From Victivallaceae bacterium (GTDB taxonomy: Bacteria; Verrucomicrobiota; Lentisphaeria; Victivallales; Victivallaceae), in the NCBI GenBank assembly GCA_031549115.1, contig JAVBQJ010000071.1, positions 7,451-71,450 on the forward strand: a stretch of 64,000 bases of DNA. Direction: 5' to 3'. The notes below the pieces were generated by a model. That model ran no database searches. It was not told the DNA's origin and saw nothing but the letters and a program-made list of their open reading frames with translations. Positions 1-64,000 of the stretch are shown piece by piece. A program made the translations under genes and the position numbers. The number at the start of each line of letters is the position of its first letter. Position 1 is the first letter of the stretch.

Positions 1-873
1 AACTGGACGCACATCTGCTGGTGCACCAGCTTCTGGTTCGACGACAACGGCTGGGTGGCGGCGCTGCAGATACTGATCGGGCTGCGTTATCCGGAGCTCG
101 ACCGGAAATACCAGTGCGTTCAGTGGGGGACGACGCTGGCGCGCGAACTGCTGACGGCGTTCAACCGTACCTTCGATCCGGCGCGCCTGGAAGAGCCGGA
201 AAATGTGAACGATCCGGAGAAGCAATTCGCCGGCAAGCTGTCGCTGCCGCATTGGGGCATGCCCCCGGTATGCGCCTTCCTGGCGGCATATGTGGTGGAA
301 AAAGACCCGGTTTACCGTGAACCGGTCAAGCGTTACGCCGATTATGTGCTGAAGCGGGCGGGGGATTTCAATTCGAGCGAGCTGTCGTATGCGTTGATCG
401 GAATGCCGTTGGCGGCGGAGTTGTTTCCGGAGGAACCGGTGTTCGCGGAGCTCTGCGACAAGCTGGCGGCAAATCTGGTCGGCAAAGCCGCGTCGTCGGG
501 GACCGGCAATCTGCCGGCGGAGCATTATGAAACGCCGAACGGCGCTCATCTGGTGGACACGATTTACACCGCGAACTGGGCGCTGCTGGGCTTTGTCAAC
601 CTGGCGGGGTGGTCAAAGCGGCCGGAGCATTGGCAGGCGGCGCACGAATTGGCGCAGCTGCTGACGGATATTCAGGACACCAGTGGCGAACCGGCGTACC
701 GGGGCTGCTGGCGCGGGATGTTCGACCTGAAGGCGGGCACATGGGGCGGCGGCAACTGCTACGAAGGCGGCGCCGGCAGCATTTATACCGGCTGGACGAA
801 CGCGCCGATCGCAATCGGCCTGCTGTTGGCCGCGGAAAACAAGAGTTTTGCGGATTTGATCAAACAAGCCTGA
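1..873 (+). CDS. C-terminal part of a larger protein (5' end outside window); possibly an (alpha/alpha)6-barrel glycoside-hydrolase-like protein
   Basis: Frame 1 is open from base 1 with no stop before the listed ORF 55..873 (NWTHICWCTSFWFDDNGWVAALQ...). It precedes the N-acylglucosamine 2-epimerase family gene at 886..2061 at a short distance. Product call is weak. Confidence 0.5.
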   Translation, partial: NWTHICWCTSFWFDDNGWVAALQILIGLRYPELDRKYQCVQWGTTLARELLTAFNRTFDPARLEEPENVNDPEKQFAGKLSLPHWGMPPVCAFLAAYVVEKDPVYREPVKRYADYVLKRAGDFNSSELSYALIGMPLAAELFPEEPVFAELCDKLAANLVGKAASSGTGNLPAEHYETPNGAHLVDTIYTANWALLGFVNLAGWSKRPEHWQAAHELAQLLTDIQDTSGEPAYRGCWRGMFDLKAGTWGGGNCYEGGAGSIYTGWTNAPIAIGLLLAAENKSFADLIKQA

Positions 874-885
874 GGAGATAAACGA

Positions 886-2061
886 ATGAACTGGCAACCT
901 TATATCGAGCGTTATGAAAACGAGTTGCTGAACCGGGTGATTCCGTTCTGGGAAGAGCATTGCGTCGACCGGGAATACGGCGGTTACTTCACCATGCTGG
1001 ACCGCGACGGTTCGGTGTACGACACCAGCAAGTATATGTGGATGCAGTGGCGCGTGGTTTATATGTTCGCGACGCTGTACAAAAGCGAATACGGCAAGGG
1101 GCGCGACAACTGGCTGGCGATCGCCCGGCAGGGCTTCGACTTCCTGACCAAACACGGGCGGCTGGAAGACGGCAGCTATTATTTCCAGTTGAACCGCAAG
1201 GGCGAACCGGCGATGGCGCCGTACAGCATCTATTCGGACTGCTTTGCGGCAATGGGGGCGTCGGCGTTGTACGCGGCGACCGGCGAGGAGCGTTACCGCA
1301 AAGAGGCGGAATCGGCGATGGCGAGTTATATTTCGCGCATTCCGAATCCCAAGGGCAAATACGAAAAGTGCCTGCCCGGCAAGGGCGCGCGGCTGGCGCT
1401 CGGCAATTACATGATTCTGGCGAATCTCGGCAACGTGCTCGGCGCCGACCTGAAAACGGCGCAGTACGAAACGGAAACCCGGCAGGCGATCGACACGGTG
1501 ATGAGCCGTTTCTATAATCCGGAGCTGTCGGTGCTGTTCGAGAATATCAATCCGGACGGCAGCTTCGATCTGGAGAGCTGCGAAGGCCGCTTCGTCAATC
1601 CGGGACACGGCCTCGAATCGATGTGGTTCGTGCTTCAGTATGCCGAAAAGCACAATGACCGGGCGCTGATCCGGCAGGCGGCGAAGTACGTCGACGACCT
1701 GTTTCAGTTCGGTTTGGACAAGAAGTACGGCGGCATTTTCTACTTCATGGACGCGCTGGGCAAACCGCATTTGGAGCTGCAGCACGACATGAAGCTGTGG
1801 TGGGTGCACAACGAAGCGACGCTGGCGGCGCTTTTCGCCTACCGCCTGACCGGCGAAGAGAAGTTCCTCGCATACTTCAAAGCGATGGACGAGTACAGCT
1901 TCAAGCACTTCCGCGATCCGGAGCACCCGGAGTGGTTCGCCTACTTGAACCGGCAGGGCGAACCCACGCATCTGCTCAAGGGCGGCAAATGGAAGACTTT
2001 CTTCCACCTGCCCCGCTGCTTGCTCTTTGCCGCGCAACAGATGAAGGCGATGCCGAAGTAA
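886..2061 (+). CDS. N-acylglucosamine 2-epimerase (AGE) superfamily protein (GlcNAc 2-epimerase / cellobiose 2-epimerase / mannose isomerase-like)
   Basis: 391 aa, the typical length for this family. AGE-like (alpha/alpha)6 sequence features are present (WEEHCVDREYGGYF, WMQWR, GHGLESMWF, WWVHNEA). A GGAG ribosome-binding site precedes the ATG. A terminator follows the stop. Confidence 0.8.
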   Translation: MNWQPYIERYENELLNRVIPFWEEHCVDREYGGYFTMLDRDGSVYDTSKYMWMQWRVVYMFATLYKSEYGKGRDNWLAIARQGFDFLTKHGRLEDGSYYFQLNRKGEPAMAPYSIYSDCFAAMGASALYAATGEERYRKEAESAMASYISRIPNPKGKYEKCLPGKGARLALGNYMILANLGNVLGADLKTAQYETETRQAIDTVMSRFYNPELSVLFENINPDGSFDLESCEGRFVNPGHGLESMWFVLQYAEKHNDRALIRQAAKYVDDLFQFGLDKKYGGIFYFMDALGKPHLELQHDMKLWWVHNEATLAALFAYRLTGEEKFLAYFKAMDEYSFKHFRDPEHPEWFAYLNRQGEPTHLLKGGKWKTFFHLPRCLLFAAQQMKAMPK

Positions 2062-2082
2062 AGCGGCCGGCCGAATCGGTTC

Positions 2083-2129
2083 CGGGCAGAGGGGACGAAG
2101 TTTCGTTCTCGCCGCCCGGAATTTTTTTG
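2083..2129 (+). terminator. Rho-independent terminator after the epimerase gene
   Basis: GC-rich hairpin ccgggcagaggggacgaagtttcgttctcgccgcccgg followed by aattttttt. Confidence 0.6.
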
Positions 2130-2175
2130 CGGCAGGAAAAAGTGATATGGATTTTACTTTTTTTCGTCGGAGCTA

Positions 2176-2203
2176 TTGACTTTTCGCTTTTTTGGCCTAT
2201 AAT
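2176..2203 (+). promoter_or_regulatory. Sigma70-like promoter of pseudopilin cassette 1 (TTGACT, 16-nt spacer, TATAAT)
   Basis: Consensus -35 TTGACT at 2176..2181 and perfect -10 TATAAT at 2198..2203. The same arrangement recurs upstream of the paralogous cassette at 6281..6308. Confidence 0.6.
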
Positions 2204-2236
2204 TGTAAGTAGTTTGTTTTTCGTTTTTTTTACGGT

Positions 2237-2256
2237 TATTTGAGTACGATATCAAA
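2237..2256 (+). promoter_or_regulatory. 20-bp palindromic operator-like site ATTTGAgtacgatatCAAAT in the 5' leader
   Basis: Inverted half-sites ATTTGA/TCAAAT. The identical 20-mer is at 6346..6365 at the same position relative to the paralogous promoter. Confidence 0.55.
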
Positions 2257-2283
2257 TTTTGCAAAAGAGAAGGGACGGCGAAA

Positions 2284-2952
2284 ATGAAAAGAAGGAATCG
2301 ATTTACGCTCATAGAGCTCCTGGTGGTGATTGCGATTATTGCCATTCTTGCCAGTATGTTGCTGCCGGCGCTGAGCAAAGCGCGCGCTGCGGCGCAGAAC
2401 ATCAAATGTGTGGGCAGCATCAAGCAGCTGGCACTGGCGCAAACGTTGTATGCCGGCGACAACAATGACTATTTCTTTCCGGCCTATGACGACGACGATA
2501 AGATATGGTGGATGGACTGGGCGTTGTTGCCGTATGTTTCGTGGGACTTTGTCTTCAAGGGCTGCCCCAATATGTCGCCGTTCAATGAGGGTTATATCTC
2601 CTACGGGTATAACTTCCTGCTGCTTTTCGGATCTTCCGGCAACCGGAGCACCCCCTGTAAAGTCACCGCGGTGGAGAATCCCTCGGAGACCATAATATTG
2701 CAGGACGCCAATCGCGATCTGCCCAACGGAAACTATATCGGCATCGCCCCCTGGGCGGCGGATCTGCAGAAAATGGGCGGCACCTATGCCTCCATCGCGC
2801 ACGACGGCGGAGCGAAATTGAATTGCGCCTGGGTGGACGGCCATGCGTCGACCGAACAAAACAGCAAACTCTGGACTGGCCAAGCCCCCACCGGAAACAC
2901 TTGGTACTATGAGCGCCGGAAAGGTAAAAACCTGGACAGCGGCGAATGGTAA
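2284..2952 (+). CDS. DUF1559 family prepilin-type N-terminal cleavage/methylation domain protein (type II secretion pseudopilin-like)
   Basis: N-terminus [33 protein letters not shown] (prepilin peptidase motif plus hydrophobic helix). C-terminal ...VDGHASTE motif typical of DUF1559. Ribosome-binding site gaaggga precedes the ATG. Confidence 0.85.
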
Positions 2953-3019
2953 GTCGGGTTGCAAAGCCGGAGCAATAAAGCGATTTTTTTTTTGGACAGT
3001 CGGAGCAAGAGGAGTATCT

Positions 3020-5971
3020 ATGGTTTGGGGTAAGGGGAGATGGAGTGCAATTGCTTTATTGACAATGGTTTTGTCGTTTTTTGGCAATGCTGCTGATAAT
3101 CTGGGCTGGCAGGATCAATTCGACGTCATCGACGCCGATCGCTGGTGCATTGTGCCGGCTTCGGCGGAGATTGTGCCGACGGATAATCTGAGCGCCGCCA
3201 ACCGGGCGTTGAAAATCACGCCGCCGTACAGCCAGCATTACATGGCGACGGGCGATAAGTTTTCCGACGGCGTGTGCGAGATTCGTTTCAAAGCGAAGAG
3301 CACGAACGCCGGCGAATTCATGTACTATATCGGTTTTCATAATTACGAACCGTGGATCAAAGCGTTGTGCTGGGTTGTCATCCACAACGACACGGTGATG
3401 TTTCAGGTCAAAGCGCCGGACGGCACCAACCGCTCGGAAAAGCTGGCGGATCTGACCGACGGCTGGCATACGTTGAAATTGCAGTACGCGCCGGGCGCGA
3501 TCACTGCGGATTGGGACGGGGAGGCGACAATAACGTACGACGATCCGGCGCTGTACTCGCCCGAAGCGATGCCCTTTTTTATCAGTGCCAACACCGAAAG
3601 AATTGATTTTGTCCCGCAGGAGGGTCCCCCGGATACCGCCGAATTGATGGTCGATTACCTGAAAGTTTCCGGCGGCAAGCCGGAGCCGGTCATGACGGCC
3701 CGGGAACTGACCGGGCCGGAAGCCCAATTGGTCGGCGCCGATCCCGTGGTGAAGGCGGTACTGCCGGGCGGCGGCTACGCGATCGCGCTGGATGGCGGCA
3801 TGCACTGGAAATCGATCGTCGTGGACGGGACCGAAATGCTGGACCCGGACTTCTTCGCTCCGGTCTTCGGCGCCCGGGTCGACGGCAAAAACATTTATTC
3901 CCACCAGTTTGAAACCACCGGAGTGGAGCGCTCCGGCGACGCTTTCACGGTGCATTCGCTCCATGCCGCCACTGCGACCGCCGCGACGCTGACCGGCAAG
4001 GTCGAGGCGGGGCGGTTCCTGCTGGGACTGCAATTGGGCAACGGCGCCGGGGAGGAACGCCGGCTGCAGCCGATCTTCCCGATCGTCGGCAGCTTCGCCG
4101 TAAACGGCGACTTCGCCGGGACGGAATACTTCTTCCCGTGGCGCAGCGGGATAATGGGTGACAACACCGCCAGCTTTTTCACCGAATACGGCGGTCTGGG
4201 CTGGATGCAGCTGATGTTCGTCCGGCATCCGGGCGTGGAACGCGGGGTGTATTTTTACCCCGAGGACGCCGGCGGGAGCTTCAAAGGCATGTCGATGAGC
4301 AAGAGGCTGGCCGGGGTCAACCCCGAGGTCTATCACTCCGAGACGGTGCACCCCGAAGAATTCGCGCTGGAGGATATACTCGAAGACCGCACCGGCATGG
4401 TGATGAACTATTACTATCGGACGAACCATGTCGCCCCCGGCGGCACGGTGCAGTTGCCGGACACCGTTTTCAGCGGTTGGAACGGCGGCTGGAAGGAGCC
4501 GATGCGCATCTATGCCGACTGGATGAAGTCGCACATGAGCCCGGTGGAGACGCCGCGTCACTTCCGTGACAGCTTCGCCTGGCAGAACTGGCATCCGCCG
4601 ACCTATTACGACAAGGAGGAGAAGCGGTATATCGGACATGAGCGTCTGGCCGGCGGCGAGGATGCGCTGCAGGCGGCCTTCTGGGATGACTATGTCGAAT
4701 ATCCGCCCAATGCGGTGGTTACCGTTTTGCAGCGGTTTCAGCCCGGCGACTTCGAGGTGAACCGTTCCCGCGGCGGCGTGGAAGCGTTTGCGGCTGAAAT
4801 CGCCAAAATCCGGGCTATCGGAACCCGTTTCTCGATCTACATCGACCACCGCTTCTGCTGGCGTGAAACCAAAACAGCGCAAAAGCACGGTGAAGCGTGG
4901 GCGGTCCGGGATCCGCAAGGCAAACCGTATGGCTACTCCAATGATAACGACCTGTATATGATGTGTTTCTACGATCAGGACAAGTGGGTCGAATATATGG
5001 CGGACACCTGTCATCGGCTGATTCGCGATACCGGCATGGACGCGATTTACCTGGACGAACTCGGTATTGCGTTCCCGTGCTACAGCAAAAGTCACGATCA
5101 TTACCGGAACGGGATGTACCCCACCGATCCGGTGGGGCTGGGCAAGTCGATGACCGTGGTCCGCAATCGCATGAAGGAGGCCAATCCGGAAGCGGCCTTG
5201 ATGACCGAACATGCCGGAAGCGACTACCTGACCCAGTTCTACGACGGCTCCTGGAATCAGACCTTTTACGAAGGGGCATTCCCATTTACCGAAAAATATT
5301 ATGACGATCTGAAGCTGTGCTATTTCCGTTTCCTGTTCCCGCATTTCAAGCTGTCGGAGTGGGGCGGCAGCCGCGATCATATCCGCCGCAGCTTCTTCAA
5401 CGGCATGGGCTGGGACATGGGGGGAGGGCCCGAAACCGACTTATCCCGTACCCTGGCGCGGGTGCTGAAGGAGAACGGCGACGCGATTGCCACCCTCTAT
5501 CCGGAACCGATCGTCCCGACCGGCAACCCCGGTCTCTTGGCGAACCGTTTCGACGCGCCCGGAAAAGTGGTTTATACGTATTACAATAACTCCGAGGCGC
5601 CGCTGACCGCCGGAGTCACCGAAGCCGCGCCGTTTGCCGGGCACTATGTCGAGCTGCGCCACGATGTCATGCTGGATTCCCCGGCCGTCGCCGTTCCCGC
5701 CGGCGAAGTCGCCGCGGTCGCTCTTTACCCGGAATTGCTGAAGTTGGAAGCCGACGGCAACAGCCGCCGGATCACCGCACCGGCGGCGCCGAATCAGGAG
5801 CTCGTGATCTGCGAAGGGGTTGACGATTCGCACTTCCTGCCGCCGCGCGGCACCTGGACACGGATCGACTTCACTACTGGAGAAGCCGCGTATGCGCCGC
5901 GCGACACCAACGTCAAGTTGATCGTCAAGCTGCTCCGCGACGGTTACCTCGTCGACGAATTGGTGCGTTAA
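3020..5971 (+). CDS. Large secreted protein (983 aa): N-terminal lectin/LamG-like (DUF1080-like) beta-sandwich plus central/C-terminal TIM-barrel-like putative glycosidase domain; cassette copy 1
   Basis: The ORF track gives 2843..5971, but that start overlaps the upstream gene. The internal ATG at 3020 has ribosome-binding site ggagcaagaggag and a signal peptide (WSAIALLTMVLSFFGNA). About 65% identity to the paralog at 7159. Motifs IYLDELGIAFPCY and MTEHAGSDY suggest acidic catalytic residues. Family unknown to me. Confidence 0.75.
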   Translation: MVWGKGRWSAIALLTMVLSFFGNAADNLGWQDQFDVIDADRWCIVPASAEIVPTDNLSAANRALKITPPYSQHYMATGDKFSDGVCEIRFKAKSTNAGEFMYYIGFHNYEPWIKALCWVVIHNDTVMFQVKAPDGTNRSEKLADLTDGWHTLKLQYAPGAITADWDGEATITYDDPALYSPEAMPFFISANTERIDFVPQEGPPDTAELMVDYLKVSGGKPEPVMTARELTGPEAQLVGADPVVKAVLPGGGYAIALDGGMHWKSIVVDGTEMLDPDFFAPVFGARVDGKNIYSHQFETTGVERSGDAFTVHSLHAATATAATLTGKVEAGRFLLGLQLGNGAGEERRLQPIFPIVGSFAVNGDFAGTEYFFPWRSGIMGDNTASFFTEYGGLGWMQLMFVRHPGVERGVYFYPEDAGGSFKGMSMSKRLAGVNPEVYHSETVHPEEFALEDILEDRTGMVMNYYYRTNHVAPGGTVQLPDTVFSGWNGGWKEPMRIYADWMKSHMSPVETPRHFRDSFAWQNWHPPTYYDKEEKRYIGHERLAGGEDALQAAFWDDYVEYPPNAVVTVLQRFQPGDFEVNRSRGGVEAFAAEIAKIRAIGTRFSIYIDHRFCWRETKTAQKHGEAWAVRDPQGKPYGYSNDNDLYMMCFYDQDKWVEYMADTCHRLIRDTGMDAIYLDELGIAFPCYSKSHDHYRNGMYPTDPVGLGKSMTVVRNRMKEANPEAALMTEHAGSDYLTQFYDGSWNQTFYEGAFPFTEKYYDDLKLCYFRFLFPHFKLSEWGGSRDHIRRSFFNGMGWDMGGGPETDLSRTLARVLKENGDAIATLYPEPIVPTGNPGLLANRFDAPGKVVYTYYNNSEAPLTAGVTEAAPFAGHYVELRHDVMLDSPAVAVPAGEVAAVALYPELLKLEADGNSRRITAPAAPNQELVICEGVDDSHFLPPRGTWTRIDFTTGEAAYAPRDTNVKLIVKLLRDGYLVDELVR

Positions 5972-5974
5972 AAG

Positions 5975-6290
5975 GCGGTTGTCGAGGAGAAAATGGGGAG
6001 GGCTTCTTGCCCTCCACGCCACCCCGGCAGGGTGCCCCGCGTTACGCTCGCTGACGCGAGCTTACTTTTCGCCCTTGCGCTTCGCGCTGCGTTTACTGCC
6101 GACAATATATGTCCGGTCCCCCGGCTACCCCCTTCAGGACCTACGCCTGTTGTCGGGTTTACCGCCTCCGGCAGGGGACTCCGCATTTCGACATGGTGCA
6201 ATGATTTGCGGTTTGCCGGGATGGAACCGCAAACCGGGAGCGGAATGTCATATAGATTTTGCTTTTTTTCTCCGGCGCTATTGACTTTTT
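5975..6290. repeat. GC-rich hairpin-dense intergenic element related to the repeat at 23949-24480 and 50207-50700
   Basis: Shares the module ccacgccaccccggcagggtgcc with 11860-11890 and, as a reverse complement, with 24440-24460. Several stem-loops are present (gggagggcttcttgccctcc; cggtttgccgggatggaaccgcaaaccg). The six-frame ORFs here (5968..6402 -, 5979..6284 +) have no ribosome-binding site and proline/arginine-rich composition, and are probably spurious. Confidence 0.5.
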
Positions 6291-6308
6291 GTTTTTTTTG
6301 TCTATAAT
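6281..6308 (+). promoter_or_regulatory. Sigma70-like promoter of pseudopilin cassette 2 (TTGACT, 16-nt spacer, TATAAT)
   Basis: Same -35/-10 and spacing as 2176..2203. Confidence 0.6.
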
Positions 6309-6345
6309 TATAAGCAGCTTGTTTCTTCTTTTTTTTTAGAAAAAT

Positions 6346-6365
6346 ATTTGAGTACGATATCAAAT
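6346..6365 (+). promoter_or_regulatory. Second copy of the 20-bp palindrome ATTTGAgtacgatatCAAAT
   Basis: Identical to 2237..2256 and similarly placed downstream of the -10. Confidence 0.55.
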
Positions 6366-6432
6366 TTAAGAAATAGTAACGATTGACGGAAAATACGGAC
6401 AAGAGCCAACATCAAACGAAAGGGATGATGAA

Positions 6433-7128
6433 ATGAAAAAAGGGAGTCGTTTTACACTCATAGAGCTTCTGGTGGTGATTGCGATCATCGCTATTCTCGC
6501 CAGCATGCTGCTGCCGGCGTTGAGCAAGGCGCGCGCCTCCGCGCAGAGCATCAAATGCCTGGGCAATAACAAGCAGATGGCGCTGGGGGCGTTGATGTAT
6601 GCCACCGACAACAATGAGTGGGTGCTGACCGGAGACCGTTCGAAAATGTTGGACGGCAAGGCATGGCCGGAGCAGCTGCGCCGGTACCTGGGCAGCCAGA
6701 AAATATTCGAATGCCCGTCGTACAGCAACGACCGCTATTCCGATACCGGATGGACATTCGACGACGGCGAATTGTACCAGGGTGCATACGGCATGAATGC
6801 CCGGATGGGGGCGGAGGACAATAATCCGCATACGGAAATTCACAAGCTGCCGGGGCCGACCGGCAATACCTTTCCGGTTTTCCTGGAAATCAACGGACCG
6901 TGCGGCCTGGCGTTGATTCACCTGTCCCGCGGCGAATCGGCGGCCAACCTGTGGGGCAAATATACCGACCGGCACAAAAACGGCGGCAACATCGTCTATT
7001 CGGACGGCAGCGCCAGATGGACCAGCTACGATGAATATTCTTCGTTGGTGGATAAGTCGAAAACCGCCGCCGGCGGCAAGATTCCGGGAGACTGGGGTGA
7101 CGCACTGGCGTTCATGCTCGGATACTGA
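6433..7128 (+). CDS. DUF1559 family prepilin-like protein (paralog of 2284..2952)
   Basis: N-terminus [38 protein letters not shown]-terminal ...YSDGSARW motif. Ribosome-binding site aagggatga precedes the ATG. Confidence 0.85.
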
Positions 7129-7158
7129 CCCGGATACGAAAAAAGGATTTGCACAAGA

Positions 7159-10100
7159 ATGAGTAAGTTACGTTTCTGGTACGGACTCCTGGTTTTGCTC
7201 ATCGGAGCCGGTGTGTATGCCGCTTCCGAAAGTCAGAGCTGGCAGGAGAATTTCGACTCCATCGACACGAAGCGCTGGAAGGTGATTCCGGCTTCGGCGG
7301 AGATCGTACCGACCGATCAATTGAGCGCCGCCAACCGGGCGCTGAAGCTGAATCCGGCGTTGGGGCAGCACTATATGACCACGTCGGACAAGTTCATCGA
7401 CGGCAGTTGTGAAATCCGCTTCAAGGCGAAGCGGCCGTCGTCGGGCGAACTGTTCTATTATATCGGCTTCCACGCCTATGAGCCGTGGGTGAAGGCGTTG
7501 TGCTGGATCATGATTCAGGGCGATACCGTCAGCTTCGGCGTCAAAACCCCGGACGGCGTGAGCCGGTCGGAAAAGCTGGCGGACCTGACCGACGGCTGGC
7601 ATACGCTCAAATTGCATTACTCATCCGATGCGATCTCTGCCGAATGGGATGGCGAGAAGACGCTGACCTACGACGACCCGGCGCTGTATTCCAGCGAGCC
7701 GATGCCGTTTTTCATCGGCGCGTATACCGTCGAAGGGACCAAAGATCCCGCCGAACTGATGGTCGATTATCTGAAAGTCACCGGCGGCAAGCCGGCGGCG
7801 ATAATGGCCCCGCGGACATTGACCGATGCCGAAAAAATGGTGATCGGCGTCGATTCCGTGGTGGCGGCGCAGTTGCCAGGCGAACGCTATGCGATCGCGC
7901 TGGACGGTGGCATGCACTGGCAATCGATTGACGCGGACGGTACCGAAATGCTGGCGCCGGACTTCTTCGCGCCGGTGTTCGGAGCGCGGATCGATGGGAA
8001 AAATGTCTTTTCGCACCAGTTCGAAGTCACCGGAGTGAAGCGCTCCGGCGACGCCTTCGCGGTCGAGCTCCTGTACCCGGAATCCGCGACTGCTGCGACG
8101 GTTTCGGGCGCGGTGAAGGACGGCCGCTTCCGGCTGGATCTGCAATTGCGCAATGACGACAAGCAGGAGCATCGGCTGCAGCCGGTGTTCCCGGTGGTCG
8201 GCAGCCTGGCGGTCGGCGGCGACTTCGCCGGAACCGAATACTTCTTTCCGTGGCGCGGCGGCGTCCTGGGGGACAATACCGCGTATTTTTCGACCGAGTA
8301 CGGCGGGCTGGGGTGGACGCAGTTGATGTTCGTGCTGGATCCCGCCTCCGGCCGCGGGCTGTACTTTTATCCGGAGGACGCCTCCGGCCGCTTCAAAGGC
8401 ATGTCGATGATCAAACAATTGATCGATACCAATGTCGACGTGTACCATACCGAATCGGTGATCGCCGAAGAGGTGCCGACGCTGGATATGCTGGAAAACC
8501 GTACCGGGTTGGTGATGAACTATTACTACCGGACCGAAACGGTCGCGCCTGGTGTCGCGGTGGAGGTGCCGGAAACTGTGTTCGGCAGCTGGCGGGGCGA
8601 CTGGAAAGAGCCGATGCGGCTCTATGCCGACTGGATGAAGTCGCAGATGCAGCCGGTGGAGGTGCCGCGCCAGTTCCGCGACAGCTTCACCTGGGGCAAC
8701 TGGCATCCGCCGGCCTATTACGACAAGCAGGCGCAGCGTTACGTCGGCCGCGAACGGCTGGCCGGCGGCGAAGACGCGCTGCAATGGGCCTTCTGGGATG
8801 ACTATGTCGAATATCCGGCCGATGCGAAAATCCCGTCGCTGCAGCGCTACCAGCTCGGCGACTTCGAGGTGAACCGCTCCCGTGGCGGGATGGAAACTTT
8901 CGCGGCCGAAATTGCCCGGATCCGTGAGGTCGGAACCCGCTTCTCGGTCTACATCGACCACCGTTTCTGCTGGCGCGAAACCAAGACCGCGCAGAAGTAC
9001 GCCGACGCGTGGGCGGTCAAGGACCCGAACGGCAAGCCGTACGGTTATACCTCCGATGAAGACTTGTACATGATGTGCTTCTACGATGCGGACAAGTGGG
9101 TGAACTATATGGCCGAAACCTGCCATGGGCTGATTCGCGACACCGGCATGGATACGATTTACCTGGACGAGCTCGGCATCGCGTTTCCCTGCTACAACAA
9201 GCTGCACAGCCATTATCAGGCGGGGGAGTATCCGACCGATCCGGTCGGCCTGGGGAAGGCGATGACGCTGGTACGCAATCGCATGAAAGAGGCCAATCCG
9301 GAAGCGGCGCTGATGACCGAACACGCCGGCAGCGACTATCTGACCCAGTTCTACGACGGTTCGTGGGACCAGACCTTTTACATGCATGCGTTCCCGTTCA
9401 CCGAGAAGTATTATGACGACCAGAAGATCTGCTACTTCCGTTTCATGTTCCCCAACTTCAAGTTGTCGGAATGGGGCGAGAGCCGTGATCACATCCGGCG
9501 CAGCTTCTTCAACGGCATGGGGTGGGACATGGGGGTGACGGACACCGATCTGTCCCGCACTCTGGCGCGGGTGCTGAAGGAGAACGGCGACGCGATTGCC
9601 ACCCTCCATCCGGAACCGATCGTCCCGACCGGCAACCCCGGTCTCTTGGCGAACCGTTTCGACGCCCCCGGAAAAGTGGTTTACACCTACTATAATAACT
9701 CCGAGGCGCCGCTGACCGCCGGAGTCTCCGAAGCCGCGCCGTTTGCCGGGCACTATGTCGAGCTGCGCCACGATGTCATGCTGGATTCCCCGGCCGTCGC
9801 CGTTCCCGCCGGTGAAGTCGCCGCGGTCGCTCTTTATCCGGAATTGCTGAAGCTGGAAGCCGACGGCAACAGCCGCCGGATCACCGCACCGGCGGCGCCG
9901 AATCAGGAGCTCGTAATCTGCGAAGGCGTTGACGATTCGCATTTTCTGCCGCCGCGCGGCACCTGGACGCGGATCGACTTCGCCTCCGGAGAAGCCGCGT
10001 ATGCGCCGCGCGACACCAACGCCAAGTTGATCGTCAAGCTGCTCCGCGACGGCTATCTCGTCGACGAAGTGGGGGGTGGACGGCAAAGACTCGGCGGGCC

Positions 10101-10317
10101 CGGCCGCACTCCCATCCGGTTGGGAGTGCGGACGGGCCCTTGCATTTTACCCGATATGGTGTTATCTTTTTATTTCATAAGCAATGAAACACCAAGGATA
10201 CGGGAGATCTTTTCATGGAGTTTACTCTTTGGAGTGAGGCGGGCGCGGCAATCGGTTCGGTGGCGGCGAACGGCACGGTGGGGCGCGATGTGCTCGACCG
10301 CGCCGGGGCGGTGTTGA
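7159..10317 (+). CDS. Large secreted lectin-like/TIM-barrel protein, cassette copy 2; annotated ORF carries an ~80-aa C-terminal read-through extension (probable lost stop)
   Basis: Signal peptide LLVLLIGAGVYAASE. Collinear with 3020..5971 up to ...LLRDGYLVDE at 10070. Copy 1 then has a stop, but copy 2 continues through a G-run (gtggggggtgg) and a terminator-like hairpin (10097..10139), and overlaps the next gene. The functional end is probably near 10070-10080. Confidence 0.7.
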   Translation: MSKLRFWYGLLVLLIGAGVYAASESQSWQENFDSIDTKRWKVIPASAEIVPTDQLSAANRALKLNPALGQHYMTTSDKFIDGSCEIRFKAKRPSSGELFYYIGFHAYEPWVKALCWIMIQGDTVSFGVKTPDGVSRSEKLADLTDGWHTLKLHYSSDAISAEWDGEKTLTYDDPALYSSEPMPFFIGAYTVEGTKDPAELMVDYLKVTGGKPAAIMAPRTLTDAEKMVIGVDSVVAAQLPGERYAIALDGGMHWQSIDADGTEMLAPDFFAPVFGARIDGKNVFSHQFEVTGVKRSGDAFAVELLYPESATAATVSGAVKDGRFRLDLQLRNDDKQEHRLQPVFPVVGSLAVGGDFAGTEYFFPWRGGVLGDNTAYFSTEYGGLGWTQLMFVLDPASGRGLYFYPEDASGRFKGMSMIKQLIDTNVDVYHTESVIAEEVPTLDMLENRTGLVMNYYYRTETVAPGVAVEVPETVFGSWRGDWKEPMRLYADWMKSQMQPVEVPRQFRDSFTWGNWHPPAYYDKQAQRYVGRERLAGGEDALQWAFWDDYVEYPADAKIPSLQRYQLGDFEVNRSRGGMETFAAEIARIREVGTRFSVYIDHRFCWRETKTAQKYADAWAVKDPNGKPYGYTSDEDLYMMCFYDADKWVNYMAETCHGLIRDTGMDTIYLDELGIAFPCYNKLHSHYQAGEYPTDPVGLGKAMTLVRNRMKEANPEAALMTEHAGSDYLTQFYDGSWDQTFYMHAFPFTEKYYDDQKICYFRFMFPNFKLSEWGESRDHIRRSFFNGMGWDMGVTDTDLSRTLARVLKENGDAIATLHPEPIVPTGNPGLLANRFDAPGKVVYTYYNNSEAPLTAGVSEAAPFAGHYVELRHDVMLDSPAVAVPAGEVAAVALYPELLKLEADGNSRRITAPAAPNQELVICEGVDDSHFLPPRGTWTRIDFASGEAAYAPRDTNAKLIVKLLRDGYLVDEVGGGRQRLGGPGRTPIRLGVRTGPCILPDMVLSFYFISNETPRIREIFSWSLLFGVRRARQSVRWRRTARWGAMCSTAPGRC
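10097..10139 (+). terminator. Terminator-like hairpin downstream of the conserved end of cassette gene 2
   Basis: gggcccggccgcactccca-tccggt-tgggagtgcggacgggccc (about a 17-bp stem) followed by ttgcatttta. Confidence 0.5.
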
Positions 10318-11831
10318 CGATCAAAGGTTTTGTCCCCTATATCGACGCGGCCGGCTATTGGCACAGCGATCTGGAACGGTTGGCGCCAATGGAGCTGCCG
10401 TGGGTGATCGAGTTCACTTGCGGCGCCAACCGCAGTTTCCCATTCTGGTGTCTGTATAACCAGTCCTATCGCAACTGCGCGGCGGTCGGGTTGACCGATT
10501 GCTTCGACGACTGCCGGGTGCGGGCGAAAATGAATCAGGAAGCCGGTGGCTACGAGCTTTCGTTTGCGCTGTCGGTGGCGCCGGAAACTGAAGCGTTCCG
10601 GGTCTGGGTCGACGCACGGCCGGTTCCGTTTCCGCAGGCGGTGGCCGGGTTTCGGCACGAACTGCTGCCGGCGGCGCCGAAGTACCCCGAAGGGGCGTGG
10701 AATCCGGTTTATTGCACCTGGTACGCGGTGCATACGGTGTTGTCGGAGGCGTATCTGGAGGAGAATGCCCGGATTGCCCGGAAGCTAGGCTTCGGTACCT
10801 TTATCGTCGACGACGGCTGGTGTCTGGACGACAGCAAGCGGGTGACGCCGGCGACCCTGCCGACCTGGTACGAATGGATCGGCGACTGGAAGCTGTCGGA
10901 GAAGAAATTGCCGCAGATGAAGCGGACCATCGCCAGAGCGCAGGCCGACGGCTGGAATTATATGTTCTGGGTGGCGCCGTTTTTTGTCGGCGACCGCAGC
11001 GAACTGGCGCGGCGGGTATCCGATTATCTGACCGATTCGCACGAAGGACAGCGCTTGCTCGATCCGCAGGATCCGGAGATGGCGCAGTTCACGATGGAGA
11101 GCATCCTGAAGGTTTTCCGCGACCTCGAGCTCGACGGGTTGAAAATCGACTTCATCGACATCATCCAGCCGGATGAAAAGCGGCCGCGCAGCCGGGCGGC
11201 GTTCCGCTATGCCGAAGAGCTGGTGCGGCGGATCCGGGAGGTCAAGCCGGAGGCGCTGATCGAATTCCGGCAGAATTACGGCACGCCGGTGATGGCGGGG
11301 CTGGCGACGGCGTTCCGCGCCGGCGACGTGCCGTTCGATTATGTCGAAAACTTCGAACGCTGCGTGCAACTGCGGCTGCTGTTGGGCGACGGCGTGCCGG
11401 TGCATGCCGATCCGGTGTATTTCCGCAACGACGAAACTCCGGTGAACGTGGCGCGGCACATGATGGCGGCGATGGCGGGAGTGCCGATGCTGTCGATGGA
11501 TCTGCGGGAATTGACGGCGGAGCAGTTGACGATCATCGGTAATTATCTGGCGCTCTACCGGAAGCAACAGACGGTGTTGAATTTCGGACATTGGGAGTTC
11601 CGGTTCAGCTTCGGGCATACCCCGTGGGCGCGCTGTAGTCATGAAAGTGGCACGGTGGTATTCGTCTGGGAGCGGGAGTTTCTGGCGCCGGCGCTCGAGG
11701 GCGTGACCGGGTCGGTGACGGTGCTGAACCTGAGCGACGCAGCGCTGTCCATGCCCGGAATGACCGGCTTCGACGCCGCCGGGAAAGCTACCGGTGATGT
11801 CGCCCCCGCCGGCGGGCGCCTGGAGAACTGA
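10215..11831 (+). CDS. Alpha-galactosidase-like glycoside hydrolase (clan GH-D, GH36/GH27-like)
   Basis: Motifs FIVDDGWCLDD and GLKIDFID resemble the DDGW and KxD catalytic regions of GH27/GH36 enzymes. Ribosome-binding site gggagatctttTCATG. 538 aa. Family-level call only. Confidence 0.6.
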   Translation: MEFTLWSEAGAAIGSVAANGTVGRDVLDRAGAVLTIKGFVPYIDAAGYWHSDLERLAPMELPWVIEFTCGANRSFPFWCLYNQSYRNCAAVGLTDCFDDCRVRAKMNQEAGGYELSFALSVAPETEAFRVWVDARPVPFPQAVAGFRHELLPAAPKYPEGAWNPVYCTWYAVHTVLSEAYLEENARIARKLGFGTFIVDDGWCLDDSKRVTPATLPTWYEWIGDWKLSEKKLPQMKRTIARAQADGWNYMFWVAPFFVGDRSELARRVSDYLTDSHEGQRLLDPQDPEMAQFTMESILKVFRDLELDGLKIDFIDIIQPDEKRPRSRAAFRYAEELVRRIREVKPEALIEFRQNYGTPVMAGLATAFRAGDVPFDYVENFERCVQLRLLLGDGVPVHADPVYFRNDETPVNVARHMMAAMAGVPMLSMDLRELTAEQLTIIGNYLALYRKQQTVLNFGHWEFRFSFGHTPWARCSHESGTVVFVWEREFLAPALEGVTGSVTVLNLSDAALSMPGMTGFDAAGKATGDVAPAGGRLEN

Positions 11832-12130
11832 CGGGGGGTGGCGGGGTGGCAAAGACGGGGGGGCCCCCCCGCCCCCACGCCCCCCGGCAGGGTCACCGAC
11901 CCTGCACCTCTGCTCCAGATGCTTTCGGCATCTTCCGCGACCATTTTTTCAGGGAGGAGCGCTTGTTGCCGCGTCAGGCCGGCCAGACCACCCCAAAAGC
12001 CGCCCTCTCTGCCGGCGACACACGTCCGGTCCCTCCGGGGGAAACCCGTCGTTTTGTCCGTTGTCGTCCGTGTCAGTCCGTTGCCGTCCGTTGTTGTGCG
12101 CACACCCGCCGCACCAGCGGCGAATAAAAA
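11832..12130. repeat. GC-rich intergenic element with a G7C7 palindrome, a cagggtcaccgaccctg hairpin and a decamer microsatellite
   Basis: gggggggcccccccg palindrome. Shares ccccccggcagggtcaccgaccctgcacctctgc modules with 5990-6030 and 24430-24460. Four tandem gtccgttg(t/c)c units at 12055..12097. The ORF start at 11794 is an artefactual extension through this element. Confidence 0.5.
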
Positions 12131-12153
12131 ACAAAAAAGCGCAGAGGAAAATC

Positions 12154-12654
12154 ATGAAACGGCTTTTTAACTGGGGAATGATGATTTTGCTGGCGGCATT
12201 GCTGATCGCACCGTACTTCAAGTATGAGCGATTCGGCGAACACACCGACGCCGTCACCGCGACCACCACAGGCGTGGCCGGTGTGTGGAATGGCATGGAC
12301 GGATTGTTGCTGCTCTGTCCGTTGGTCATTGTCCTGTCTTTCAAACTGATCTGGCAATTTCAGGCGTATGTGGAAAGCGTCACGCAAGCGCGGGTCAAAC
12401 CCCGTTATCTCTGGATGCTGCTTCTGGCATTGGGAATGATTCTCCTGAGCCTCCGGCCCTGGACGACCGAGACTTCGAACGTGGAAGCGGTGAACGACGT
12501 CATGATGACGGTCACAGTGCGGCACTCCTACGGGATTCGGAACATCGCCTACTACACACTTTCCGTTTTTGGGCTTTGCTGGATGATGCACTTGCTCCGG
12601 CTGACCCGCACGCTGCTGGTATACCAGGCCGAAAAGCAGAAGAAAAGCGAATAA
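12154..12654 (+). CDS. Small hypothetical membrane protein (about 4 transmembrane helices)
   Basis: ATG at 12154 preceded by gcagaggaaaatc. Hydrophobic segments MMILLAALLIAPYF, LLLLCPLVIVLSF, LWMLLLALGMILLSL, LSVFGLCWMMHLL. Confidence 0.55.
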   Translation: MKRLFNWGMMILLAALLIAPYFKYERFGEHTDAVTATTTGVAGVWNGMDGLLLLCPLVIVLSFKLIWQFQAYVESVTQARVKPRYLWMLLLALGMILLSLRPWTTETSNVEAVNDVMMTVTVRHSYGIRNIAYYTLSVFGLCWMMHLLRLTRTLLVYQAEKQKKSE

Positions 12655-12698
12655 TATTCGCGCATTCGTTTCCTCGTCTCAGAAAAACGCAAAAATCA

Positions 12699-12739
12699 AA
12701 CAGTTTAATATTGACAACTGTTTGTGGTGTGCTATATTC
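12699..12739 (+). promoter_or_regulatory. Promoter (TTGACA, 17-nt spacer, TATATT) overlapped by palindrome AACAGTTtaatattgacAACTGTT; likely MarR autoregulatory operator
   Basis: -35 at 12711..12716 and -10 at 12734..12739. Perfect 7-bp inverted repeat 12699..12722 spans the -35. Confidence 0.55.
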
Positions 12740-12770
12740 TCTCTTGCGAAGCGGCGAAAGGAGCTTGACG

Positions 12771-13244
12771 ATGGAACATGATGTTATGACGTTCATGAAT
12801 TTGTACGAAGTTTTCGGATACATTCAGGGACAGGCATGGAGTTTGCTCCCGAAAGAGGGCAACCGTGAGATCGACGCGTTGAACAATCGCCAGATCAAGG
12901 CGATGATGCTTATCTACATGCGCGATGCCGCACGAAAGGAGCCGCTGACACTGAGCGGACTGGCGGGGTTTTTGAACCTGAAAAAAGCGGCGGCTTCGCT
13001 TCTGGTCTCCGATCTGGCGCAGAAGCAGCTGGTCGACCGGACGATCGACCCGATCAATCGCCGCTTTATTCGGATCACGCTGGCCGCCAAGGGGCGGAAA
13101 ATCGGCAATGCCGTTTCCGCGCAGGCGGCGGCGCATGCCGCCGGACTGCTCGACTGCCTGACGCCGGAAGAACGTTCGGCTTTCGTGGTGGGCGCGGATA
13201 AAATCTACAATCGTTATGCGGAAGCCGCGGGAGGTGCCGAATGA
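12771..13244 (+). CDS. MarR family transcriptional regulator
   Basis: 157 aa. Winged-helix region LSGLAGFLNLKKAAASLLVSDLAQKQLVDRTIDPINRRFIRITLAAKGRK. Ribosome-binding site aaggagcttgacgATG. First gene of the efflux operon. The ORF track start at 12285 runs through the promoter and is unlikely. Confidence 0.8.
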   Translation: MEHDVMTFMNLYEVFGYIQGQAWSLLPKEGNREIDALNNRQIKAMMLIYMRDAARKEPLTLSGLAGFLNLKKAAASLLVSDLAQKQLVDRTIDPINRRFIRITLAAKGRKIGNAVSAQAAAHAAGLLDCLTPEERSAFVVGADKIYNRYAEAAGGAE

Positions 13245-14281
13245 AAAAGATACTGTTGCTCCTGCTCCCGCTGCTGCTGCTCGCCGGCGCCGCCTGGTTT
13301 TTCCGCGCCGAAATCGAAGCATGGGTTGCGCCATCTGAACAGGAACTCGTTCTCTTCGGCAATGTCGATGACCGGCAGCTCAATTTGTCGTTCATGATTT
13401 CGGAACGGATCGCCGAGCTGATCCCGGAGGAGGGCAGCACGGTCAAAAAGGGGGATCTGCTCGGTTCCCTCGAAACGGTCCGCCTCACGAATGATATCGC
13501 CGCCACCCGGGCCGATATTGCCGCCCGCAAAGCCGCGGTGGCTGCCGCGCAAGCGGCCTGCGAGAAAGCCATGAACGGTTTCCGGCAGGAAGACATCGCC
13601 ATGGCGCGCGCCGGCAGTGCCGCCGTGGAGGCGAAAATAAAGGCGGCGGAATCCGATTACAAGCGGCAGAAAACCTTGCTCGACCGCAGCGCTGTGTCGG
13701 CGCAAACCGCCGAGGTGGCCGAAGCCGAATATCTGTTCCTCAAGGGCGGTCTCCAGGCGGTTCAAAGCTATCTGGCAAAGCTGCTGGCCGGAGAGCGCGC
13801 CGAGGATATCGCGGCGGCCAAGGCCAAGCTGGAGCAGGCGAAAGCCGAATTGGCCGGCGCCGAGGCCGAATTGGCGATCCGGGAGCAGCGCCTCACCGAC
13901 GCCAGCTTGTACGCGCCCCGGGACGGGATCATCCGCAACCGGCTGTTGGAGCCCGGCGAACTGACTTCGCCGGCGACCGCGGTACTGACCATGGCGGTGA
14001 TTTCGCCCAAGTGGATCCGCTGCTACCTGAAAGAGTCGTGGCTCACCAAGGTGAAAGCCGGTGACAAAGCGGTGATCCGGTTCGATGGCGCCGCCACCGA
14101 TTTCGACGGCTGGGTCGGTTTCGTTTCCCCCTCGGCGGAGTTCACGCCGAAGAACATCGAAACTGCGGAATTGCGGACTTCGCTGGTCTATGAGATCCGG
14201 GTGTTTGTCAACGATCCGGAGAATCTGCTGAAGCTCGGCGCCCCGGCAACCGTCGTCTTTCCCGGCGTCATGGTAAAATGA
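13241..14281 (+). CDS. HlyD-family membrane fusion / periplasmic adaptor protein
   Basis: N-terminal membrane anchor, then long coiled-coil regions (AKLEQAKAELAGAEAELAIREQRL). C-terminal beta-domain. ATGA overlap with marR. Confidence 0.8.
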   Translation: MKKILLLLLPLLLLAGAAWFFRAEIEAWVAPSEQELVLFGNVDDRQLNLSFMISERIAELIPEEGSTVKKGDLLGSLETVRLTNDIAATRADIAARKAAVAAAQAACEKAMNGFRQEDIAMARAGSAAVEAKIKAAESDYKRQKTLLDRSAVSAQTAEVAEAEYLFLKGGLQAVQSYLAKLLAGERAEDIAAAKAKLEQAKAELAGAEAELAIREQRLTDASLYAPRDGIIRNRLLEPGELTSPATAVLTMAVISPKWIRCYLKESWLTKVKAGDKAVIRFDGAATDFDGWVGFVSPSAEFTPKNIETAELRTSLVYEIRVFVNDPENLLKLGAPATVVFPGVMVK

Positions 14282-15825
14282 AAATCATCCGCTGCGACAA
14301 CATCGTCAAACGTTTCCGGTTGGGCGGGCAGCCGTTCGAGGCGCTCGCCGGGCTTGGATTCGAATTGAACGCCGGGCAGATCATCGGTCTGCTCGGACCC
14401 GACGGCGCGGGCAAGACGACGCTGCTGCGTATTCTCGCCGGCCTGCTGCGTCCGGACGGCGGCACCGCCTCGGTGTTGGGCTTCGACACCGTCCGGGAAG
14501 CGGCGAAAATTCAGCGCGTCATCGGTTATATGCCGCAGAAATTCGGCCTCTATGCGAACCTGAGCGTGATGGAAAACCTGAAGCTGTACGCCGACTTGCA
14601 CGCGGTGACGCCGGAGCAGCAAAAACAGCGTTTCCCCGCGTTATTGGAAATGACCGACCTGGCGCGCTTCTCCGGCCGGTATTTCGGCAAGCTTTCGGGC
14701 GGAATGAAGCAGAAGCTGGCATTGGCCTGCGCGCTGGTGTCGGAGCCGGATCTGCTGCTGCTCGACGAGCCGACGGTCGGCGTGGATGTGCTTTCGCGCC
14801 GGGAGCTCTGGGCGATCCTGCGGCGAATCGCCGATTCCCGGAATACCTCCGTACTGGTCAGCACCTCCTATCTGGACGAGGCCGATTTTTGCGACCGGCT
14901 GCTGGTGCTGTTTCAGGGAAAAATCATCGCCGAGGGCGCGCCGGACGACATCCGGCAAAAGGCGGCGGGCGCGGTAGCAAAGCCCACCTTCGAGCAGGGA
15001 TTCCAGATGCTGATTTCCGGCTCCGTGCCGCCGCCGCTGGCCCGGAAGGCGCCGCCGGACACCCAGGCAGCAGTGATGATTCACACCCGGGAGCTGGTCA
15101 AACAATTCGGCGATTTCACCGCCGTCGACCATATCTCCTTTGATGTCCGCAAGGGCGAGATATTCGGGCTGCTCGGCGCCAACGGCGCGGGGAAAACGAC
15201 TACGTTCCGGATGCTTTGCGGCCTCGACGCGGCGACTTCGGGGACGGTCGAAATCGCCGGCATCGACTTGCACCGCGCCTCCGGGGAGGCGCGCAACCGG
15301 ATCGGCTTCGTCGCACAGAAGTTCTCGCTTTACGGCGATCTCTCCGTCCGGGAAAATCTCGTGTTTTTCGGTGGCGCCTACGGCCTGTGGGGGGCGGAAT
15401 TGAAAGCGCGTCTGGCCTGGGCGTTGGATGAATTTTCGCTGCACCAGTATGCAAACAGCCAGACCGACAACCTGCCGTTGGGTATCAAACAGCGATTGAG
15501 CATGGCGTGCGCTTTGCTTCACGAGCCGGAAATCCTGTTTCTCGACGAAGCGACCTCGGGGGCCGACCCGATCACCCGGCGCGAATTCTGGCAACGGATC
15601 ATGGATCTGGCCGACCGGGGCGTCGCGGTCATCATCACTACCCATTTCCTCGACGAGGCCGAATATTGCGACCGGATGATCATCATGCAGGACGGGAAGG
15701 CCGTCGCCGGCGGTTCGGCGCCGGAGATCCGCCGCGCCGGAACTCCGGCCGGAGCGGACGAGGTCACGCTGGAGGAGGCTTTCGTCAACATCATCCGCTC
15801 CTCCCGGCAGGAGGTGCGCCGATGA
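14278..15825 (+). CDS. ABC transporter ATP-binding protein with two fused ATPase domains
   Basis: Two Walker A motifs (GPDGAGKTT; GANGAGKTT). Two ABC signatures (LSGGMKQKLALA; LPLGIKQRLSMA). Two Walker B motifs (LLLLDEPT; ILFLDEAT). Confidence 0.9.
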   Translation: MKIIRCDNIVKRFRLGGQPFEALAGLGFELNAGQIIGLLGPDGAGKTTLLRILAGLLRPDGGTASVLGFDTVREAAKIQRVIGYMPQKFGLYANLSVMENLKLYADLHAVTPEQQKQRFPALLEMTDLARFSGRYFGKLSGGMKQKLALACALVSEPDLLLLDEPTVGVDVLSRRELWAILRRIADSRNTSVLVSTSYLDEADFCDRLLVLFQGKIIAEGAPDDIRQKAAGAVAKPTFEQGFQMLISGSVPPPLARKAPPDTQAAVMIHTRELVKQFGDFTAVDHISFDVRKGEIFGLLGANGAGKTTTFRMLCGLDAATSGTVEIAGIDLHRASGEARNRIGFVAQKFSLYGDLSVRENLVFFGGAYGLWGAELKARLAWALDEFSLHQYANSQTDNLPLGIKQRLSMACALLHEPEILFLDEATSGADPITRREFWQRIMDLADRGVAVIITTHFLDEAEYCDRMIIMQDGKAVAGGSAPEIRRAGTPAGADEVTLEEAFVNIIRSSRQEVRR

Positions 15826-16922
15826 ATATCAAACGCCTGTGTTCGCTGGCGGCCAAAGAGCGCAAACAGATGCTGCGGGATTCCTCCAATATCGCGATCG
15901 GCATCATCCTGCCGGTGATGCTGCTGTGGATTTTCGGCTACGGCATGTCGATGGACGTCCGCAACATCCGGCTGGCCATCGTGCTGCAGGAACCCTCCGA
16001 AATCGGAACCGCCATCGTCGCGCGTTACCGGAATTCCGAATATTTCCGCGTGCAGCAGTTCCATGGTTCGGAGGAGGGCGTCGAGGCGGTGAAGCGGCAC
16101 GCCGCCGATGCGTGCCTGTTTCTGCCGTCCAATCTGTCGCGGAAGCTGCAATCGGGCGATCTCACGATCCTGATCGGGGTGAATGCCTCCAATGCTTCGG
16201 AGGCGCGGATGTATGAGAATTATATCCAACAGGTGCTGGCGGCGGCGTTGGCCGATGCCGGCGGCGGGCAATTCCCCGGCGTCCGGATCGTCAACCGGAT
16301 GTGGTTCAACGACGCCAACGAAAGCAGCTACTATATGATCCCCGGCGTGATCGTCGTGATTATGGCGCTGATCGGCTGTATGCTGACTTCGCTGCAGATG
16401 GCGAAGGAGTACGAGCACGGCAACATGGAGAGCATGTTCGTGACCCCGATGACCAGCGGCGAGATTCTGCTGGCGAAAATGGCCAACAACTATCTCCTCG
16501 GGATGATCGGGCTGGGCATTTCGCTCGTGTTCGCGCGCTATCTCTTCGGTGTGCCGATCCGGGGCAGTTTGCTGATTCTGCTGCTGGGGTCGTCGGTTTT
16601 CCTGCTGCTGCAAATGGCGGTGGGGTTGTTGATTTCCAGTGTAACCAAGAGTCAGTTCCTGGCCAGCCAGATCGCGATGATCGTCTCGTTCATGCCGGTG
16701 TTTCTGCTGTCGGGTTTTCTGTATGAGATTCCGAATATGCCGGTGTTTCTGCAATATTTCACCTATTTGATTCCGGCGCGTTATTTCGTCGACTTCCTGC
16801 AGACGATTTTCCTGGTCGGAAACGTCTGGAGCAACATCGTCAGGAACCTGGCGGTGATGGGCGGCATCACCGTTGTGCTGCTGCTGCTGGCCAAGCTGAA
16901 AAACCCGAAGCTGTTGACGTGA
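15822..16922 (+). CDS. ABC-2 type transporter permease
   Basis: ATG at 15822 overlaps the upstream stop (ATGA). Six-transmembrane ABC-2 topology. The ORF track start at 15507 lies inside the ATPase gene. Confidence 0.8.
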   Translation: MNIKRLCSLAAKERKQMLRDSSNIAIGIILPVMLLWIFGYGMSMDVRNIRLAIVLQEPSEIGTAIVARYRNSEYFRVQQFHGSEEGVEAVKRHAADACLFLPSNLSRKLQSGDLTILIGVNASNASEARMYENYIQQVLAAALADAGGGQFPGVRIVNRMWFNDANESSYYMIPGVIVVIMALIGCMLTSLQMAKEYEHGNMESMFVTPMTSGEILLAKMANNYLLGMIGLGISLVFARYLFGVPIRGSLLILLLGSSVFLLLQMAVGLLISSVTKSQFLASQIAMIVSFMPVFLLSGFLYEIPNMPVFLQYFTYLIPARYFVDFLQTIFLVGNVWSNIVRNLAVMGGITVVLLLLAKLKNPKLLT

Positions 16923-16932
16923 GGGAAGTAAA

Positions 16933-18042
16933 ATGAAAAAAATCCGCCGCTTTCTGGCGCTGTTGAAAAAAGAGTTCATCCAGCTGCTGAAGAATCCGAA
17001 GACCCGGATTTCCGTGTTCCTGCCGCCGGTGCTCCAGCTTTTTTTGCTGGGGTATGCGGCGACCATGGACCTGAAAGACGTGCCGCTGGGCGTGCTCGAC
17101 CACGCCAGAACCCAGGAGTCGCGAAATTTGATCGCCAAATTCGCCGGCAACAACGTTTTTCACTTGCAGCCGCCGCTGGCTTCGGAACTGGATATGCAAA
17201 AGCGGATCGACGAGCGCGAAATCAAATTGGCGTTGATCATCCCGGAGGACTTCTCCCGCGACTTGAACCGCCGGCAATCTCCCGCCGTCCAGGTCATCGC
17301 CGACGGCCGCAACTCCTCCTCGGCGGGAATCGCACTCGGGTACGCCAACAGCGTGATCACGCAGTTCAACCGCCAGTATTACCCGGAAACCGCTTCGCGG
17401 GTGCAAATTCTGACGCGGGGCTGGTTCAACCCGAACTACAGCGCGCAATACTTCATGATCCCGTCGCTGCTGGCCATCCTGACGCTGCTGGCGCTGACGC
17501 TGCTGGTGGCGCTGTCGTTCGCCCGGGAGCGCGAAGCCGGAACCATGGACCAACTGCTGCTGACGCCGTATTCCCCCATCGAGCTATTGAGTGCGAAGGG
17601 GTTGGCGTCAGTATTCATCGGCATGGCGCAGTTGACCTTTTGCATGGTGTTCGTTCGCTATTGGTTCCGGATTCCTTACGTCAGCGACTATTGGCTGCTG
17701 TATGTGTTGTTCCTGACCTTCCTGATGGCGGCGGTCGGAATCGGGCTGGCGATCTCGGTTTTCTGCTCCAGTCTCCAGCAGGCGATGATCTGGACCTTCA
17801 TCGTCGCCATTCCCTGCGCCATGCTCTCCGGCATGGCCACGCCCATCGGCAGCATGCCGGATATCATTCAAAAAGCCACGCTGCTCAATCCCGTCCGCTG
17901 GAGCATCGAAGCGCTGCACCGGCTCTTCCTCGAGGGGGCGTCATTCACGGATATCCTGCCGGTCTACCTGATTCTGGGCGGCATCGGGGCAACGACCTTC
18001 GCTTTTGCCTGCGCCGCGCTCATCTGGCAACGGCGGCATTGA
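16933..18042 (+). CDS. ABC-2 type transporter permease (second)
   Basis: Paralogous organisation to the previous gene. Ribosome-binding site gagggaagtaaaATG. Confidence 0.8.
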   Translation: MKKIRRFLALLKKEFIQLLKNPKTRISVFLPPVLQLFLLGYAATMDLKDVPLGVLDHARTQESRNLIAKFAGNNVFHLQPPLASELDMQKRIDEREIKLALIIPEDFSRDLNRRQSPAVQVIADGRNSSSAGIALGYANSVITQFNRQYYPETASRVQILTRGWFNPNYSAQYFMIPSLLAILTLLALTLLVALSFAREREAGTMDQLLLTPYSPIELLSAKGLASVFIGMAQLTFCMVFVRYWFRIPYVSDYWLLYVLFLTFLMAAVGIGLAISVFCSSLQQAMIWTFIVAIPCAMLSGMATPIGSMPDIIQKATLLNPVRWSIEALHRLFLEGASFTDILPVYLILGGIGATTFAFACAALIWQRRH

Positions 18043-18047
18043 AAAAA

Positions 18048-18950
18048 CTATTTGGTTTTGCCGCGCCATTGCGCCGGGCTGGCGCCGTAGTAACGCCGGA
18101 AAGCGCGGGACAGCGCGAAGCCGCAGCTGAAGCCGGTTTTGCGGGCGATGGTATCGAGTTTGCAATCGGAATATTGCAGCATCCGCGCGGCGGTGTTCAT
18201 CCGGATCTCCTGCAGCATGGCGCCTGGGGATTTGCCGTAAATGCGGCGCACGGCGAGAAAGAGATTGGGGACCGACATGCCGGCCCTGCGGGCGAATTCC
18301 CGGAGATTCCAGGGGCGGTCCGGGTTTTCTTCGACCTCCTTGAACAGCATGCGGATACGGATCTGCTGCTCCGGGTCGCGGCCGAAGTTGGACAATTCCC
18401 GGTGAAGATACATCACCGCGGCGCGACACAGCAAATGCTGCATCACCGCGTCGCCGCTGCCGTGGATCGCGGTTTCGCTGTACAAGAGCTCCAATACCGA
18501 TCCGATATTTTCCGCCCATTCGGCCGGGCGCACGAGGCAATCCTGCGGCAGCCGTTTCTTCCAGCAGGCCGCGGCCGGGATCAGGTGAAACCACAGTATC
18601 GCCGCCGCCTCTTCGGCATGGTAGCAGTGCGGTGTTTCCGCTTGCAAGTAGATGACATTTCCCGCTCCAACCGTGTTGACCCCGGCGATGCCGCTGTCGC
18701 AGATCAATGCTCCCCGGGTCACATATAAAATGACATGGTACGGGAAATTGAAACGGTTGATCCGGTATCCGTCCGTCAGCTCGCTGATGCCGGCGACGTC
18801 GATCTCCCGGTCCGGCCACAGCCGGTCCGTCTCCTCTCCGAAAAAGATGAAACGTTCCCGGCACCCTACCGGAATGCATTGTACCTCGCGGGCATTTTTC
18901 ATGGTGACTTCCATATCCTTTATGATAACTGAAAAATCCCCGGTTGTCAA
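18048..18950 (-). CDS. AraC family transcriptional regulator (cupin-like sensor plus C-terminal AraC helix-turn-helix)
   Basis: C-terminal helix-turn-helix region LREFARRAGMSVPNLFLAVRRIYGKSPGAMLQEIRMNTAARML...LDTIARKTGFSCGFALSRAFRRYYGASP. Start is uncertain (alternatives at 18911 or 18902). Confidence 0.75.
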   Translation of the reverse strand: MTTGDFSVIIKDMEVTMKNAREVQCIPVGCRERFIFFGEETDRLWPDREIDVAGISELTDGYRINRFNFPYHVILYVTRGALICDSGIAGVNTVGAGNVIYLQAETPHCYHAEEAAAILWFHLIPAAACWKKRLPQDCLVRPAEWAENIGSVLELLYSETAIHGSGDAVMQHLLCRAAVMYLHRELSNFGRDPEQQIRIRMLFKEVEENPDRPWNLREFARRAGMSVPNLFLAVRRIYGKSPGAMLQEIRMNTAARMLQYSDCKLDTIARKTGFSCGFALSRAFRRYYGASPAQWRGKTK

Positions 18951-18978
18951 ATCGAAAGTTATGCTTTTCTCGATTTGA
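18947..18978. promoter_or_regulatory. Inverted repeat TCAAATCGA-N14-TCGATTTGA in the AraC/pseudopilin divergent region
   Basis: Perfect 9-bp arms. Half-sites TCAAAT/ATTTGA are the same hexamers as in the 20-bp palindrome upstream of the other two pseudopilin genes. Confidence 0.45.
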
Positions 18979-19101
18979 ACACATGGAATATCGATATTTT
19001 ATAATTTCGGTTATGCTATTTAGAAAATACGCTATTTGTGAAAACGTATTTCCGCACTATACTTATAAGCAACAACTCACACACTGAAAGGAGTCGATGT
19101 C

Positions 19102-19818
19102 ATGAACCGGAAAAATGGGAAAGCTTCCGATTCTCGGAACCGCGGCCGGAGTTTTACTTTGATAGAACTCCTGGTCGTGATCGCGATCATTGCGATTCTC
19201 GCCAGCATGCTGCTGCCGGCCCTGTCCAAGGCGCGGGCGGCGGCGCAGAATATCAAATGTGTCAACAACTTCAAGCAGATCGGCCTGGCGGCGGCGATGT
19301 ACCAGGGCGACAACAAAGACACGCTGGCGACCGGAAGGAATGGATTCTATGGCGGCACCGGCGAATGGGCCGGGCGTTTTCAGGGTTGGTGGCTGGATCT
19401 GGCGGTGACCGGATATCTGCCGGACGATTACGCCTATGACTGGTTCAGTGCCATCAACACGTTGGGCCACAAAGCCCTGGCTTGCCCGGTCATGGTCAAC
19501 AGCGGCGAGCGCTACAACTACGGCATCAACGAACTGCTGACCGGAGAATACTGCGGGTCGTTCCTGTATGGACGTACAAACTACGGAATGGCGACCGGCT
19601 TCGAAAATCCGTCGGGGCGCGCTTATCTGCTGGAGCCGACCGCCCGCGGCGACGGCATGTACATTTATACCACATTGGACACCGGCCGGGCGGTGGAGCG
19701 CGACCGTCACGGCAACTCCAGCAATGTGCTCTTCCTCGACGGCCATGCGGAGAGCATCCGTAAGGACGCGTTGAAAGATAGCCGCATCGAATTCCCCTGG
19801 AACGAAGCCACCGAATAA
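19102..19818 (+). CDS. DUF1559 family prepilin-like protein
   Basis: [41 protein letters not shown]-terminal [14 protein letters not shown] (the DUF1559 LFxDGHV motif). Ribosome-binding site gaaaggagtcgatgtcATG. Confidence 0.85.
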
Positions 19819-19822
19819 CCGG

Positions 19823-21760
19823 ATGAATTGCCTGATTATGGAAGAGCATACTTTGATCCCGCGCCCGGAATATCCGCGTCCGCGTTTCGTCCGCCACCTG
19901 CCGTGGCAAAATCTCAATGGCCGCTGGCGCTTCGCCTTCGATCCCGGCAAAAGCGCCGCCGCCCGGGGGCTGGCCCGGAATCCCGAGCTTTACGACCGGG
20001 AAATTCTGGTGCCGTTCTGCCCGGAGAGCCGGTGTTCCACCATCGAATGCACCGACTTCATCGAAGCCTGCGCCTATTGCCGCGAATTCGAGATTCCGGC
20101 CTCCTGGGCGGAATACCGGATTCTGTTACACTTCGACGCGGTGGATTACCGCTGCCGGGTCTATGTGGACGGCGTCGAAGTCGGCGGCCATGCCGGCGGC
20201 GGCACCGGTTTCGAGTTCGAACTGGATATCGTTCCGGGCAAACACCTGCTGGCGGTGCTGGTCGCCGATGAGGTGCGTTCGGGGCGGCAGGGGGCGGGCA
20301 AACAATGCGCCTCCTATGCTTCCTTCGGATGCGACTACACCCGGGTCACCGGCATCTGGCGCACGGTCTGGCTCGAAACGGTCGCCGACGGCGCGCTCAG
20401 AAGCTGCGGGATTGTCCCCAATATCGATACCGGATGCGTGCTGCTGACGCCGGAATATTACCGCGCCCGTTCCACCGACCGGCTGCAGGCGGCGGTGCTG
20501 GACGGTGGCGTGGTCGTCGCCGAGGCGGAGTACGCGGTGGCGGCGGGAATGCCGCTGTCCATGGCAATTCCGGCTCCGGTGAAGTTGTGGAGTCCGGAGT
20601 CGCCGTTCCGCTATGAACTGCGGCTGCGAATCGAGCGTGACGGCGCCGTCGTCGACGAGGTGTCCGGCTATTTCGGCATGCGCAAAATCCATTGCGAAAA
20701 CGGCGTGTTCCATCTCAACAACCGGCCGTTTTTCGCCCGGCTGGTGCTGGATCAGGGGTATGATCCGGAGGGCCTCTGGACGGCGCCCTCCGATGCGGCT
20801 TTCGAGGATATGATCCGGAAAGCCAAAGCGCTCGGCTTCAACGGCGCCCGGCTGCACCAGAAGTTGTTCGAAGACCGCTATCTGGATTGGGCCGACCGGC
20901 TCGGCTTCGTGGTCTGGAGTGAATATCCGAGCTGGGGGCTGGATTTGCACGCCGCCGAAGCGCGGGAAAACTTTCTGCGCGAATGGCGCGAGGCGGTGGC
21001 GGAGCGGGTGAATCATCCGTCGGTGATCGCGTGGGTGCCGTTCAACGAAACCTTTCTCTTTCCCACTCCCGAGGGCAAGATGCGGGCGTTTCCGGATCCG
21101 GAGGCGCTGGCGGCATACCGGAACTTCATCACCGAAGTCTACGATCTGACCCGGCAGCTGGATCCGAGTCGCCCGGTGTGCGACGCGAGCGGCTGGTATC
21201 ATGTCAAAACCGACTTGTGGGCGGTGCACCTGTACCGCCCCGACGCGGCCGCGCTGCGTACCGCCTTGCGGGATGACGCCCCCTTTGTGATGGTGCCGGA
21301 ATACGAAGCGCCGTACGGCGGCCAGCCGTTTTTCGTCGACGAATGGGGCGGCTTCCGCTTCGTCGCCGATCCGGCGCGGCAATCGGCCTCCAATGCCTGG
21401 GGGTACGGCACCGATCCGGAGACGCGGGAGGAGCTGCTCGCCAAAATCGCCGAACAGCTTGATGTCCTGTTGGAAACGCCGGGACTTCAGGGCTATTGTT
21501 ATACCCAGTTGACCGATATTGAGCAGGAGGAAAACGGACTCCTGACTCCCGAACGCGAACCGAAGGCGCCGTTTGCCGACTTTTACCGGCTGTTCAGCCG
21601 GCAACCGAAAGATTTTTGCTATGAAACGAATGCCGCTTCTGATTTTCATGATTCTGATTTTGCATGCCGCCATCGGCGGGACCGAGCCGATGATTCCGCG
21701 TCTGGACTGGGAGCCGCGCTCCGATTGGGTGAGCGTCAAAACGCCGAAAACCTGGCATAA
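19823..21760 (+). CDS. Glycoside hydrolase family 2-like protein (beta-galactosidase/beta-mannosidase/beta-glucuronidase family)
   Basis: N-terminal sugar-binding jelly-roll. Motifs NGARLHQKLF and IAWVPFNE resemble the GH2 TIM-barrel acid/base region. No signal peptide. The last ~50 aa look non-homologous and overlap the next gene by 140 bp, so the true C-terminus is uncertain. Confidence 0.7.
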   Translation: MNCLIMEEHTLIPRPEYPRPRFVRHLPWQNLNGRWRFAFDPGKSAAARGLARNPELYDREILVPFCPESRCSTIECTDFIEACAYCREFEIPASWAEYRILLHFDAVDYRCRVYVDGVEVGGHAGGGTGFEFELDIVPGKHLLAVLVADEVRSGRQGAGKQCASYASFGCDYTRVTGIWRTVWLETVADGALRSCGIVPNIDTGCVLLTPEYYRARSTDRLQAAVLDGGVVVAEAEYAVAAGMPLSMAIPAPVKLWSPESPFRYELRLRIERDGAVVDEVSGYFGMRKIHCENGVFHLNNRPFFARLVLDQGYDPEGLWTAPSDAAFEDMIRKAKALGFNGARLHQKLFEDRYLDWADRLGFVVWSEYPSWGLDLHAAEARENFLREWREAVAERVNHPSVIAWVPFNETFLFPTPEGKMRAFPDPEALAAYRNFITEVYDLTRQLDPSRPVCDASGWYHVKTDLWAVHLYRPDAAALRTALRDDAPFVMVPEYEAPYGGQPFFVDEWGGFRFVADPARQSASNAWGYGTDPETREELLAKIAEQLDVLLETPGLQGYCYTQLTDIEQEENGLLTPEREPKAPFADFYRLFSRQPKDFCYETNAASDFHDSDFACRHRRDRADDSASGLGAALRLGERQNAENLA

Positions 21761-23948
21761 CCTGATCGCCGCCGGTGACGGTGTTGCCGACGATACCGCC
21801 GGCTTGCAGATGACGATCGCCATGGCGGCGCCGCAGGGGGGCACCGTTTACCTGCCGCCGGGGCGCTACCGGATTACCGATACGCTGCTGGTCGGGACGC
21901 TCCAGGAAAGCTCTGCCACGCGCCCGGAAGGTTTTTCGCTGATCGGCCACGGCCGCGATACCGTAATCGTCTGGGACGGTCCCGACGATGTGCCGATGGT
22001 GCGGTTGCTCGGAATCAGTGTGTCGCGGATCGTCGGAGTGACCTTCGACGCCGGCAACCGGGCGTCGAGCGTGCTGGAAATGGGGGGACCCGGTTTTCAG
22101 GCGCACAATCTGTTCCGGCATTGCGCGTTTTTGAACGCGAAGTTCGCCGGGATCGATACCGGGCGCAAGCGTATGAACACGGCGTGCACCGAGCAACGGA
22201 TCGACAACTGCCTGTTCGTCAATTGCGGGCGCGGCGTCAGCCTCGGCGACTTCAACGATTACGACTGCGTGATCGAGGGGAGCGAATTCCGCGACTGCGA
22301 TTACGGCGTGTGGACGTTCAAAGGGAACTTCTATTGCCGCGACAGCCACTTCGAACGCAGCCGCGAGGCGGACTTCCGGATCGAATCGGAACACACCAGC
22401 ACCATCCGGCGCTGCACCTCGACGGGCTCCAACCGCTTTCTGATCCAGCGTTCGCCACACTGTGGTACGGTAATTCAGGATTGCCGGGTGGCCGATTGGA
22501 AAGCCGCCGACGGCGCGATCCTGCAGAATATCGTCCCGGCGATGATTTTCGACAGTGTTTTCTCCGGCGCCGGACCGGTGATCCGCTTCATTCACACCGA
22601 CAGCGAGTCGTTGGTCGGCTGCAATAAAGGGGAGAATTCCAAGTACTTCAAGTTGATTTCCAGCGGCAACCGGATTGAAAACGCGCGTCCGTATCAGGCG
22701 GAGGCGGAGGTGCGGGTCTACGATATCCCGGTGACCGGTGATATGCCGGATTCCGGCCTCTCTGCGGCCACTTCGTTCCTGAAGACCCGCGCGGTTCACG
22801 GCGTCTGGAGTCCGGAAGCGCGCACCGCGGCAATTCCGGGAAAAATCTTCGACGTCAAGCGCGATTTCGGCGCCAAAGGCGGCGAGTACGACGACACCGA
22901 GGCGTTCCGCCAGGCGATCGCCGTCGCGAAAGCACACGGCAACGGTGCATTCGTCTACATGCCGCCGGGGCATTACACGGTGCGCGAAACCCTGAAGCTG
23001 GACGGCGACAACTATTACTTCGGCGGCAGCGGCGTCCGGTCGATCCTGTCGTGGTACGGTGCGGAAAACGGCACGCTGCTGCATGTGGATGCGCCGAAGC
23101 GGCTGGGGCTGGAGGGCTTCGAAACCATGCGGCTGGGCGGTCGCAAGGACGGCATCGACATCCTCCATACCGGAGGCGGCTCGGAGGAGTCGTTCACGAC
23201 CTACGACACGGTCCGGGTGTTCGGTTTCCTGACGCCGCAGCCGCTGGTGCGGGGGCTGCGTTTCCGCAATCTCGGCGCCAACGACCGGGTGGTGTCGAAA
23301 GGAACCTTCGGCAATTTGCACTTCATCGATTCGCAGGCGGCGGAAATCCTGTTCAACAACCATTACGAAGGCGTGATATTGGTCGAGGGCAAAAATCCGG
23401 AACGCACCGGTCTATTGGCATTTCAGTTCGCGCTGCTGGAGCTGTGCGATCCGTGTCTGTGGATCAAGGACAACAATTCGCTGGTGATGACCGACTTTTA
23501 CAATGAGCAGAGTACGTCGCTGTACCGCTTCGAGGGCAATGGCTCGCCGGAGCGCGGGCGGATTTCGCTCGGCTCGATCAAGGTGGAAGCGGTGCCGCGT
23601 TACGTCGAGGGATTCCAGGGCGAGATCACGCTCGGGACACCGCAGTATTACCAAAACAGCCTTCATGGACGCAGCCGCTTCGACAACGACGAAGCCTCCG
23701 ACGTCGATTACCTGGAGTTGGGCGGCTATTACTTCGTCCACAGTCTGGATTGGAACCGCCACCCCGGATTCCGGGCGCGCTTCCTCGGGACGGGAGGCGG
23801 GCCCGACAAAGATACCACGGCAGAGGAATTTCTGCGGCGCTATACGGATTCCATCGATCCCGAAGCATTGGAGCAGGCGGCGCGTTTCTTCCACGACATG
23901 CGCCGGGTCGGGGAATTGGATCTGCGTCTGAATTTCCCCGGTATCTGA
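21621..23948 (+). CDS. Secreted tandem right-handed beta-helix protein (two pectate-lyase-superfamily domains; GH55-like)
   Basis: Signal peptide MKRMPLLIFMILILHAAIGG. Two occurrences of the GDGxxDDTxA motif (AAGDGVADDTAGLQ; DFGAKGGEYDDTEAFRQAI), each followed by beta-helix-like repeats. A two-beta-helix architecture is characteristic of GH55 exo-beta-1,3-glucanases. The ORF track start at 21573 is upstream of the signal peptide. Confidence 0.65.
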   Translation: MKRMPLLIFMILILHAAIGGTEPMIPRLDWEPRSDWVSVKTPKTWHNLIAAGDGVADDTAGLQMTIAMAAPQGGTVYLPPGRYRITDTLLVGTLQESSATRPEGFSLIGHGRDTVIVWDGPDDVPMVRLLGISVSRIVGVTFDAGNRASSVLEMGGPGFQAHNLFRHCAFLNAKFAGIDTGRKRMNTACTEQRIDNCLFVNCGRGVSLGDFNDYDCVIEGSEFRDCDYGVWTFKGNFYCRDSHFERSREADFRIESEHTSTIRRCTSTGSNRFLIQRSPHCGTVIQDCRVADWKAADGAILQNIVPAMIFDSVFSGAGPVIRFIHTDSESLVGCNKGENSKYFKLISSGNRIENARPYQAEAEVRVYDIPVTGDMPDSGLSAATSFLKTRAVHGVWSPEARTAAIPGKIFDVKRDFGAKGGEYDDTEAFRQAIAVAKAHGNGAFVYMPPGHYTVRETLKLDGDNYYFGGSGVRSILSWYGAENGTLLHVDAPKRLGLEGFETMRLGGRKDGIDILHTGGGSEESFTTYDTVRVFGFLTPQPLVRGLRFRNLGANDRVVSKGTFGNLHFIDSQAAEILFNNHYEGVILVEGKNPERTGLLAFQFALLELCDPCLWIKDNNSLVMTDFYNEQSTSLYRFEGNGSPERGRISLGSIKVEAVPRYVEGFQGEITLGTPQYYQNSLHGRSRFDNDEASDVDYLELGGYYFVHSLDWNRHPGFRARFLGTGGGPDKDTTAEEFLRRYTDSIDPEALEQAARFFHDMRRVGELDLRLNFPGI

Positions 23949-24480
23949 GGAGTGGAGGGGGGAATGTGGTGATTATGCTAGTGGATGCGGGACCAAGTCC
24001 CGACAACCGCGGGGGCCTGGCCCCCATTCCCCCGGATCGCTCGGCCGCTCGGCTTCACGTATTTGCCGCCAATTGGCGGCAAATACTCTGTTCGCTGTTC
24101 ACTCCCTGCCGGTCGTTCGGGCGCGACCCCCTCAGCGCGCGAAAGCGCGCCGTTCGCCGGGGGAGGCTCCGTGCCGTGCTCCTTGGCGTCTGCTTCGCGC
24201 CGCCAATTCCTAACGGCACGGTCGCGCCTGACCGGCGCTCCCCCGTGCGCGATCGCAGGTTGATGGTTGGCGTCAGGCGTGTGAATCATGTCGAGTCCAC
24301 ATCCACGGCACACCGGCCGTTGGGGGCGCGCCACGGACAGCGGTATGGCACGCCATATCGCCGCGTCCTTTGCGTCTTTTGCGTCATTTTCCATGCGCAC
24401 GCTAGCCCAACCGGCATTCGCAGCAGAGGTGCAGGGTCCTGTGACCCTGCCGGGGGGCATGGGGCCGAGGAGCCCCCACA
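23949..24480 (+). repeat. About 500-bp GC-rich dispersed repeat, copy 1 (MITE/REP-like); contains a 28-bp perfect palindrome
   Basis: About 95% identical as a reverse complement to 50207..50700. The ORFs inside (24288..24551 + here and 50175..50408 - there) encode the same MSSPHPRHTGRW... peptide. Ends carry aatgtggggg/ccccacatt motifs. Palindrome GTATTTGCCGCCAATTGGCGGCAAATAC at 24059..24086. Confidence 0.7.
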
Positions 24481-25650
24481 TTAAACGTAGGAGCTTTCCA
24501 CCTCGATATGTGCCCGGAGACGCGGATCGGCGCGATGCAGTTCCGCCATGATGCGGCGTTGGATTTCCCGGTGTTCGAGGGGATAATCGCGCGGCACCAC
24601 GACATCGAATGCCACGCGGATTTCCCGTTCCGACCGGCTGGCGATCCGGAAATCGTGGATTTGCAGAAACGGGTCGATTTTGCCGACGATATCCTCTGCG
24701 AGGCCGGTCAGCCGCCGTGTTTCCGGATCGCTCGGGTCGATCGGGTCATAGTGCAGCGTCAGGTGCATATGCAGCTCCTGGCCGATCGATTTTTCTGCCC
24801 GGTCGAGCACATTGTGCAGCGAAAACGGGTCGTTGCGGTAATCGGCCACCGCGTGGGCGCTGGCGATATAGCGGTTTGGTCCGTAGTTGTTGATGATGAT
24901 ATCGTGGACGCCGAGAATTTCCGGCACCGCCAGCAAACGCTGGCGCAGCTTCTGCACCAGTTCGGCATCGGGACGCGTTCCCAGCAGCGGGCTGACCGTG
25001 TCCCGGATGATTTTCACGCCGCCGTAGATCACGAAACCGCCGACCAGGAATCCGAACCAGCCATCCAGGGGGAAGGGGGTCAACGGCGCCAGCGCCAACG
25101 ATAAAATCGTCAGCGACGTCACCAGCACATCGGACAAGCTGTCGAATGCCGCCGCCCGCACCGCCTCGGAGTCGATCAAACGGCCGATATAGCGGTTGTA
25201 GCCGTACATCCACAGCTTCAGCGCCAGCGAGGCGATCAGGATTGTCAAGGCAAGCCAACTGAAGAAGACCGGTTGCGGATCCCGGACCCGCTCCAGCGAA
25301 CTGCGCAGGAACTGCAACCCGACCGCGACGATCAGAAATGCCACCGCCAGTCCGGCGATGTATTCCATCCGTCCGTGACCGAACGGATGATCCTCGTCCG
25401 GCGGCCGTTCCGACATCCGGAAGCCCGCCAGCGTGACAATGGAGCTGGCTGCGTCGGAAAGGTTGTTGAAGGCATCCGCGGCAACGGCGATGCTGTTGGC
25501 TGTCAGCGCAATAAACAGCTTGACCGCGAAGAGAGCGAAGTTGCAGACGATGCCGAGTGCTCCGGCCAGAGTCCCGTACGCACCGCGGACCTTGGCGTCC
25601 TGCGTCCGGGTGTGGTCGCGAATAAAGAGCCGGACCAATAAGCGAATCAT
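24481..25650 (-). CDS. Cation diffusion facilitator (CDF) family metal efflux transporter
   Basis: Six transmembrane helices with signature SIAVAADAFNNLSDAASSIVTL and HGHGRMEY motif. C-terminal cytoplasmic domain. ATG at 25650 with ribosome-binding site GGAGG. The ORF track start at 25932 is an unlikely extension. Confidence 0.85.
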   Translation of the reverse strand: MIRLLVRLFIRDHTRTQDAKVRGAYGTLAGALGIVCNFALFAVKLFIALTANSIAVAADAFNNLSDAASSIVTLAGFRMSERPPDEDHPFGHGRMEYIAGLAVAFLIVAVGLQFLRSSLERVRDPQPVFFSWLALTILIASLALKLWMYGYNRYIGRLIDSEAVRAAAFDSLSDVLVTSLTILSLALAPLTPFPLDGWFGFLVGGFVIYGGVKIIRDTVSPLLGTRPDAELVQKLRQRLLAVPEILGVHDIIINNYGPNRYIASAHAVADYRNDPFSLHNVLDRAEKSIGQELHMHLTLHYDPIDPSDPETRRLTGLAEDIVGKIDPFLQIHDFRIASRSEREIRVAFDVVVPRDYPLEHREIQRRIMAELHRADPRLRAHIEVESSYV

Positions 25651-25678
25651 TTTTCGCCTCCGTAAATTATGGCAGCGC

Positions 25679-28186
25679 TCAGAAGCCGAATTCCGGCTGA
25701 ACGATGCCGAGATCATCCAACGAATCCCGCTCGGCGGATTGCGGTTCCCGCTCCGGCGGCGGTGGGGGGGGAACTTCCACAGCAGGGCGCAGCGGTCGTT
25801 TCCGTGCCGGACGCCGGGCGTCCGGCGTCTCTTCCAACACGAAATCCCCGGTCTTTGCCGTGTCCGGAGCAACCGCTTCCGGCTGCGGCTCTTCCACGGC
25901 TTCGGTTGTTTCGATGCTCTCCACAACTTCAACGGTTTCCGTTACTTCGACAACCTCTGCAACTTCGACGGTTTCCGTTATTTCGATGCTCTCCACGACT
26001 TCGACGGTCTCCGCAATTTCAACGGTTTCCACGATCTCGACGGTTTCCGTTACCTCGATGGTCTCCACGACTTCGACGATTCCGGGCGCCGTTTCCGGCA
26101 CTTCCACGCTACCGCTGTCGACATCGTCGTCATCGGTGCCGTTCGACTCGCGCGGCGCCGCATCGGCGGCGAGCAGGACTGCCATTTCCTCCGGCTCCAG
26201 ATAGCGCTGCCAGGTCAATTTTTCCAGCGATTTGCCGTTGAAAAGCATCAGGCCTCGGGCTTTGGCGGAACGGACCGCCAGCGTCAGCACGTTGAACTCC
26301 TGCTTTTCCTTGCTGCGTTTGTCCGCGACGACGGCTTCGTAAACCGCGTCCGGGCGCGGCGTGAACAAATCCACCCGGCAGTTTTCCGGGCACAGATTGT
26401 AAACGCGGTCGGTGATGAATTTGTCGATTTTGCAGCGCTTGCCGTAAAACTTCCCGGTTTTGTTTTCCCGGTATACCACCCCGAACTCGATGGCCGGATC
26501 GTATTTCCGGAAGTCGTACAGCTTGCCGATGAAGATCTTTTCCGGGCGCGGAATGATCTTATATGCGCCGTTGCGCTCGAGGCACAACAGCTTGTCGAAT
26601 TCATTGACCAGTACGCTGTCGTCGCTCTTGACACCGGTGCCGATGTAGCCGTTTTTCCGGTCCCAACCGACTTTGATGTTGTTGAGCGCGGCTTCGCGCG
26701 GGTCGATCTTTTCCAGATTTTCGATTTCGGTGCGGCGCGGGAAACGGGGGCCGTACTTTGCCAGCAGCGCTTCGAGGTACTTGATTGCGTAGGATTTCAG
26801 ATGCTTGAGGTTCTTTTCGACCGTGTCCATCTGGGCCAGGATATCGGCGATCTCCTCCTGGTTCTTGCGGATGTCGAACAGCGAAATCCGCCGGATCTGC
26901 AACGCCAGCAGCTTCTCGATGTCTTCGGGGGTGATGTCGCGGCGCAGCATGTGCCGGAACGGCGCCAGTCCCTCCAACACCGCCAATTGCACCGCGTCGG
27001 CGGTCACGCACTCCTCGATCTTTTTGTAAATCCGGTTCTCGATGAAAATCTGCGCCAGCGTTTTGGAGTGGAACAATTCGCTCAGCCGTTCGTATTCCAA
27101 CTCCAGTTCGCGCTGCAGATAATACAGCAGCTTTTCGGTGTTGCGCCGGATCACGCTGTCGACATTCATCTCCACCGGGTGGCCTTCGCAGATCACCATC
27201 ATGTTGACCGAGATCGACTTCGAGCAATCAGTATAGGTATAAAGCGCCTGCAGCGCCTTTTCCGGGTCGTAACCGCGGGTCGGCACGATTTCGATCTCGA
27301 CCTTTTCGGCGGTATAATCGTTGATCGTCGCGATCTTGATCTTGCCCTTTTCCACCGCGCGCTCGATCGACGCGATCAGGCTTTCGGTGGTGGTGGAGGC
27401 CGGAATTTCATGGATCAGGAGTTTGCGCCCGTCGATGTCGATTTTCGCCCGCAGAATGACCTTGCCGTTGCCTTTCGCGTATTCGCGCACGTCCATCAGC
27501 CCGCCTTGCAGGAAGTCGGGGTAAAGCTCGAAGTCTTCGCCGCGCAGCACCGCGATCTGGGCCTGCAGGAGTTCATTGAAGTTGTGCGGCAAAATCCGCG
27601 TGCTCATCCCGACCGCGATGCCTTCGGTGCCGAGCATCAATAGCGACGGGATTTTCACCGGCAGCACCACCGGCTCCTGGTTGCGGCCGTCGTAGGAATC
27701 GACCAATTCGGTGATGCTGTTGTTGAACAGCACCTCTTTGCCCAGCGGCGACAGCCGGCACTCGATGTAACGCGGCGCCGACGCGCAGTCGCCGGTGTAG
27801 ATATTGCCGAAGTTCCCCTGCCGGTCGATGAAATATTCCTTGTTGGCCAAAACCACCAGCGCATCGCCGATGGAGGCGTCGCCGTGCGGGTGAAACTGCA
27901 TGGTGTGGCCGATCACGTTGGCGACCTTGTGGAATTTGCCGTCGTCGAGGCGCATCAGGCTCCACAGGATGCGCCGCTGCACCGGTTTGAGGCCGTCGTC
28001 GACATCCGGGATGGCGCGGTCTTTGATCACGTAGCTCGCGTATTCCAGGAAGTTGCGGTCGATCATCCGCGACAGATATTGATTGGTATTCTGGTCCCGC
28101 TGCGCTTCGACCGCTCCCGAATCCAACGCTTCCGGCTCGCTGTCGCTGCCGGCGGCCTCATACTTGATTTCTTCGTCCGTGGTCAT
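25679..28186 (-). CDS. Type IIA DNA topoisomerase subunit A (GyrA/ParC family; ParC-like, no GyrA-box seen) with acidic tandem-repeat C-terminal tail
   Basis: N-terminal breakage-reunion domain: AIPDVDDGLKPVQRRILW...HPHGD...IAVGMST. C-terminal ~60 aa is a hexapeptide repeat (VETIEV/TETVEI...). ATGA overlap with the upstream subunit B gene. Confidence 0.85.
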   Translation of the reverse strand: MTTDEEIKYEAAGSDSEPEALDSGAVEAQRDQNTNQYLSRMIDRNFLEYASYVIKDRAIPDVDDGLKPVQRRILWSLMRLDDGKFHKVANVIGHTMQFHPHGDASIGDALVVLANKEYFIDRQGNFGNIYTGDCASAPRYIECRLSPLGKEVLFNNSITELVDSYDGRNQEPVVLPVKIPSLLMLGTEGIAVGMSTRILPHNFNELLQAQIAVLRGEDFELYPDFLQGGLMDVREYAKGNGKVILRAKIDIDGRKLLIHEIPASTTTESLIASIERAVEKGKIKIATINDYTAEKVEIEIVPTRGYDPEKALQALYTYTDCSKSISVNMMVICEGHPVEMNVDSVIRRNTEKLLYYLQRELELEYERLSELFHSKTLAQIFIENRIYKKIEECVTADAVQLAVLEGLAPFRHMLRRDITPEDIEKLLALQIRRISLFDIRKNQEEIADILAQMDTVEKNLKHLKSYAIKYLEALLAKYGPRFPRRTEIENLEKIDPREAALNNIKVGWDRKNGYIGTGVKSDDSVLVNEFDKLLCLERNGAYKIIPRPEKIFIGKLYDFRKYDPAIEFGVVYRENKTGKFYGKRCKIDKFITDRVYNLCPENCRVDLFTPRPDAVYEAVVADKRSKEKQEFNVLTLAVRSAKARGLMLFNGKSLEKLTWQRYLEPEEMAVLLAADAAPRESNGTDDDDVDSGSVEVPETAPGIVEVVETIEVTETVEIVETVEIAETVEVVESIEITETVEVAEVVEVTETVEVVESIETTEAVEEPQPEAVAPDTAKTGDFVLEETPDARRPARKRPLRPAVEVPPPPPPEREPQSAERDSLDDLGIVQPEFGF
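25870..26110. repeat. Intragenic 18-bp tandem repeat (about 10 units) encoding the acidic [VI]ET[VI]E[VI] tail of topoisomerase subunit A
   Basis: Units such as ttccgttacttcgacaac / ctctgcaacttcgacggt / ttccgttatttcgatgct are visible on the + strand. Translated on the minus strand they give VETIEVTETVEIVETVEIAETVEVVESIEITETVEV... Confidence 0.7.
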
Positions 28187-29994
28187 AGCGTCGCATCCAG
28201 ATTTTTCATGATATGTTCACGTCGCGCCGGCGTATTTTCTCCCATATAGAAATTCAACAGCTCGGGGACGTTTCGCATCGTATCCACCGTCACCTGCAGC
28301 AGACGGATGTTTTCGCCGATGAACACGCCGAACTCGTCCGGCGAAATTTCCCCCAACCCTTTGAAGCGGGTGATCTCCGGCATCGAGCGGCCCTTGCCCA
28401 GCCGCTGAATCGCCGCGTCGCGTTCGACCAGGTTGTAACAGTAGATCGTTTCCTGCTTGTTGCGCACCCGGAAGATCGGGGTTTCCAGAATATACAAGTG
28501 CCCCGACGTCACCACCTGGTGATGCAGCTCCAGAAAGAACGTGATCATCAGGTTGCGGATATGCGAGCCGTCGACGTCGGCGTCGGTGGCCAGGACCACC
28601 TTGTCGTAGCGCAGCTCCTCGGGGTCGTTGTCGATTCCGAGCGCCTGGGTGATGTAGTACAGCTCCTCGTTGCGGTACACTTTCTCCTCGGCTTCGTTGT
28701 GGCAGTTCAGGGGTTTGCCCTTCAACGAAAAGATCGCCTGGGTGTAAACGTCGCGGCAGCTGACCATGGAACCGGTCGCCGACTGCCCCTCGGTGATGAA
28801 AATCATGGTTTCGCGGCCGTTGGCGCGGCGGTCGCCCTTGTGATATTTGCAGTCCTTGAGCTTCGGAATTTTGAGCGACATCTTTTTGGCGCTCTCCTTG
28901 TTCTGCTTTTTGACCTGCTGGATCTGTTTGCGCAGCTGTTCGTTGCGGGATATCTTGTCCATCACGATATCGGCGGCGTCGCGGTTTTTGTGCAGATAAT
29001 CGCAGATCGCATCCTTGACCGCGGCGACGATCGGACCCCGGACTTCGGAGTTGCCGAGTTTGTTTTTGGTCTGCGACTCGAATACCGGATCCTGCAATTT
29101 GATCGCGATGGCGCCGGTCAGGCCGTCGCGGACGTCGCTGGCCTGAAAACTCTTGCCGGAAAATTCATTGATCGCTTTCAGCACCCCTTCGCGGAATGCC
29201 GACAGGTGCGTCCCGCCGTCGCTGGTGTACTGGCCGTTGACGAAGGAATAGTACGTTTCGCCGTAATCGTCATGGTGCGACAGCGCGAATTCGTAGGGCC
29301 CGACTTTGAATGCCATCACATCGTACAGCTGCGAATCGCCCATTTCGGTGTCGAGCAGGTCTTTGAGCCCGTTTTTGGAAAAAAAGCGCTGGTCGTTGAG
29401 GTACAAGGACAACCCGCTGTTCAAGTACGCATACATCCACAGCCGTTTTTCGATGTATTCCAGCCGGTATTCGAAGTCGACGAACTGTTCCTCGTCCGGC
29501 GTGAAGCGGACGGTGGTGCCGTTTTTCTCGTCGGTGTCGCCGTCGTTTTCGCCGGTCAGTATGCCGCGCTCGAAACGCGCCTCCTTGAACTTGCCGTCGC
29601 GGACCGAGCGGGCGATGAATTCGCGCGACAGCGCGTTCACCGCCTTGGTGCCGACGCCGTTGAGGCCGATTGAAAACTGGAACGCGGCGTCGTTGTATTT
29701 GCCGCCGGTGTTCATTTCGGAGACGCATTGCACCAGCTTGCCCAGGGGAATGCCGCGGCCGTAGTCACGGACCGACAATTGCTTTCCCTCCAGACGGATG
29801 TCGATGCGCTTGCCGGAGCCCATGATGTATTCGTCGACGGCGTTGTCGATCACCTCTTTCAGGAGGATGTAAATGCCGTCGTCGGGGTGCGAGCCGTCGC
29901 CGCGCCGGCCGATATACATTCCGGGACGCAGACGGATGTGCTCCAGCGAGCTCAGAGTTTTGATGTTGTCTTCATTGTAAACGGGTTGTTCCAT
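28183..29994 (-). CDS. Type IIA DNA topoisomerase subunit B (GyrB/ParE family)
   Basis: GHKL ATPase motifs (EVIDNAVDE, DYGRGIP, GLNGVGTKAVNALS). Toprim region (EGQSATGS, DADVDGSHI). Confidence 0.9.
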   Translation of the reverse strand: MEQPVYNEDNIKTLSSLEHIRLRPGMYIGRRGDGSHPDDGIYILLKEVIDNAVDEYIMGSGKRIDIRLEGKQLSVRDYGRGIPLGKLVQCVSEMNTGGKYNDAAFQFSIGLNGVGTKAVNALSREFIARSVRDGKFKEARFERGILTGENDGDTDEKNGTTVRFTPDEEQFVDFEYRLEYIEKRLWMYAYLNSGLSLYLNDQRFFSKNGLKDLLDTEMGDSQLYDVMAFKVGPYEFALSHHDDYGETYYSFVNGQYTSDGGTHLSAFREGVLKAINEFSGKSFQASDVRDGLTGAIAIKLQDPVFESQTKNKLGNSEVRGPIVAAVKDAICDYLHKNRDAADIVMDKISRNEQLRKQIQQVKKQNKESAKKMSLKIPKLKDCKYHKGDRRANGRETMIFITEGQSATGSMVSCRDVYTQAIFSLKGKPLNCHNEAEEKVYRNEELYYITQALGIDNDPEELRYDKVVLATDADVDGSHIRNLMITFFLELHHQVVTSGHLYILETPIFRVRNKQETIYCYNLVERDAAIQRLGKGRSMPEITRFKGLGEISPDEFGVFIGENIRLLQVTVDTMRNVPELLNFYMGENTPARREHIMKNLDATL

Positions 29995-30114
29995 GCCTGC
30001 CCTTCTTTACTTTATCCAATAAATGTAACCCCGAATCGGTGATTTTTCAAGGGAAAAGCCAAATTTTTACTTGGCCCGGAAGCGGGAAAGTCCCTGAAAA
30101 ACTGTTTTTTGCTC

Positions 30115-30142
30115 TTGAAAAAGACGGAAACGATGCTATTTT
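30115..30142 (+). promoter_or_regulatory. Putative rpsB promoter (TTGAAA, 16-nt spacer, TATTTT)
   Basis: Only reasonable sigma70-like match in the 245-bp divergent region upstream of rpsB. Weak. Confidence 0.35.
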
Positions 30143-30240
30143 AGGAGATGGTGTTTCCCGTAAACACACAATAATTTAACCCGAAGGCGGTTTCCGCGTT
30201 ATGGAAAAGCCGCCGCAACGAACAGGAGCGCAAGCGAATC

Positions 30241-31131
30241 ATGGCGAAAATTACGATCAACGATCTGTTGGAAGCCGGTTGTCATTTCGGACACCAGACC
30301 AAGCGTTGGAACCCGAAGATGAAGCACTTTGTCTATGGTGCGAAGAACGGCATCTCGATCATCGACCTGACCAAGACCATGGTCCAGATCGCCGAAGCCT
30401 GCAACTTTTTGCAGAACGTGGTGATGAAGGGCGGAGACATCCTGTTCGTCGGCACCAAGCGCCAGGCGCAGCAGATCACCCGCGAGCTGGCCGAGCGCAC
30501 CAATATGTTCTATGTTTCCGAGCGCTGGATGGGCGGTACTTTGACCAACAACATCACTATCCGCAAGAGCATCGCCAAGATGTACGACATCGACAAAACG
30601 ATGGATTCCGATGCTTCCAAGGGGCTGAAGAAGAAAGAATTGTCGATGATGGCGCGTAACGCGCAGCGTCTGCACCGCGACCTCGACGGCATTGCGTCGA
30701 TGAAGCGCCTGCCGGCGGCTCTGGTGGTGATCGACGTCTGTCACGACGACATCGCGGTCCGCGAAGCCAAGAAGCTGAATATTCCGATCGTCGCGATCTG
30801 CGATACCAACGGCGACCCGGAACCGATCGATTACCCGGTGGCGGCCAACGACGACGCGGTGAAGTCGATCAAGGTGATCACCGATTTGTTCAGCGACGCG
30901 ATTCTCATCGCCAAGGAAGTGTACCAGAAGCAGGTCGTCGAGGCGGAACAGGCGAAAGCCGCGGAAGCCAAGCTGAAGGCCGAAGAGGCGCAGGACGCCG
31001 AAGACGCCGCCCCGAAGGGGCAGGGCCCCCGTAAACCGCGTCCGCGCAAGCAGGACAACAAGCCGGCTGCCGATGATGTGATGGGGCAGGCAATGGCGGC
31101 GCAGGAAGTTGTGGCGCCCGCCGCGGAATAA
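30241..31131 (+). CDS. rpsB: 30S ribosomal protein S2 (with C-terminal Lys/Ala/Glu-rich extension)
   Basis: MAKITINDLLEAGCHFGHQTKRWNPKM...GTLTNN...PAALVVIDV is canonical S2. Ribosome-binding site aggagcgcaagcgaatcATG. Confidence 0.95.
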   Translation: MAKITINDLLEAGCHFGHQTKRWNPKMKHFVYGAKNGISIIDLTKTMVQIAEACNFLQNVVMKGGDILFVGTKRQAQQITRELAERTNMFYVSERWMGGTLTNNITIRKSIAKMYDIDKTMDSDASKGLKKKELSMMARNAQRLHRDLDGIASMKRLPAALVVIDVCHDDIAVREAKKLNIPIVAICDTNGDPEPIDYPVAANDDAVKSIKVITDLFSDAILIAKEVYQKQVVEAEQAKAAEAKLKAEEAQDAEDAAPKGQGPRKPRPRKQDNKPAADDVMGQAMAAQEVVAPAAE

Positions 31132-31160
31132 GCAATTTGCATAATTTTGAGGTGAAGAAA

Positions 31161-31967
31161 ATGATCAGTGCGGATCAAGTGAAGCAGCTCCGGGACAAGA
31201 CCGGTGCCGGGATGATGGATTGCAAGCGGGCTTTGACCGAAGCCAATGGCGATATGGAACAGGCGATCGAAGTGCTGCGCAAGAGCGGCGTTGCCAAAGC
31301 GGAAAAGAAATCCGCCCGTACCACCAACGAAGGCAAAGTTGCCTGTGTGGTTGCCGGCGACGGCGCGGCGATTGTCGAAATCCTGTGTGAAACCGACTTC
31401 GCGGCGAAGAGCGACCGTTTTCTCGCTTTCGTCGATGAAGTGGTCAACACCACCGCGAAGTTCGACGCCGACGGCGACGCGACCGCGATGCTGCAGGAAA
31501 AAATGGCCGACGAACTGGTCAACAAGATCGCGATCATCGGCGAAAACATGCAGTTGCGCCGTGCCGCCCGCTGGGCCAGGACCGGCAAGATCGCCAGCTA
31601 CATTCATGGCGGCGGCCGTATCGGCGTGATGGTCGAAGTCGAGGGCGAAAACCCGGACGACGATTTCATGAGCGATCTGTGCATGCACATCGCGGCGTTC
31701 AAGCCGGACTATATTTGTTCGGCCTGCATTCCGGCGGAAAAGATCGCCAAGGAAAAAGAAATCGCGGCGGCCGCCGATCCGAAGCTGGCGGGCAAGCCGG
31801 CGGAAATGATCGAAAAAATCCTCGCCGGCAAGATCAACAAGTGGTTCAGCGAAGTGACGCTGTTGCAGCAGCCGTGGATCCGTGACGACAAAAGCTGCCT
31901 GGCCAAGCTCCGGCCGAACTTGAAGGTCAAACGCTTCGTTCGCTGGGAAGTCGGCGAAGAAATCTAA
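31161..31967 (+). CDS. tsf: Elongation factor Ts
   Basis: MISADQVKQLRDKTGAGMMDCKRAL (UBA-like N-terminus of EF-Ts). Ribosome-binding site gaggtgaag. Directly downstream of rpsB. The ORF track start at 31137 is 8 codons upstream. Confidence 0.9.
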   Translation: MISADQVKQLRDKTGAGMMDCKRALTEANGDMEQAIEVLRKSGVAKAEKKSARTTNEGKVACVVAGDGAAIVEILCETDFAAKSDRFLAFVDEVVNTTAKFDADGDATAMLQEKMADELVNKIAIIGENMQLRRAARWARTGKIASYIHGGGRIGVMVEVEGENPDDDFMSDLCMHIAAFKPDYICSACIPAEKIAKEKEIAAAADPKLAGKPAEMIEKILAGKINKWFSEVTLLQQPWIRDDKSCLAKLRPNLKVKRFVRWEVGEEI

Positions 31968-31995
31968 GATTCGGAAGCACAGTTTCAGAATCCAA

Positions 31996-32040
31996 CGCCG
32001 GTCGGAACGGGAACAACCGTCTGACCGGCGTGTTTTTTTA
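31996..32040 (+). terminator. Rho-independent terminator of the rpsB-tsf operon
   Basis: cgccggtcggaacgggaacaaccgtctgaccggcg hairpin followed by tgttttttt. Confidence 0.7.
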
Positions 32041-32054
32041 TCGTCATGAGATAA

Positions 32055-32300
32055 CAAAAAAATAGAGCCGCCATTCATGGCGGCGGTCTGCTCTCCGTCA
32101 TACGGAGGCGCGGTCCAGCAGGCGAATACTGCTGGTCGATGCGAAGCGAAAACGAGGGGCTTGTCCCCGAGGGGGAAGAGCAAGCTCACGAATGTGAGCG
32201 TAGCGAGAGCGGAAGCCACCCAAGGTAGCGATGGTGTAGGGAGAGCGAAGCGATTCCCGGAGCATAGAGCGGACGAGGCATCGCATCGGCGATGAGGACA
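32055..32300 (+). repeat. About 230-bp hairpin-rich repeat, family B copy 1 (candidate REP element or small ncRNA)
   Basis: aaaaaaaTAGAGCCGCcattcatGGCGGCGGTCTGCtCTCCGTCATACGGAGGCGCGGTCCAGC... Shares this ~70-bp head and downstream modules (gccacccaaggtagcgatggtgtag) with 42213..42443 and, inverted, with 34020..34262. Confidence 0.6.
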
Positions 32301-32309
32301 TAACGGTAG

Positions 32310-32963
32310 ATGAGGGAAAGAATGGCGGGAAAACGGCGTACTGCTTATTTCGGGGGCACCTTCGATCCGGTGCACGAGGGGCATATCGGGTTGGCGCAGG
32401 CGGTGGTGAAGCACGGCTTTTCCGACCGGGTGTGGTTCGCTCCGGCTTTCGTGCCGCCGCACAAGCGCCGGCGCCGGATCACCGCGTACGTCCACCGGCT
32501 GAATATGTTGACGCTGGCGCTGCGGGGGCTGGATGCCCTGGAGGCGACGGATTTCGAAGCCCGGATTGCGCTGAACCCGTCGTACAGCTGCGAGGTGATG
32601 CGGCGGCTGCGGGCGGCTTATCCGGAGGAGCACTGGCAGCTCCTGATCGGTGCCGACAGCCTGCTGGAACTTCACGGCTGGTTTCAGGCGAAAACGCTGG
32701 TAAATGAATGTGAAATCCTGACGGCGCCGCGTCCCGGAGTCGTTGTGACGCAGGAGTTTCTGATAAAAAACTGGGGTGTGGAAAACGGGGGGCGCTTGTA
32801 CCGCTCTTTGCTGCCGCTGCCGGAATTCGACGCCTCGTCGACGAAAATAAGAGAAAAAGTTGCCAACCGGGTTGTACTTCCGGAAATTCAGTCGTATATT
32901 GAGATGTGCGGACTTTATGAGGGAGTAACCGGAGGAGAGGAAAATTGGAAAACAAAGCATTGA
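32310..32963 (+). CDS. nadD: Nicotinate-nucleotide adenylyltransferase
   Basis: YFGGTFDPVHEGH (HxGH nucleotidyltransferase motif). C-terminal ...SSTKIRE (the SxTxxR region). Start may instead be the ATG at 32322. Confidence 0.85.
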   Translation: MRERMAGKRRTAYFGGTFDPVHEGHIGLAQAVVKHGFSDRVWFAPAFVPPHKRRRRITAYVHRLNMLTLALRGLDALEATDFEARIALNPSYSCEVMRRLRAAYPEEHWQLLIGADSLLELHGWFQAKTLVNECEILTAPRPGVVVTQEFLIKNWGVENGGRLYRSLLPLPEFDASSTKIREKVANRVVLPEIQSYIEMCGLYEGVTGGEENWKTKH

Positions 32964-33337
32964 AAATCGCGGAGCTTGCTGCGCGTGCGATCAACGACAA
33001 ATTCGGGCAGGACATCATGGTTCTGGAGGTGGGAAGCCTGACCAGCATTGCCGATTATTTCGTGCTGTGCACCGCCAATTCCGGGCCGCATCTGCGGGCG
33101 CTGACCTCCGAAGTGGAGGACCGGTTGCGGAAGGAAATGAAGGTCCGGCCGCAGCGCATCGACGGTGACGTCGAAAGCGCGTGGATCACGATGGATTACG
33201 CCAGTGTCCTGGTGCACGTGATGACGCCGGAAACCCGGCAGAAATATCAATTGGAAAGCTTGTGGAGCGACGCGCCGCATATCGACGCCATTCGTTCGGC
33301 GATCGACAATATGCCGCTCCCGGTACCGGCGCAATAA
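32945..33337 (+). CDS. rsfS: Ribosomal silencing factor RsfS (Iojap family)
   Basis: ALKIAELAARAINDKFGQDIMVLEVGSLTSIADYFVLCTANS...WITMDYASVLVHVM. Overlaps the nadD 3' end, the typical nadD-rsfS arrangement. Confidence 0.85.
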   Translation: MENKALKIAELAARAINDKFGQDIMVLEVGSLTSIADYFVLCTANSGPHLRALTSEVEDRLRKEMKVRPQRIDGDVESAWITMDYASVLVHVMTPETRQKYQLESLWSDAPHIDAIRSAIDNMPLPVPAQ

Positions 33338-33345
33338 GAGGTGGC

Positions 33346-33996
33346 ATGTATAGATTCCCGTCACATCAGGATTGGAATGAATTCCAATGGGAGGCGGAAA
33401 TCCGCAAGGATGAGTTGCGCATTTCGCGTTACTTCTCCGCTCTCGCTTCGTGCCTGGATTTGCCCGGCGAAGAAGATTCCATTTACAAGCGTCTGATGGC
33501 GCAGCCGGAGCTGGTGCCGACCGGTGTCGACGCCAAACTGGCGGACATGCGGGATATTTTCGAGGATTCCCAGGACGAAGACGACGAAGAGTGGGAAAAT
33601 ACCGGCGACTGGCGCCGCAAACCGGGCACCGAAGCCTGCCGCCGGGTGGAATACCTCGCGTCCGAATGGAATGCGCTGGTCGCCGGCGCGGTCACGGGGC
33701 CGCATCTGGCGGAAGCCGTCGGCATCACCTGTCTTTTTGGCCGGTTGCTGTCGCGGGTCTACAATCTGACCGAGGGAGATGCTTCGACTCCGGTGGCGCT
33801 GCGCGTCAGTTTGTTGAAGCGCGTCCTCGCCGACGTCAACGACTTGCTCGGCGCGCTGTCCGGCTGGAGCAAGCGCAAAAATATTCCGTCCGACCGGATC
33901 GCTTGGCTGCTCGATCAGCTGCAGCACTTCCGGGAAGCCGCGGTGGACTCGCTGTCGAGCTTCCGCGCCAATCCGGGCGAGTGGGCCGAAGAATAA
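33346..33996 (+). CDS. Hypothetical acidic protein (216 aa), last gene of the nadD-rsfS operon
   Basis: ATG at 33346 with ribosome-binding site agaggtggcATG. No recognisable motif. Contains the acidic stretch DSQDEDDEEWEN. The ORF track start at 33181 overlaps rsfS. Confidence 0.5.
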   Translation: MYRFPSHQDWNEFQWEAEIRKDELRISRYFSALASCLDLPGEEDSIYKRLMAQPELVPTGVDAKLADMRDIFEDSQDEDDEEWENTGDWRRKPGTEACRRVEYLASEWNALVAGAVTGPHLAEAVGITCLFGRLLSRVYNLTEGDASTPVALRVSLLKRVLADVNDLLGALSGWSKRKNIPSDRIAWLLDQLQHFREAAVDSLSSFRANPGEWAEE

Positions 33997-34019
33997 GCTA
34001 TTCGGTAATAGATTCACCG

Positions 34020-34262
34020 CTGGGGCGGTGCCTCGTTCGCTCTCTGTGTAGATCGGATTGTCGCTCACGCTTCCACTCCGATCTACACCATCGCTACCTC
34101 GGGCGGATCCGGACCGCCTCCCGGCGGTCCTTACTTAGGATTTCGCCCCTTTCGAGGCGCTGCGCGCCTGGGGGCGACCAGCGCAATTCGCGCGCTGGAC
34201 CGCGCCTCCGTATGACGGAGTGCAGACCGCCGCTGCGCGGCTCTATTTGATTTTTTTTTATT
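34020..34262 (-). repeat. Family B repeat, inverted copy
   Basis: The reverse complement reads aaaaaaatcaaaTAGAGCCGCgcagcGGCGGTCTGCACTCCGTCATACGGAGGCGCGGTCCAGC...ccgggaggcggtccggatccgcccgaggtagcgatggtgtagatcgga...tccgatctacac. The stem tagatcgga/tccgatcta replaces tagatttgaccg/cggtcaaatcta of copy 3 (compensatory changes). Confidence 0.6.
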
Positions 34263-34285
34263 TTTATGAAGAAATTGCGTTGACT

Positions 34286-37987
<3,702 letters not shown>

Positions 37988-38113
37988 AATGGTATATACT
38001 ATAGCAGAATTTTTGCCTTTTGCCCACATCGGAACTTGTTAAATGGCGATATCGGGTGTATTTTCCAACCAAACAATTTTTTCAGCAAAACGAATTTCAG
38101 GGACCGGAAAAAT

Positions 38114-39010
38114 ATGAATAGACCTTTGATCGTGGGAATCGGTGAACTTCTGTGGGATATGCTGCCGGACGGGCCTATGCCCGGAGGCGCTCCTGCTAAC
38201 TTCGCCTATCACGCCGACCGGCAGGGCGCGGACGGCGTGGTGGTCAGCGCGGTCGGCGACGATTCCGACGGCAAAGCGATCCTGGAGGCCGTGCGCGGCT
38301 TCGGGATGGCGACCGATTTCATTCAGATCACCAATGAAGCCCCGACCGGGAAATGTCTTGTCACCCTGGTCGACGACCAGCCGGAATATGAGATTGTGCA
38401 GCCCTCGGCGTGGGATTTCATCCACTGGACGCCGGAACTGGAGCTGTTGTCGCAGCGGTCGAACGCGGTCTGTTTCGGGACGCTCGGCCAGCGCGGCACG
38501 GTTTCGGGCGAAACCATCCGCAAGTTCCTGGCGGCGCTGCCGCCGAAGTGCCCGCGGGTGCTCGATTTGAACCTGCGGCAGCAGTTTTACAGCAAGGAAT
38601 TGATTCATGAATCGCTGAAGCTGGCGAATATTCTCAAGCTCAACGAAGCCGAAATGACCGTTTGCCGCAAGCTGCTCGGATTGTCCGGCGCGGCGGCCGA
38701 GGGAGCCTACACGCTGATCGAGCGTTACCGCTTGAGCGCGGTGATTCTGACCAAGGGGGCGAAAGGCAGCAGTTATTACGACAAGGAAACCTGCTTCGAT
38801 CTGCCGAATCGCGACGGGACGGCGGACACGGTGGACACGGTCGGCTGCGGCGACGCGTTTACGGCGGCGTTTCTGACCGCGCGTATTCTCGGCTGCGATG
38901 CTTTCGACGCGGTGTCGCATGCGGCCGAGGTCGCCGGGTATGTCGCCTGCTGTCCGGGGGCGACGCCGGAAATTCCCGAAGAACTGCGGATCACGGAGGA
39001 TGCGGAATGA
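38114..39010 (+). CDS. PfkB family carbohydrate kinase (fructokinase / ketohexokinase-like)
   Basis: N-terminal GELLWDMLPDG...GGAPANFA. C-terminal DTVGCGDAF (PfkB signature 2). ATG at 38114. The ORF track start at 37895 extends into the hrpA promoter region. Confidence 0.8.
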   Translation: MNRPLIVGIGELLWDMLPDGPMPGGAPANFAYHADRQGADGVVVSAVGDDSDGKAILEAVRGFGMATDFIQITNEAPTGKCLVTLVDDQPEYEIVQPSAWDFIHWTPELELLSQRSNAVCFGTLGQRGTVSGETIRKFLAALPPKCPRVLDLNLRQQFYSKELIHESLKLANILKLNEAEMTVCRKLLGLSGAAAEGAYTLIERYRLSAVILTKGAKGSSYYDKETCFDLPNRDGTADTVDTVGCGDAFTAAFLTARILGCDAFDAVSHAAEVAGYVACCPGATPEIPEELRITEDAE

Positions 39011-40962
39011 GCGAAGCGCCTTTTTATTTAACCACCCCGATTTATTATGTCAACGACAAGCCGCATATCGGTCACGCATATACCACGATTCTCGCGGATG
39101 TGCTGGCGCGTTATCACCGTTCGCTCGGCGAACCGACCTTCTTTCTGACCGGGACCGACGAACACGGGCAGAAGGTGCAAAAGGCGGCGACGGAGCGGGG
39201 CATCACGCCGCAGGAGCAGTGCGATACCACGGTGGTGCGCTTCCAGGAGCTGTGGGAGCGGCTGGAGATCACCAACGACCGCTTCATCCGTACCACGGAG
39301 CCGTCTCACAAAAAGGTGGTGCAGGAGGTCCTGCAGGATCTCTATGACCGCGACCTGATTTACAAGGCCGAATACATCGGTCACTACTGCATCGGCTGCG
39401 AACGCTTTTTCACCGCCAAGGATCTGGTCGACGGCAAGTGCCCCGAATGCAACCGTGATGTCGCCGAGATTCTGGAGTCGAATTACTTTTTTCGGATGAG
39501 CCGGTACCAGGATTGGCTGATCGACTACATTCAGACGCATCCGGAATTCATCCAGCCCGCGTTCCGCGCCAACGAAACGCTCGGATTTTTGCGGCAGCCG
39601 CTGGGGGATCTGTGCATCAGCCGGCCGAAATCGCGGCTGAGCTGGGGGATCGAACTGCCGTTCGCCACCGATTATGTCTGTTACGTGTGGTTCGACGCGC
39701 TGATCAACTATATCTCCGGGATCGGTTACCGGCAGGACGACGAACTCTTCCGCAAGTGGTGGCCGGCGAATTATCATCTGATCGGCAAGGATATTCTGAC
39801 CACGCACACGGTGTACTGGCCGACGATGCTTCAGGCGATGAATCTGCCGCTGCCCAAAACGATTTTTGCGCACGGCTGGTGGTTGACCGGCCGGGACAAG
39901 ATGTCCAAGTCGCTCGGCAACGTGATCAATCCGATGGATATGATCGCGAAGTGCGGCGTCGACGCTTTCCGCTATTACCTGATGGCGGAGATGTCGCCGG
40001 GGAGCGATGCCAGTTTCACCGAAGCGGGATTTGTCAGCCGCTACAATTGCGATCTGGCCAACGACCTCGGCAACCTGACCAGCCGGGTGGTGAAAATGGT
40101 GCTGCGCAACGCCGGCGGCGTGATTCCGCGGCCGGGCGAGTTGAATGACGACGACCGGGAATTGCTGGACGCGGTCCGGGCCGCGACGCGGGAGATGCCC
40201 GAGGCGATTCATGCGATGAAGATCGACCAGGGCCTCGACAGCGCGCTGAACGCGGTGCGGGCGGGCAACCGTTATCTCGAGAAGACCGCGCCGTGGACCC
40301 TGGCGAAGCAGGGCAATACCGAGCGGCTGCATACGGTGCTGTATTGCACGGCGGAAACGCTGCGCCGGATTTCGGTGCTGTTGCAGCCGGTGATGCCGCG
40401 CAAGATGGCGGAGCTGCGCCGGATCCTCGGTTTGCCGGAGGCGGAATGCGAAACCAGCCGGATCGCCGATCTGGCCGATGAAAGCAACGTGCTGAGCGGT
40501 CTGGCCATGCAGGATTCCGAGGGGCTGTTCCCGCGGGTGCTGATCGAAGTGGAAGATACTCCGGCGGCGGCCGAAGCGCCGAAACCGGCGGCAAAGACGC
40601 CGGCTTCGCAGAAGAGCGAAGCGGCCCCCGAAGGGGTGCAGCTGATCAACTTCGCCGATTTCAGCCGGGTTCAGTTGAAGACCGCGAAGGTGCTGGAGGC
40701 CGAAAAGGTCGAGGGCGCCGACAAGCTGCTGAAGTTGCAGATCGACGTCGGCGGCGAGCGGCGCCAGCTGGTGGCCGGGGTGGCATTGTACTATACGCCG
40801 GAGCAGATGGTGGGAAAGACGATCGTGATCGTCAGCAACCTCGAGCCGGCGAAAATCCGTAAAATCGAATCGCAGGGCATGCTGCTGGCCGCCAAGGTCG
40901 GCAATGAACTGCGCCTGATCACGACCGACGGCGAAATCGCCTCTGGGGCCGGGGTCGGCTGA
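39007..40962 (+). CDS. metG: Methionyl-tRNA synthetase with C-terminal tRNA-binding (EMAP/Trbp111-like) domain
   Basis: YLTTPIYYVNDKPHIGHAYT (HIGH motif). Zinc knuckle CPECNRD. KMSKS motif. C-terminal FSRVQLKTAKVLEAEKVEGADKLLKLQIDVGGERRQLVAG. ATGA overlap with the kinase stop. The ORF track start at 38662 is inside the kinase gene. Confidence 0.9.
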   Translation: MSEAPFYLTTPIYYVNDKPHIGHAYTTILADVLARYHRSLGEPTFFLTGTDEHGQKVQKAATERGITPQEQCDTTVVRFQELWERLEITNDRFIRTTEPSHKKVVQEVLQDLYDRDLIYKAEYIGHYCIGCERFFTAKDLVDGKCPECNRDVAEILESNYFFRMSRYQDWLIDYIQTHPEFIQPAFRANETLGFLRQPLGDLCISRPKSRLSWGIELPFATDYVCYVWFDALINYISGIGYRQDDELFRKWWPANYHLIGKDILTTHTVYWPTMLQAMNLPLPKTIFAHGWWLTGRDKMSKSLGNVINPMDMIAKCGVDAFRYYLMAEMSPGSDASFTEAGFVSRYNCDLANDLGNLTSRVVKMVLRNAGGVIPRPGELNDDDRELLDAVRAATREMPEAIHAMKIDQGLDSALNAVRAGNRYLEKTAPWTLAKQGNTERLHTVLYCTAETLRRISVLLQPVMPRKMAELRRILGLPEAECETSRIADLADESNVLSGLAMQDSEGLFPRVLIEVEDTPAAAEAPKPAAKTPASQKSEAAPEGVQLINFADFSRVQLKTAKVLEAEKVEGADKLLKLQIDVGGERRQLVAGVALYYTPEQMVGKTIVIVSNLEPAKIRKIESQGMLLAAKVGNELRLITTDGEIASGAGVG

Positions 40963-40976
40963 CACGGAGTGGTTCG

Positions 40977-42194
40977 GTGAACAGCTGGCGGCGGAATCTG
41001 TTCTGGGTCTGGGCGTCGCTGTTTCTGGCCATGGCCGGATTCGGCTTCGCTTATCCGGTACTGCCGTTCTTCCTGGTGGACGGCTATGGCGTGACCGATC
41101 CGGGGACGCGGGATTTTTTCGTCGCGATGTTCGCCTTTGCCGGTAACTTCGGCTTCCTGTTGTTTTCGCCGTTGTGGGGGCGCCTGGCCGACCATTATGG
41201 GCGAAAGATGATGATGACCCGCGCCAATGCCTGCTCGGCGGTGCTGCTGCCGCTGATTGCGGTCATGCCGGGGCCGTGGTGGCTGGTGAGTTTGCGTTTC
41301 TGCATCGGTGCCTTTGCCGGGGTGGCGTCGGCGGCGCTGACGCTGGTGGCGTGTTCGACGCCGGAAAAGCATCGCGGCATGGCGATGGGGGCGATCAGCT
41401 CGGCGATCTTCTCCGGCAATCTGGCCGGGACGGTGGCGGGCGGCTTCTGCGCCAGCGCGTTTGGCTATAGCGCCACATTCGGCTGCTGCGGCGCCATCAT
41501 GCTGGTGGCGGCTTTTATCTCTCTGACGCTGGTCGAAGAGCGCAATCGTCCGGTACGGCCGGCGGCGCCGGTCCAACTGCTGCCGCGGTGGCACATTCCG
41601 CGCCTGGGCAAAATCTGGTATTTGATGCTGTTGATGCTGGCGATGGGGTACGTGCAGCAGGTGGACGGGCCGTTCCTGCCGATCCTGGTGGATCTGGTGC
41701 TGCAGTCGGATTCGTCCGAGGCGTTGCGCTGGAGCGGGATACTCGGCGGCGCCTGTGCGGCGGCGGGGATTGCGGGGGGCTTCCTGATCGGGATGTGCGC
41801 CGATCGCTTCGCGGGGGACAAGGTGGGATTGGTGATCTGCATCGCGGGGGCGGTGTTCATGCTGCCGCAGGCGTTCTGCGGGTCATTGGGGTGGCTTTTC
41901 GGGGAACGGATGCTGATGACCTTTTTCGTCAGCGGCTTGAGTCCGATCACGCAGAGCTGGCTGTCGTTGACGACGCGGGCGGAGGATCGCGGTTCCTACT
42001 TCGGTTATGCGACCAGCTTCCGGGCGTTGGGGTGGCTGGCGGGGGGTGTCGGCGGGATGGCGGTGACGTATTGGTGCGGGACGCGGGCGGTGTTCGCGTC
42101 GGCGGCACTGAGCCTGCTGCTGATGGCCGCATTGCTCCACTGGGTGCAGAAAAAACTGCCATTCCCACTATTGCGCAAAAAAATAAAAAATTGA
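40977..42194 (+). CDS. MFS transporter
   Basis: Twelve predicted transmembrane segments. MFS signature-like GRLADHYGRK between TM2 and TM3. Confidence 0.8.
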   Translation: MNSWRRNLFWVWASLFLAMAGFGFAYPVLPFFLVDGYGVTDPGTRDFFVAMFAFAGNFGFLLFSPLWGRLADHYGRKMMMTRANACSAVLLPLIAVMPGPWWLVSLRFCIGAFAGVASAALTLVACSTPEKHRGMAMGAISSAIFSGNLAGTVAGGFCASAFGYSATFGCCGAIMLVAAFISLTLVEERNRPVRPAAPVQLLPRWHIPRLGKIWYLMLLMLAMGYVQQVDGPFLPILVDLVLQSDSSEALRWSGILGGACAAAGIAGGFLIGMCADRFAGDKVGLVICIAGAVFMLPQAFCGSLGWLFGERMLMTFFVSGLSPITQSWLSLTTRAEDRGSYFGYATSFRALGWLAGGVGGMAVTYWCGTRAVFASAALSLLLMAALLHWVQKKLPFPLLRKKIKN

Positions 42195-42212
42195 AAATAA
42201 AAAGAAGAAAAT

Positions 42213-42443
42213 AAAAAAAATAGAGCCGCGAAGCGGCGGTTTTGCACTCCGTCATACGGAGGCGCGGTCCAGCGGCGAATACGCTGGTCGATCCCAGAAG
42301 GGATCGAAATCCAGGGAAGGATCGCCGGGAGGCGATCCGGAGCCACCCGAGGAAGCGATGGTATAGATTTGACCGGACGCGTGAGCAACGGTCAAATCTA
42401 TACACGGAGCGTACGAGGCGCCGCACCGGCGGCGAATAATCCC
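42213..42443 (+). repeat. Family B repeat, copy 3
   Basis: aaaaaaaaTAGAGCCGCgaagcGGCGGTtTTGCACTCCGTCATACGGAGGCGCGGTCCAGCggcgaatacgctggtcgat...gccacccgaggaagcgatggtatagatttgaccg...cggtcaaatctatacacggagcgtacgaggcgccgc. Lies between the convergent MFS and DUF4838-like genes. Confidence 0.6.
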
Positions 42444-44717
42444 CTATCGCTTCTTCAACACGATCCGCTCGATCCAGACGGCATTCCCGTCATCCGGCTT
42501 GCCGAACGGGTACGCCGGACCGGTGAATTTGACGCTGACCCACAATTCGCAGACATCGTCGCCAACGGCGTCGGCGACGACGGCATTGAGCGGAAATTGC
42601 ACCGTCCAATCACGGGTGAAGTAGACATAGGCGCTCGGCTGCGGCCGGATGTCGGCGACCTTGTACCAGTGATAACCGGGCCCCGGAACTTCGGCGGCGG
42701 CGATGGAGCGGCCGCCGGAGGTTTGCTCGGTCAGCGGCACATACATCGCACCGGCAAGCGGCAGTTCGTTGTCGCGCGGAACCTTGACCGCGCAACCGGC
42801 TTCGGCGTCGGCGTCACTGACGACACGGAGGCCGCCGTACAATTGCGATTGGTCGGCAGGCAGGTCGATATAATCCTGCCCGGCGAACTTCGAAGGCGCC
42901 CGGAAGGGGGTATATTCCATTCCGGAAACCAATTCATATTCGACATTGGCCTGCTGCTGGTAGTGCGCCTGTTTGGCCGGGTCGACGATGGTGCGGATGG
43001 CCTGCGTCCAGGTGTCATGCGCCCGTTTGGCGATGATGTCGCGCTGCAGCGGGCAACTTTCCGGCGTCCCGCCCGTCAGTTCGACGTATCCGGCGATCAA
43101 CCGGCGCAGGTTCAGCGAACAGATGCGGTCGAGATTCAGCCGAGCGCGGCGAACGCGCTCGAACAGCACCGGGTCACCGGCGACCGCGGCCTCGGCGTCG
43201 TCGAAGAGCTGCTGCGACCGGAGCGCGACCGGATAATCGACATGGGTGAACGCCGACGGACCGGCGAACCAGCCGATGTTGCTCCCGTGACGATTGACCG
43301 ACTCCCGGAGCAGTTGCCGATACGCGTCGATCATCGGCGCCGCGGCGCCGTAATACCCTTGCAGAAACGTCCGGTAAAGCGCGTCGAAGTCGGCGTCGGG
43401 GTTTTCCATCAATTTGGCTTCGAGCCACACATTCAACGCGTGCATGTCGGCGCACTCCGGGGATTCATGCTCGAAGAAAAGATACTGAACTTGGTTGTCC
43501 TGGTAGGTACGGATATTTTCCGCCAGCGTGAATTCGTGCGGGAAGGGGCCGGTCGGAAGCATGTAAGTGATCGAATAATCCCAGATTCCGAGCTGCGCGG
43601 CGTGCTCGGACCAGCCGCACAAAAGCTCGAGAAACGCACGATTTTCCGGGGCGGAAAACGACTGCGCCTGGTTGGTCGCGGTGTCGCACAGCCGAATGAT
43701 GACATTGTCGGCGGCCCGGAGGGAAGCGGGGACTTTTTCGGTGTGATAATATGCGAGTGTGCTCAACATCAATTCCGGGCGGAATGCTTTCAAGCGCGCC
43801 GCCATATCGTTGACGCATTCGAGCAATGGGCCCGCTTCGGAATCCTCGCGCAGCACGATGGCCTGGCAGTCGGCACACTGGCACGGATTGCGGGCATCGT
43901 TGGCGGAGAGGTCGTAAATCAACGGCGGCGGGGTGCCGCCGGCCTCTGCCTGCGCTTCATCGGCGCGGATGAACTCCTGCAGACGGCGGAACATTTCGTC
44001 GCGCATCGCCGGATTGACAAGACACAACTGCGAGGTCGGTCCCGGCGTGCGCACGCCATTGCGCAACGCATAATATTCCGGGTGTTCGGCGAAATATTTC
44101 TCCTGCGGGAAATACGGATCGAACGTATGCACGAAGTACGGTGCGCCGTAGGTGACGCTGCCGCCGAACTCCGCACCGATGGCCTGGTCGCCGTCGCGGT
44201 TGAGACGGTTCCGGGCGGCGAAACGGCCACCGTCCGGGATCATATTGTTCCAGCTGCGATAGATGTCGCGCTGCCGGAAGTACGGCTGCCCGGCGAGCTC
44301 CAGCCCGGGCAGGGTGAAACCGGCCGGATGCGCCGGTACGCTCTCCTCCTGCTGCGTCCACCAATGTATGCCGAGCACATCCTCAAGGAAGTGATAAACC
44401 GCATACAGACTGCCGCGGGAGCCGCCGCCGACGAGCAGGATATTACTCCCGGAACTGCGGACGATCCAGCTTTCTTCGGGCATCCCGGCCACATCGATTC
44501 CGGCATTGCGCGCGGCATCGCCGTTGCCAATGAAGAAAACAGCCTCTTCTCCGGTGGCGGTTTTCAGCGTATCGCCGACCGACGCTTTCAGATAATGCTC
44601 CAGCTCCCGGGCTGCGGTCTGCTCGACCGCGGTCGGTTGTTCCGGAAGCACAATCTCCCACGCCATCGCAGCGCTGCCGAGCAGCATGAGGCCCAATATT
44701 CCAGATACGATCCGCAT
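42444..44717 (-). CDS. Secreted putative glycoside hydrolase, DUF4838-like (tentative)
   Basis: Signal peptide MRIVSGILGLMLLGSAAMA. N-terminus WEIVLPEQPTAVEQTAARELEHYL resembles the conserved start of DUF4838 proteins (recalled from memory). 757 aa. Immediately downstream of a DUF1559 gene, 10-bp gap. Confidence 0.55.
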   Translation of the reverse strand: MRIVSGILGLMLLGSAAMAWEIVLPEQPTAVEQTAARELEHYLKASVGDTLKTATGEEAVFFIGNGDAARNAGIDVAGMPEESWIVRSSGSNILLVGGGSRGSLYAVYHFLEDVLGIHWWTQQEESVPAHPAGFTLPGLELAGQPYFRQRDIYRSWNNMIPDGGRFAARNRLNRDGDQAIGAEFGGSVTYGAPYFVHTFDPYFPQEKYFAEHPEYYALRNGVRTPGPTSQLCLVNPAMRDEMFRRLQEFIRADEAQAEAGGTPPPLIYDLSANDARNPCQCADCQAIVLREDSEAGPLLECVNDMAARLKAFRPELMLSTLAYYHTEKVPASLRAADNVIIRLCDTATNQAQSFSAPENRAFLELLCGWSEHAAQLGIWDYSITYMLPTGPFPHEFTLAENIRTYQDNQVQYLFFEHESPECADMHALNVWLEAKLMENPDADFDALYRTFLQGYYGAAAPMIDAYRQLLRESVNRHGSNIGWFAGPSAFTHVDYPVALRSQQLFDDAEAAVAGDPVLFERVRRARLNLDRICSLNLRRLIAGYVELTGGTPESCPLQRDIIAKRAHDTWTQAIRTIVDPAKQAHYQQQANVEYELVSGMEYTPFRAPSKFAGQDYIDLPADQSQLYGGLRVVSDADAEAGCAVKVPRDNELPLAGAMYVPLTEQTSGGRSIAAAEVPGPGYHWYKVADIRPQPSAYVYFTRDWTVQFPLNAVVADAVGDDVCELWVSVKFTGPAYPFGKPDDGNAVWIERIVLKKR

Positions 44718-44727
44718 TTTTGTCCCT

Positions 44728-45483
44728 TCAGTTGGTGAAGCTCTGCGGCAACCGGTTCATGCCCTGATCGAAGTAGACCGCGGCCGTGATCCAGTTCCAG
44801 TCCGCATCCGGACGCCATTTGCCACTCTTGGGCAGCGTTTTCAACTCTTCGCCGGAGATGACGCCGACGTGGCCGTCAATAAACGCGATGTTGATTTTGT
44901 TGTTGTGTGCCGCATAAAAGCTCGGGTGGGTCCACCAGTAAATAATACCGCTGCCGCGGAAACCTCCGCCCATCGGTTGCAGCGCATCGGTTACCATCCA
45001 ATAGCCGGAAGGGTTTTCCGGGGCAGATGCGGCGATACTATGCATCTGGACGTTTCCTCCGGGACTTCCCTGGGTGAAGTTTTTATCAAGGGCATTGGTC
45101 GCATACTGGTCATAATATTTGTCCGGTTTGGCAGGGACGCTGACCTGGTTGGGGCAACGGACCAACGTACTGTCCATGTCTGCCGGCAGGTAATTCAATG
45201 TCAGACTGCCGGCGACCCAGGTGTTGATCTTGTTTTCCCACATGTCGTTGCCGTAAATCTGCATCCAGTAGTATTCGGGACCACCGATGTAGGTCAGAAT
45301 CTGATCATTGTTGTCGACGCTGTACAACATGAATCCCTGCATGATCTGCTTCTGGTTGTTGACGCATTTGATCGCCTGCGCCGCCGCCCGCGCTTTGGAC
45401 AGCGCCGGCAGCAGCATGCTGGCTAGGATTGCAATAATTGCAATCACGACGAGCAGTTCGATAAGTGTGAAAGTTTTTTTCAT
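44728..45483 (-). CDS. DUF1559 family prepilin-like protein
   Basis: [42 protein letters not shown]-terminal [14 protein letters not shown]. Confidence 0.85.
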
Positions 45484-45526
45484 GATTCCGCTCCTTTTAG
45501 TTACGGTTGTTATGATGACTTGTGTA

Positions 45527-46717
45527 TTATGGATTCAACGGCAGGGTGTCCTGCGCGGTGATGTGGCGATCCTGATCGGTGAAACGGATGTCGATGGCCT
45601 TCGGCGCCAGCGTGACGGCGGTACCGGTATAATGGGCCATGTCCTTGCCGGGGAGGGAGCCCACGACCACCGGACACGGCTGGCCGAGATGATCGCGTGC
45701 TTCGCCCGGGCGGGTGACGTACAGGTCATGCATGTGGCCGCTGAGCATCAGCTGCGGCCGGACCTGTTCCCGGAGCAGGCGGCACCATTCGGCGTAAATG
45801 TCTTGCTCGATATCGAAAGGCGCCGGGGCGACCTCCGAAAACGGCACGTGGGAAATCACCAGCCGGTATTGCACGCCGGGGGCCAGATATTCGCGGTCGG
45901 CATCGGCGATGACCCGTTTCAGAAATTCGGTTTCGCGCTGCCGGAAGGCGTGACAGGCGATGGTATTGCCGTATTCCGGGCTGGTGTCGGCCTTGTCTTC
46001 GCCGCAGTCGAGTACGATACCCCAGACCGGACCGACGCGAAAGGTGAAGTAGGAGTTGCCGTTTGATGTCGGCGTGTGCTCCGCCAGTTTTTCCGCATGA
46101 ACGCCGCGCATATCGTGATTGCCGCGCGAGAACACCGCCGGAATCTCCCCCTTGGTGATCTGCCCGGCAATCGCGTGAATCGTGGCGAAGTTGCGGATAT
46201 CGCCGCCGTCTTCGGGAGTGTCGCCATTGAGAATCAACAGATCCAGTTCGCCGGCAAGATACCCCGCCGCCGCGACCGGCGCTTCCACCCGGTTATGGGC
46301 ATCGGCGATATGGTAGATATGAACGGTATCCCCGGAGACCGGGCGGAAGTCGAAGCCGAGTTCCCGGACTTCGCCGGTTTTGGAAAAATACGGCAGCCGC
46401 TCTTCCACTTCGCGGTAGCGGATGGTGTAATGCCGGGCGGCGTCAAGCTCCTTCATCGGCACGGTCATCCGGTGGGTGGTGGTCTCGGAGCGCAGAATAC
46501 CGCAGGAGTCGTCGAAGTACTCTTTGCCGTTGACCTCGCACCACATCAGCGTCTCCTTATTCACCGGCACCAGAATCTGGTATTCGTCGCCGACAGCGTA
46601 CACAACCGGATAGGTGGCGAAGGTCTCCTGCGGCAACGCAGGAGCGGCAACGAGCGCGCCGGACACGCCAAACAGAAGGACGAACAGCAGTTGTATTTTT
46701 TTCATTTTCAGCTCCAT
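45527..46717 (-). CDS. Secreted metallophosphoesterase (calcineurin-like / purple acid phosphatase-like)
   Basis: Signal peptide. Metal-ligand motifs [19 protein letters not shown] (GNHD), and MLSGHMHD (GH..H). Confidence 0.75.
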
Positions 46718-46727
46718 GGGTTCCGGT

Positions 46728-47801
46728 TTATCGCAGCGAAAACGGTTTGGCCGGGGCGGCGCCGGTGGATTCGCGCACCACCAGATTGGCCTTCAGCAAT
46801 ACCTGGTTGGGGATGTGGTCCCAGTCGGGTTTCTCCAATTGATGCAGCAACAGCTGCCACGCCGCCTGCGCCGACTCCGCCTGCCGCATGTCGATGCTGG
46901 TGAGAGTGATATGATTGTATTCGGCGATCAGCATATTATCCGAACCGATCACCGAGATGTCCTTCGGCACCTGGGCTCCGAGCTCCTGCAGCCCACGCAG
47001 CAGGCCGAATGCGAGCAGGTCATTCTGGCATTGGATGGCGGTGACCCTGGGTTTGCACTCGAACAGGGTTCGCGCCGCCCGGTAGCCGTCCTCGATCATG
47101 CCCTCGCCGCGCCGGCTCCGGCACACGAACGCCGGATCCCAGTCGGTAACGCCGTACTCCCGCAGCGTCTGCAGGATGATCTGGTGCGACTGGTTGTTGG
47201 CGCTGTCATTGTCGCCGGATACGGTATGGGCGATATGGCGGTGTCCCTGCGACAGCAGCATCCGCAATCCGGCCTGCACCGCGGTGAGGTTATCGACCTG
47301 AACGGTAAACAGACCCGGGTGTGTTTCCATATCCTGCGGGGGGCCGATCACCACCAGCGGCCGTTGCGTCGCCAGCAGCCGTTCGATCGCCGGGGCCACC
47401 GTCTGAAAGCAGCTCAGGTACGCCGCCACAGCGGCATAATCATTCTGAACGATGTGTTCAAAGGTCTGGCGTTGCCCTTCGGCGTCCGCCGGCAACTCCA
47501 GCAGCACCACCTGGTAGCCGTCCGGGGTGCATTGCGCTTTGAAGGTCTCGATCAGCGAATACTGGTTGGTCACATCCAGCCGCGGCAATACCAGCGCCAC
47601 CTGTTTGCTGTGCCCCACCTTCAGCGACACCGCGGCCTGGTTCGGCATGTAACCCATGTCGGCAGCCAGCTTCTGGATGCGTTCCCGGGTTTCGGCTTTG
47701 ATCCGGGGCAGGTTGCGCAAAGCCATGCTCACGGTCGCATGACTCAGCTGCGCCTCTCGGGCAATGTCGTAAATCGTTACCGCCACTTTGACCGACCCCA
47801 T
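46728..47801 (-). CDS. LacI family transcriptional regulator
   Basis: N-terminal helix-turn-helix TIYDIAREAQLSHATVSMALRN, followed by a periplasmic-binding-protein-like sugar-binding domain. Leads the phosphoesterase/pseudopilin/DUF4838-like operon. Confidence 0.85.
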   Translation of the reverse strand: MGSVKVAVTIYDIAREAQLSHATVSMALRNLPRIKAETRERIQKLAADMGYMPNQAAVSLKVGHSKQVALVLPRLDVTNQYSLIETFKAQCTPDGYQVVLLELPADAEGQRQTFEHIVQNDYAAVAAYLSCFQTVAPAIERLLATQRPLVVIGPPQDMETHPGLFTVQVDNLTAVQAGLRMLLSQGHRHIAHTVSGDNDSANNQSHQIILQTLREYGVTDWDPAFVCRSRRGEGMIEDGYRAARTLFECKPRVTAIQCQNDLLAFGLLRGLQELGAQVPKDISVIGSDNMLIAEYNHITLTSIDMRQAESAQAAWQLLLHQLEKPDWDHIPNQVLLKANLVVRESTGAAPAKPFSLR

Positions 47802-47815
47802 GCTGTTTACAGAAA

Positions 47816-47963
47816 GTTAATCGAGTAAATTATGTTTGAGAATATTATAGCAAACAAAGCTCCCATTGTCAAGAGTAGTTATGAAAAAAAGTGCTTTTTT
47901 TATTGTTTTTTGATAAAATCCCGAATTTGTGGTTGTAAACCTGGTGTTAATCGAGTAAATTAT
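47816..47963. promoter_or_regulatory. Divergent LacI / GH36 control region with two direct copies of GTTAATCGAGTAAATTAT
   Basis: Copies at 47816..47833, immediately upstream of the lacI-family start, and at 47946..47963, immediately upstream of the GH36 start. Both are in AT-rich promoter-like sequence. Confidence 0.5.
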
Positions 47964-48007
47964 AATTGAAAACAGTAACACTTGAAAATGGGGAACAGAA
48001 TCGTATT

Positions 48008-50206
48008 ATGATAAAGCTTAACCGGCTTCCGCATTCGTTCGAGTTGGTGACCCGCCATACTTCGTATATGCTCGGCGTCTCCGCCGACGGCAAGCTGCAG
48101 CACTGGTTCTGGGGAGTCCGCCCGGAAGGAGCCGAACCCCGCCCCATTTCGCCGGATTTGAAGCTGGATTCCAATTTTTCCAGCCAGGACGATCAGACCG
48201 AGCAGCTCGAGGTGAAAAGTTACGGCGAAATCATTTATCACGGCGTCGGTTTGAAATTGAATTTTCGTCTCCCCGACGGCAGCGAAATTCGGGACTGTCG
48301 GTTGCGTTTCGAAAAGGCGGGGGTCGTTGCCGATGCCCGTCCCGCCCTTGCGCCCGCATCGCCGGTGCGTGACACGGCTTCGCGCGAAACCCTGGTGATT
48401 CACCTGGCCGATCCGGTATACCCGCTCCGGGTCCGGCTGTATTACCGGGTCACCGAAGAACTCGACATCATCGAACGCTGGATGGAAGTGGAGAATAGTT
48501 CCCGCGATGTTGTGATCGCGGTGGAAAAACTGAGTTTCGCGTCGGTGCCGTTCCCGTCGGGCACGACGGAACTGACCTCGCTTTCCGGGCGTTGGGGGCA
48601 TGAATTCAATGCCACCCGGGGTGCGTTGCCGGTGGGAACTACGCTGATCGAATCGCACGGCCTGACCACCAGTGCGGACGCCAACCCCGGATTTCTACTC
48701 AACCGGCCGCATCAGGCGTGGGAGGAGCATGGGACAGTTTACTTCGGCGCGCTGGCGTTCAGCGGTCATTACGAATTGGCGTTCGAGCGCCAATCCAGCG
48801 GGATGGTGCATTTGCATGCCGGCTACAATTCATTGGATTTCGAACTGCTTCTGGCCCCCGGCGAATGCCATGCCACCCCGCAGGCGATTCTCGGCTGCTG
48901 CCCGGACGGCTGGGGCGGCGCCAGCCGCCGGATGCACCGGCTGATCCGCGACCGCATCCAGCCCGCGCCGCCGCAACAGGAGTTCCTGCGTCCGGTGCTT
49001 TACAACAGCTGGGAGGCGACCATGTTCGATATCCGTGTTGCGGACCAGATGGCTCTGGCGGAAAAAGCGGCGGCAATCGGGATCGAGCTTTTTTGCATGG
49101 ATGACGGCTGGTTCGGAGCGCGGCGCGCCGACAACGCCGGATTGGGCGACTGGTTTCCGGCGCAGGAATTGTTCCCGGACGGTCTCAAGCCGCTGAGCGA
49201 CCATGTGCGCAAACTGGGGATGAAATTCGGTCTGTGGGTGGAGCCGGAGATGGTCAACCCCGACTCCGAGCTCTTTCGGGCGCATCCGGAGTGGGCGCTC
49301 CAGGTACCGGGACGGCCGTTGCGTGAATCGCGCAACCAGTTGATTCTGGATTTCGGGCGCGAAGAGGTGGTGGAGTATATCTACGGGCGGCTGGAAGCGC
49401 TGGTCGTCGAAGCCGGAGTGGATTTCTTCAAGTGGGATATGAACCGGCGGCCGAGCGAAAACGGCTCGGAGGCCGGCCGGGCGCTATGGCGGCGCCATGC
49501 GGAAAAGGTCTATGACATCATGGACCGGCTGCGGGCGCAATATCCGCATCTGGCGATTCAGAGCTGCTCCTCCGGCGGCGCCCGGATCGATGCCGGTATC
49601 CTCGGCCGCACCGATCAGGCGTGGACTTCAGACAATACCGATGCGATGGACCGGATGCAGATTCAGGAGGGTTACAGTCTCCTGTACCCGGCCCGCGCGA
49701 TGGAATGCTGGGTTACCGACGAGGTCAACCCCCAGACCGGGCGGATTTGGCCGGTGAGTCTGCGCTTCGATGTCGCTATGCGCGGCACGCTCGGCATCGG
49801 TACTGATTTGAATGAAATGACACCGGAAGAATTGGAACAGTTCCGTACCTACATCGCCTTTTATAAGCGCATTCGTCCGGTGGTGCAAGCCGGCGAGCTG
49901 CACCGGCTCGTCCGCAGTGAGGAAAACGGCGCCAGCATCATCGAATACGTGCTCCCGGACGCTTCCAGCGCCGTAGTCAGCATCGTCCGCGGCTGGTGCC
50001 GGATTTCCAACTTCCTGGCACCGTGCCCGCTATTCGGACTCGATCCTGCCGCCGATTACGAAATTTTCGACTGGCACGGCAAGCTGATCGACTGCCGCAG
50101 CGGCTACGAACTCGCGACCCGCGGCATCGAAGTCAATTCATTTTATGAATATCGCGCCCACACCGTTTCCGGTTTCAGCGCCACCTATCATTTGAAGCGG
50201 CGGTGA
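48008..50206 (+). CDS. Alpha-galactosidase, glycoside hydrolase family 36
   Basis: GH36 hallmarks CMDDGWFG, KWDMNR (nucleophile region), and PEWALQVPGRP. About 730 aa. The ORF track start at 47966 is a TTG; the ATG at 48008 is preferred. Confidence 0.8.
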   Translation: MIKLNRLPHSFELVTRHTSYMLGVSADGKLQHWFWGVRPEGAEPRPISPDLKLDSNFSSQDDQTEQLEVKSYGEIIYHGVGLKLNFRLPDGSEIRDCRLRFEKAGVVADARPALAPASPVRDTASRETLVIHLADPVYPLRVRLYYRVTEELDIIERWMEVENSSRDVVIAVEKLSFASVPFPSGTTELTSLSGRWGHEFNATRGALPVGTTLIESHGLTTSADANPGFLLNRPHQAWEEHGTVYFGALAFSGHYELAFERQSSGMVHLHAGYNSLDFELLLAPGECHATPQAILGCCPDGWGGASRRMHRLIRDRIQPAPPQQEFLRPVLYNSWEATMFDIRVADQMALAEKAAAIGIELFCMDDGWFGARRADNAGLGDWFPAQELFPDGLKPLSDHVRKLGMKFGLWVEPEMVNPDSELFRAHPEWALQVPGRPLRESRNQLILDFGREEVVEYIYGRLEALVVEAGVDFFKWDMNRRPSENGSEAGRALWRRHAEKVYDIMDRLRAQYPHLAIQSCSSGGARIDAGILGRTDQAWTSDNTDAMDRMQIQEGYSLLYPARAMECWVTDEVNPQTGRIWPVSLRFDVAMRGTLGIGTDLNEMTPEELEQFRTYIAFYKRIRPVVQAGELHRLVRSEENGASIIEYVLPDASSAVVSIVRGWCRISNFLAPCPLFGLDPAADYEIFDWHGKLIDCRSGYELATRGIEVNSFYEYRAHTVSGFSATYHLKRR

Positions 50207-50700
50207 GGGGGAGAATGAATGTGGGGAACTCCTCGTCCCCCACACCCCGCATCACAAGACCCTGCACCTCTGCTGCGAATGCCGGTTGGGCTAGTGTGCG
50301 CATGGAAAAGGACGCAAAGGACGCAAAGGACGCGGCGATATGGCGTGCCATACCGCTGTCCGTGGCGCGCCTCCAACGGCCGGTGTGCCGTGGATGTGGA
50401 CTCGACATAACTCACACGCCTAACGCCAACCATCAACCTGCGATCGCGCACGGGGGAGCGCCGGTCAGGCGCGACCGTGCCGTTAGGAATTGGCCGCATC
50501 GCGGCCAAGGAGCACGGCACGGAGCCTCCCCCGGCGAACGGCGCGTTTTCGCGCGCTGAGGGGGTCGCGCCCGAACGACCGGCAGGGAGTGAGCAGCGAA
50601 CAGAGTATTTGCCGCCAATTGGCGGCAAATACGTGAAGCCGAGCGGCTGAGCGATCCGGGGGAATGGGGGCCGGGCCCCCGCGGTTGCCGGGGTGCAATG
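50207..50700 (-). repeat. About 500-bp GC-rich dispersed repeat, copy 2 (inverted relative to 23949..24480)
   Basis: See copy 1. Palindrome GTATTTGCCGCCAATTGGCGGCAAATAC at 50605..50632. Starts immediately after the GH36 stop codon. Confidence 0.7.
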
Positions 50701-50773
50701 CGGCCCCGCGTACACCAACAAAAATCTCCACACCCGCCGGACCGGCGGCGCACAATCAACCGCCGTTGCGAAA

Positions 50774-51124
50774 TCACACACCTGCGGAATTATTGTCATC
50801 CTTCTTCCGCCTGCGAGCCTTTCTTCTCTCCTCACGTTGCTCCGTCTCGCGATTTCTTTCCCGCGAAGACTTGAGCCCGACGGCGGCGGTCCAGCCAAGA
50901 AACATTGCAAACAGGAACAGCAACAACAGTTCGAAGTGGACAGTGGTTCTGGCCAGGACATTTACGACCAACACCAAAACAACGAAGCCGAAAGCCACCA
51001 CACAAACGCACCCGCCCAGCATCTTTCCCGCCGATATTGACACATTGCTGTTTTGCCCCTGAAAAAAGGCAAACGACGCCAGCACACTGATAAGGAAGAA
51101 ACCCAGAAAAATCAACAATTCCAT
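50774..51124 (-). CDS. Small hypothetical membrane protein with basic C-terminal tail (distal gene of the flotillin operon)
   Basis: Three hydrophobic helices, then RERNRETEQREERRKARRRKKDD. Start at MELLIFLGFF (51124); the ORF begins at 51136. Confidence 0.5.
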   Translation of the reverse strand: MELLIFLGFFLISVLASFAFFQGQNSNVSISAGKMLGGCVCVVAFGFVVLVLVVNVLARTTVHFELLLLFLFAMFLGWTAAVGLKSSRERNRETEQREERRKARRRKKDDNNSAGV

Positions 51125-51136
51125 CCTGTCCCCCAA

Positions 51137-51189
51137 AAGACTTAAGGGGGAGACAGAGGGAACACCTTCTGCCTCCCCCCGCTAATTGC
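51137..51189 (-). terminator. Hairpin between flotillin and the downstream small gene (possible attenuator/terminator)
   Basis: Minus-strand reading ggggggaggcagaaggtgttccctctgtctccccc followed by ttaagtctttt. Confidence 0.4.
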
Positions 51190-52836
51190 TTACGCCTTCG
51201 GCGTCTCGGGCGCTTGCGGCTCTTCGGAGGCGTTGGACACCTTGCCGAGATAGCCCGGCAGGTCCAGACCGGCCATCGCGGCCACGTCATGCAGCGGCGG
51301 CAAGCTCTGCATCATGCCGGACAGAAAATTCGCAGTCGAGGTTTTGCCGTCCTGCCGGCCGCCGTCCCAGACGGTGAACTTGTCGATCTTGATATTCTTG
51401 ATCGCTTCGGTTTGCAAACCGACGATTTCCTGCAATTTTTCGATCAGCAGCATCCGGCCGGCGGCTTCGCTGTCCTGGCCGCAGGCTTCGATGATCTTCT
51501 GGTAACCGTCGCCCTTGGCTTTCAGGATTTCGAAGTTACCGCGCGCTTCGGCGGAGAGCTTGGCATAAATCGCATCGGCGGCACCGTTGGCTTCGCGGCG
51601 CAGACGTTCGGCTTCGGCTTCGGCCTGGATTTCGATCTGCTGCTTATGGATTTCCGCCGGTACGATCACTTCGGCGCGCTGTTTTTCCATTTCCATGCCG
51701 GCGCGGGTTTCCTGTACCGCTTTTTCGGCTTCGAACTGCGCCTGCTCGATCTTGGCGGCGGCAACCCGGCGCACGGTTTCGGCACGGCGGTAGGCTTCGG
51801 CTTCGGCTTCGGCACGGGTCGCGTTGGAGTTGGCGATTTCAATCGACGCGACGTTTTCACCCTGCGTAGCGACCGAGTCGGCCTGCTTCACCGCGATACG
51901 TTTTTTCTGCTCCGCCTCGGCTTCACCGGCCATCGCGGTGGCATTGGCGCCGGCAACCGCGATACGCTCCTGCTTCTTCGCCTCGGCTTCACCGGCTATC
52001 GCCAGCGCGTCGGCCTGCTTCACCGCGATACGCTTGTTGCGGTCGGCGTCGGCTTCCCCGGTGGCCGCCTGGGTTTCCGCCTGGGCGACCGCGATACGGC
52101 GCTCCTGGGCGGCACGGGCTTCGCCGGAAACCGCTTCGGCTTCGGCCTGCGACACCGCGATGCGCTCCTGCTTCTTCGCGTCGGCTTCCCCGGTACTGCC
52201 CTTACGCTCTTCTTCGGCGACGTCGATTTTCGCTTTGTTGATCGCTTCGCTGGCGGCGCGCTTGCCGATGGCGTCGATATAGCCGCTGCTGTCGGTGATG
52301 TCGGTGATGTTGACGTTCAACAGCTCCAGGCCGATCTTTTTCAATTCTTCGGCGACGTTGTTTTCCACCTGGCGCAGAAAAGTCTCGCGGTCGGCGTTGA
52401 TCTCTTCGATGGTCATCGACGCGATCACCAGACGCAACTGTCCGAGAATGATGTCCTTGGACAGATTGGCGATCGCTTCGGGGCTCTGGCCGAACAGACG
52501 CTCGGCGGCGTTCCCCATGATCTCCGGCTTGGTGCTGACGCCGACGGTGAATACACTCGGGACGTTGATGCGGATATTCTGCTTGCACAACGCCTTGTCG
52601 AGGTTGACTTCCAACTGCAACGGGCGCAGGGAAATATAGCCGTAATCCTGAAATACCGGCATCACGAACTTGGCGCCGCCGTGGATACAGTGCGCCGCCT
52701 GGTTGCTTTTGGTGCGCCCGTAAATGACCATGATCCGGTCCGACGGACATTTGCGGTAACGCGACGCGAACATGATAAAAAGAACCAATAAGACGACTAC
52801 CGCCATCACAATGTAAAGTGCAATTTGTCCACCCAT
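51190..52836 (-). CDS. Flotillin-like SPFH/band-7 protein (FloA/YqiK family)
   Basis: N-terminal transmembrane helix, SPFH domain, then a long Ala/Glu-rich coiled-coil with repeats (AEAEA...RIAVAQAE...RIAVKQAD), diagnostic of flotillins. Confidence 0.85.
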   Translation of the reverse strand: MGGQIALYIVMAVVVLLVLFIMFASRYRKCPSDRIMVIYGRTKSNQAAHCIHGGAKFVMPVFQDYGYISLRPLQLEVNLDKALCKQNIRINVPSVFTVGVSTKPEIMGNAAERLFGQSPEAIANLSKDIILGQLRLVIASMTIEEINADRETFLRQVENNVAEELKKIGLELLNVNITDITDSSGYIDAIGKRAASEAINKAKIDVAEEERKGSTGEADAKKQERIAVSQAEAEAVSGEARAAQERRIAVAQAETQAATGEADADRNKRIAVKQADALAIAGEAEAKKQERIAVAGANATAMAGEAEAEQKKRIAVKQADSVATQGENVASIEIANSNATRAEAEAEAYRRAETVRRVAAAKIEQAQFEAEKAVQETRAGMEMEKQRAEVIVPAEIHKQQIEIQAEAEAERLRREANGAADAIYAKLSAEARGNFEILKAKGDGYQKIIEACGQDSEAAGRMLLIEKLQEIVGLQTEAIKNIKIDKFTVWDGGRQDGKTSTANFLSGMMQSLPPLHDVAAMAGLDLPGYLGKVSNASEEPQAPETPKA

Positions 52837-52881
52837 GAAAAATACCTCCTTAAAATTCCGCAGTATATATATTCTGTATTA

Positions 52882-53463
52882 TTATATTTTTTCCACGACA
52901 TAGCAATCGTGTCCGACCGCCTCGACCACCTTCACCGGGGTCCCGGACGAAAGCGCCGCGTCGGCAATCGCTTTGACCTGCCGGGTACATCCGGCGAACC
53001 GGACAGTAACCATCCCGCCGGGCATCCGCCCTGCCGGAATGCCGAGATAGACACTTCCGGTCTGGCCGATAAAGTCGGCGGTTTCCAGGTTTCCGGATTG
53101 CTGCATACGGATGAACAGCCAGACAATCAGCGTCGTCAGCACCATCATCACCAGTCCGCAGAAAACCGCGATCACCAATCCGCCGATCCCCATGCCGCCC
53201 CAGAAAAATCCGGCCCAACCGAAGAAAGCCAGAAACGCGACGATGCTGCGCAACGAGAAGAAGCTGACGAAAGAAAGTTCACCCGGACCGCCGAGGTCCA
53301 CGTCCGACGGATCAAACGTCGAGTCCGCGTCCTCCGCGCCTCCAATGCCGATCAGCATCAGAATCACTTGCAGCACGAATACCGCGCTGCCGCCCAACGC
53401 CAGGTAGAAATAAAACTCCCGGCTGTCCGACAGAAACCGATTGAACTGTTCAATCCATTCCAC
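52882..53463 (-). CDS. NfeD-like membrane protein (YqiJ family) upstream of flotillin
   Basis: Membrane helices followed by a C-terminal OB-fold-like soluble domain (GQTGSVYLGIPAGRMPGGMVTVRFAGCTRQVKA...VKVVEAVGHDCYVVEKI). Classical NfeD-flotillin pairing. Confidence 0.75.
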   Translation of the reverse strand: MEWIEQFNRFLSDSREFYFYLALGGSAVFVLQVILMLIGIGGAEDADSTFDPSDVDLGGPGELSFVSFFSLRSIVAFLAFFGWAGFFWGGMGIGGLVIAVFCGLVMMVLTTLIVWLFIRMQQSGNLETADFIGQTGSVYLGIPAGRMPGGMVTVRFAGCTRQVKAIADAALSSGTPVKVVEAVGHDCYVVEKI

Positions 53464-53719
53464 TGTATTTACCTCCTTGGTTACAGTCCTGTCATAATAT
53501 TAAACGGATTCCCCAAAATGCAAATAAAAAAAAGCCCCGCAGGGAAATTATCGGCAAAAAATATAAATTGCCGCAGAGGCAGTTTCAAGGGAGGCGACTT
53601 TGCGTGGCGGAGACGAGGAGTCCCCCGCATTCTCTCCTCCGCTTACAAAAACAATTTCGCGACTGGAAAAAACCTCGATACGGGCTTATAGTTCTTCCAT
53701 GTCGAAAGGAAACCGGTCC

Positions 53720-56700
53720 ATGAAGCGAATCTGGTTGTTGATCTTTTTTCTGCCGCTGTTTTCGGAAGCCGCCGTCCGGGTCGCTGTGATCGGCGATCCG
53801 CAACTCACCGCGGAAATTACCGCGCTGCTCAGTGGCGACTCCGGAATCGAGTTGCTGGAGCGCGCGGATGCTTTCCTGCTGAAGAACGAGTTGCAATTGT
53901 TCACGGGCAATCCGGCCGAAATTCTGCAGGCCGACTTCCCGCACGCGGAGCTGATTGCCCTGGTCCGGCCGGAAGGACTTCTTATTTTCAACGCCCGGAA
54001 CGGCTTTGTCCTGCTTCATGCCGGGACGGCGGCAACGCCGGAAACGATCCCCGGTCAGGTGCGGGAATTGCTGCGGCAGGCGGACGCGAAGGCCGCCCGT
54101 ACCGACTCAGCTTTGCTGGCGCTCGGCGCCATCCGCAGTACCGGTCTGGCCACCCCGGACCGACGCCGGGCGGCAGCGCTCGTCACCCGGCTGCTGCGGC
54201 AACTGGCCAACAGCGACACAATCCAGCTCCTGGAACGCGATTGGCTCGGCGCGGTGCTGGATGAGCGCGAACTCAGCGGCCTGCGGTTTCCGCTGCCCGC
54301 CGCCGCCAGAGTGTTGGAGCTGGAATTCCTGCCCGGAGCGGAACCGGAAACCATCGATCTTATTCTGCTCCTGACCGATACAGCCGGCAATGAACTGTGG
54401 CGCCGGCGCCATTCCGCCATCGCTGACGCAACAGCGCCGGTCCAGGCATTGTGTTCGCAGCTTCACGCCGTACCGGGGGCCGAATTGTCCGACCCGGCGA
54501 TGGAAGCCAGTCGCCTCTGCGAAGAATACCACGCCCGGAAACGCCTGATGCAGCTTCCCGGCAACTATACCCCCCCGGCGTGGGAGGAGCTGCGCCCGCT
54601 GGTTCAGGCGATGCTTGCCCTGGAGCCGGACAATCTTGATTATCAACGCGAACTCATTCTTTACGAAGCCCGGAACATATACCGGTGGGACTTGACGCCG
54701 GAGGAAGTAATACGGACTTTCAATCGTTTTCTGGCCGATGTCCGGAAGTTCTATCAGGATCACCCGGATTATCTGCTCCGCGACGGCAAACCGTTGCTGG
54801 CGGAACTTCCCGGACTTTCACCGGCGCAATTGAACGACCCGATCATCTACGCCACTCCCAAGGCCGAACGGCAACAACTGTATCATGATTTGCGGCTGCT
54901 GCGGCAACAGGAAAATCAGCAATCCGCCGTTTGCCGGCGCGTCACCGAGGCCAATATCGAAACCGCGCTCGACTTCAGCTATTATCAAATGCAATTCCGG
55001 GATATCTCCTACCCGGACTCGTATTTCAGCGCCGACGAGATGATGCGGGAGAATTATGCCATGCAATTGAAGCTGTACCGCGTACTGCGAGACTTGCTGC
55101 GAAAATCACCGGAGATCGGGCCGCAAATCGACTGGCAGCCGATCTTTCCGGGCAACAACGCTCCCCTTGAAAATCCAATGGAACGCCGGGCCGCAGCCAG
55201 GGAGTTGCAGACAATCCTGAACGAGGACAGCGAAATTGCCGCCCTGGTCCGGGAAATCGACCTTCCGGTGGTGACGTCGCATTATCACGCGCTCGAAGCC
55301 GCGCGGGAGTTTCTCAACAGCGACCACTCCAGGGCCTCTTTGCTGCGTATCGTCTTTGCCCTATACGAAAAGCAGGAGCAACTCGGGTATGTCATCACCC
55401 CCAAAGGCCGGAATATATTCAACATCGGCTTCGCCGTCAATCTCGTGGCTCCCTCTCTGTATTGGCAATTGTCGAACTCCCCCCGCAACTATCTGCTGCA
55501 GAAGCGAGGCGCCGACGGTGACGAGCGCGCCGTGATTGCGGCACTGTACAGCGGCAGAATTTCCCGCATGCTCCCCGAGCTGATTCGATATGCACCGCAG
55601 TTGCAATCTCTGGCTTACCAGAAAACTTACGACGAGGATACCCACAGGATGTGGAACCGGGTGGCGGCATACCTCGCTCACAGCGCCAAAGAAGAACCGG
55701 AATCGGCTGCCGCCTGGAACGCGTTGAACTCCGCCTGGGATATCGAAGCCGTTCCCCTCCCGGGCGAATGCAAAGGTGCAACCGCGGCGGACGGGCGAAT
55801 CTATCTGTTGCTGGCCGCGGACACCCCCATCTACAACAGCCCGACCACGCTTGCGGCCTTCGAATACTCCGATCCGGCAACCCCGTTGCGGCAGCTGCCG
55901 GCCCTGTGGCTTGCCGGCGAAACATTTCGAACCGCGCGTGAACGCTATCCGTCGTTTTCCGCTTCCGGGAATTATCTGCTGGCCGGCGGCGACAGGGTAT
56001 TGGTTACATTCGACCGGAGTTCAGGAAGCTGGAATTATCTGTACGGGCTGCCCGGCAACTTCATCGTCAGCGCCCTCTTTCACAATGAACGAATCTACTA
56101 CCTGACCGGAGGCCTCGCCGCCACACTGGGAGGAGGAACACTCTGCGGCATGTATTCCTGCCGTCCGGACGGCAGCGACCGGCGGATTCACTTCTCCGGC
56201 GACCGCCTGTATCCGGAGCTGGAGCTGGATCGAATCCCTCAGGCCAAACTCTCCCGGTTGATCCCGCTGCCGGACGGGCGGCTGCTATTCGGCATCGCCA
56301 CTTACAACGCGCCACTGCAACTCTACACGTTCGATCCGGAAACGGAAACCTTTGCGAAGTTTTTGGAGTTGCCGGATGGATCGGATTTTTCGCTGCGCGA
56401 TCAGGGCGATTTCGTCCTCGGCACCATCGGCATTTTCGACAGCAGGCGTTATTTCCGGTTGGACAAACACACGCTGCAGCCGGAATGGCTGCCGCTGCCC
56501 TTGCCCGCCGATTCCGATTCGCCCGCGTGGCAGTTGGATGACCCATGGCAGTTGGGCGATAACTGGCTCATCAACGTCGGTTTCACGGGCATTCAGCTGC
56601 TCCGGACGGACGCGCCGGAGCAAACGCCGTTGCTGTTGCTGCCCGAACACGGCTTTTACGCGGCCGAGTCCCCGGCCGGTTGGGATATCGTGACCTCCGA

Positions 56701-56740
56701 GCGGATTTTCCGGGTGAAATTGCGTCCCGCCGGGAACTGA
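53720..56740 (+). CDS. Large secreted hypothetical protein (1006 aa), C-terminal part beta-propeller-like
   Basis: ATG at 53720 with signal peptide MKRIWLLIFFLPLFSEAA. No recognisable catalytic motif. Divergently transcribed from the NfeD/flotillin operon. Confidence 0.6.
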   Translation: MKRIWLLIFFLPLFSEAAVRVAVIGDPQLTAEITALLSGDSGIELLERADAFLLKNELQLFTGNPAEILQADFPHAELIALVRPEGLLIFNARNGFVLLHAGTAATPETIPGQVRELLRQADAKAARTDSALLALGAIRSTGLATPDRRRAAALVTRLLRQLANSDTIQLLERDWLGAVLDERELSGLRFPLPAAARVLELEFLPGAEPETIDLILLLTDTAGNELWRRRHSAIADATAPVQALCSQLHAVPGAELSDPAMEASRLCEEYHARKRLMQLPGNYTPPAWEELRPLVQAMLALEPDNLDYQRELILYEARNIYRWDLTPEEVIRTFNRFLADVRKFYQDHPDYLLRDGKPLLAELPGLSPAQLNDPIIYATPKAERQQLYHDLRLLRQQENQQSAVCRRVTEANIETALDFSYYQMQFRDISYPDSYFSADEMMRENYAMQLKLYRVLRDLLRKSPEIGPQIDWQPIFPGNNAPLENPMERRAAARELQTILNEDSEIAALVREIDLPVVTSHYHALEAAREFLNSDHSRASLLRIVFALYEKQEQLGYVITPKGRNIFNIGFAVNLVAPSLYWQLSNSPRNYLLQKRGADGDERAVIAALYSGRISRMLPELIRYAPQLQSLAYQKTYDEDTHRMWNRVAAYLAHSAKEEPESAAAWNALNSAWDIEAVPLPGECKGATAADGRIYLLLAADTPIYNSPTTLAAFEYSDPATPLRQLPALWLAGETFRTARERYPSFSASGNYLLAGGDRVLVTFDRSSGSWNYLYGLPGNFIVSALFHNERIYYLTGGLAATLGGGTLCGMYSCRPDGSDRRIHFSGDRLYPELELDRIPQAKLSRLIPLPDGRLLFGIATYNAPLQLYTFDPETETFAKFLELPDGSDFSLRDQGDFVLGTIGIFDSRRYFRLDKHTLQPEWLPLPLPADSDSPAWQLDDPWQLGDNWLINVGFTGIQLLRTDAPEQTPLLLLPEHGFYAAESPAGWDIVTSERIFRVKLRPAGN

Positions 56741-56803
56741 AATGGACAAAACGGCAAAACGGCGGTATAGTATTTCGGAACGCCAACAAGTAAATGTGGA
56801 ATC

Positions 56804-57394
56804 ATGACGGAACAATTGCCCGGTTGCCACCAGGTTGCTTACGGGAAGCGCCTGTGGATACTCTTCTGGAGTTACATCAAAATCACTTCGATCGTCGTCG
56901 GCGGCGGTTATGCGATCATCACCGCCGCCAACGAGATCTTCGTCCGCCGAAAACGCTGGATCTCCGAGGACGAAATGGTCGACATCATCGCGGTGGTGCA
57001 AACCGTCCCCGGCCTTTTGGCCTGTAATTCCGCCGTCTGCGTCGGGTTGCGAATCGCCGGCTTCGGCGGCGCGCTCGCCGCGCTCGCCGGTTCGATCATT
57101 CCGCCGATCACGATCATCATTTTGGTCGCCAGCGTACTCACCGGCCGCGATCTCTCCAACCCCTATGTTCAGGGCGCTTTCACCGGCGTGGTCGCCTGCA
57201 TCGTCGCCATGGTGCTGACGACGCTGGTGAAAATGGGCAAAAAGGTGCTATCCGGCGTCTTCGAATGGAGCGTCGCCATCCTCTGTTTCGCCGCCATGGC
57301 GGTCTGCGACCTGAATCCCGGCTGGATTGTGCTCGCCGCCATTCCGGTCGGCATCCTTTACGTCTGGAGCAAAAGCCGGAGGATGTCGCGATGA
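56804..57394 (+). CDS. Chromate transporter family (CHR) half-size protein, subunit 1
   Basis: KITSIVVGGGYAIITAANEIFV plus transmembrane helices. Paired with a second half-size CHR gene. Confidence 0.8.
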   Translation: MTEQLPGCHQVAYGKRLWILFWSYIKITSIVVGGGYAIITAANEIFVRRKRWISEDEMVDIIAVVQTVPGLLACNSAVCVGLRIAGFGGALAALAGSIIPPITIIILVASVLTGRDLSNPYVQGAFTGVVACIVAMVLTTLVKMGKKVLSGVFEWSVAILCFAAMAVCDLNPGWIVLAAIPVGILYVWSKSRRMSR

Positions 57395-57987
57395 GTCTGT
57401 GGCTGCTGATCCTGGTATTCCTCAAATTCGGCTTTCTGTGCATCGGCGGCGGCTATATGCTGGTGCCGTTCCTGACCACGGAACTGGTCGATACGCGCGG
57501 CGTGCTCACCGCCGAACAATTCGCCAACCTGTTTTCCATCGCCCAGGTCACCCCGGGGCCGATCGGCATCAACGCCGCCACCTATGTCGGCTACACCCAG
57601 CAGGGCGTCGCGGGCGCCATCCTCGCCAGCATCGCATTAACTCTGCCGCCGTTCGTGATGACCGTCATCGCGGTCTACACGCTCAAACGCTACGAAAACC
57701 ATACCCTGATCCGGGGCTTCCTCGCCGGAGCCCGCCCCGCCACCGTCGGCCTGATCGCCGGGGCGCTGCTCATTTTCGTCGAAATGAGTATTGCCAAAGG
57801 GCACATCCCGCTGGATTATCCGTATTTGCTGCTGACGCAGGCGGATGCGAAGTTCACTTTCCCGGCACTGTCCTGGGGCGCACTGGCCATCGCCGTTGTC
57901 ATGTACGTATTGCAGCGGCGGACCAAACTCTCCATGACCTGGCTGATTTTACTGTCCGCCCTGCTGGGCGCCTTCCTGTGCCGCTGA
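57391..57987 (+). CDS. Chromate transporter family (CHR) half-size protein, subunit 2
   Basis: ATG at 57391 overlaps the upstream stop (ATGA). FGFLCIGGGYMLVPFLTTELVDTRGVLTAEQFANLFSIAQVTPGPIGINAATYVGY. Confidence 0.8.
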   Translation: MSLWLLILVFLKFGFLCIGGGYMLVPFLTTELVDTRGVLTAEQFANLFSIAQVTPGPIGINAATYVGYTQQGVAGAILASIALTLPPFVMTVIAVYTLKRYENHTLIRGFLAGARPATVGLIAGALLIFVEMSIAKGHIPLDYPYLLLTQADAKFTFPALSWGALAIAVVMYVLQRRTKLSMTWLILLSALLGAFLCR

Positions 57988-58857
57988 CGCCGCCTCCCGG
58001 CGGAAGCTGCTCGGCGTGTCGCCGCGGTATTTCTTGTAAAGACGGGAAAAGTAATACGGGTCCTCGATGCCGACCGCCAGCGAAATCTCCCCGATCGAAC
58101 GCTCCGGGTGCCGCCGCATCAGCTCCTCCGCCCGCGACAGGCGCCGCTCGATCAGCAGCTGCGAGAAGCTGGTATCGTAGCGGGATTTGAGTTCATGCGA
58201 CAATGACGACACGCTGCGCCCGAGTTTACGCGCCAGCAGCGGCAGTTTGATCTGTTCGGTCAGGTGGCTTTCGATATAGCGCTCGACCTCGCGCTTCAGC
58301 CGGTCGCCGCGCAGGGTCGCCAGCTCCCGCGCGGTCAGGTAATCCAGCAGCATGGTAAACAATCCGAGCACGCCGGCCAACTTCTCCGGGCCGTAAAAGG
58401 GCAGATTGAAAAACGCTTCGGTCAACTGCGCGGCACAGGCGTCATTCGGGCAGCGTCCCGGAACATTCTCCGGCATCGCTTCGGTGGTGCGGAATTGTCC
58501 GACCATCAGGAAACCGGCGACTTCGCCGTCGATATACACCGGCGCGATCGCCTCGCCGAGGCCGGCGTGACAGGTATAGGCCATCATCTTCCGCGCCTGC
58601 AACGCCTCCAGCTGCTTGCTCGCGTCCATCGCCGTACAGCGCCGCAATTCGCCCAACTCCTCCTGGACGATCCGGCAGTAGTCGCTGTTGCGCATCTTCA
58701 AGCCGCGCCGGATCACCTTGCCCGCCGCGTCATAAAAGGTCACCCGCAGATCCATCACTTCGGCGAAGTTGTCCAGAAGTTCCTGCACCTTATCGCTTAA
58801 AATCAAATTCAGACTGGGCTGTTCCGCCATCCGCACCCCCGTTTTACGATGTCGCAC
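57949..58857 (-). CDS. AraC family transcriptional regulator with N-terminal PocR-like sensory domain
   Basis: C-terminal AraC helix-turn-helix (LARKLGRSVSSLSHELKSRYDTSFSQLLIERRLSRAEELM...IGEISLAVGIEDPYYFSRLYKKYRGDTPSSFRR). Divergent from the sugar-metabolism operon. Confidence 0.8.
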   Translation of the reverse strand: MRHRKTGVRMAEQPSLNLILSDKVQELLDNFAEVMDLRVTFYDAAGKVIRRGLKMRNSDYCRIVQEELGELRRCTAMDASKQLEALQARKMMAYTCHAGLGEAIAPVYIDGEVAGFLMVGQFRTTEAMPENVPGRCPNDACAAQLTEAFFNLPFYGPEKLAGVLGLFTMLLDYLTARELATLRGDRLKREVERYIESHLTEQIKLPLLARKLGRSVSSLSHELKSRYDTSFSQLLIERRLSRAEELMRRHPERSIGEISLAVGIEDPYYFSRLYKKYRGDTPSSFRREAASAAQEGAQQGGQ

Positions 58858-58936
58858 CTTGTACTATTATAGCACTGAAAAGCAGAAAAATCCATCATAT
58901 TGTAAAAAATTCCATGTTTTTTTGCGTTTTTGGCTT

Positions 58937-58949
58937 TACATTATGTAAC
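58937..58949. promoter_or_regulatory. Perfect palindrome TTACATTATGTAA upstream of the epimerase/nagB operon
   Basis: Located about 30 bp upstream of the 58980 start, in the AraC divergent region. Confidence 0.4.
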
Positions 58950-58979
58950 GCAACAATTTGTCGAACAGGAGGACGGTTC

Positions 58980-59912
58980 ATGAGAGTACTGGTTACAGGC
59001 GGCGCCGGGTTCATCGGCAGCCATTTAGTCGAATATTTTCAAGGCAAAGCCGAAGTGCGCGTGCTCGACAATCTGCGCAGCGGCTACCGCAAAAACCTCG
59101 ACGGCTTCGACGTCGAATTCATCGAGGGCGACATTCGCGACCGTGAAACCGTGCGCCGGGCGATGCAGGGCGTCGACTACGTCTTTCACTTCGCCGCGAT
59201 GATCAGCGTGCCGGAATCGATGTCAAAGATCGCCGAATGCGTCGATCTGAACGTCAACGGCCTGTTGGTGGTGCTCGAGGAAGCCGCCGCCGCCGGAGTC
59301 AAGAAGCTGTGTTTCAGCACCTCCGCGGCGATCTACGGCACCAATCCGGTAGTGCCGAAGGTCGAGTCCATGTACCCCGAACCGCTGTCGCCTTACGCGA
59401 TCACCAAACTCGACGGCGAATACTACTGCAATCTTTTCACCCAGACCGGACGGCTGCAAACCGCCTGTTTGCGCTACTTCAACGTCTTCGGCCCGCGCCA
59501 GGACCCGAAGAGCGCCAACGCCGCGGCGGTGCCGATTTTCACGGCTAAGGCGGTCGCCAACGAACCGATCACCATCTACGGCGACGGCGAACAGACCCGC
59601 GATTTCATCTATGTCAAGGACATCGTCGCGGCCAATGTGTTCATGGCGACCCATGACTTCACCGGCGTGTACAACATCGCCTACGGCGGCCGGATCACCA
59701 TCAACGACCTGGTGAAGCTGATCAAAAAAGTGACCGGTTCGCACTCCGAAGTGCAATATCTGCCCGAACGCGCGGGCGACGTCAAGCATTCGATGGCGGC
59801 AGTGGATAAATTGAAGGCGACCGGCTTCGTGCCGCAATTCGATTTCGATTCCGGCATGACCGCCACCGTGAAATTTTTCCAGGAACAGGCCGCCAAAACG
59901 GCCGCAAAATAA
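58980..59912 (+). CDS. NAD-dependent epimerase/dehydratase (UDP-sugar 4-epimerase-like, extended SDR)
   Basis: MRVLVTGGAGFIGSHL (Rossmann GxxGxxG). S...YxxxK catalytic residues (YAITK). Ribosome-binding site caggaggacggttcATG. Confidence 0.85.
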   Translation: MRVLVTGGAGFIGSHLVEYFQGKAEVRVLDNLRSGYRKNLDGFDVEFIEGDIRDRETVRRAMQGVDYVFHFAAMISVPESMSKIAECVDLNVNGLLVVLEEAAAAGVKKLCFSTSAAIYGTNPVVPKVESMYPEPLSPYAITKLDGEYYCNLFTQTGRLQTACLRYFNVFGPRQDPKSANAAAVPIFTAKAVANEPITIYGDGEQTRDFIYVKDIVAANVFMATHDFTGVYNIAYGGRITINDLVKLIKKVTGSHSEVQYLPERAGDVKHSMAAVDKLKATGFVPQFDFDSGMTATVKFFQEQAAKTAAK

Positions 59913-59924
59913 GGATTTGAGAAA

Positions 59925-60713
59925 ATGGATGTCATCATTCGCCCGACGACCGAATCGGCCGTCAAACTGACCGCCCGCATCATGGCGGACGACCTGCGCA
60001 AGACCCCGGACATGGTTTTCGGCCTGGCCACCGGCCGGACGATGGAAGCCGTCTACGCCGAACTCGCCCGGCTGCACCGCGAAGAAGGGCTGGATTTCTC
60101 GCTGGCGAAGAGCTTCAACCTGGACGAATACCTGGGCCTTGCGGCCGACGACGTCAACTCCTATCGTTATTACATGAACAAGCATCTGTTCAATAACATC
60201 AATATCGACAAGCGCAATACCCATCTGCCCAACGGGGTAGCAAAGTGCGCCGAAGCCGAAGGCAAGCGCTATGACGAAGCGATCAAAAATGCCGGTGGCG
60301 TGACGCTGCAGCTGCTCGGCATCGGCCGCGACGGCCACATCGGCTTCAACGAGCCGGGCAGTTCGCTGATGAGCCGGACCCGCGCGGTGTCGCTGACCCC
60401 GGAAACCTACGAGCAGAACTCCCCGTTGTTCGCCCGCCGCGAAGACATGCCGATGCGCGCCTACACCATGGGCGTCGGCACCATTCTCGATTCCAAGCGC
60501 CTGGTGATGCTGGTGACCGGCGATGAAAAGGCGGAAATCCTCGCGCAGGCGGTCGAAGGCGCGCTGACCGCGATGATTTCGGGCAGCGCCATCCAGCTGC
60601 ATAACGACGTCGTGGTCATCGTCGACGAAGCCGCCGGACGGCTGCTCAAGCACAAATCGTACTACAACTTCAATTTTGCCCATGATCCGAAGTGGGCGGC
60701 TTATCAGAACTGA
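59925..60713 (+). CDS. nagB: Glucosamine-6-phosphate deaminase
   Basis: FGLATGRTMEAVY, SFNLDEYLGL, and LLGIGRDGHIGFNEPGSS are canonical NagB motifs. Confidence 0.9.
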   Translation: MDVIIRPTTESAVKLTARIMADDLRKTPDMVFGLATGRTMEAVYAELARLHREEGLDFSLAKSFNLDEYLGLAADDVNSYRYYMNKHLFNNINIDKRNTHLPNGVAKCAEAEGKRYDEAIKNAGGVTLQLLGIGRDGHIGFNEPGSSLMSRTRAVSLTPETYEQNSPLFARREDMPMRAYTMGVGTILDSKRLVMLVTGDEKAEILAQAVEGALTAMISGSAIQLHNDVVVIVDEAAGRLLKHKSYYNFNFAHDPKWAAYQN

Positions 60714-60728
60714 CAAGGGACCTTTGCC

Positions 60729-62111
60729 ATGTTGAATCCGAAATTTCGCCCGGAACTCGATCCGGACTTCGAAGCGGCGATCTTGTGGAACCGCGCCTAT
60801 CGCGAGCGCGTCGAAGCCTGCGACGGCGCCCTCGCGGTGGTGGTCGCGTTGAAGCGCGCCAACGGCTGCGTTTCAATCTATGAAACCGCGATCCTGCCCT
60901 ACACGGCGGAAAACCGTGCGGACAACCTCAAGTACATCGAGCGTATCGTCAAATTCCTGCTGTGGATGAAAGGCGGCTGGGAGCTGACAATTGCCGGATG
61001 CGATGCTCTGGCGCAGGATCTGCGCGCCATGTACTCCGCCGGCGGCGCCCGCAAATTCGACTTCGAAATGATGGGCGAACGGATTTACGGGCACCCCTTC
61101 ACGGTGCGTTCGGTTGCCTATGCCGACGCGCCGGAAGCCCATGAAATCGAAGTTCAGCTCGGCGGCAACTTCAACGGCTGCCGCATCGGCTTCGACCTCG
61201 GCGGCTCCGACCGCAAATGCGCCGCCGTGATCGACGGCAAATGCGTCCACACCGAAGAGGTGGTCTGGGATCCCTATTTCCAGAACGATCCGGAATACCA
61301 CCGCGCCGGCATCCGCGATTCGCTGAAGCGCGCCGCCGCGCATCTGCCGCGCGTCGACGGCATCGGCGGCTCCGCCGCCGGTGTCTACGTGGATAACCAG
61401 CCGCGCCTGGCGTCGCTGTTCCGCGGGATTTCGAACGAAGATTTCCAGAAGTACATTGTGCCCCTGTTCGATGAAATCGCCAAGGAATACAATGTGCCGT
61501 TCATCGTCGCCAACGACGGCGAAGTCACCGCGCTGGCCGGCGCTCTTTCGATGGAATCCACCGGCGTGCTCGGCATGTCCATGGGCACCAGCGAAGCCGG
61601 CGGCTACGTCAATGTCGCCGGCAACATCACCGACTGGCTGAACGAATTGGCGTTCTGCCCGGTGGATTACCGCGCCAACGGCCCGAAGGATGAATGGTCC
61701 GGCGACGTCGGCTGCGGCGCGCAATATTTTTCGCAGCAGGCGGTGGCCCGTCTGGCGCCATTGGCCGGTATCGACTTCCCGCAGGACCTGCCGTTCCCGA
61801 AGCGTCTGGAAGAGGTCCAGCGCCTGATGGAAGCCGGCGACGAACGCGCCGCGAAAATCTACCGCACCATCGGCGTTTACTTCGGTTACGCCGTGGCGCA
61901 CTATGCCGAGTTTTACCAGATCCAGAATCTGCTGATCCTCGGCCGCGTCACCTCCGGCGCCGGCGGCGAACTGATCATGCAGATCGGCCAGGAAGTCCTG
62001 GCCGCCGAATTCCCGGAACTCGCGGCCAGTATCCAATTCCGCGTCCCGGACGAGAAGTTCAAACGCCACGGCCAGGCGGTCATCGCCGCCAGTCTGCCGG
62101 TGGTTAAGTAA
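60729..62111 (+). CDS. ASKHA-superfamily sugar kinase-like protein (ROK/N-acetylglucosamine kinase-like) with ~150-aa N-terminal extension
   Basis: Phosphate-1 like motif IGFDLGGSDRK. Adenosine motif-like regions. Context next to nagB. Not a confident family assignment. Confidence 0.55.
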   Translation: MLNPKFRPELDPDFEAAILWNRAYRERVEACDGALAVVVALKRANGCVSIYETAILPYTAENRADNLKYIERIVKFLLWMKGGWELTIAGCDALAQDLRAMYSAGGARKFDFEMMGERIYGHPFTVRSVAYADAPEAHEIEVQLGGNFNGCRIGFDLGGSDRKCAAVIDGKCVHTEEVVWDPYFQNDPEYHRAGIRDSLKRAAAHLPRVDGIGGSAAGVYVDNQPRLASLFRGISNEDFQKYIVPLFDEIAKEYNVPFIVANDGEVTALAGALSMESTGVLGMSMGTSEAGGYVNVAGNITDWLNELAFCPVDYRANGPKDEWSGDVGCGAQYFSQQAVARLAPLAGIDFPQDLPFPKRLEEVQRLMEAGDERAAKIYRTIGVYFGYAVAHYAEFYQIQNLLILGRVTSGAGGELIMQIGQEVLAAEFPELAASIQFRVPDEKFKRHGQAVIAASLPVVK

Positions 62112-62155
62112 GTAATTCGGAAAATGTGGGGGACGAGGAGTCCCCCACATCGAGA

Positions 62156-62980
62156 TCACTTCCGGTACTTATCGATCAAGGACCGGAGGAGTTCGAGGCC
62201 GGCGATGATGTCGCGTTCCTGCTGGTCGCCGGAGATTTCGCGTTCCAGAATCAACTCGCCGGTGAAGTCGAGTTCGTAGAGCTTTCGGACGATCCGATCG
62301 AAATCGGCGCGGCCCTGTCCGAGCGCGACCTCGGTGCCGAGCGTATAACCGCCGGTTGGAAAGAGTCCGTCCTTTATATGCAGATTCCGGACATATTTTC
62401 CCACCACTTCCAACGCGTCGACCGGATTGCCGCGCCCGTACAGAATCAGGTTGGCGGTATCGAGGTTGACGCCCAGATTCGGCAAAGCCAGATCTTCGAT
62501 GGTGCGCAGCAGCGTCAGCGGGGTTTCCTGGCCCGACTCGAACCAGAAGCCGAGTCCCAGATTGAGACAGTGGAGCGCGACATCGTAAAGGGCGTTGAGC
62601 GTTTCGGCGTAATCACGGCAGCGCGGATTTTCGGGGATGAAGCCGGCATGGGTGATGATGGCGGGGGCGCCGATCTCACGGGCGAAGTCGGCGCCGCGCT
62701 TCAACTCTTCGACCCGACGGCTGCGCAGATCGGCCGGGACGAGCCCGCAGGTTGCCGGGCCGTCGGCGGAATTCCAGACGATTCGCCCCGAATAGCCGGC
62801 CCAGTAGGCAGCCAGGCGAATGTCGTGTCGCTCCATCCCCGTCCGTACCTTCCGGGCCAGTTCCGGCGTCAGCGCCGGAATATCCCAACATTGCAGTTGG
62901 GCGGTCTTCACGCCGTAGCGGGCGGCGGCTTCGAACGGCGCGCCGTCGCGCGTCAGCATCAGCAATACTCCAGGTTCCAT
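62156..62980 (-). CDS. Sugar phosphate isomerase/epimerase (xylose isomerase-like TIM barrel)
   Basis: 274 aa from the ATG at 62980 (MEPGVLLMLTRDG...). Motifs AAYWAGYSG, ITHAGF, and FESGQETP are typical of AP endonuclease 2 / xylose isomerase-like proteins. The ORF track start at 63289 is an unlikely extension. Confidence 0.7.
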   Translation of the reverse strand: MEPGVLLMLTRDGAPFEAAARYGVKTAQLQCWDIPALTPELARKVRTGMERHDIRLAAYWAGYSGRIVWNSADGPATCGLVPADLRSRRVEELKRGADFAREIGAPAIITHAGFIPENPRCRDYAETLNALYDVALHCLNLGLGFWFESGQETPLTLLRTIEDLALPNLGVNLDTANLILYGRGNPVDALEVVGKYVRNLHIKDGLFPTGGYTLGTEVALGQGRADFDRIVRKLYELDFTGELILEREISGDQQERDIIAGLELLRSLIDKYRK

Positions 62981-63057
62981 TTGTACTATGATCCTTTGCG
63001 TTGGTTTTTCCGGGCGTCCCTGACGGGGGACGCCCCACAGGAAGCGGCGCGTACCGC

Positions 63058-63885
63058 TTACCAGTTGCGGAGGCGGTCGGCGACCAGCTTCTGCGCTTCC
63101 GGCGCGGAAAGCTTGCCGCTGTAGTCCAGGGTTTCCAGGTTGACCAGATACTCCGCCTTGTGCCGCGGTTCGACGATTTCCCAGAATCCTTTCAGATCCA
63201 GATCGCCGTCGCCGATCATCGCGTCGGCGAAGTATTTGCCGCAGCGTTTGCGTTCGGAGTTCGGAAACTCCGTATCCCGGATATACCAATCCTTCAAATG
63301 AAAGTGAACGATGTCGTCCTTCAGCAGCCGGTAGGCCGCCACCGGATCGCCGGCGGTGGCGATATTGCCGTGGTCGAAGGTCACTTTCAGGCCCGGCACC
63401 TCCCGCAGTACCGCCAACGCTTCTTCGCCGGTGGTGATCGGGCTTTGGGCGAAGCCGGTGCTTTCCAGTGTGACCGTGAGCGGGTAGCTCCGGGCCATCG
63501 CCACCGCCCGGGCAAAGTATTCCGTCCAGCGTTTCCGGCTGTCAGTCATATCCGTCTGATCGCGGAACGCGAACGGCGGAATCATCAGGATCGGCGCTTC
63601 CAGCGCCGCGGCTTCGTCCAAGGTTTCCTTGAGTTCGTCGAGCCAGTCCGGCGCCCCGTCGATGAACTTCGTTTTCAACATCGTATGGCCCGCCACCCGC
63701 AGCCCGGCGTCGAGCGTGGCCCGGCGCAGTTCGGTCGCACTGCTGCCATGCAGCCCGATCCAGTCGATCGCTTCCATGCCGCACTGTACCGCGACGGCCG
63801 CGATTTCACGCGGCGGCGCGGAATCGAGCATAAGCGACATCATACAGAGTCTCATATCACGTCCTTCTATGATAGGTTTTGTCAA
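63058..63885 (-). CDS. Sugar phosphate isomerase/epimerase (xylose isomerase-like TIM barrel), second
   Basis: 275 aa, distant paralog of the previous gene. Motif HFHLKDW. Confidence 0.7.
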   Translation of the reverse strand: MTKPIIEGRDMRLCMMSLMLDSAPPREIAAVAVQCGMEAIDWIGLHGSSATELRRATLDAGLRVAGHTMLKTKFIDGAPDWLDELKETLDEAAALEAPILMIPPFAFRDQTDMTDSRKRWTEYFARAVAMARSYPLTVTLESTGFAQSPITTGEEALAVLREVPGLKVTFDHGNIATAGDPVAAYRLLKDDIVHFHLKDWYIRDTEFPNSERKRCGKYFADAMIGDGDLDLKGFWEIVEPRHKAEYLVNLETLDYSGKLSAPEAQKLVADRLRNW

Positions 63886-64000
63886 GTAGCTTTCGCAACT
63901 TTTCTTGTATTTTCTGTAAAATCTTTCCTTTTCAAAGCAAACTCTCCCTTACCCATGCGTCCATGAGGTTCGAAGCAATCTGTCTTTGCAAAATCGTTTT

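Follow-up and report, generated by a model that had tools for sequence, protein, structure and literature searches.

The window analysed here is a 64-kb stretch of DNA from a bacterium that is placed in the Victivallaceae (Lentisphaerota) by its EF-Ts, the nearest sampled relative being 76% identical. It contains three collinear copies of one element of ∼230 nt, designated A, B and C, all within 10 kb, giving a density of 3 copies per 64 kb of the source genome. Copy A (32055–32296, + strand) lies downstream of the rpsB–tsf operon, between the tsf terminator (31996–32039) and the start of nadD, 27 nt before the likely nadD ATG (32322); nadD is followed by rsfS. Copy B (42213–42446, + strand) starts ∼20 nt past the stop codon of an MFS transporter gene (TGA, 42192–42194) and ends in AATCCCCTA, of which CTA (42444–42446) is the TAG stop codon of a convergent DUF4838 glycosidase gene. 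Copy C (34262–34009, − strand) starts ∼24 nt past the hrpA stop codon (TAG, 34288–34286) and faces a convergent ORF on the + strand (33181–33996). Each copy has the orientation of its upstream gene. An earlier note, made by reading the sequence, had placed all three at gene 3′ ends or in convergent gaps; B and C are indeed in convergent gaps, whereas A is not in a convergent gap, standing after the tsf terminator and before nadD. The surroundings are housekeeping genes, and no mobile-element genes were found near the window copies.

The three copies were recovered at the positions first reported for them. The invariant 26-mer CTCCGTCATACGGAGGCGCGGTCCAG occurs exactly three times in the window, at 32093 (+), 42247 (+) and 34220 (−), as does a conserved 24-nt block, CCRCCCRAGGWAGCGATGGTRTAG; for both, none is expected in shuffled sequence (100 shuffles for the 26-mer), even with three mismatches allowed. 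The motifs originally quoted, TAGAGCCGC-N-GCGGC, CTCCGTCATACGGAG and GGTCCAGC..GCGAAT..CTGGTCG, are present as written. No fourth copy was found in the 64 kb by blastn or by two covariance models, with filters off or at default. All three copies are of a long form and are overall 70–77% identical, B and C being 77% identical over ∼250 nt (blastn). Copy A is the most diverged, and its similarity to B and C is limited to ∼85 nt at the start, the 24-nt block and ∼30 nt at the end; it scores 99.8 bits with covariance model R1 and 65.2 bits with the core covariance model R2. In six-frame translation the stops and frame shifts are not the same in the three copies, and no protein has been called on any of them in a collection of 15 billion proteins (0 of 7 candidate ORFs present). 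The inconsistent frames and the lack of a called protein rule out a protein-coding gene or gene fragment, and the element is non-coding.

Anatomy of the long form

Seven hairpins (P1–P7) are predicted in each folded copy. On the element strand, the copies open with an A-rich leader ending in ATAGA (B 42195–42224; A 32055–32066; C 34268–34242), and most short-form relatives are also preceded by an A-rich leader. The head hairpin P1 (B 42225–42237; A 32067–32084; C 34241–34229) has the sequence GCCGC-GAA-GCGGC in copy B, with a loop that varies between copies, and is absent from most relatives. It is followed by P2 (B 42242–42267; A 32088–32113; C 34225–34200), the first hairpin of the core, which consists of an outer stem of 4 bp, P2a (YUGC/GCGG; UUGC/GCGG in B), with U.G wobbles on the element strand, and an inner stem of 5 bp, P2b (CUCCG-UCAUA-CGGAG), in which all five pairs are changed on both sides in relatives. 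A single U separates P2 from P3 (B 42269–42287; A 32115–32135; C 34198–34178), which is CCAGCG-GCGAAUA-CGCUGG in B and has the form CCAGCnn-GCGAAUW-nnGCUGG across the window copies. In the alignments P3 is the best-conserved module of the whole family, with 98.9% of its positions paired and covarying inner pairs. Another single U leads to P4 (B 42289–42312; C 34176–34138; A 32137–32155), a variable hairpin with a C-G/G-C base that reads CGAUCCC-AGAA-GGGAUCG in B and is followed by AAAUCC; in copy A it is degenerate and contains GCGAAGC.

The remainder of the long form is a lineage-specific tail. P5 (B 42319–42338; C 34130–34111) is a stem of 8 bp, GGAUCGCC-GGGA-GGCGAUCC, in which one U-A pair is replaced by C-G in copy C, and a different hairpin occurs in copy A (32184–32199). 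The conserved 24-nt block (B 42343–42366; A 32216–32239; C 34106–34083) is predicted to be mostly unpaired, with its 3′ end entering P6, a long hairpin with perfect pairing that has 15 bp in B (42361–42403) and 12 bp in C (34088–34046), with a weak equivalent in A (∼32239–32258). The sequence of P6 differs from copy to copy. GAGCGNACGAGGC stands between P6 and the tail hairpin P7 (5–6 bp; B 42419–42434; C 34030–34015; A 32279–32294), which is CGCCGC-ACCG-GCGGCG in B, CACCGC-CCCA-GCGGUG in C and CAUCGC-AUCG-GCGAUG in A, two pairs, numbered 234–247 and 235–246, being changed on both sides. The window form has hairpins of similar sequence, P1 and P7, at its two ends. As the earlier note had pointed out, a distal stem is exchanged between copies with pairing preserved (GTATAGATTTGACCG/CGGTCAAATCTATAC in B versus GTGTAGATCGGA/TCCGATCTACAC in C), and the same behaviour extends well beyond this stem: P3, P4, P5, P6 and P7 all differ between B and C by paired substitutions or insertions, without a single disruptive change. 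The three copies fold much more stably than their dinucleotide shuffles (z=−7.6, −5.4 and −3.5).

Relatives and the core of ∼70 nt

With a covariance model of the first 78 positions of the element, a relative of full length was identified in a metagenome (contig L014, also designated L052; L numbers designate loci); the EF-Ts encoded on this contig is that of Victivallis sp. Marseille-Q1083. In P2b and P3 of this relative, the differences from the window copies are compensatory. A structure-aware pattern built from the shared features, GCGGTCCAGC-N(0–4)-GCGNAT-N(1–5)-GCTGGTCG, returned 39 metagenome loci, comprising ∼25 true relatives and 14 coding false positives. An exact 22-mer had no match in the metagenome collection, and the pattern GTCATACNNNNNGCGCGGTCCAG, which was too narrow, gave only chance matches in the genome collection (Mycobacterium, Streptomyces and similar). 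A second covariance model, covering the whole core and built from 20 seeds, was searched against 323 kb and found 39 copies, 30 of them distinct.

Only ∼70 nt are common to all relatives, namely P2a, P2b, P3, P4 and AAAUCC. Throughout the family P3 has the form CCAGCnn-GCGRAUW-nnGCUGG, its outer five pairs and 7-nt loop being nearly invariant, while P2b and P4 are free to vary; P4 is GCGAAGC, an exceptionally stable DNA mini-hairpin, in copy A and at three other loci (L024, L049 and L027b). P1 and the P5–P7 tail are confined to the lineage of the window; the short forms are without P7 and the Victivallis copy is without P1. Homology of P5–P7 to the tail of the Victivallis copy was considered and rejected, and because the two tails are not alignable the tail is taken to be lineage-specific. 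In an abundant G+C-rich lineage, an unplaced organism of the PVC group, the core is the last (3′) module of a non-coding repeat of 330–450 nt that itself has modular variants, whereas the core stands in the 5′ part of the window form, indicating a modular architecture. In a low-G+C group (L022, L032 and L046), assigned to the Victivallales by protein names, only an A/U-rich leader and the core are present. The core is thus shared across lineages that differ widely in G+C content, with gut and digester bacteria among its carriers. By comparison of these forms, the module that defines the family appears to be the core of ∼70 nt, to which lineages would have added differing hairpin modules, the window copies representing a lineage-specific long form with the A-rich leader and P1 before the core and P5–P7 behind it. 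The repeat described in the earlier note as a ∼230-bp unit is real, but the conserved part is the shorter core, and the distal stem to which the note drew attention belongs to the lineage-specific tail.

The pairing of the core was assessed in two alignments. Among 23 sequences aligned with MAFFT, 93.3% of core positions are paired and both partners vary in 9 of 16 pairs, which none of 500 shuffles matched. With the 30 distinct sequences aligned to the model, 93.7% are paired and both partners vary in 14 of 21 pairs; none of 500 shuffles matched the alignment on any of five measures. As a control, sliding the structure by 1–3 columns left only 26–43% paired. The 30-sequence alignment is fitted to the model and is therefore biased towards the structure; the independent MAFFT alignment is concordant with it. 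On this comparative evidence the predicted core helices are demonstrably kept by compensatory change across lineages, so that the compensatory change proposed from three copies holds for 30 distinct homologous sequences. The copies are old, as judged from their identity of 70–77%, yet still fold, which argues that the structure is under selection in place and is not the mere remnant of a recent burst.

The strand on which the structure acts is less clearly marked. The long stems are perfectly Watson–Crick, without G.U pairs, and therefore hold no strand information. Among core pairs read on the sense strand there are 12 G.U against 6 A.C, all three copies fold 3–11 kcal mol−1 better in the sense than in the antisense direction, and stable purine-rich loops (GGGA, GAAA and GAA) are found on the sense strand. 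These features, a weak line of evidence, mildly favour the sense strand, as does the direction of the copies between co-directional genes (below). Covariation by itself does not distinguish RNA from single-stranded DNA, and the Watson–Crick long stems and the frequent GCGAAGC form of P4 leave room for a folded single-stranded DNA.

Genomic position and transcription signals

The position of the element is not conserved, and the intergenic sites occupied by copies are empty in relatives. In the closest relative (EF-Ts 76% identical) the tsf–nadD gap is 90 bp and contains only a terminator. Orthologues, 70–81% identical, of the FAD-oxidoreductase gene that follows another copy (L032a) lie directly beside an IclR-type gene, the element being absent from the junction. 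No copies were found in the tsf loci of five other Victivallaceae, 82 kb in all. Within one Victivallis species a copy is present in the metagenome strain (L014) and absent from an isolate (L013), the region being rearranged and not alignable. None of these comparisons is a clean filled/empty pair of otherwise identical sequences, so that mobility of the element is inferred and not demonstrated.

Several features are typical of repeats. Short-read contigs end inside a copy at four loci (L011, L025, L039 and L041), as expected of repeats; four copies lie within 2.5 kb at L046, two at each of L027, L035, L038 and L040, and three on one contig of 744 kb. The Victivallis copy (L052/L014) is bounded by perfect terminal inverted repeats of 21 nt, ACGCCGTGTGCAAGTTTTTTT, with TAAGTG directly outside both ends as a 6-bp direct repeat. 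Terminal inverted repeats with a flanking direct repeat are the textbook mark of cut-and-paste insertion. Neither was found at the window copies, whose flanks contain only chance inverted repeats of 6–9 nt. None of the copies has a transposase gene attached to it. Four copies lie in a mobile-element-like region with integrase, ParB-like and ArdC genes, and an IS110-family transposase gene lies 830 nt from the L038 copy, as a separate neighbour on the other strand; the IS110 family often targets repeated hairpins. In tblastn searches of the window and all loci, IS200 TnpA and the RAYT of E. coli gave nothing below E=0.04, and TnpA and TnpB were not found, although the test is a weak one.

The neighbours of copies across the family are mutually unrelated (tsf/nadD, hrpA, MFS transporter, GH38, FAD oxidoreductase, LacI and ArdC). 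At one locus (L016), the C-termini of GH38 orthologues are too variable to show whether the element truncates the GH38 gene. By eye, six of the seven copies between co-directional genes share the direction of those genes, and at several loci sense-oriented copies stand 25–200 nt upstream of start codons. In consensus scans, no promoter was found beside any window copy and no sense-strand terminator after P7; the former is weak evidence, because the scan covers sigma-70-type promoters only and the host belongs to the PVC group. On the opposite strand of all three window copies, the same scan confirmed the terminator-like head that had been pointed out beforehand: GCCGC(C)..(G)GCGGC is followed by TCTATTTTTT, with a 4-nt spacer, TCTA, between the P1 stem and the T-run. 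The G+C-rich hairpin and T-run of an intrinsic terminator are therefore found on that strand, at P1 only, whereas the own promoter and same-strand terminator of a free-standing small-RNA gene are not seen at the window copies.

Nature of the element and alternative readings

The element does not correspond to a catalogued family. Searching the window against Rfam 15 gave no match at gathering thresholds and, under permissive settings, only chance-level hits (E∼1–6) around copies A and C; six related loci yielded nothing but a tRNA. With no score near a gathering threshold, known ribozyme, riboswitch, sRNA, HEARO, STAXI, 5S and SRP families were rejected. Literature searches by taxon, motif terms and sequence strings found nothing relevant. 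Plasmid and phage collections gave no blastn match and two pattern scans of viral contigs were empty, so that a phage or plasmid origin was discarded. Several resemblances noticed by eye were likewise set aside. Look-alikes of 5S rRNA (GCGCGGU, GAAGUG.GAAA, GUAGCG..GAUGGU and GAGAG) score no better against E. coli 5S rRNA in local alignment than the means of shuffles. A resemblance to Alu/7SL (GCCGGGCGCGGU and similar) is limited to the variable P2b strand of one subfamily and was rejected by inspection. A hammerhead reading of CUGGUCG..CGAAA fails on the missing core bases A6, G8 and A9, on the lack of a CUGANGA core by eye and on the absence of an Rfam match. A retron msr–msd was rejected since no reverse-transcriptase gene lies downstream of the window copies, where nadD, the convergent DUF4838 gene and the convergent ORF are found instead.

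Comparison with known kinds of extragenic repeat is more informative. REP/BIME elements are mobilized by RAYT transposases and typically number hundreds of extragenic copies per genome. The present element resembles them in being extragenic and multi-copy, in its G+C-rich hairpins, mosaic modules and stems kept by paired changes, in its sites after stop codons, in convergent gaps and between operon genes, and in the effects on mRNA 3′ ends and termination that would be expected if it is transcribed. It differs in that REPs are single hairpins of 20–40 nt with GTAG, dependent on RAYT and found in Proteobacteria, whereas here there is a cluster of three hairpins in 70 nt with an invariant 7-nt loop, in another phylum. 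No GTAG stands beside the conserved hairpins P2–P4 in the alignments; ATAG does stand before P1 in each window copy, and CTAT after P7 in B and C, but conservation in the family does not extend to these two hairpins. With MITE-like repeats (Correia/NEMIS, ERIC/IRU, RUP and BOX) the element shares a length of 100–250 nt, intergenic spread, strong folding and, with BOX, a modular build; such repeats can carry terminator or promoter activity, and the window form has a terminator-like head. The inverted and direct repeats of L052 are a MITE-like feature of this one member. The window copies are only 70–77% identical and have neither terminal repeats with a target duplication nor near-identical copies with an autonomous relative, and the maintenance of the core by compensatory substitution across lineages of very different G+C content is unusual for MITEs. 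As no GTAG adjoins the conserved hairpins, no RAYT was found at the loci searched and the marks of a MITE are missing from the window copies, the element is filed in the broad kind and in neither named family.

We propose, with about an even chance of being right, that the element is a new family of interspersed structured repeats, REP/BIME-like or MITE-like, whose copies are transcribed together with adjacent genes. Its host range may, with similar balance, be the Victivallales and allied bacteria of the PVC group, the family being comparable in kind to REP/BIME, ERIC, BOX and Correia elements. It would have spread by a route of transposition or recombination, in which the near-invariant P3 and junction bases could be recognized, on folded single-stranded nucleic acid, by a protein provided in trans. 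Insertion after or between genes would place the element in their transcripts, mostly on the sense strand, where the stack of stable hairpins might act as a barrier or a processing site at the 3′ end; in the window copies P1 and its T-run may in addition terminate transcription of the opposite strand. The earlier note had offered a small ncRNA or a REP element. The structured, non-coding repeat stands, and of the two options the REP-like one fits better, although not as a classical REP with GTAG and RAYT. It is preferred over a free-standing sRNA gene because no sigma-70-like promoter and no sense terminator were found beside the window copies, the position is not conserved, assemblies break within copies, and one relative has terminal and direct repeats. 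Against the repeat reading, the window copies have neither terminal inverted nor flanking direct repeats and, in contrast to the products of a recent MITE burst, are old and diverged; no transposase, RAYT or IS200-type gene came up near the copies in the weak tblastn test; the evidence on strand is weak; and the conservation of P3 and the junctions across lineages of widely differing G+C content, together with compensatory stems, would be equally expected of a functional RNA.

A possible, if somewhat doubtful, alternative is that the core is a functional structured RNA, such as a protein platform, a processing signal or a small catalytic RNA, and that the copies are paralogous genes or cis-elements under selection. 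The window form would then be an RNA of ∼230 nt, started from the A/T-rich leader or cut from read-through transcripts. Strong covariation in four helices, together with conservation of the unpaired bases in junctions and loops, is what classically marks such an RNA, and old, diverged copies that still fold, the purine-rich loops, the excess of G.U over A.C and the better folding on the sense strand, and the sense copies upstream of start codons all agree with it. So does the occurrence of the motif in a mobile-element-like region beside ardC, as with many small ribozymes and structured motifs. With multi-copy structured RNAs (HEARO/IscB omega RNA, STAXI and small self-cleaving ribozymes) the element shares the lack of a fixed gene neighbour, the proximity to ardC, the conserved junction bases and the covarying stems; it differs from them in having no Rfam match, no adjacent IscB or TnpB, no guide-like variable border and no ribozyme core. 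A functional RNA is also opposed by the lack of a promoter-like site upstream and of a sense terminator, by unrelated neighbour genes and a position that is not conserved at orthologous sites, by the absence of copies from the 82 kb of other Victivallaceae DNA and of any match to a ribozyme or riboswitch model, and by features typical of repeats, namely multiple copies, shuffled modules and breaks in assemblies.

We consider it unlikely that Lentisphaerota and other PVC bacteria have in this core a structured, functional nucleic acid of a new class, in which case it would be either an RNA with its own activity (self-cleavage, processing or protein recruitment) or the cis-recognition module of an undescribed mobilization system, present on chromosomes and mobile elements and not a passive repeat. 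Still less probable is that the core acts as folded single-stranded DNA, as a recombination, nicking or priming site of mobile elements, comparable to attC sites, oriT hairpins, single-strand initiation signals or the ends of IS200/IS605; the copies on chromosomes would be sites or relics that such elements left behind. The perfect Watson–Crick pairing of all long stems, as in DNA hairpins, and the recurrent GCGAAGC of P4 would suit a DNA structure, as would the four copies in the integrase/ParB-like/ArdC region, the IS110 transposase near the L038 copy and the hairpins at both ends of the window form. However, the genes around the window copies are housekeeping genes and none belongs to a mobile element, no arrays resembling integron cassettes were seen, a HUH/Y1 enzyme was not found in the window and the loci by the same weak test, and the U.G wobbles of P2a fit RNA slightly better. 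With regard to a derivation from IS200/IS605, the window form has the end hairpins P1 and P7, P1 being absent from L052 and P7 from the short forms; the family as a whole conserves the internal core only.

It is scarcely credible that the three copies arose simply by local duplication of an ordinary bidirectional terminator region, or that their similarity is due to chance or convergence, with no meaning as a family: P1 does resemble an intrinsic terminator, with 5–6 bp of G+C pairs, an A-run before it and an opposite-strand T-run after it, and two copies do lie in convergent gaps, but P1 makes up only ∼13–18 of the 230 nt, has the TCTA spacer and is missing from most relatives, and what the family conserves lies outside this hairpin, while an invariant block of 26 nt within 230 nt of collinear similarity goes beyond chance and homologous cores occur at ∼25 loci in unrelated samples and lineages.

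The Lentisphaerota are common in guts and anaerobic digesters and have hardly been studied at the molecular level, and no interspersed repeat or ncRNA family of this shape has been catalogued from them. A core supported by covariation, with a working covariance model, marks repeat-induced breaks in metagenome assemblies, allows blank intergenic regions to be annotated and provides a handle on the enzyme that spreads the element. Should the core prove to be an active RNA, it would constitute a new motif class; as an ordinary repeat family, the reading put forward here, it would be useful and unsurprising. Any influence of the element on termination or on the 3′ ends of mRNAs would affect the expression of tsf, nadD–rsfS and hrpA in this organism.

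Genes beside the element and its core

Several copies of the element, or of its ~70-nt core (the P2a, P2b, P3 and P4 hairpins followed by AAAUCC), lie close to genes of mobile-element character. The densest cluster is that of locus L046, where four short core copies fall inside a 2.5-kb stretch (2308-4753) of a mobile-element-like region encoding an integrase fragment, ArdC (PF08401) and a 518-aa protein, which is without a Pfam match and is provisionally regarded as ParB-like. Two of these core copies form an inverted pair with a small ORF between them, and one core copy is located immediately upstream of the ardC ribosome-binding site. At locus L038, an IS110-family transposase gene (4214-5260, minus strand) lies 830 nt from an element copy. 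A set of paralogous 140-aa genes (L027, L038, L053 and L026), 58-100% identical and without a Pfam match, is repeatedly arranged tail-to-tail with a copy of the element, and in L027 and L038 the gene is situated between two directly oriented copies.

The covariance model of the whole core (R2) also detected a diverged subfamily at 32-34 bits, located on the minus strand at L035 1072-1136, L038 7012-7076 and L038 3939-4004. Its junction is GCCGGU and its P3 loop is CGGAAU, and it occurs together with the main form in the same genomes.

Other repeats in the window

The window's other repeat family is coding. It comprises the 5' ends of paralogous genes with a prepilin-type N-terminal methylation motif (PF07963, with DUF1559) at window 2282-2468, 6431-6617, 19133-19319 and 45292-45472 (minus strand), two of which fall within a block of genes that is duplicated in tandem over ~4.1 kb (window 2130-5970 versus 6235-10080, 70-94% identical). 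At window 23999-24444 and 50252-50692, 26 kb apart, two neighbouring inverted repeats of 189 and 246 nt jointly cover ~445 bp per site and are 96-97% identical. The ORFs at both sites are without a Pfam match, and the repeats could be mobile-element ends or a recent inverted gene duplication. A 66-nt tandem repeat (five copies, 60-71% identical; window 51878-52259) and an 18-nt periodic repeat (window 25891-26081) each lie inside a long ORF and therefore probably encode repetitive protein segments.

Boundaries of element copies

Beside copy A of the element, the longest nadD ORF starts at window 32310. Alignment to the NadD of a relative, together with an upstream GAGG motif, suggests that the ATG at window 32322 is the real start; no record was found for the exact 217-aa nadD product.

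The Victivallis copy, present with the same sequence at L052 7321-7593 and L014 2145-2417 (minus strand), has perfect inverted repeats of 21 nt, ACGCCGTGTGCAAGTTTTTTT, at its two boundaries, and the hexamer TAAGTG is found immediately outside both of them. These boundaries look like terminal inverted repeats with a target-site duplication. The 21-nt repeat has no other occurrence in the window or in the related loci searched.

The 3' ends of the G+C-rich form, a 330-450-nt non-coding repeat of another PVC-group lineage with the core as its last module, were compared at L016, L017, L020, L027, L029, L038 and L054, together with window 42435-42446. The G+C-rich form ends in ...CGAAATCCCC, followed by a C-rich stretch of 0-25 nt and then by CCGCTA(C). 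Of the distinct sites, about half have the stop of the convergent gene exactly within this CTA, which is TAG on the gene strand, and window copy B has the same ending at the stop of a DUF4838 gene (window 42435-42446). This coincidence of element ends with convergent TAG stops suggests either that the element was inserted at or beside a TAG or that the stop codon is supplied by the element.
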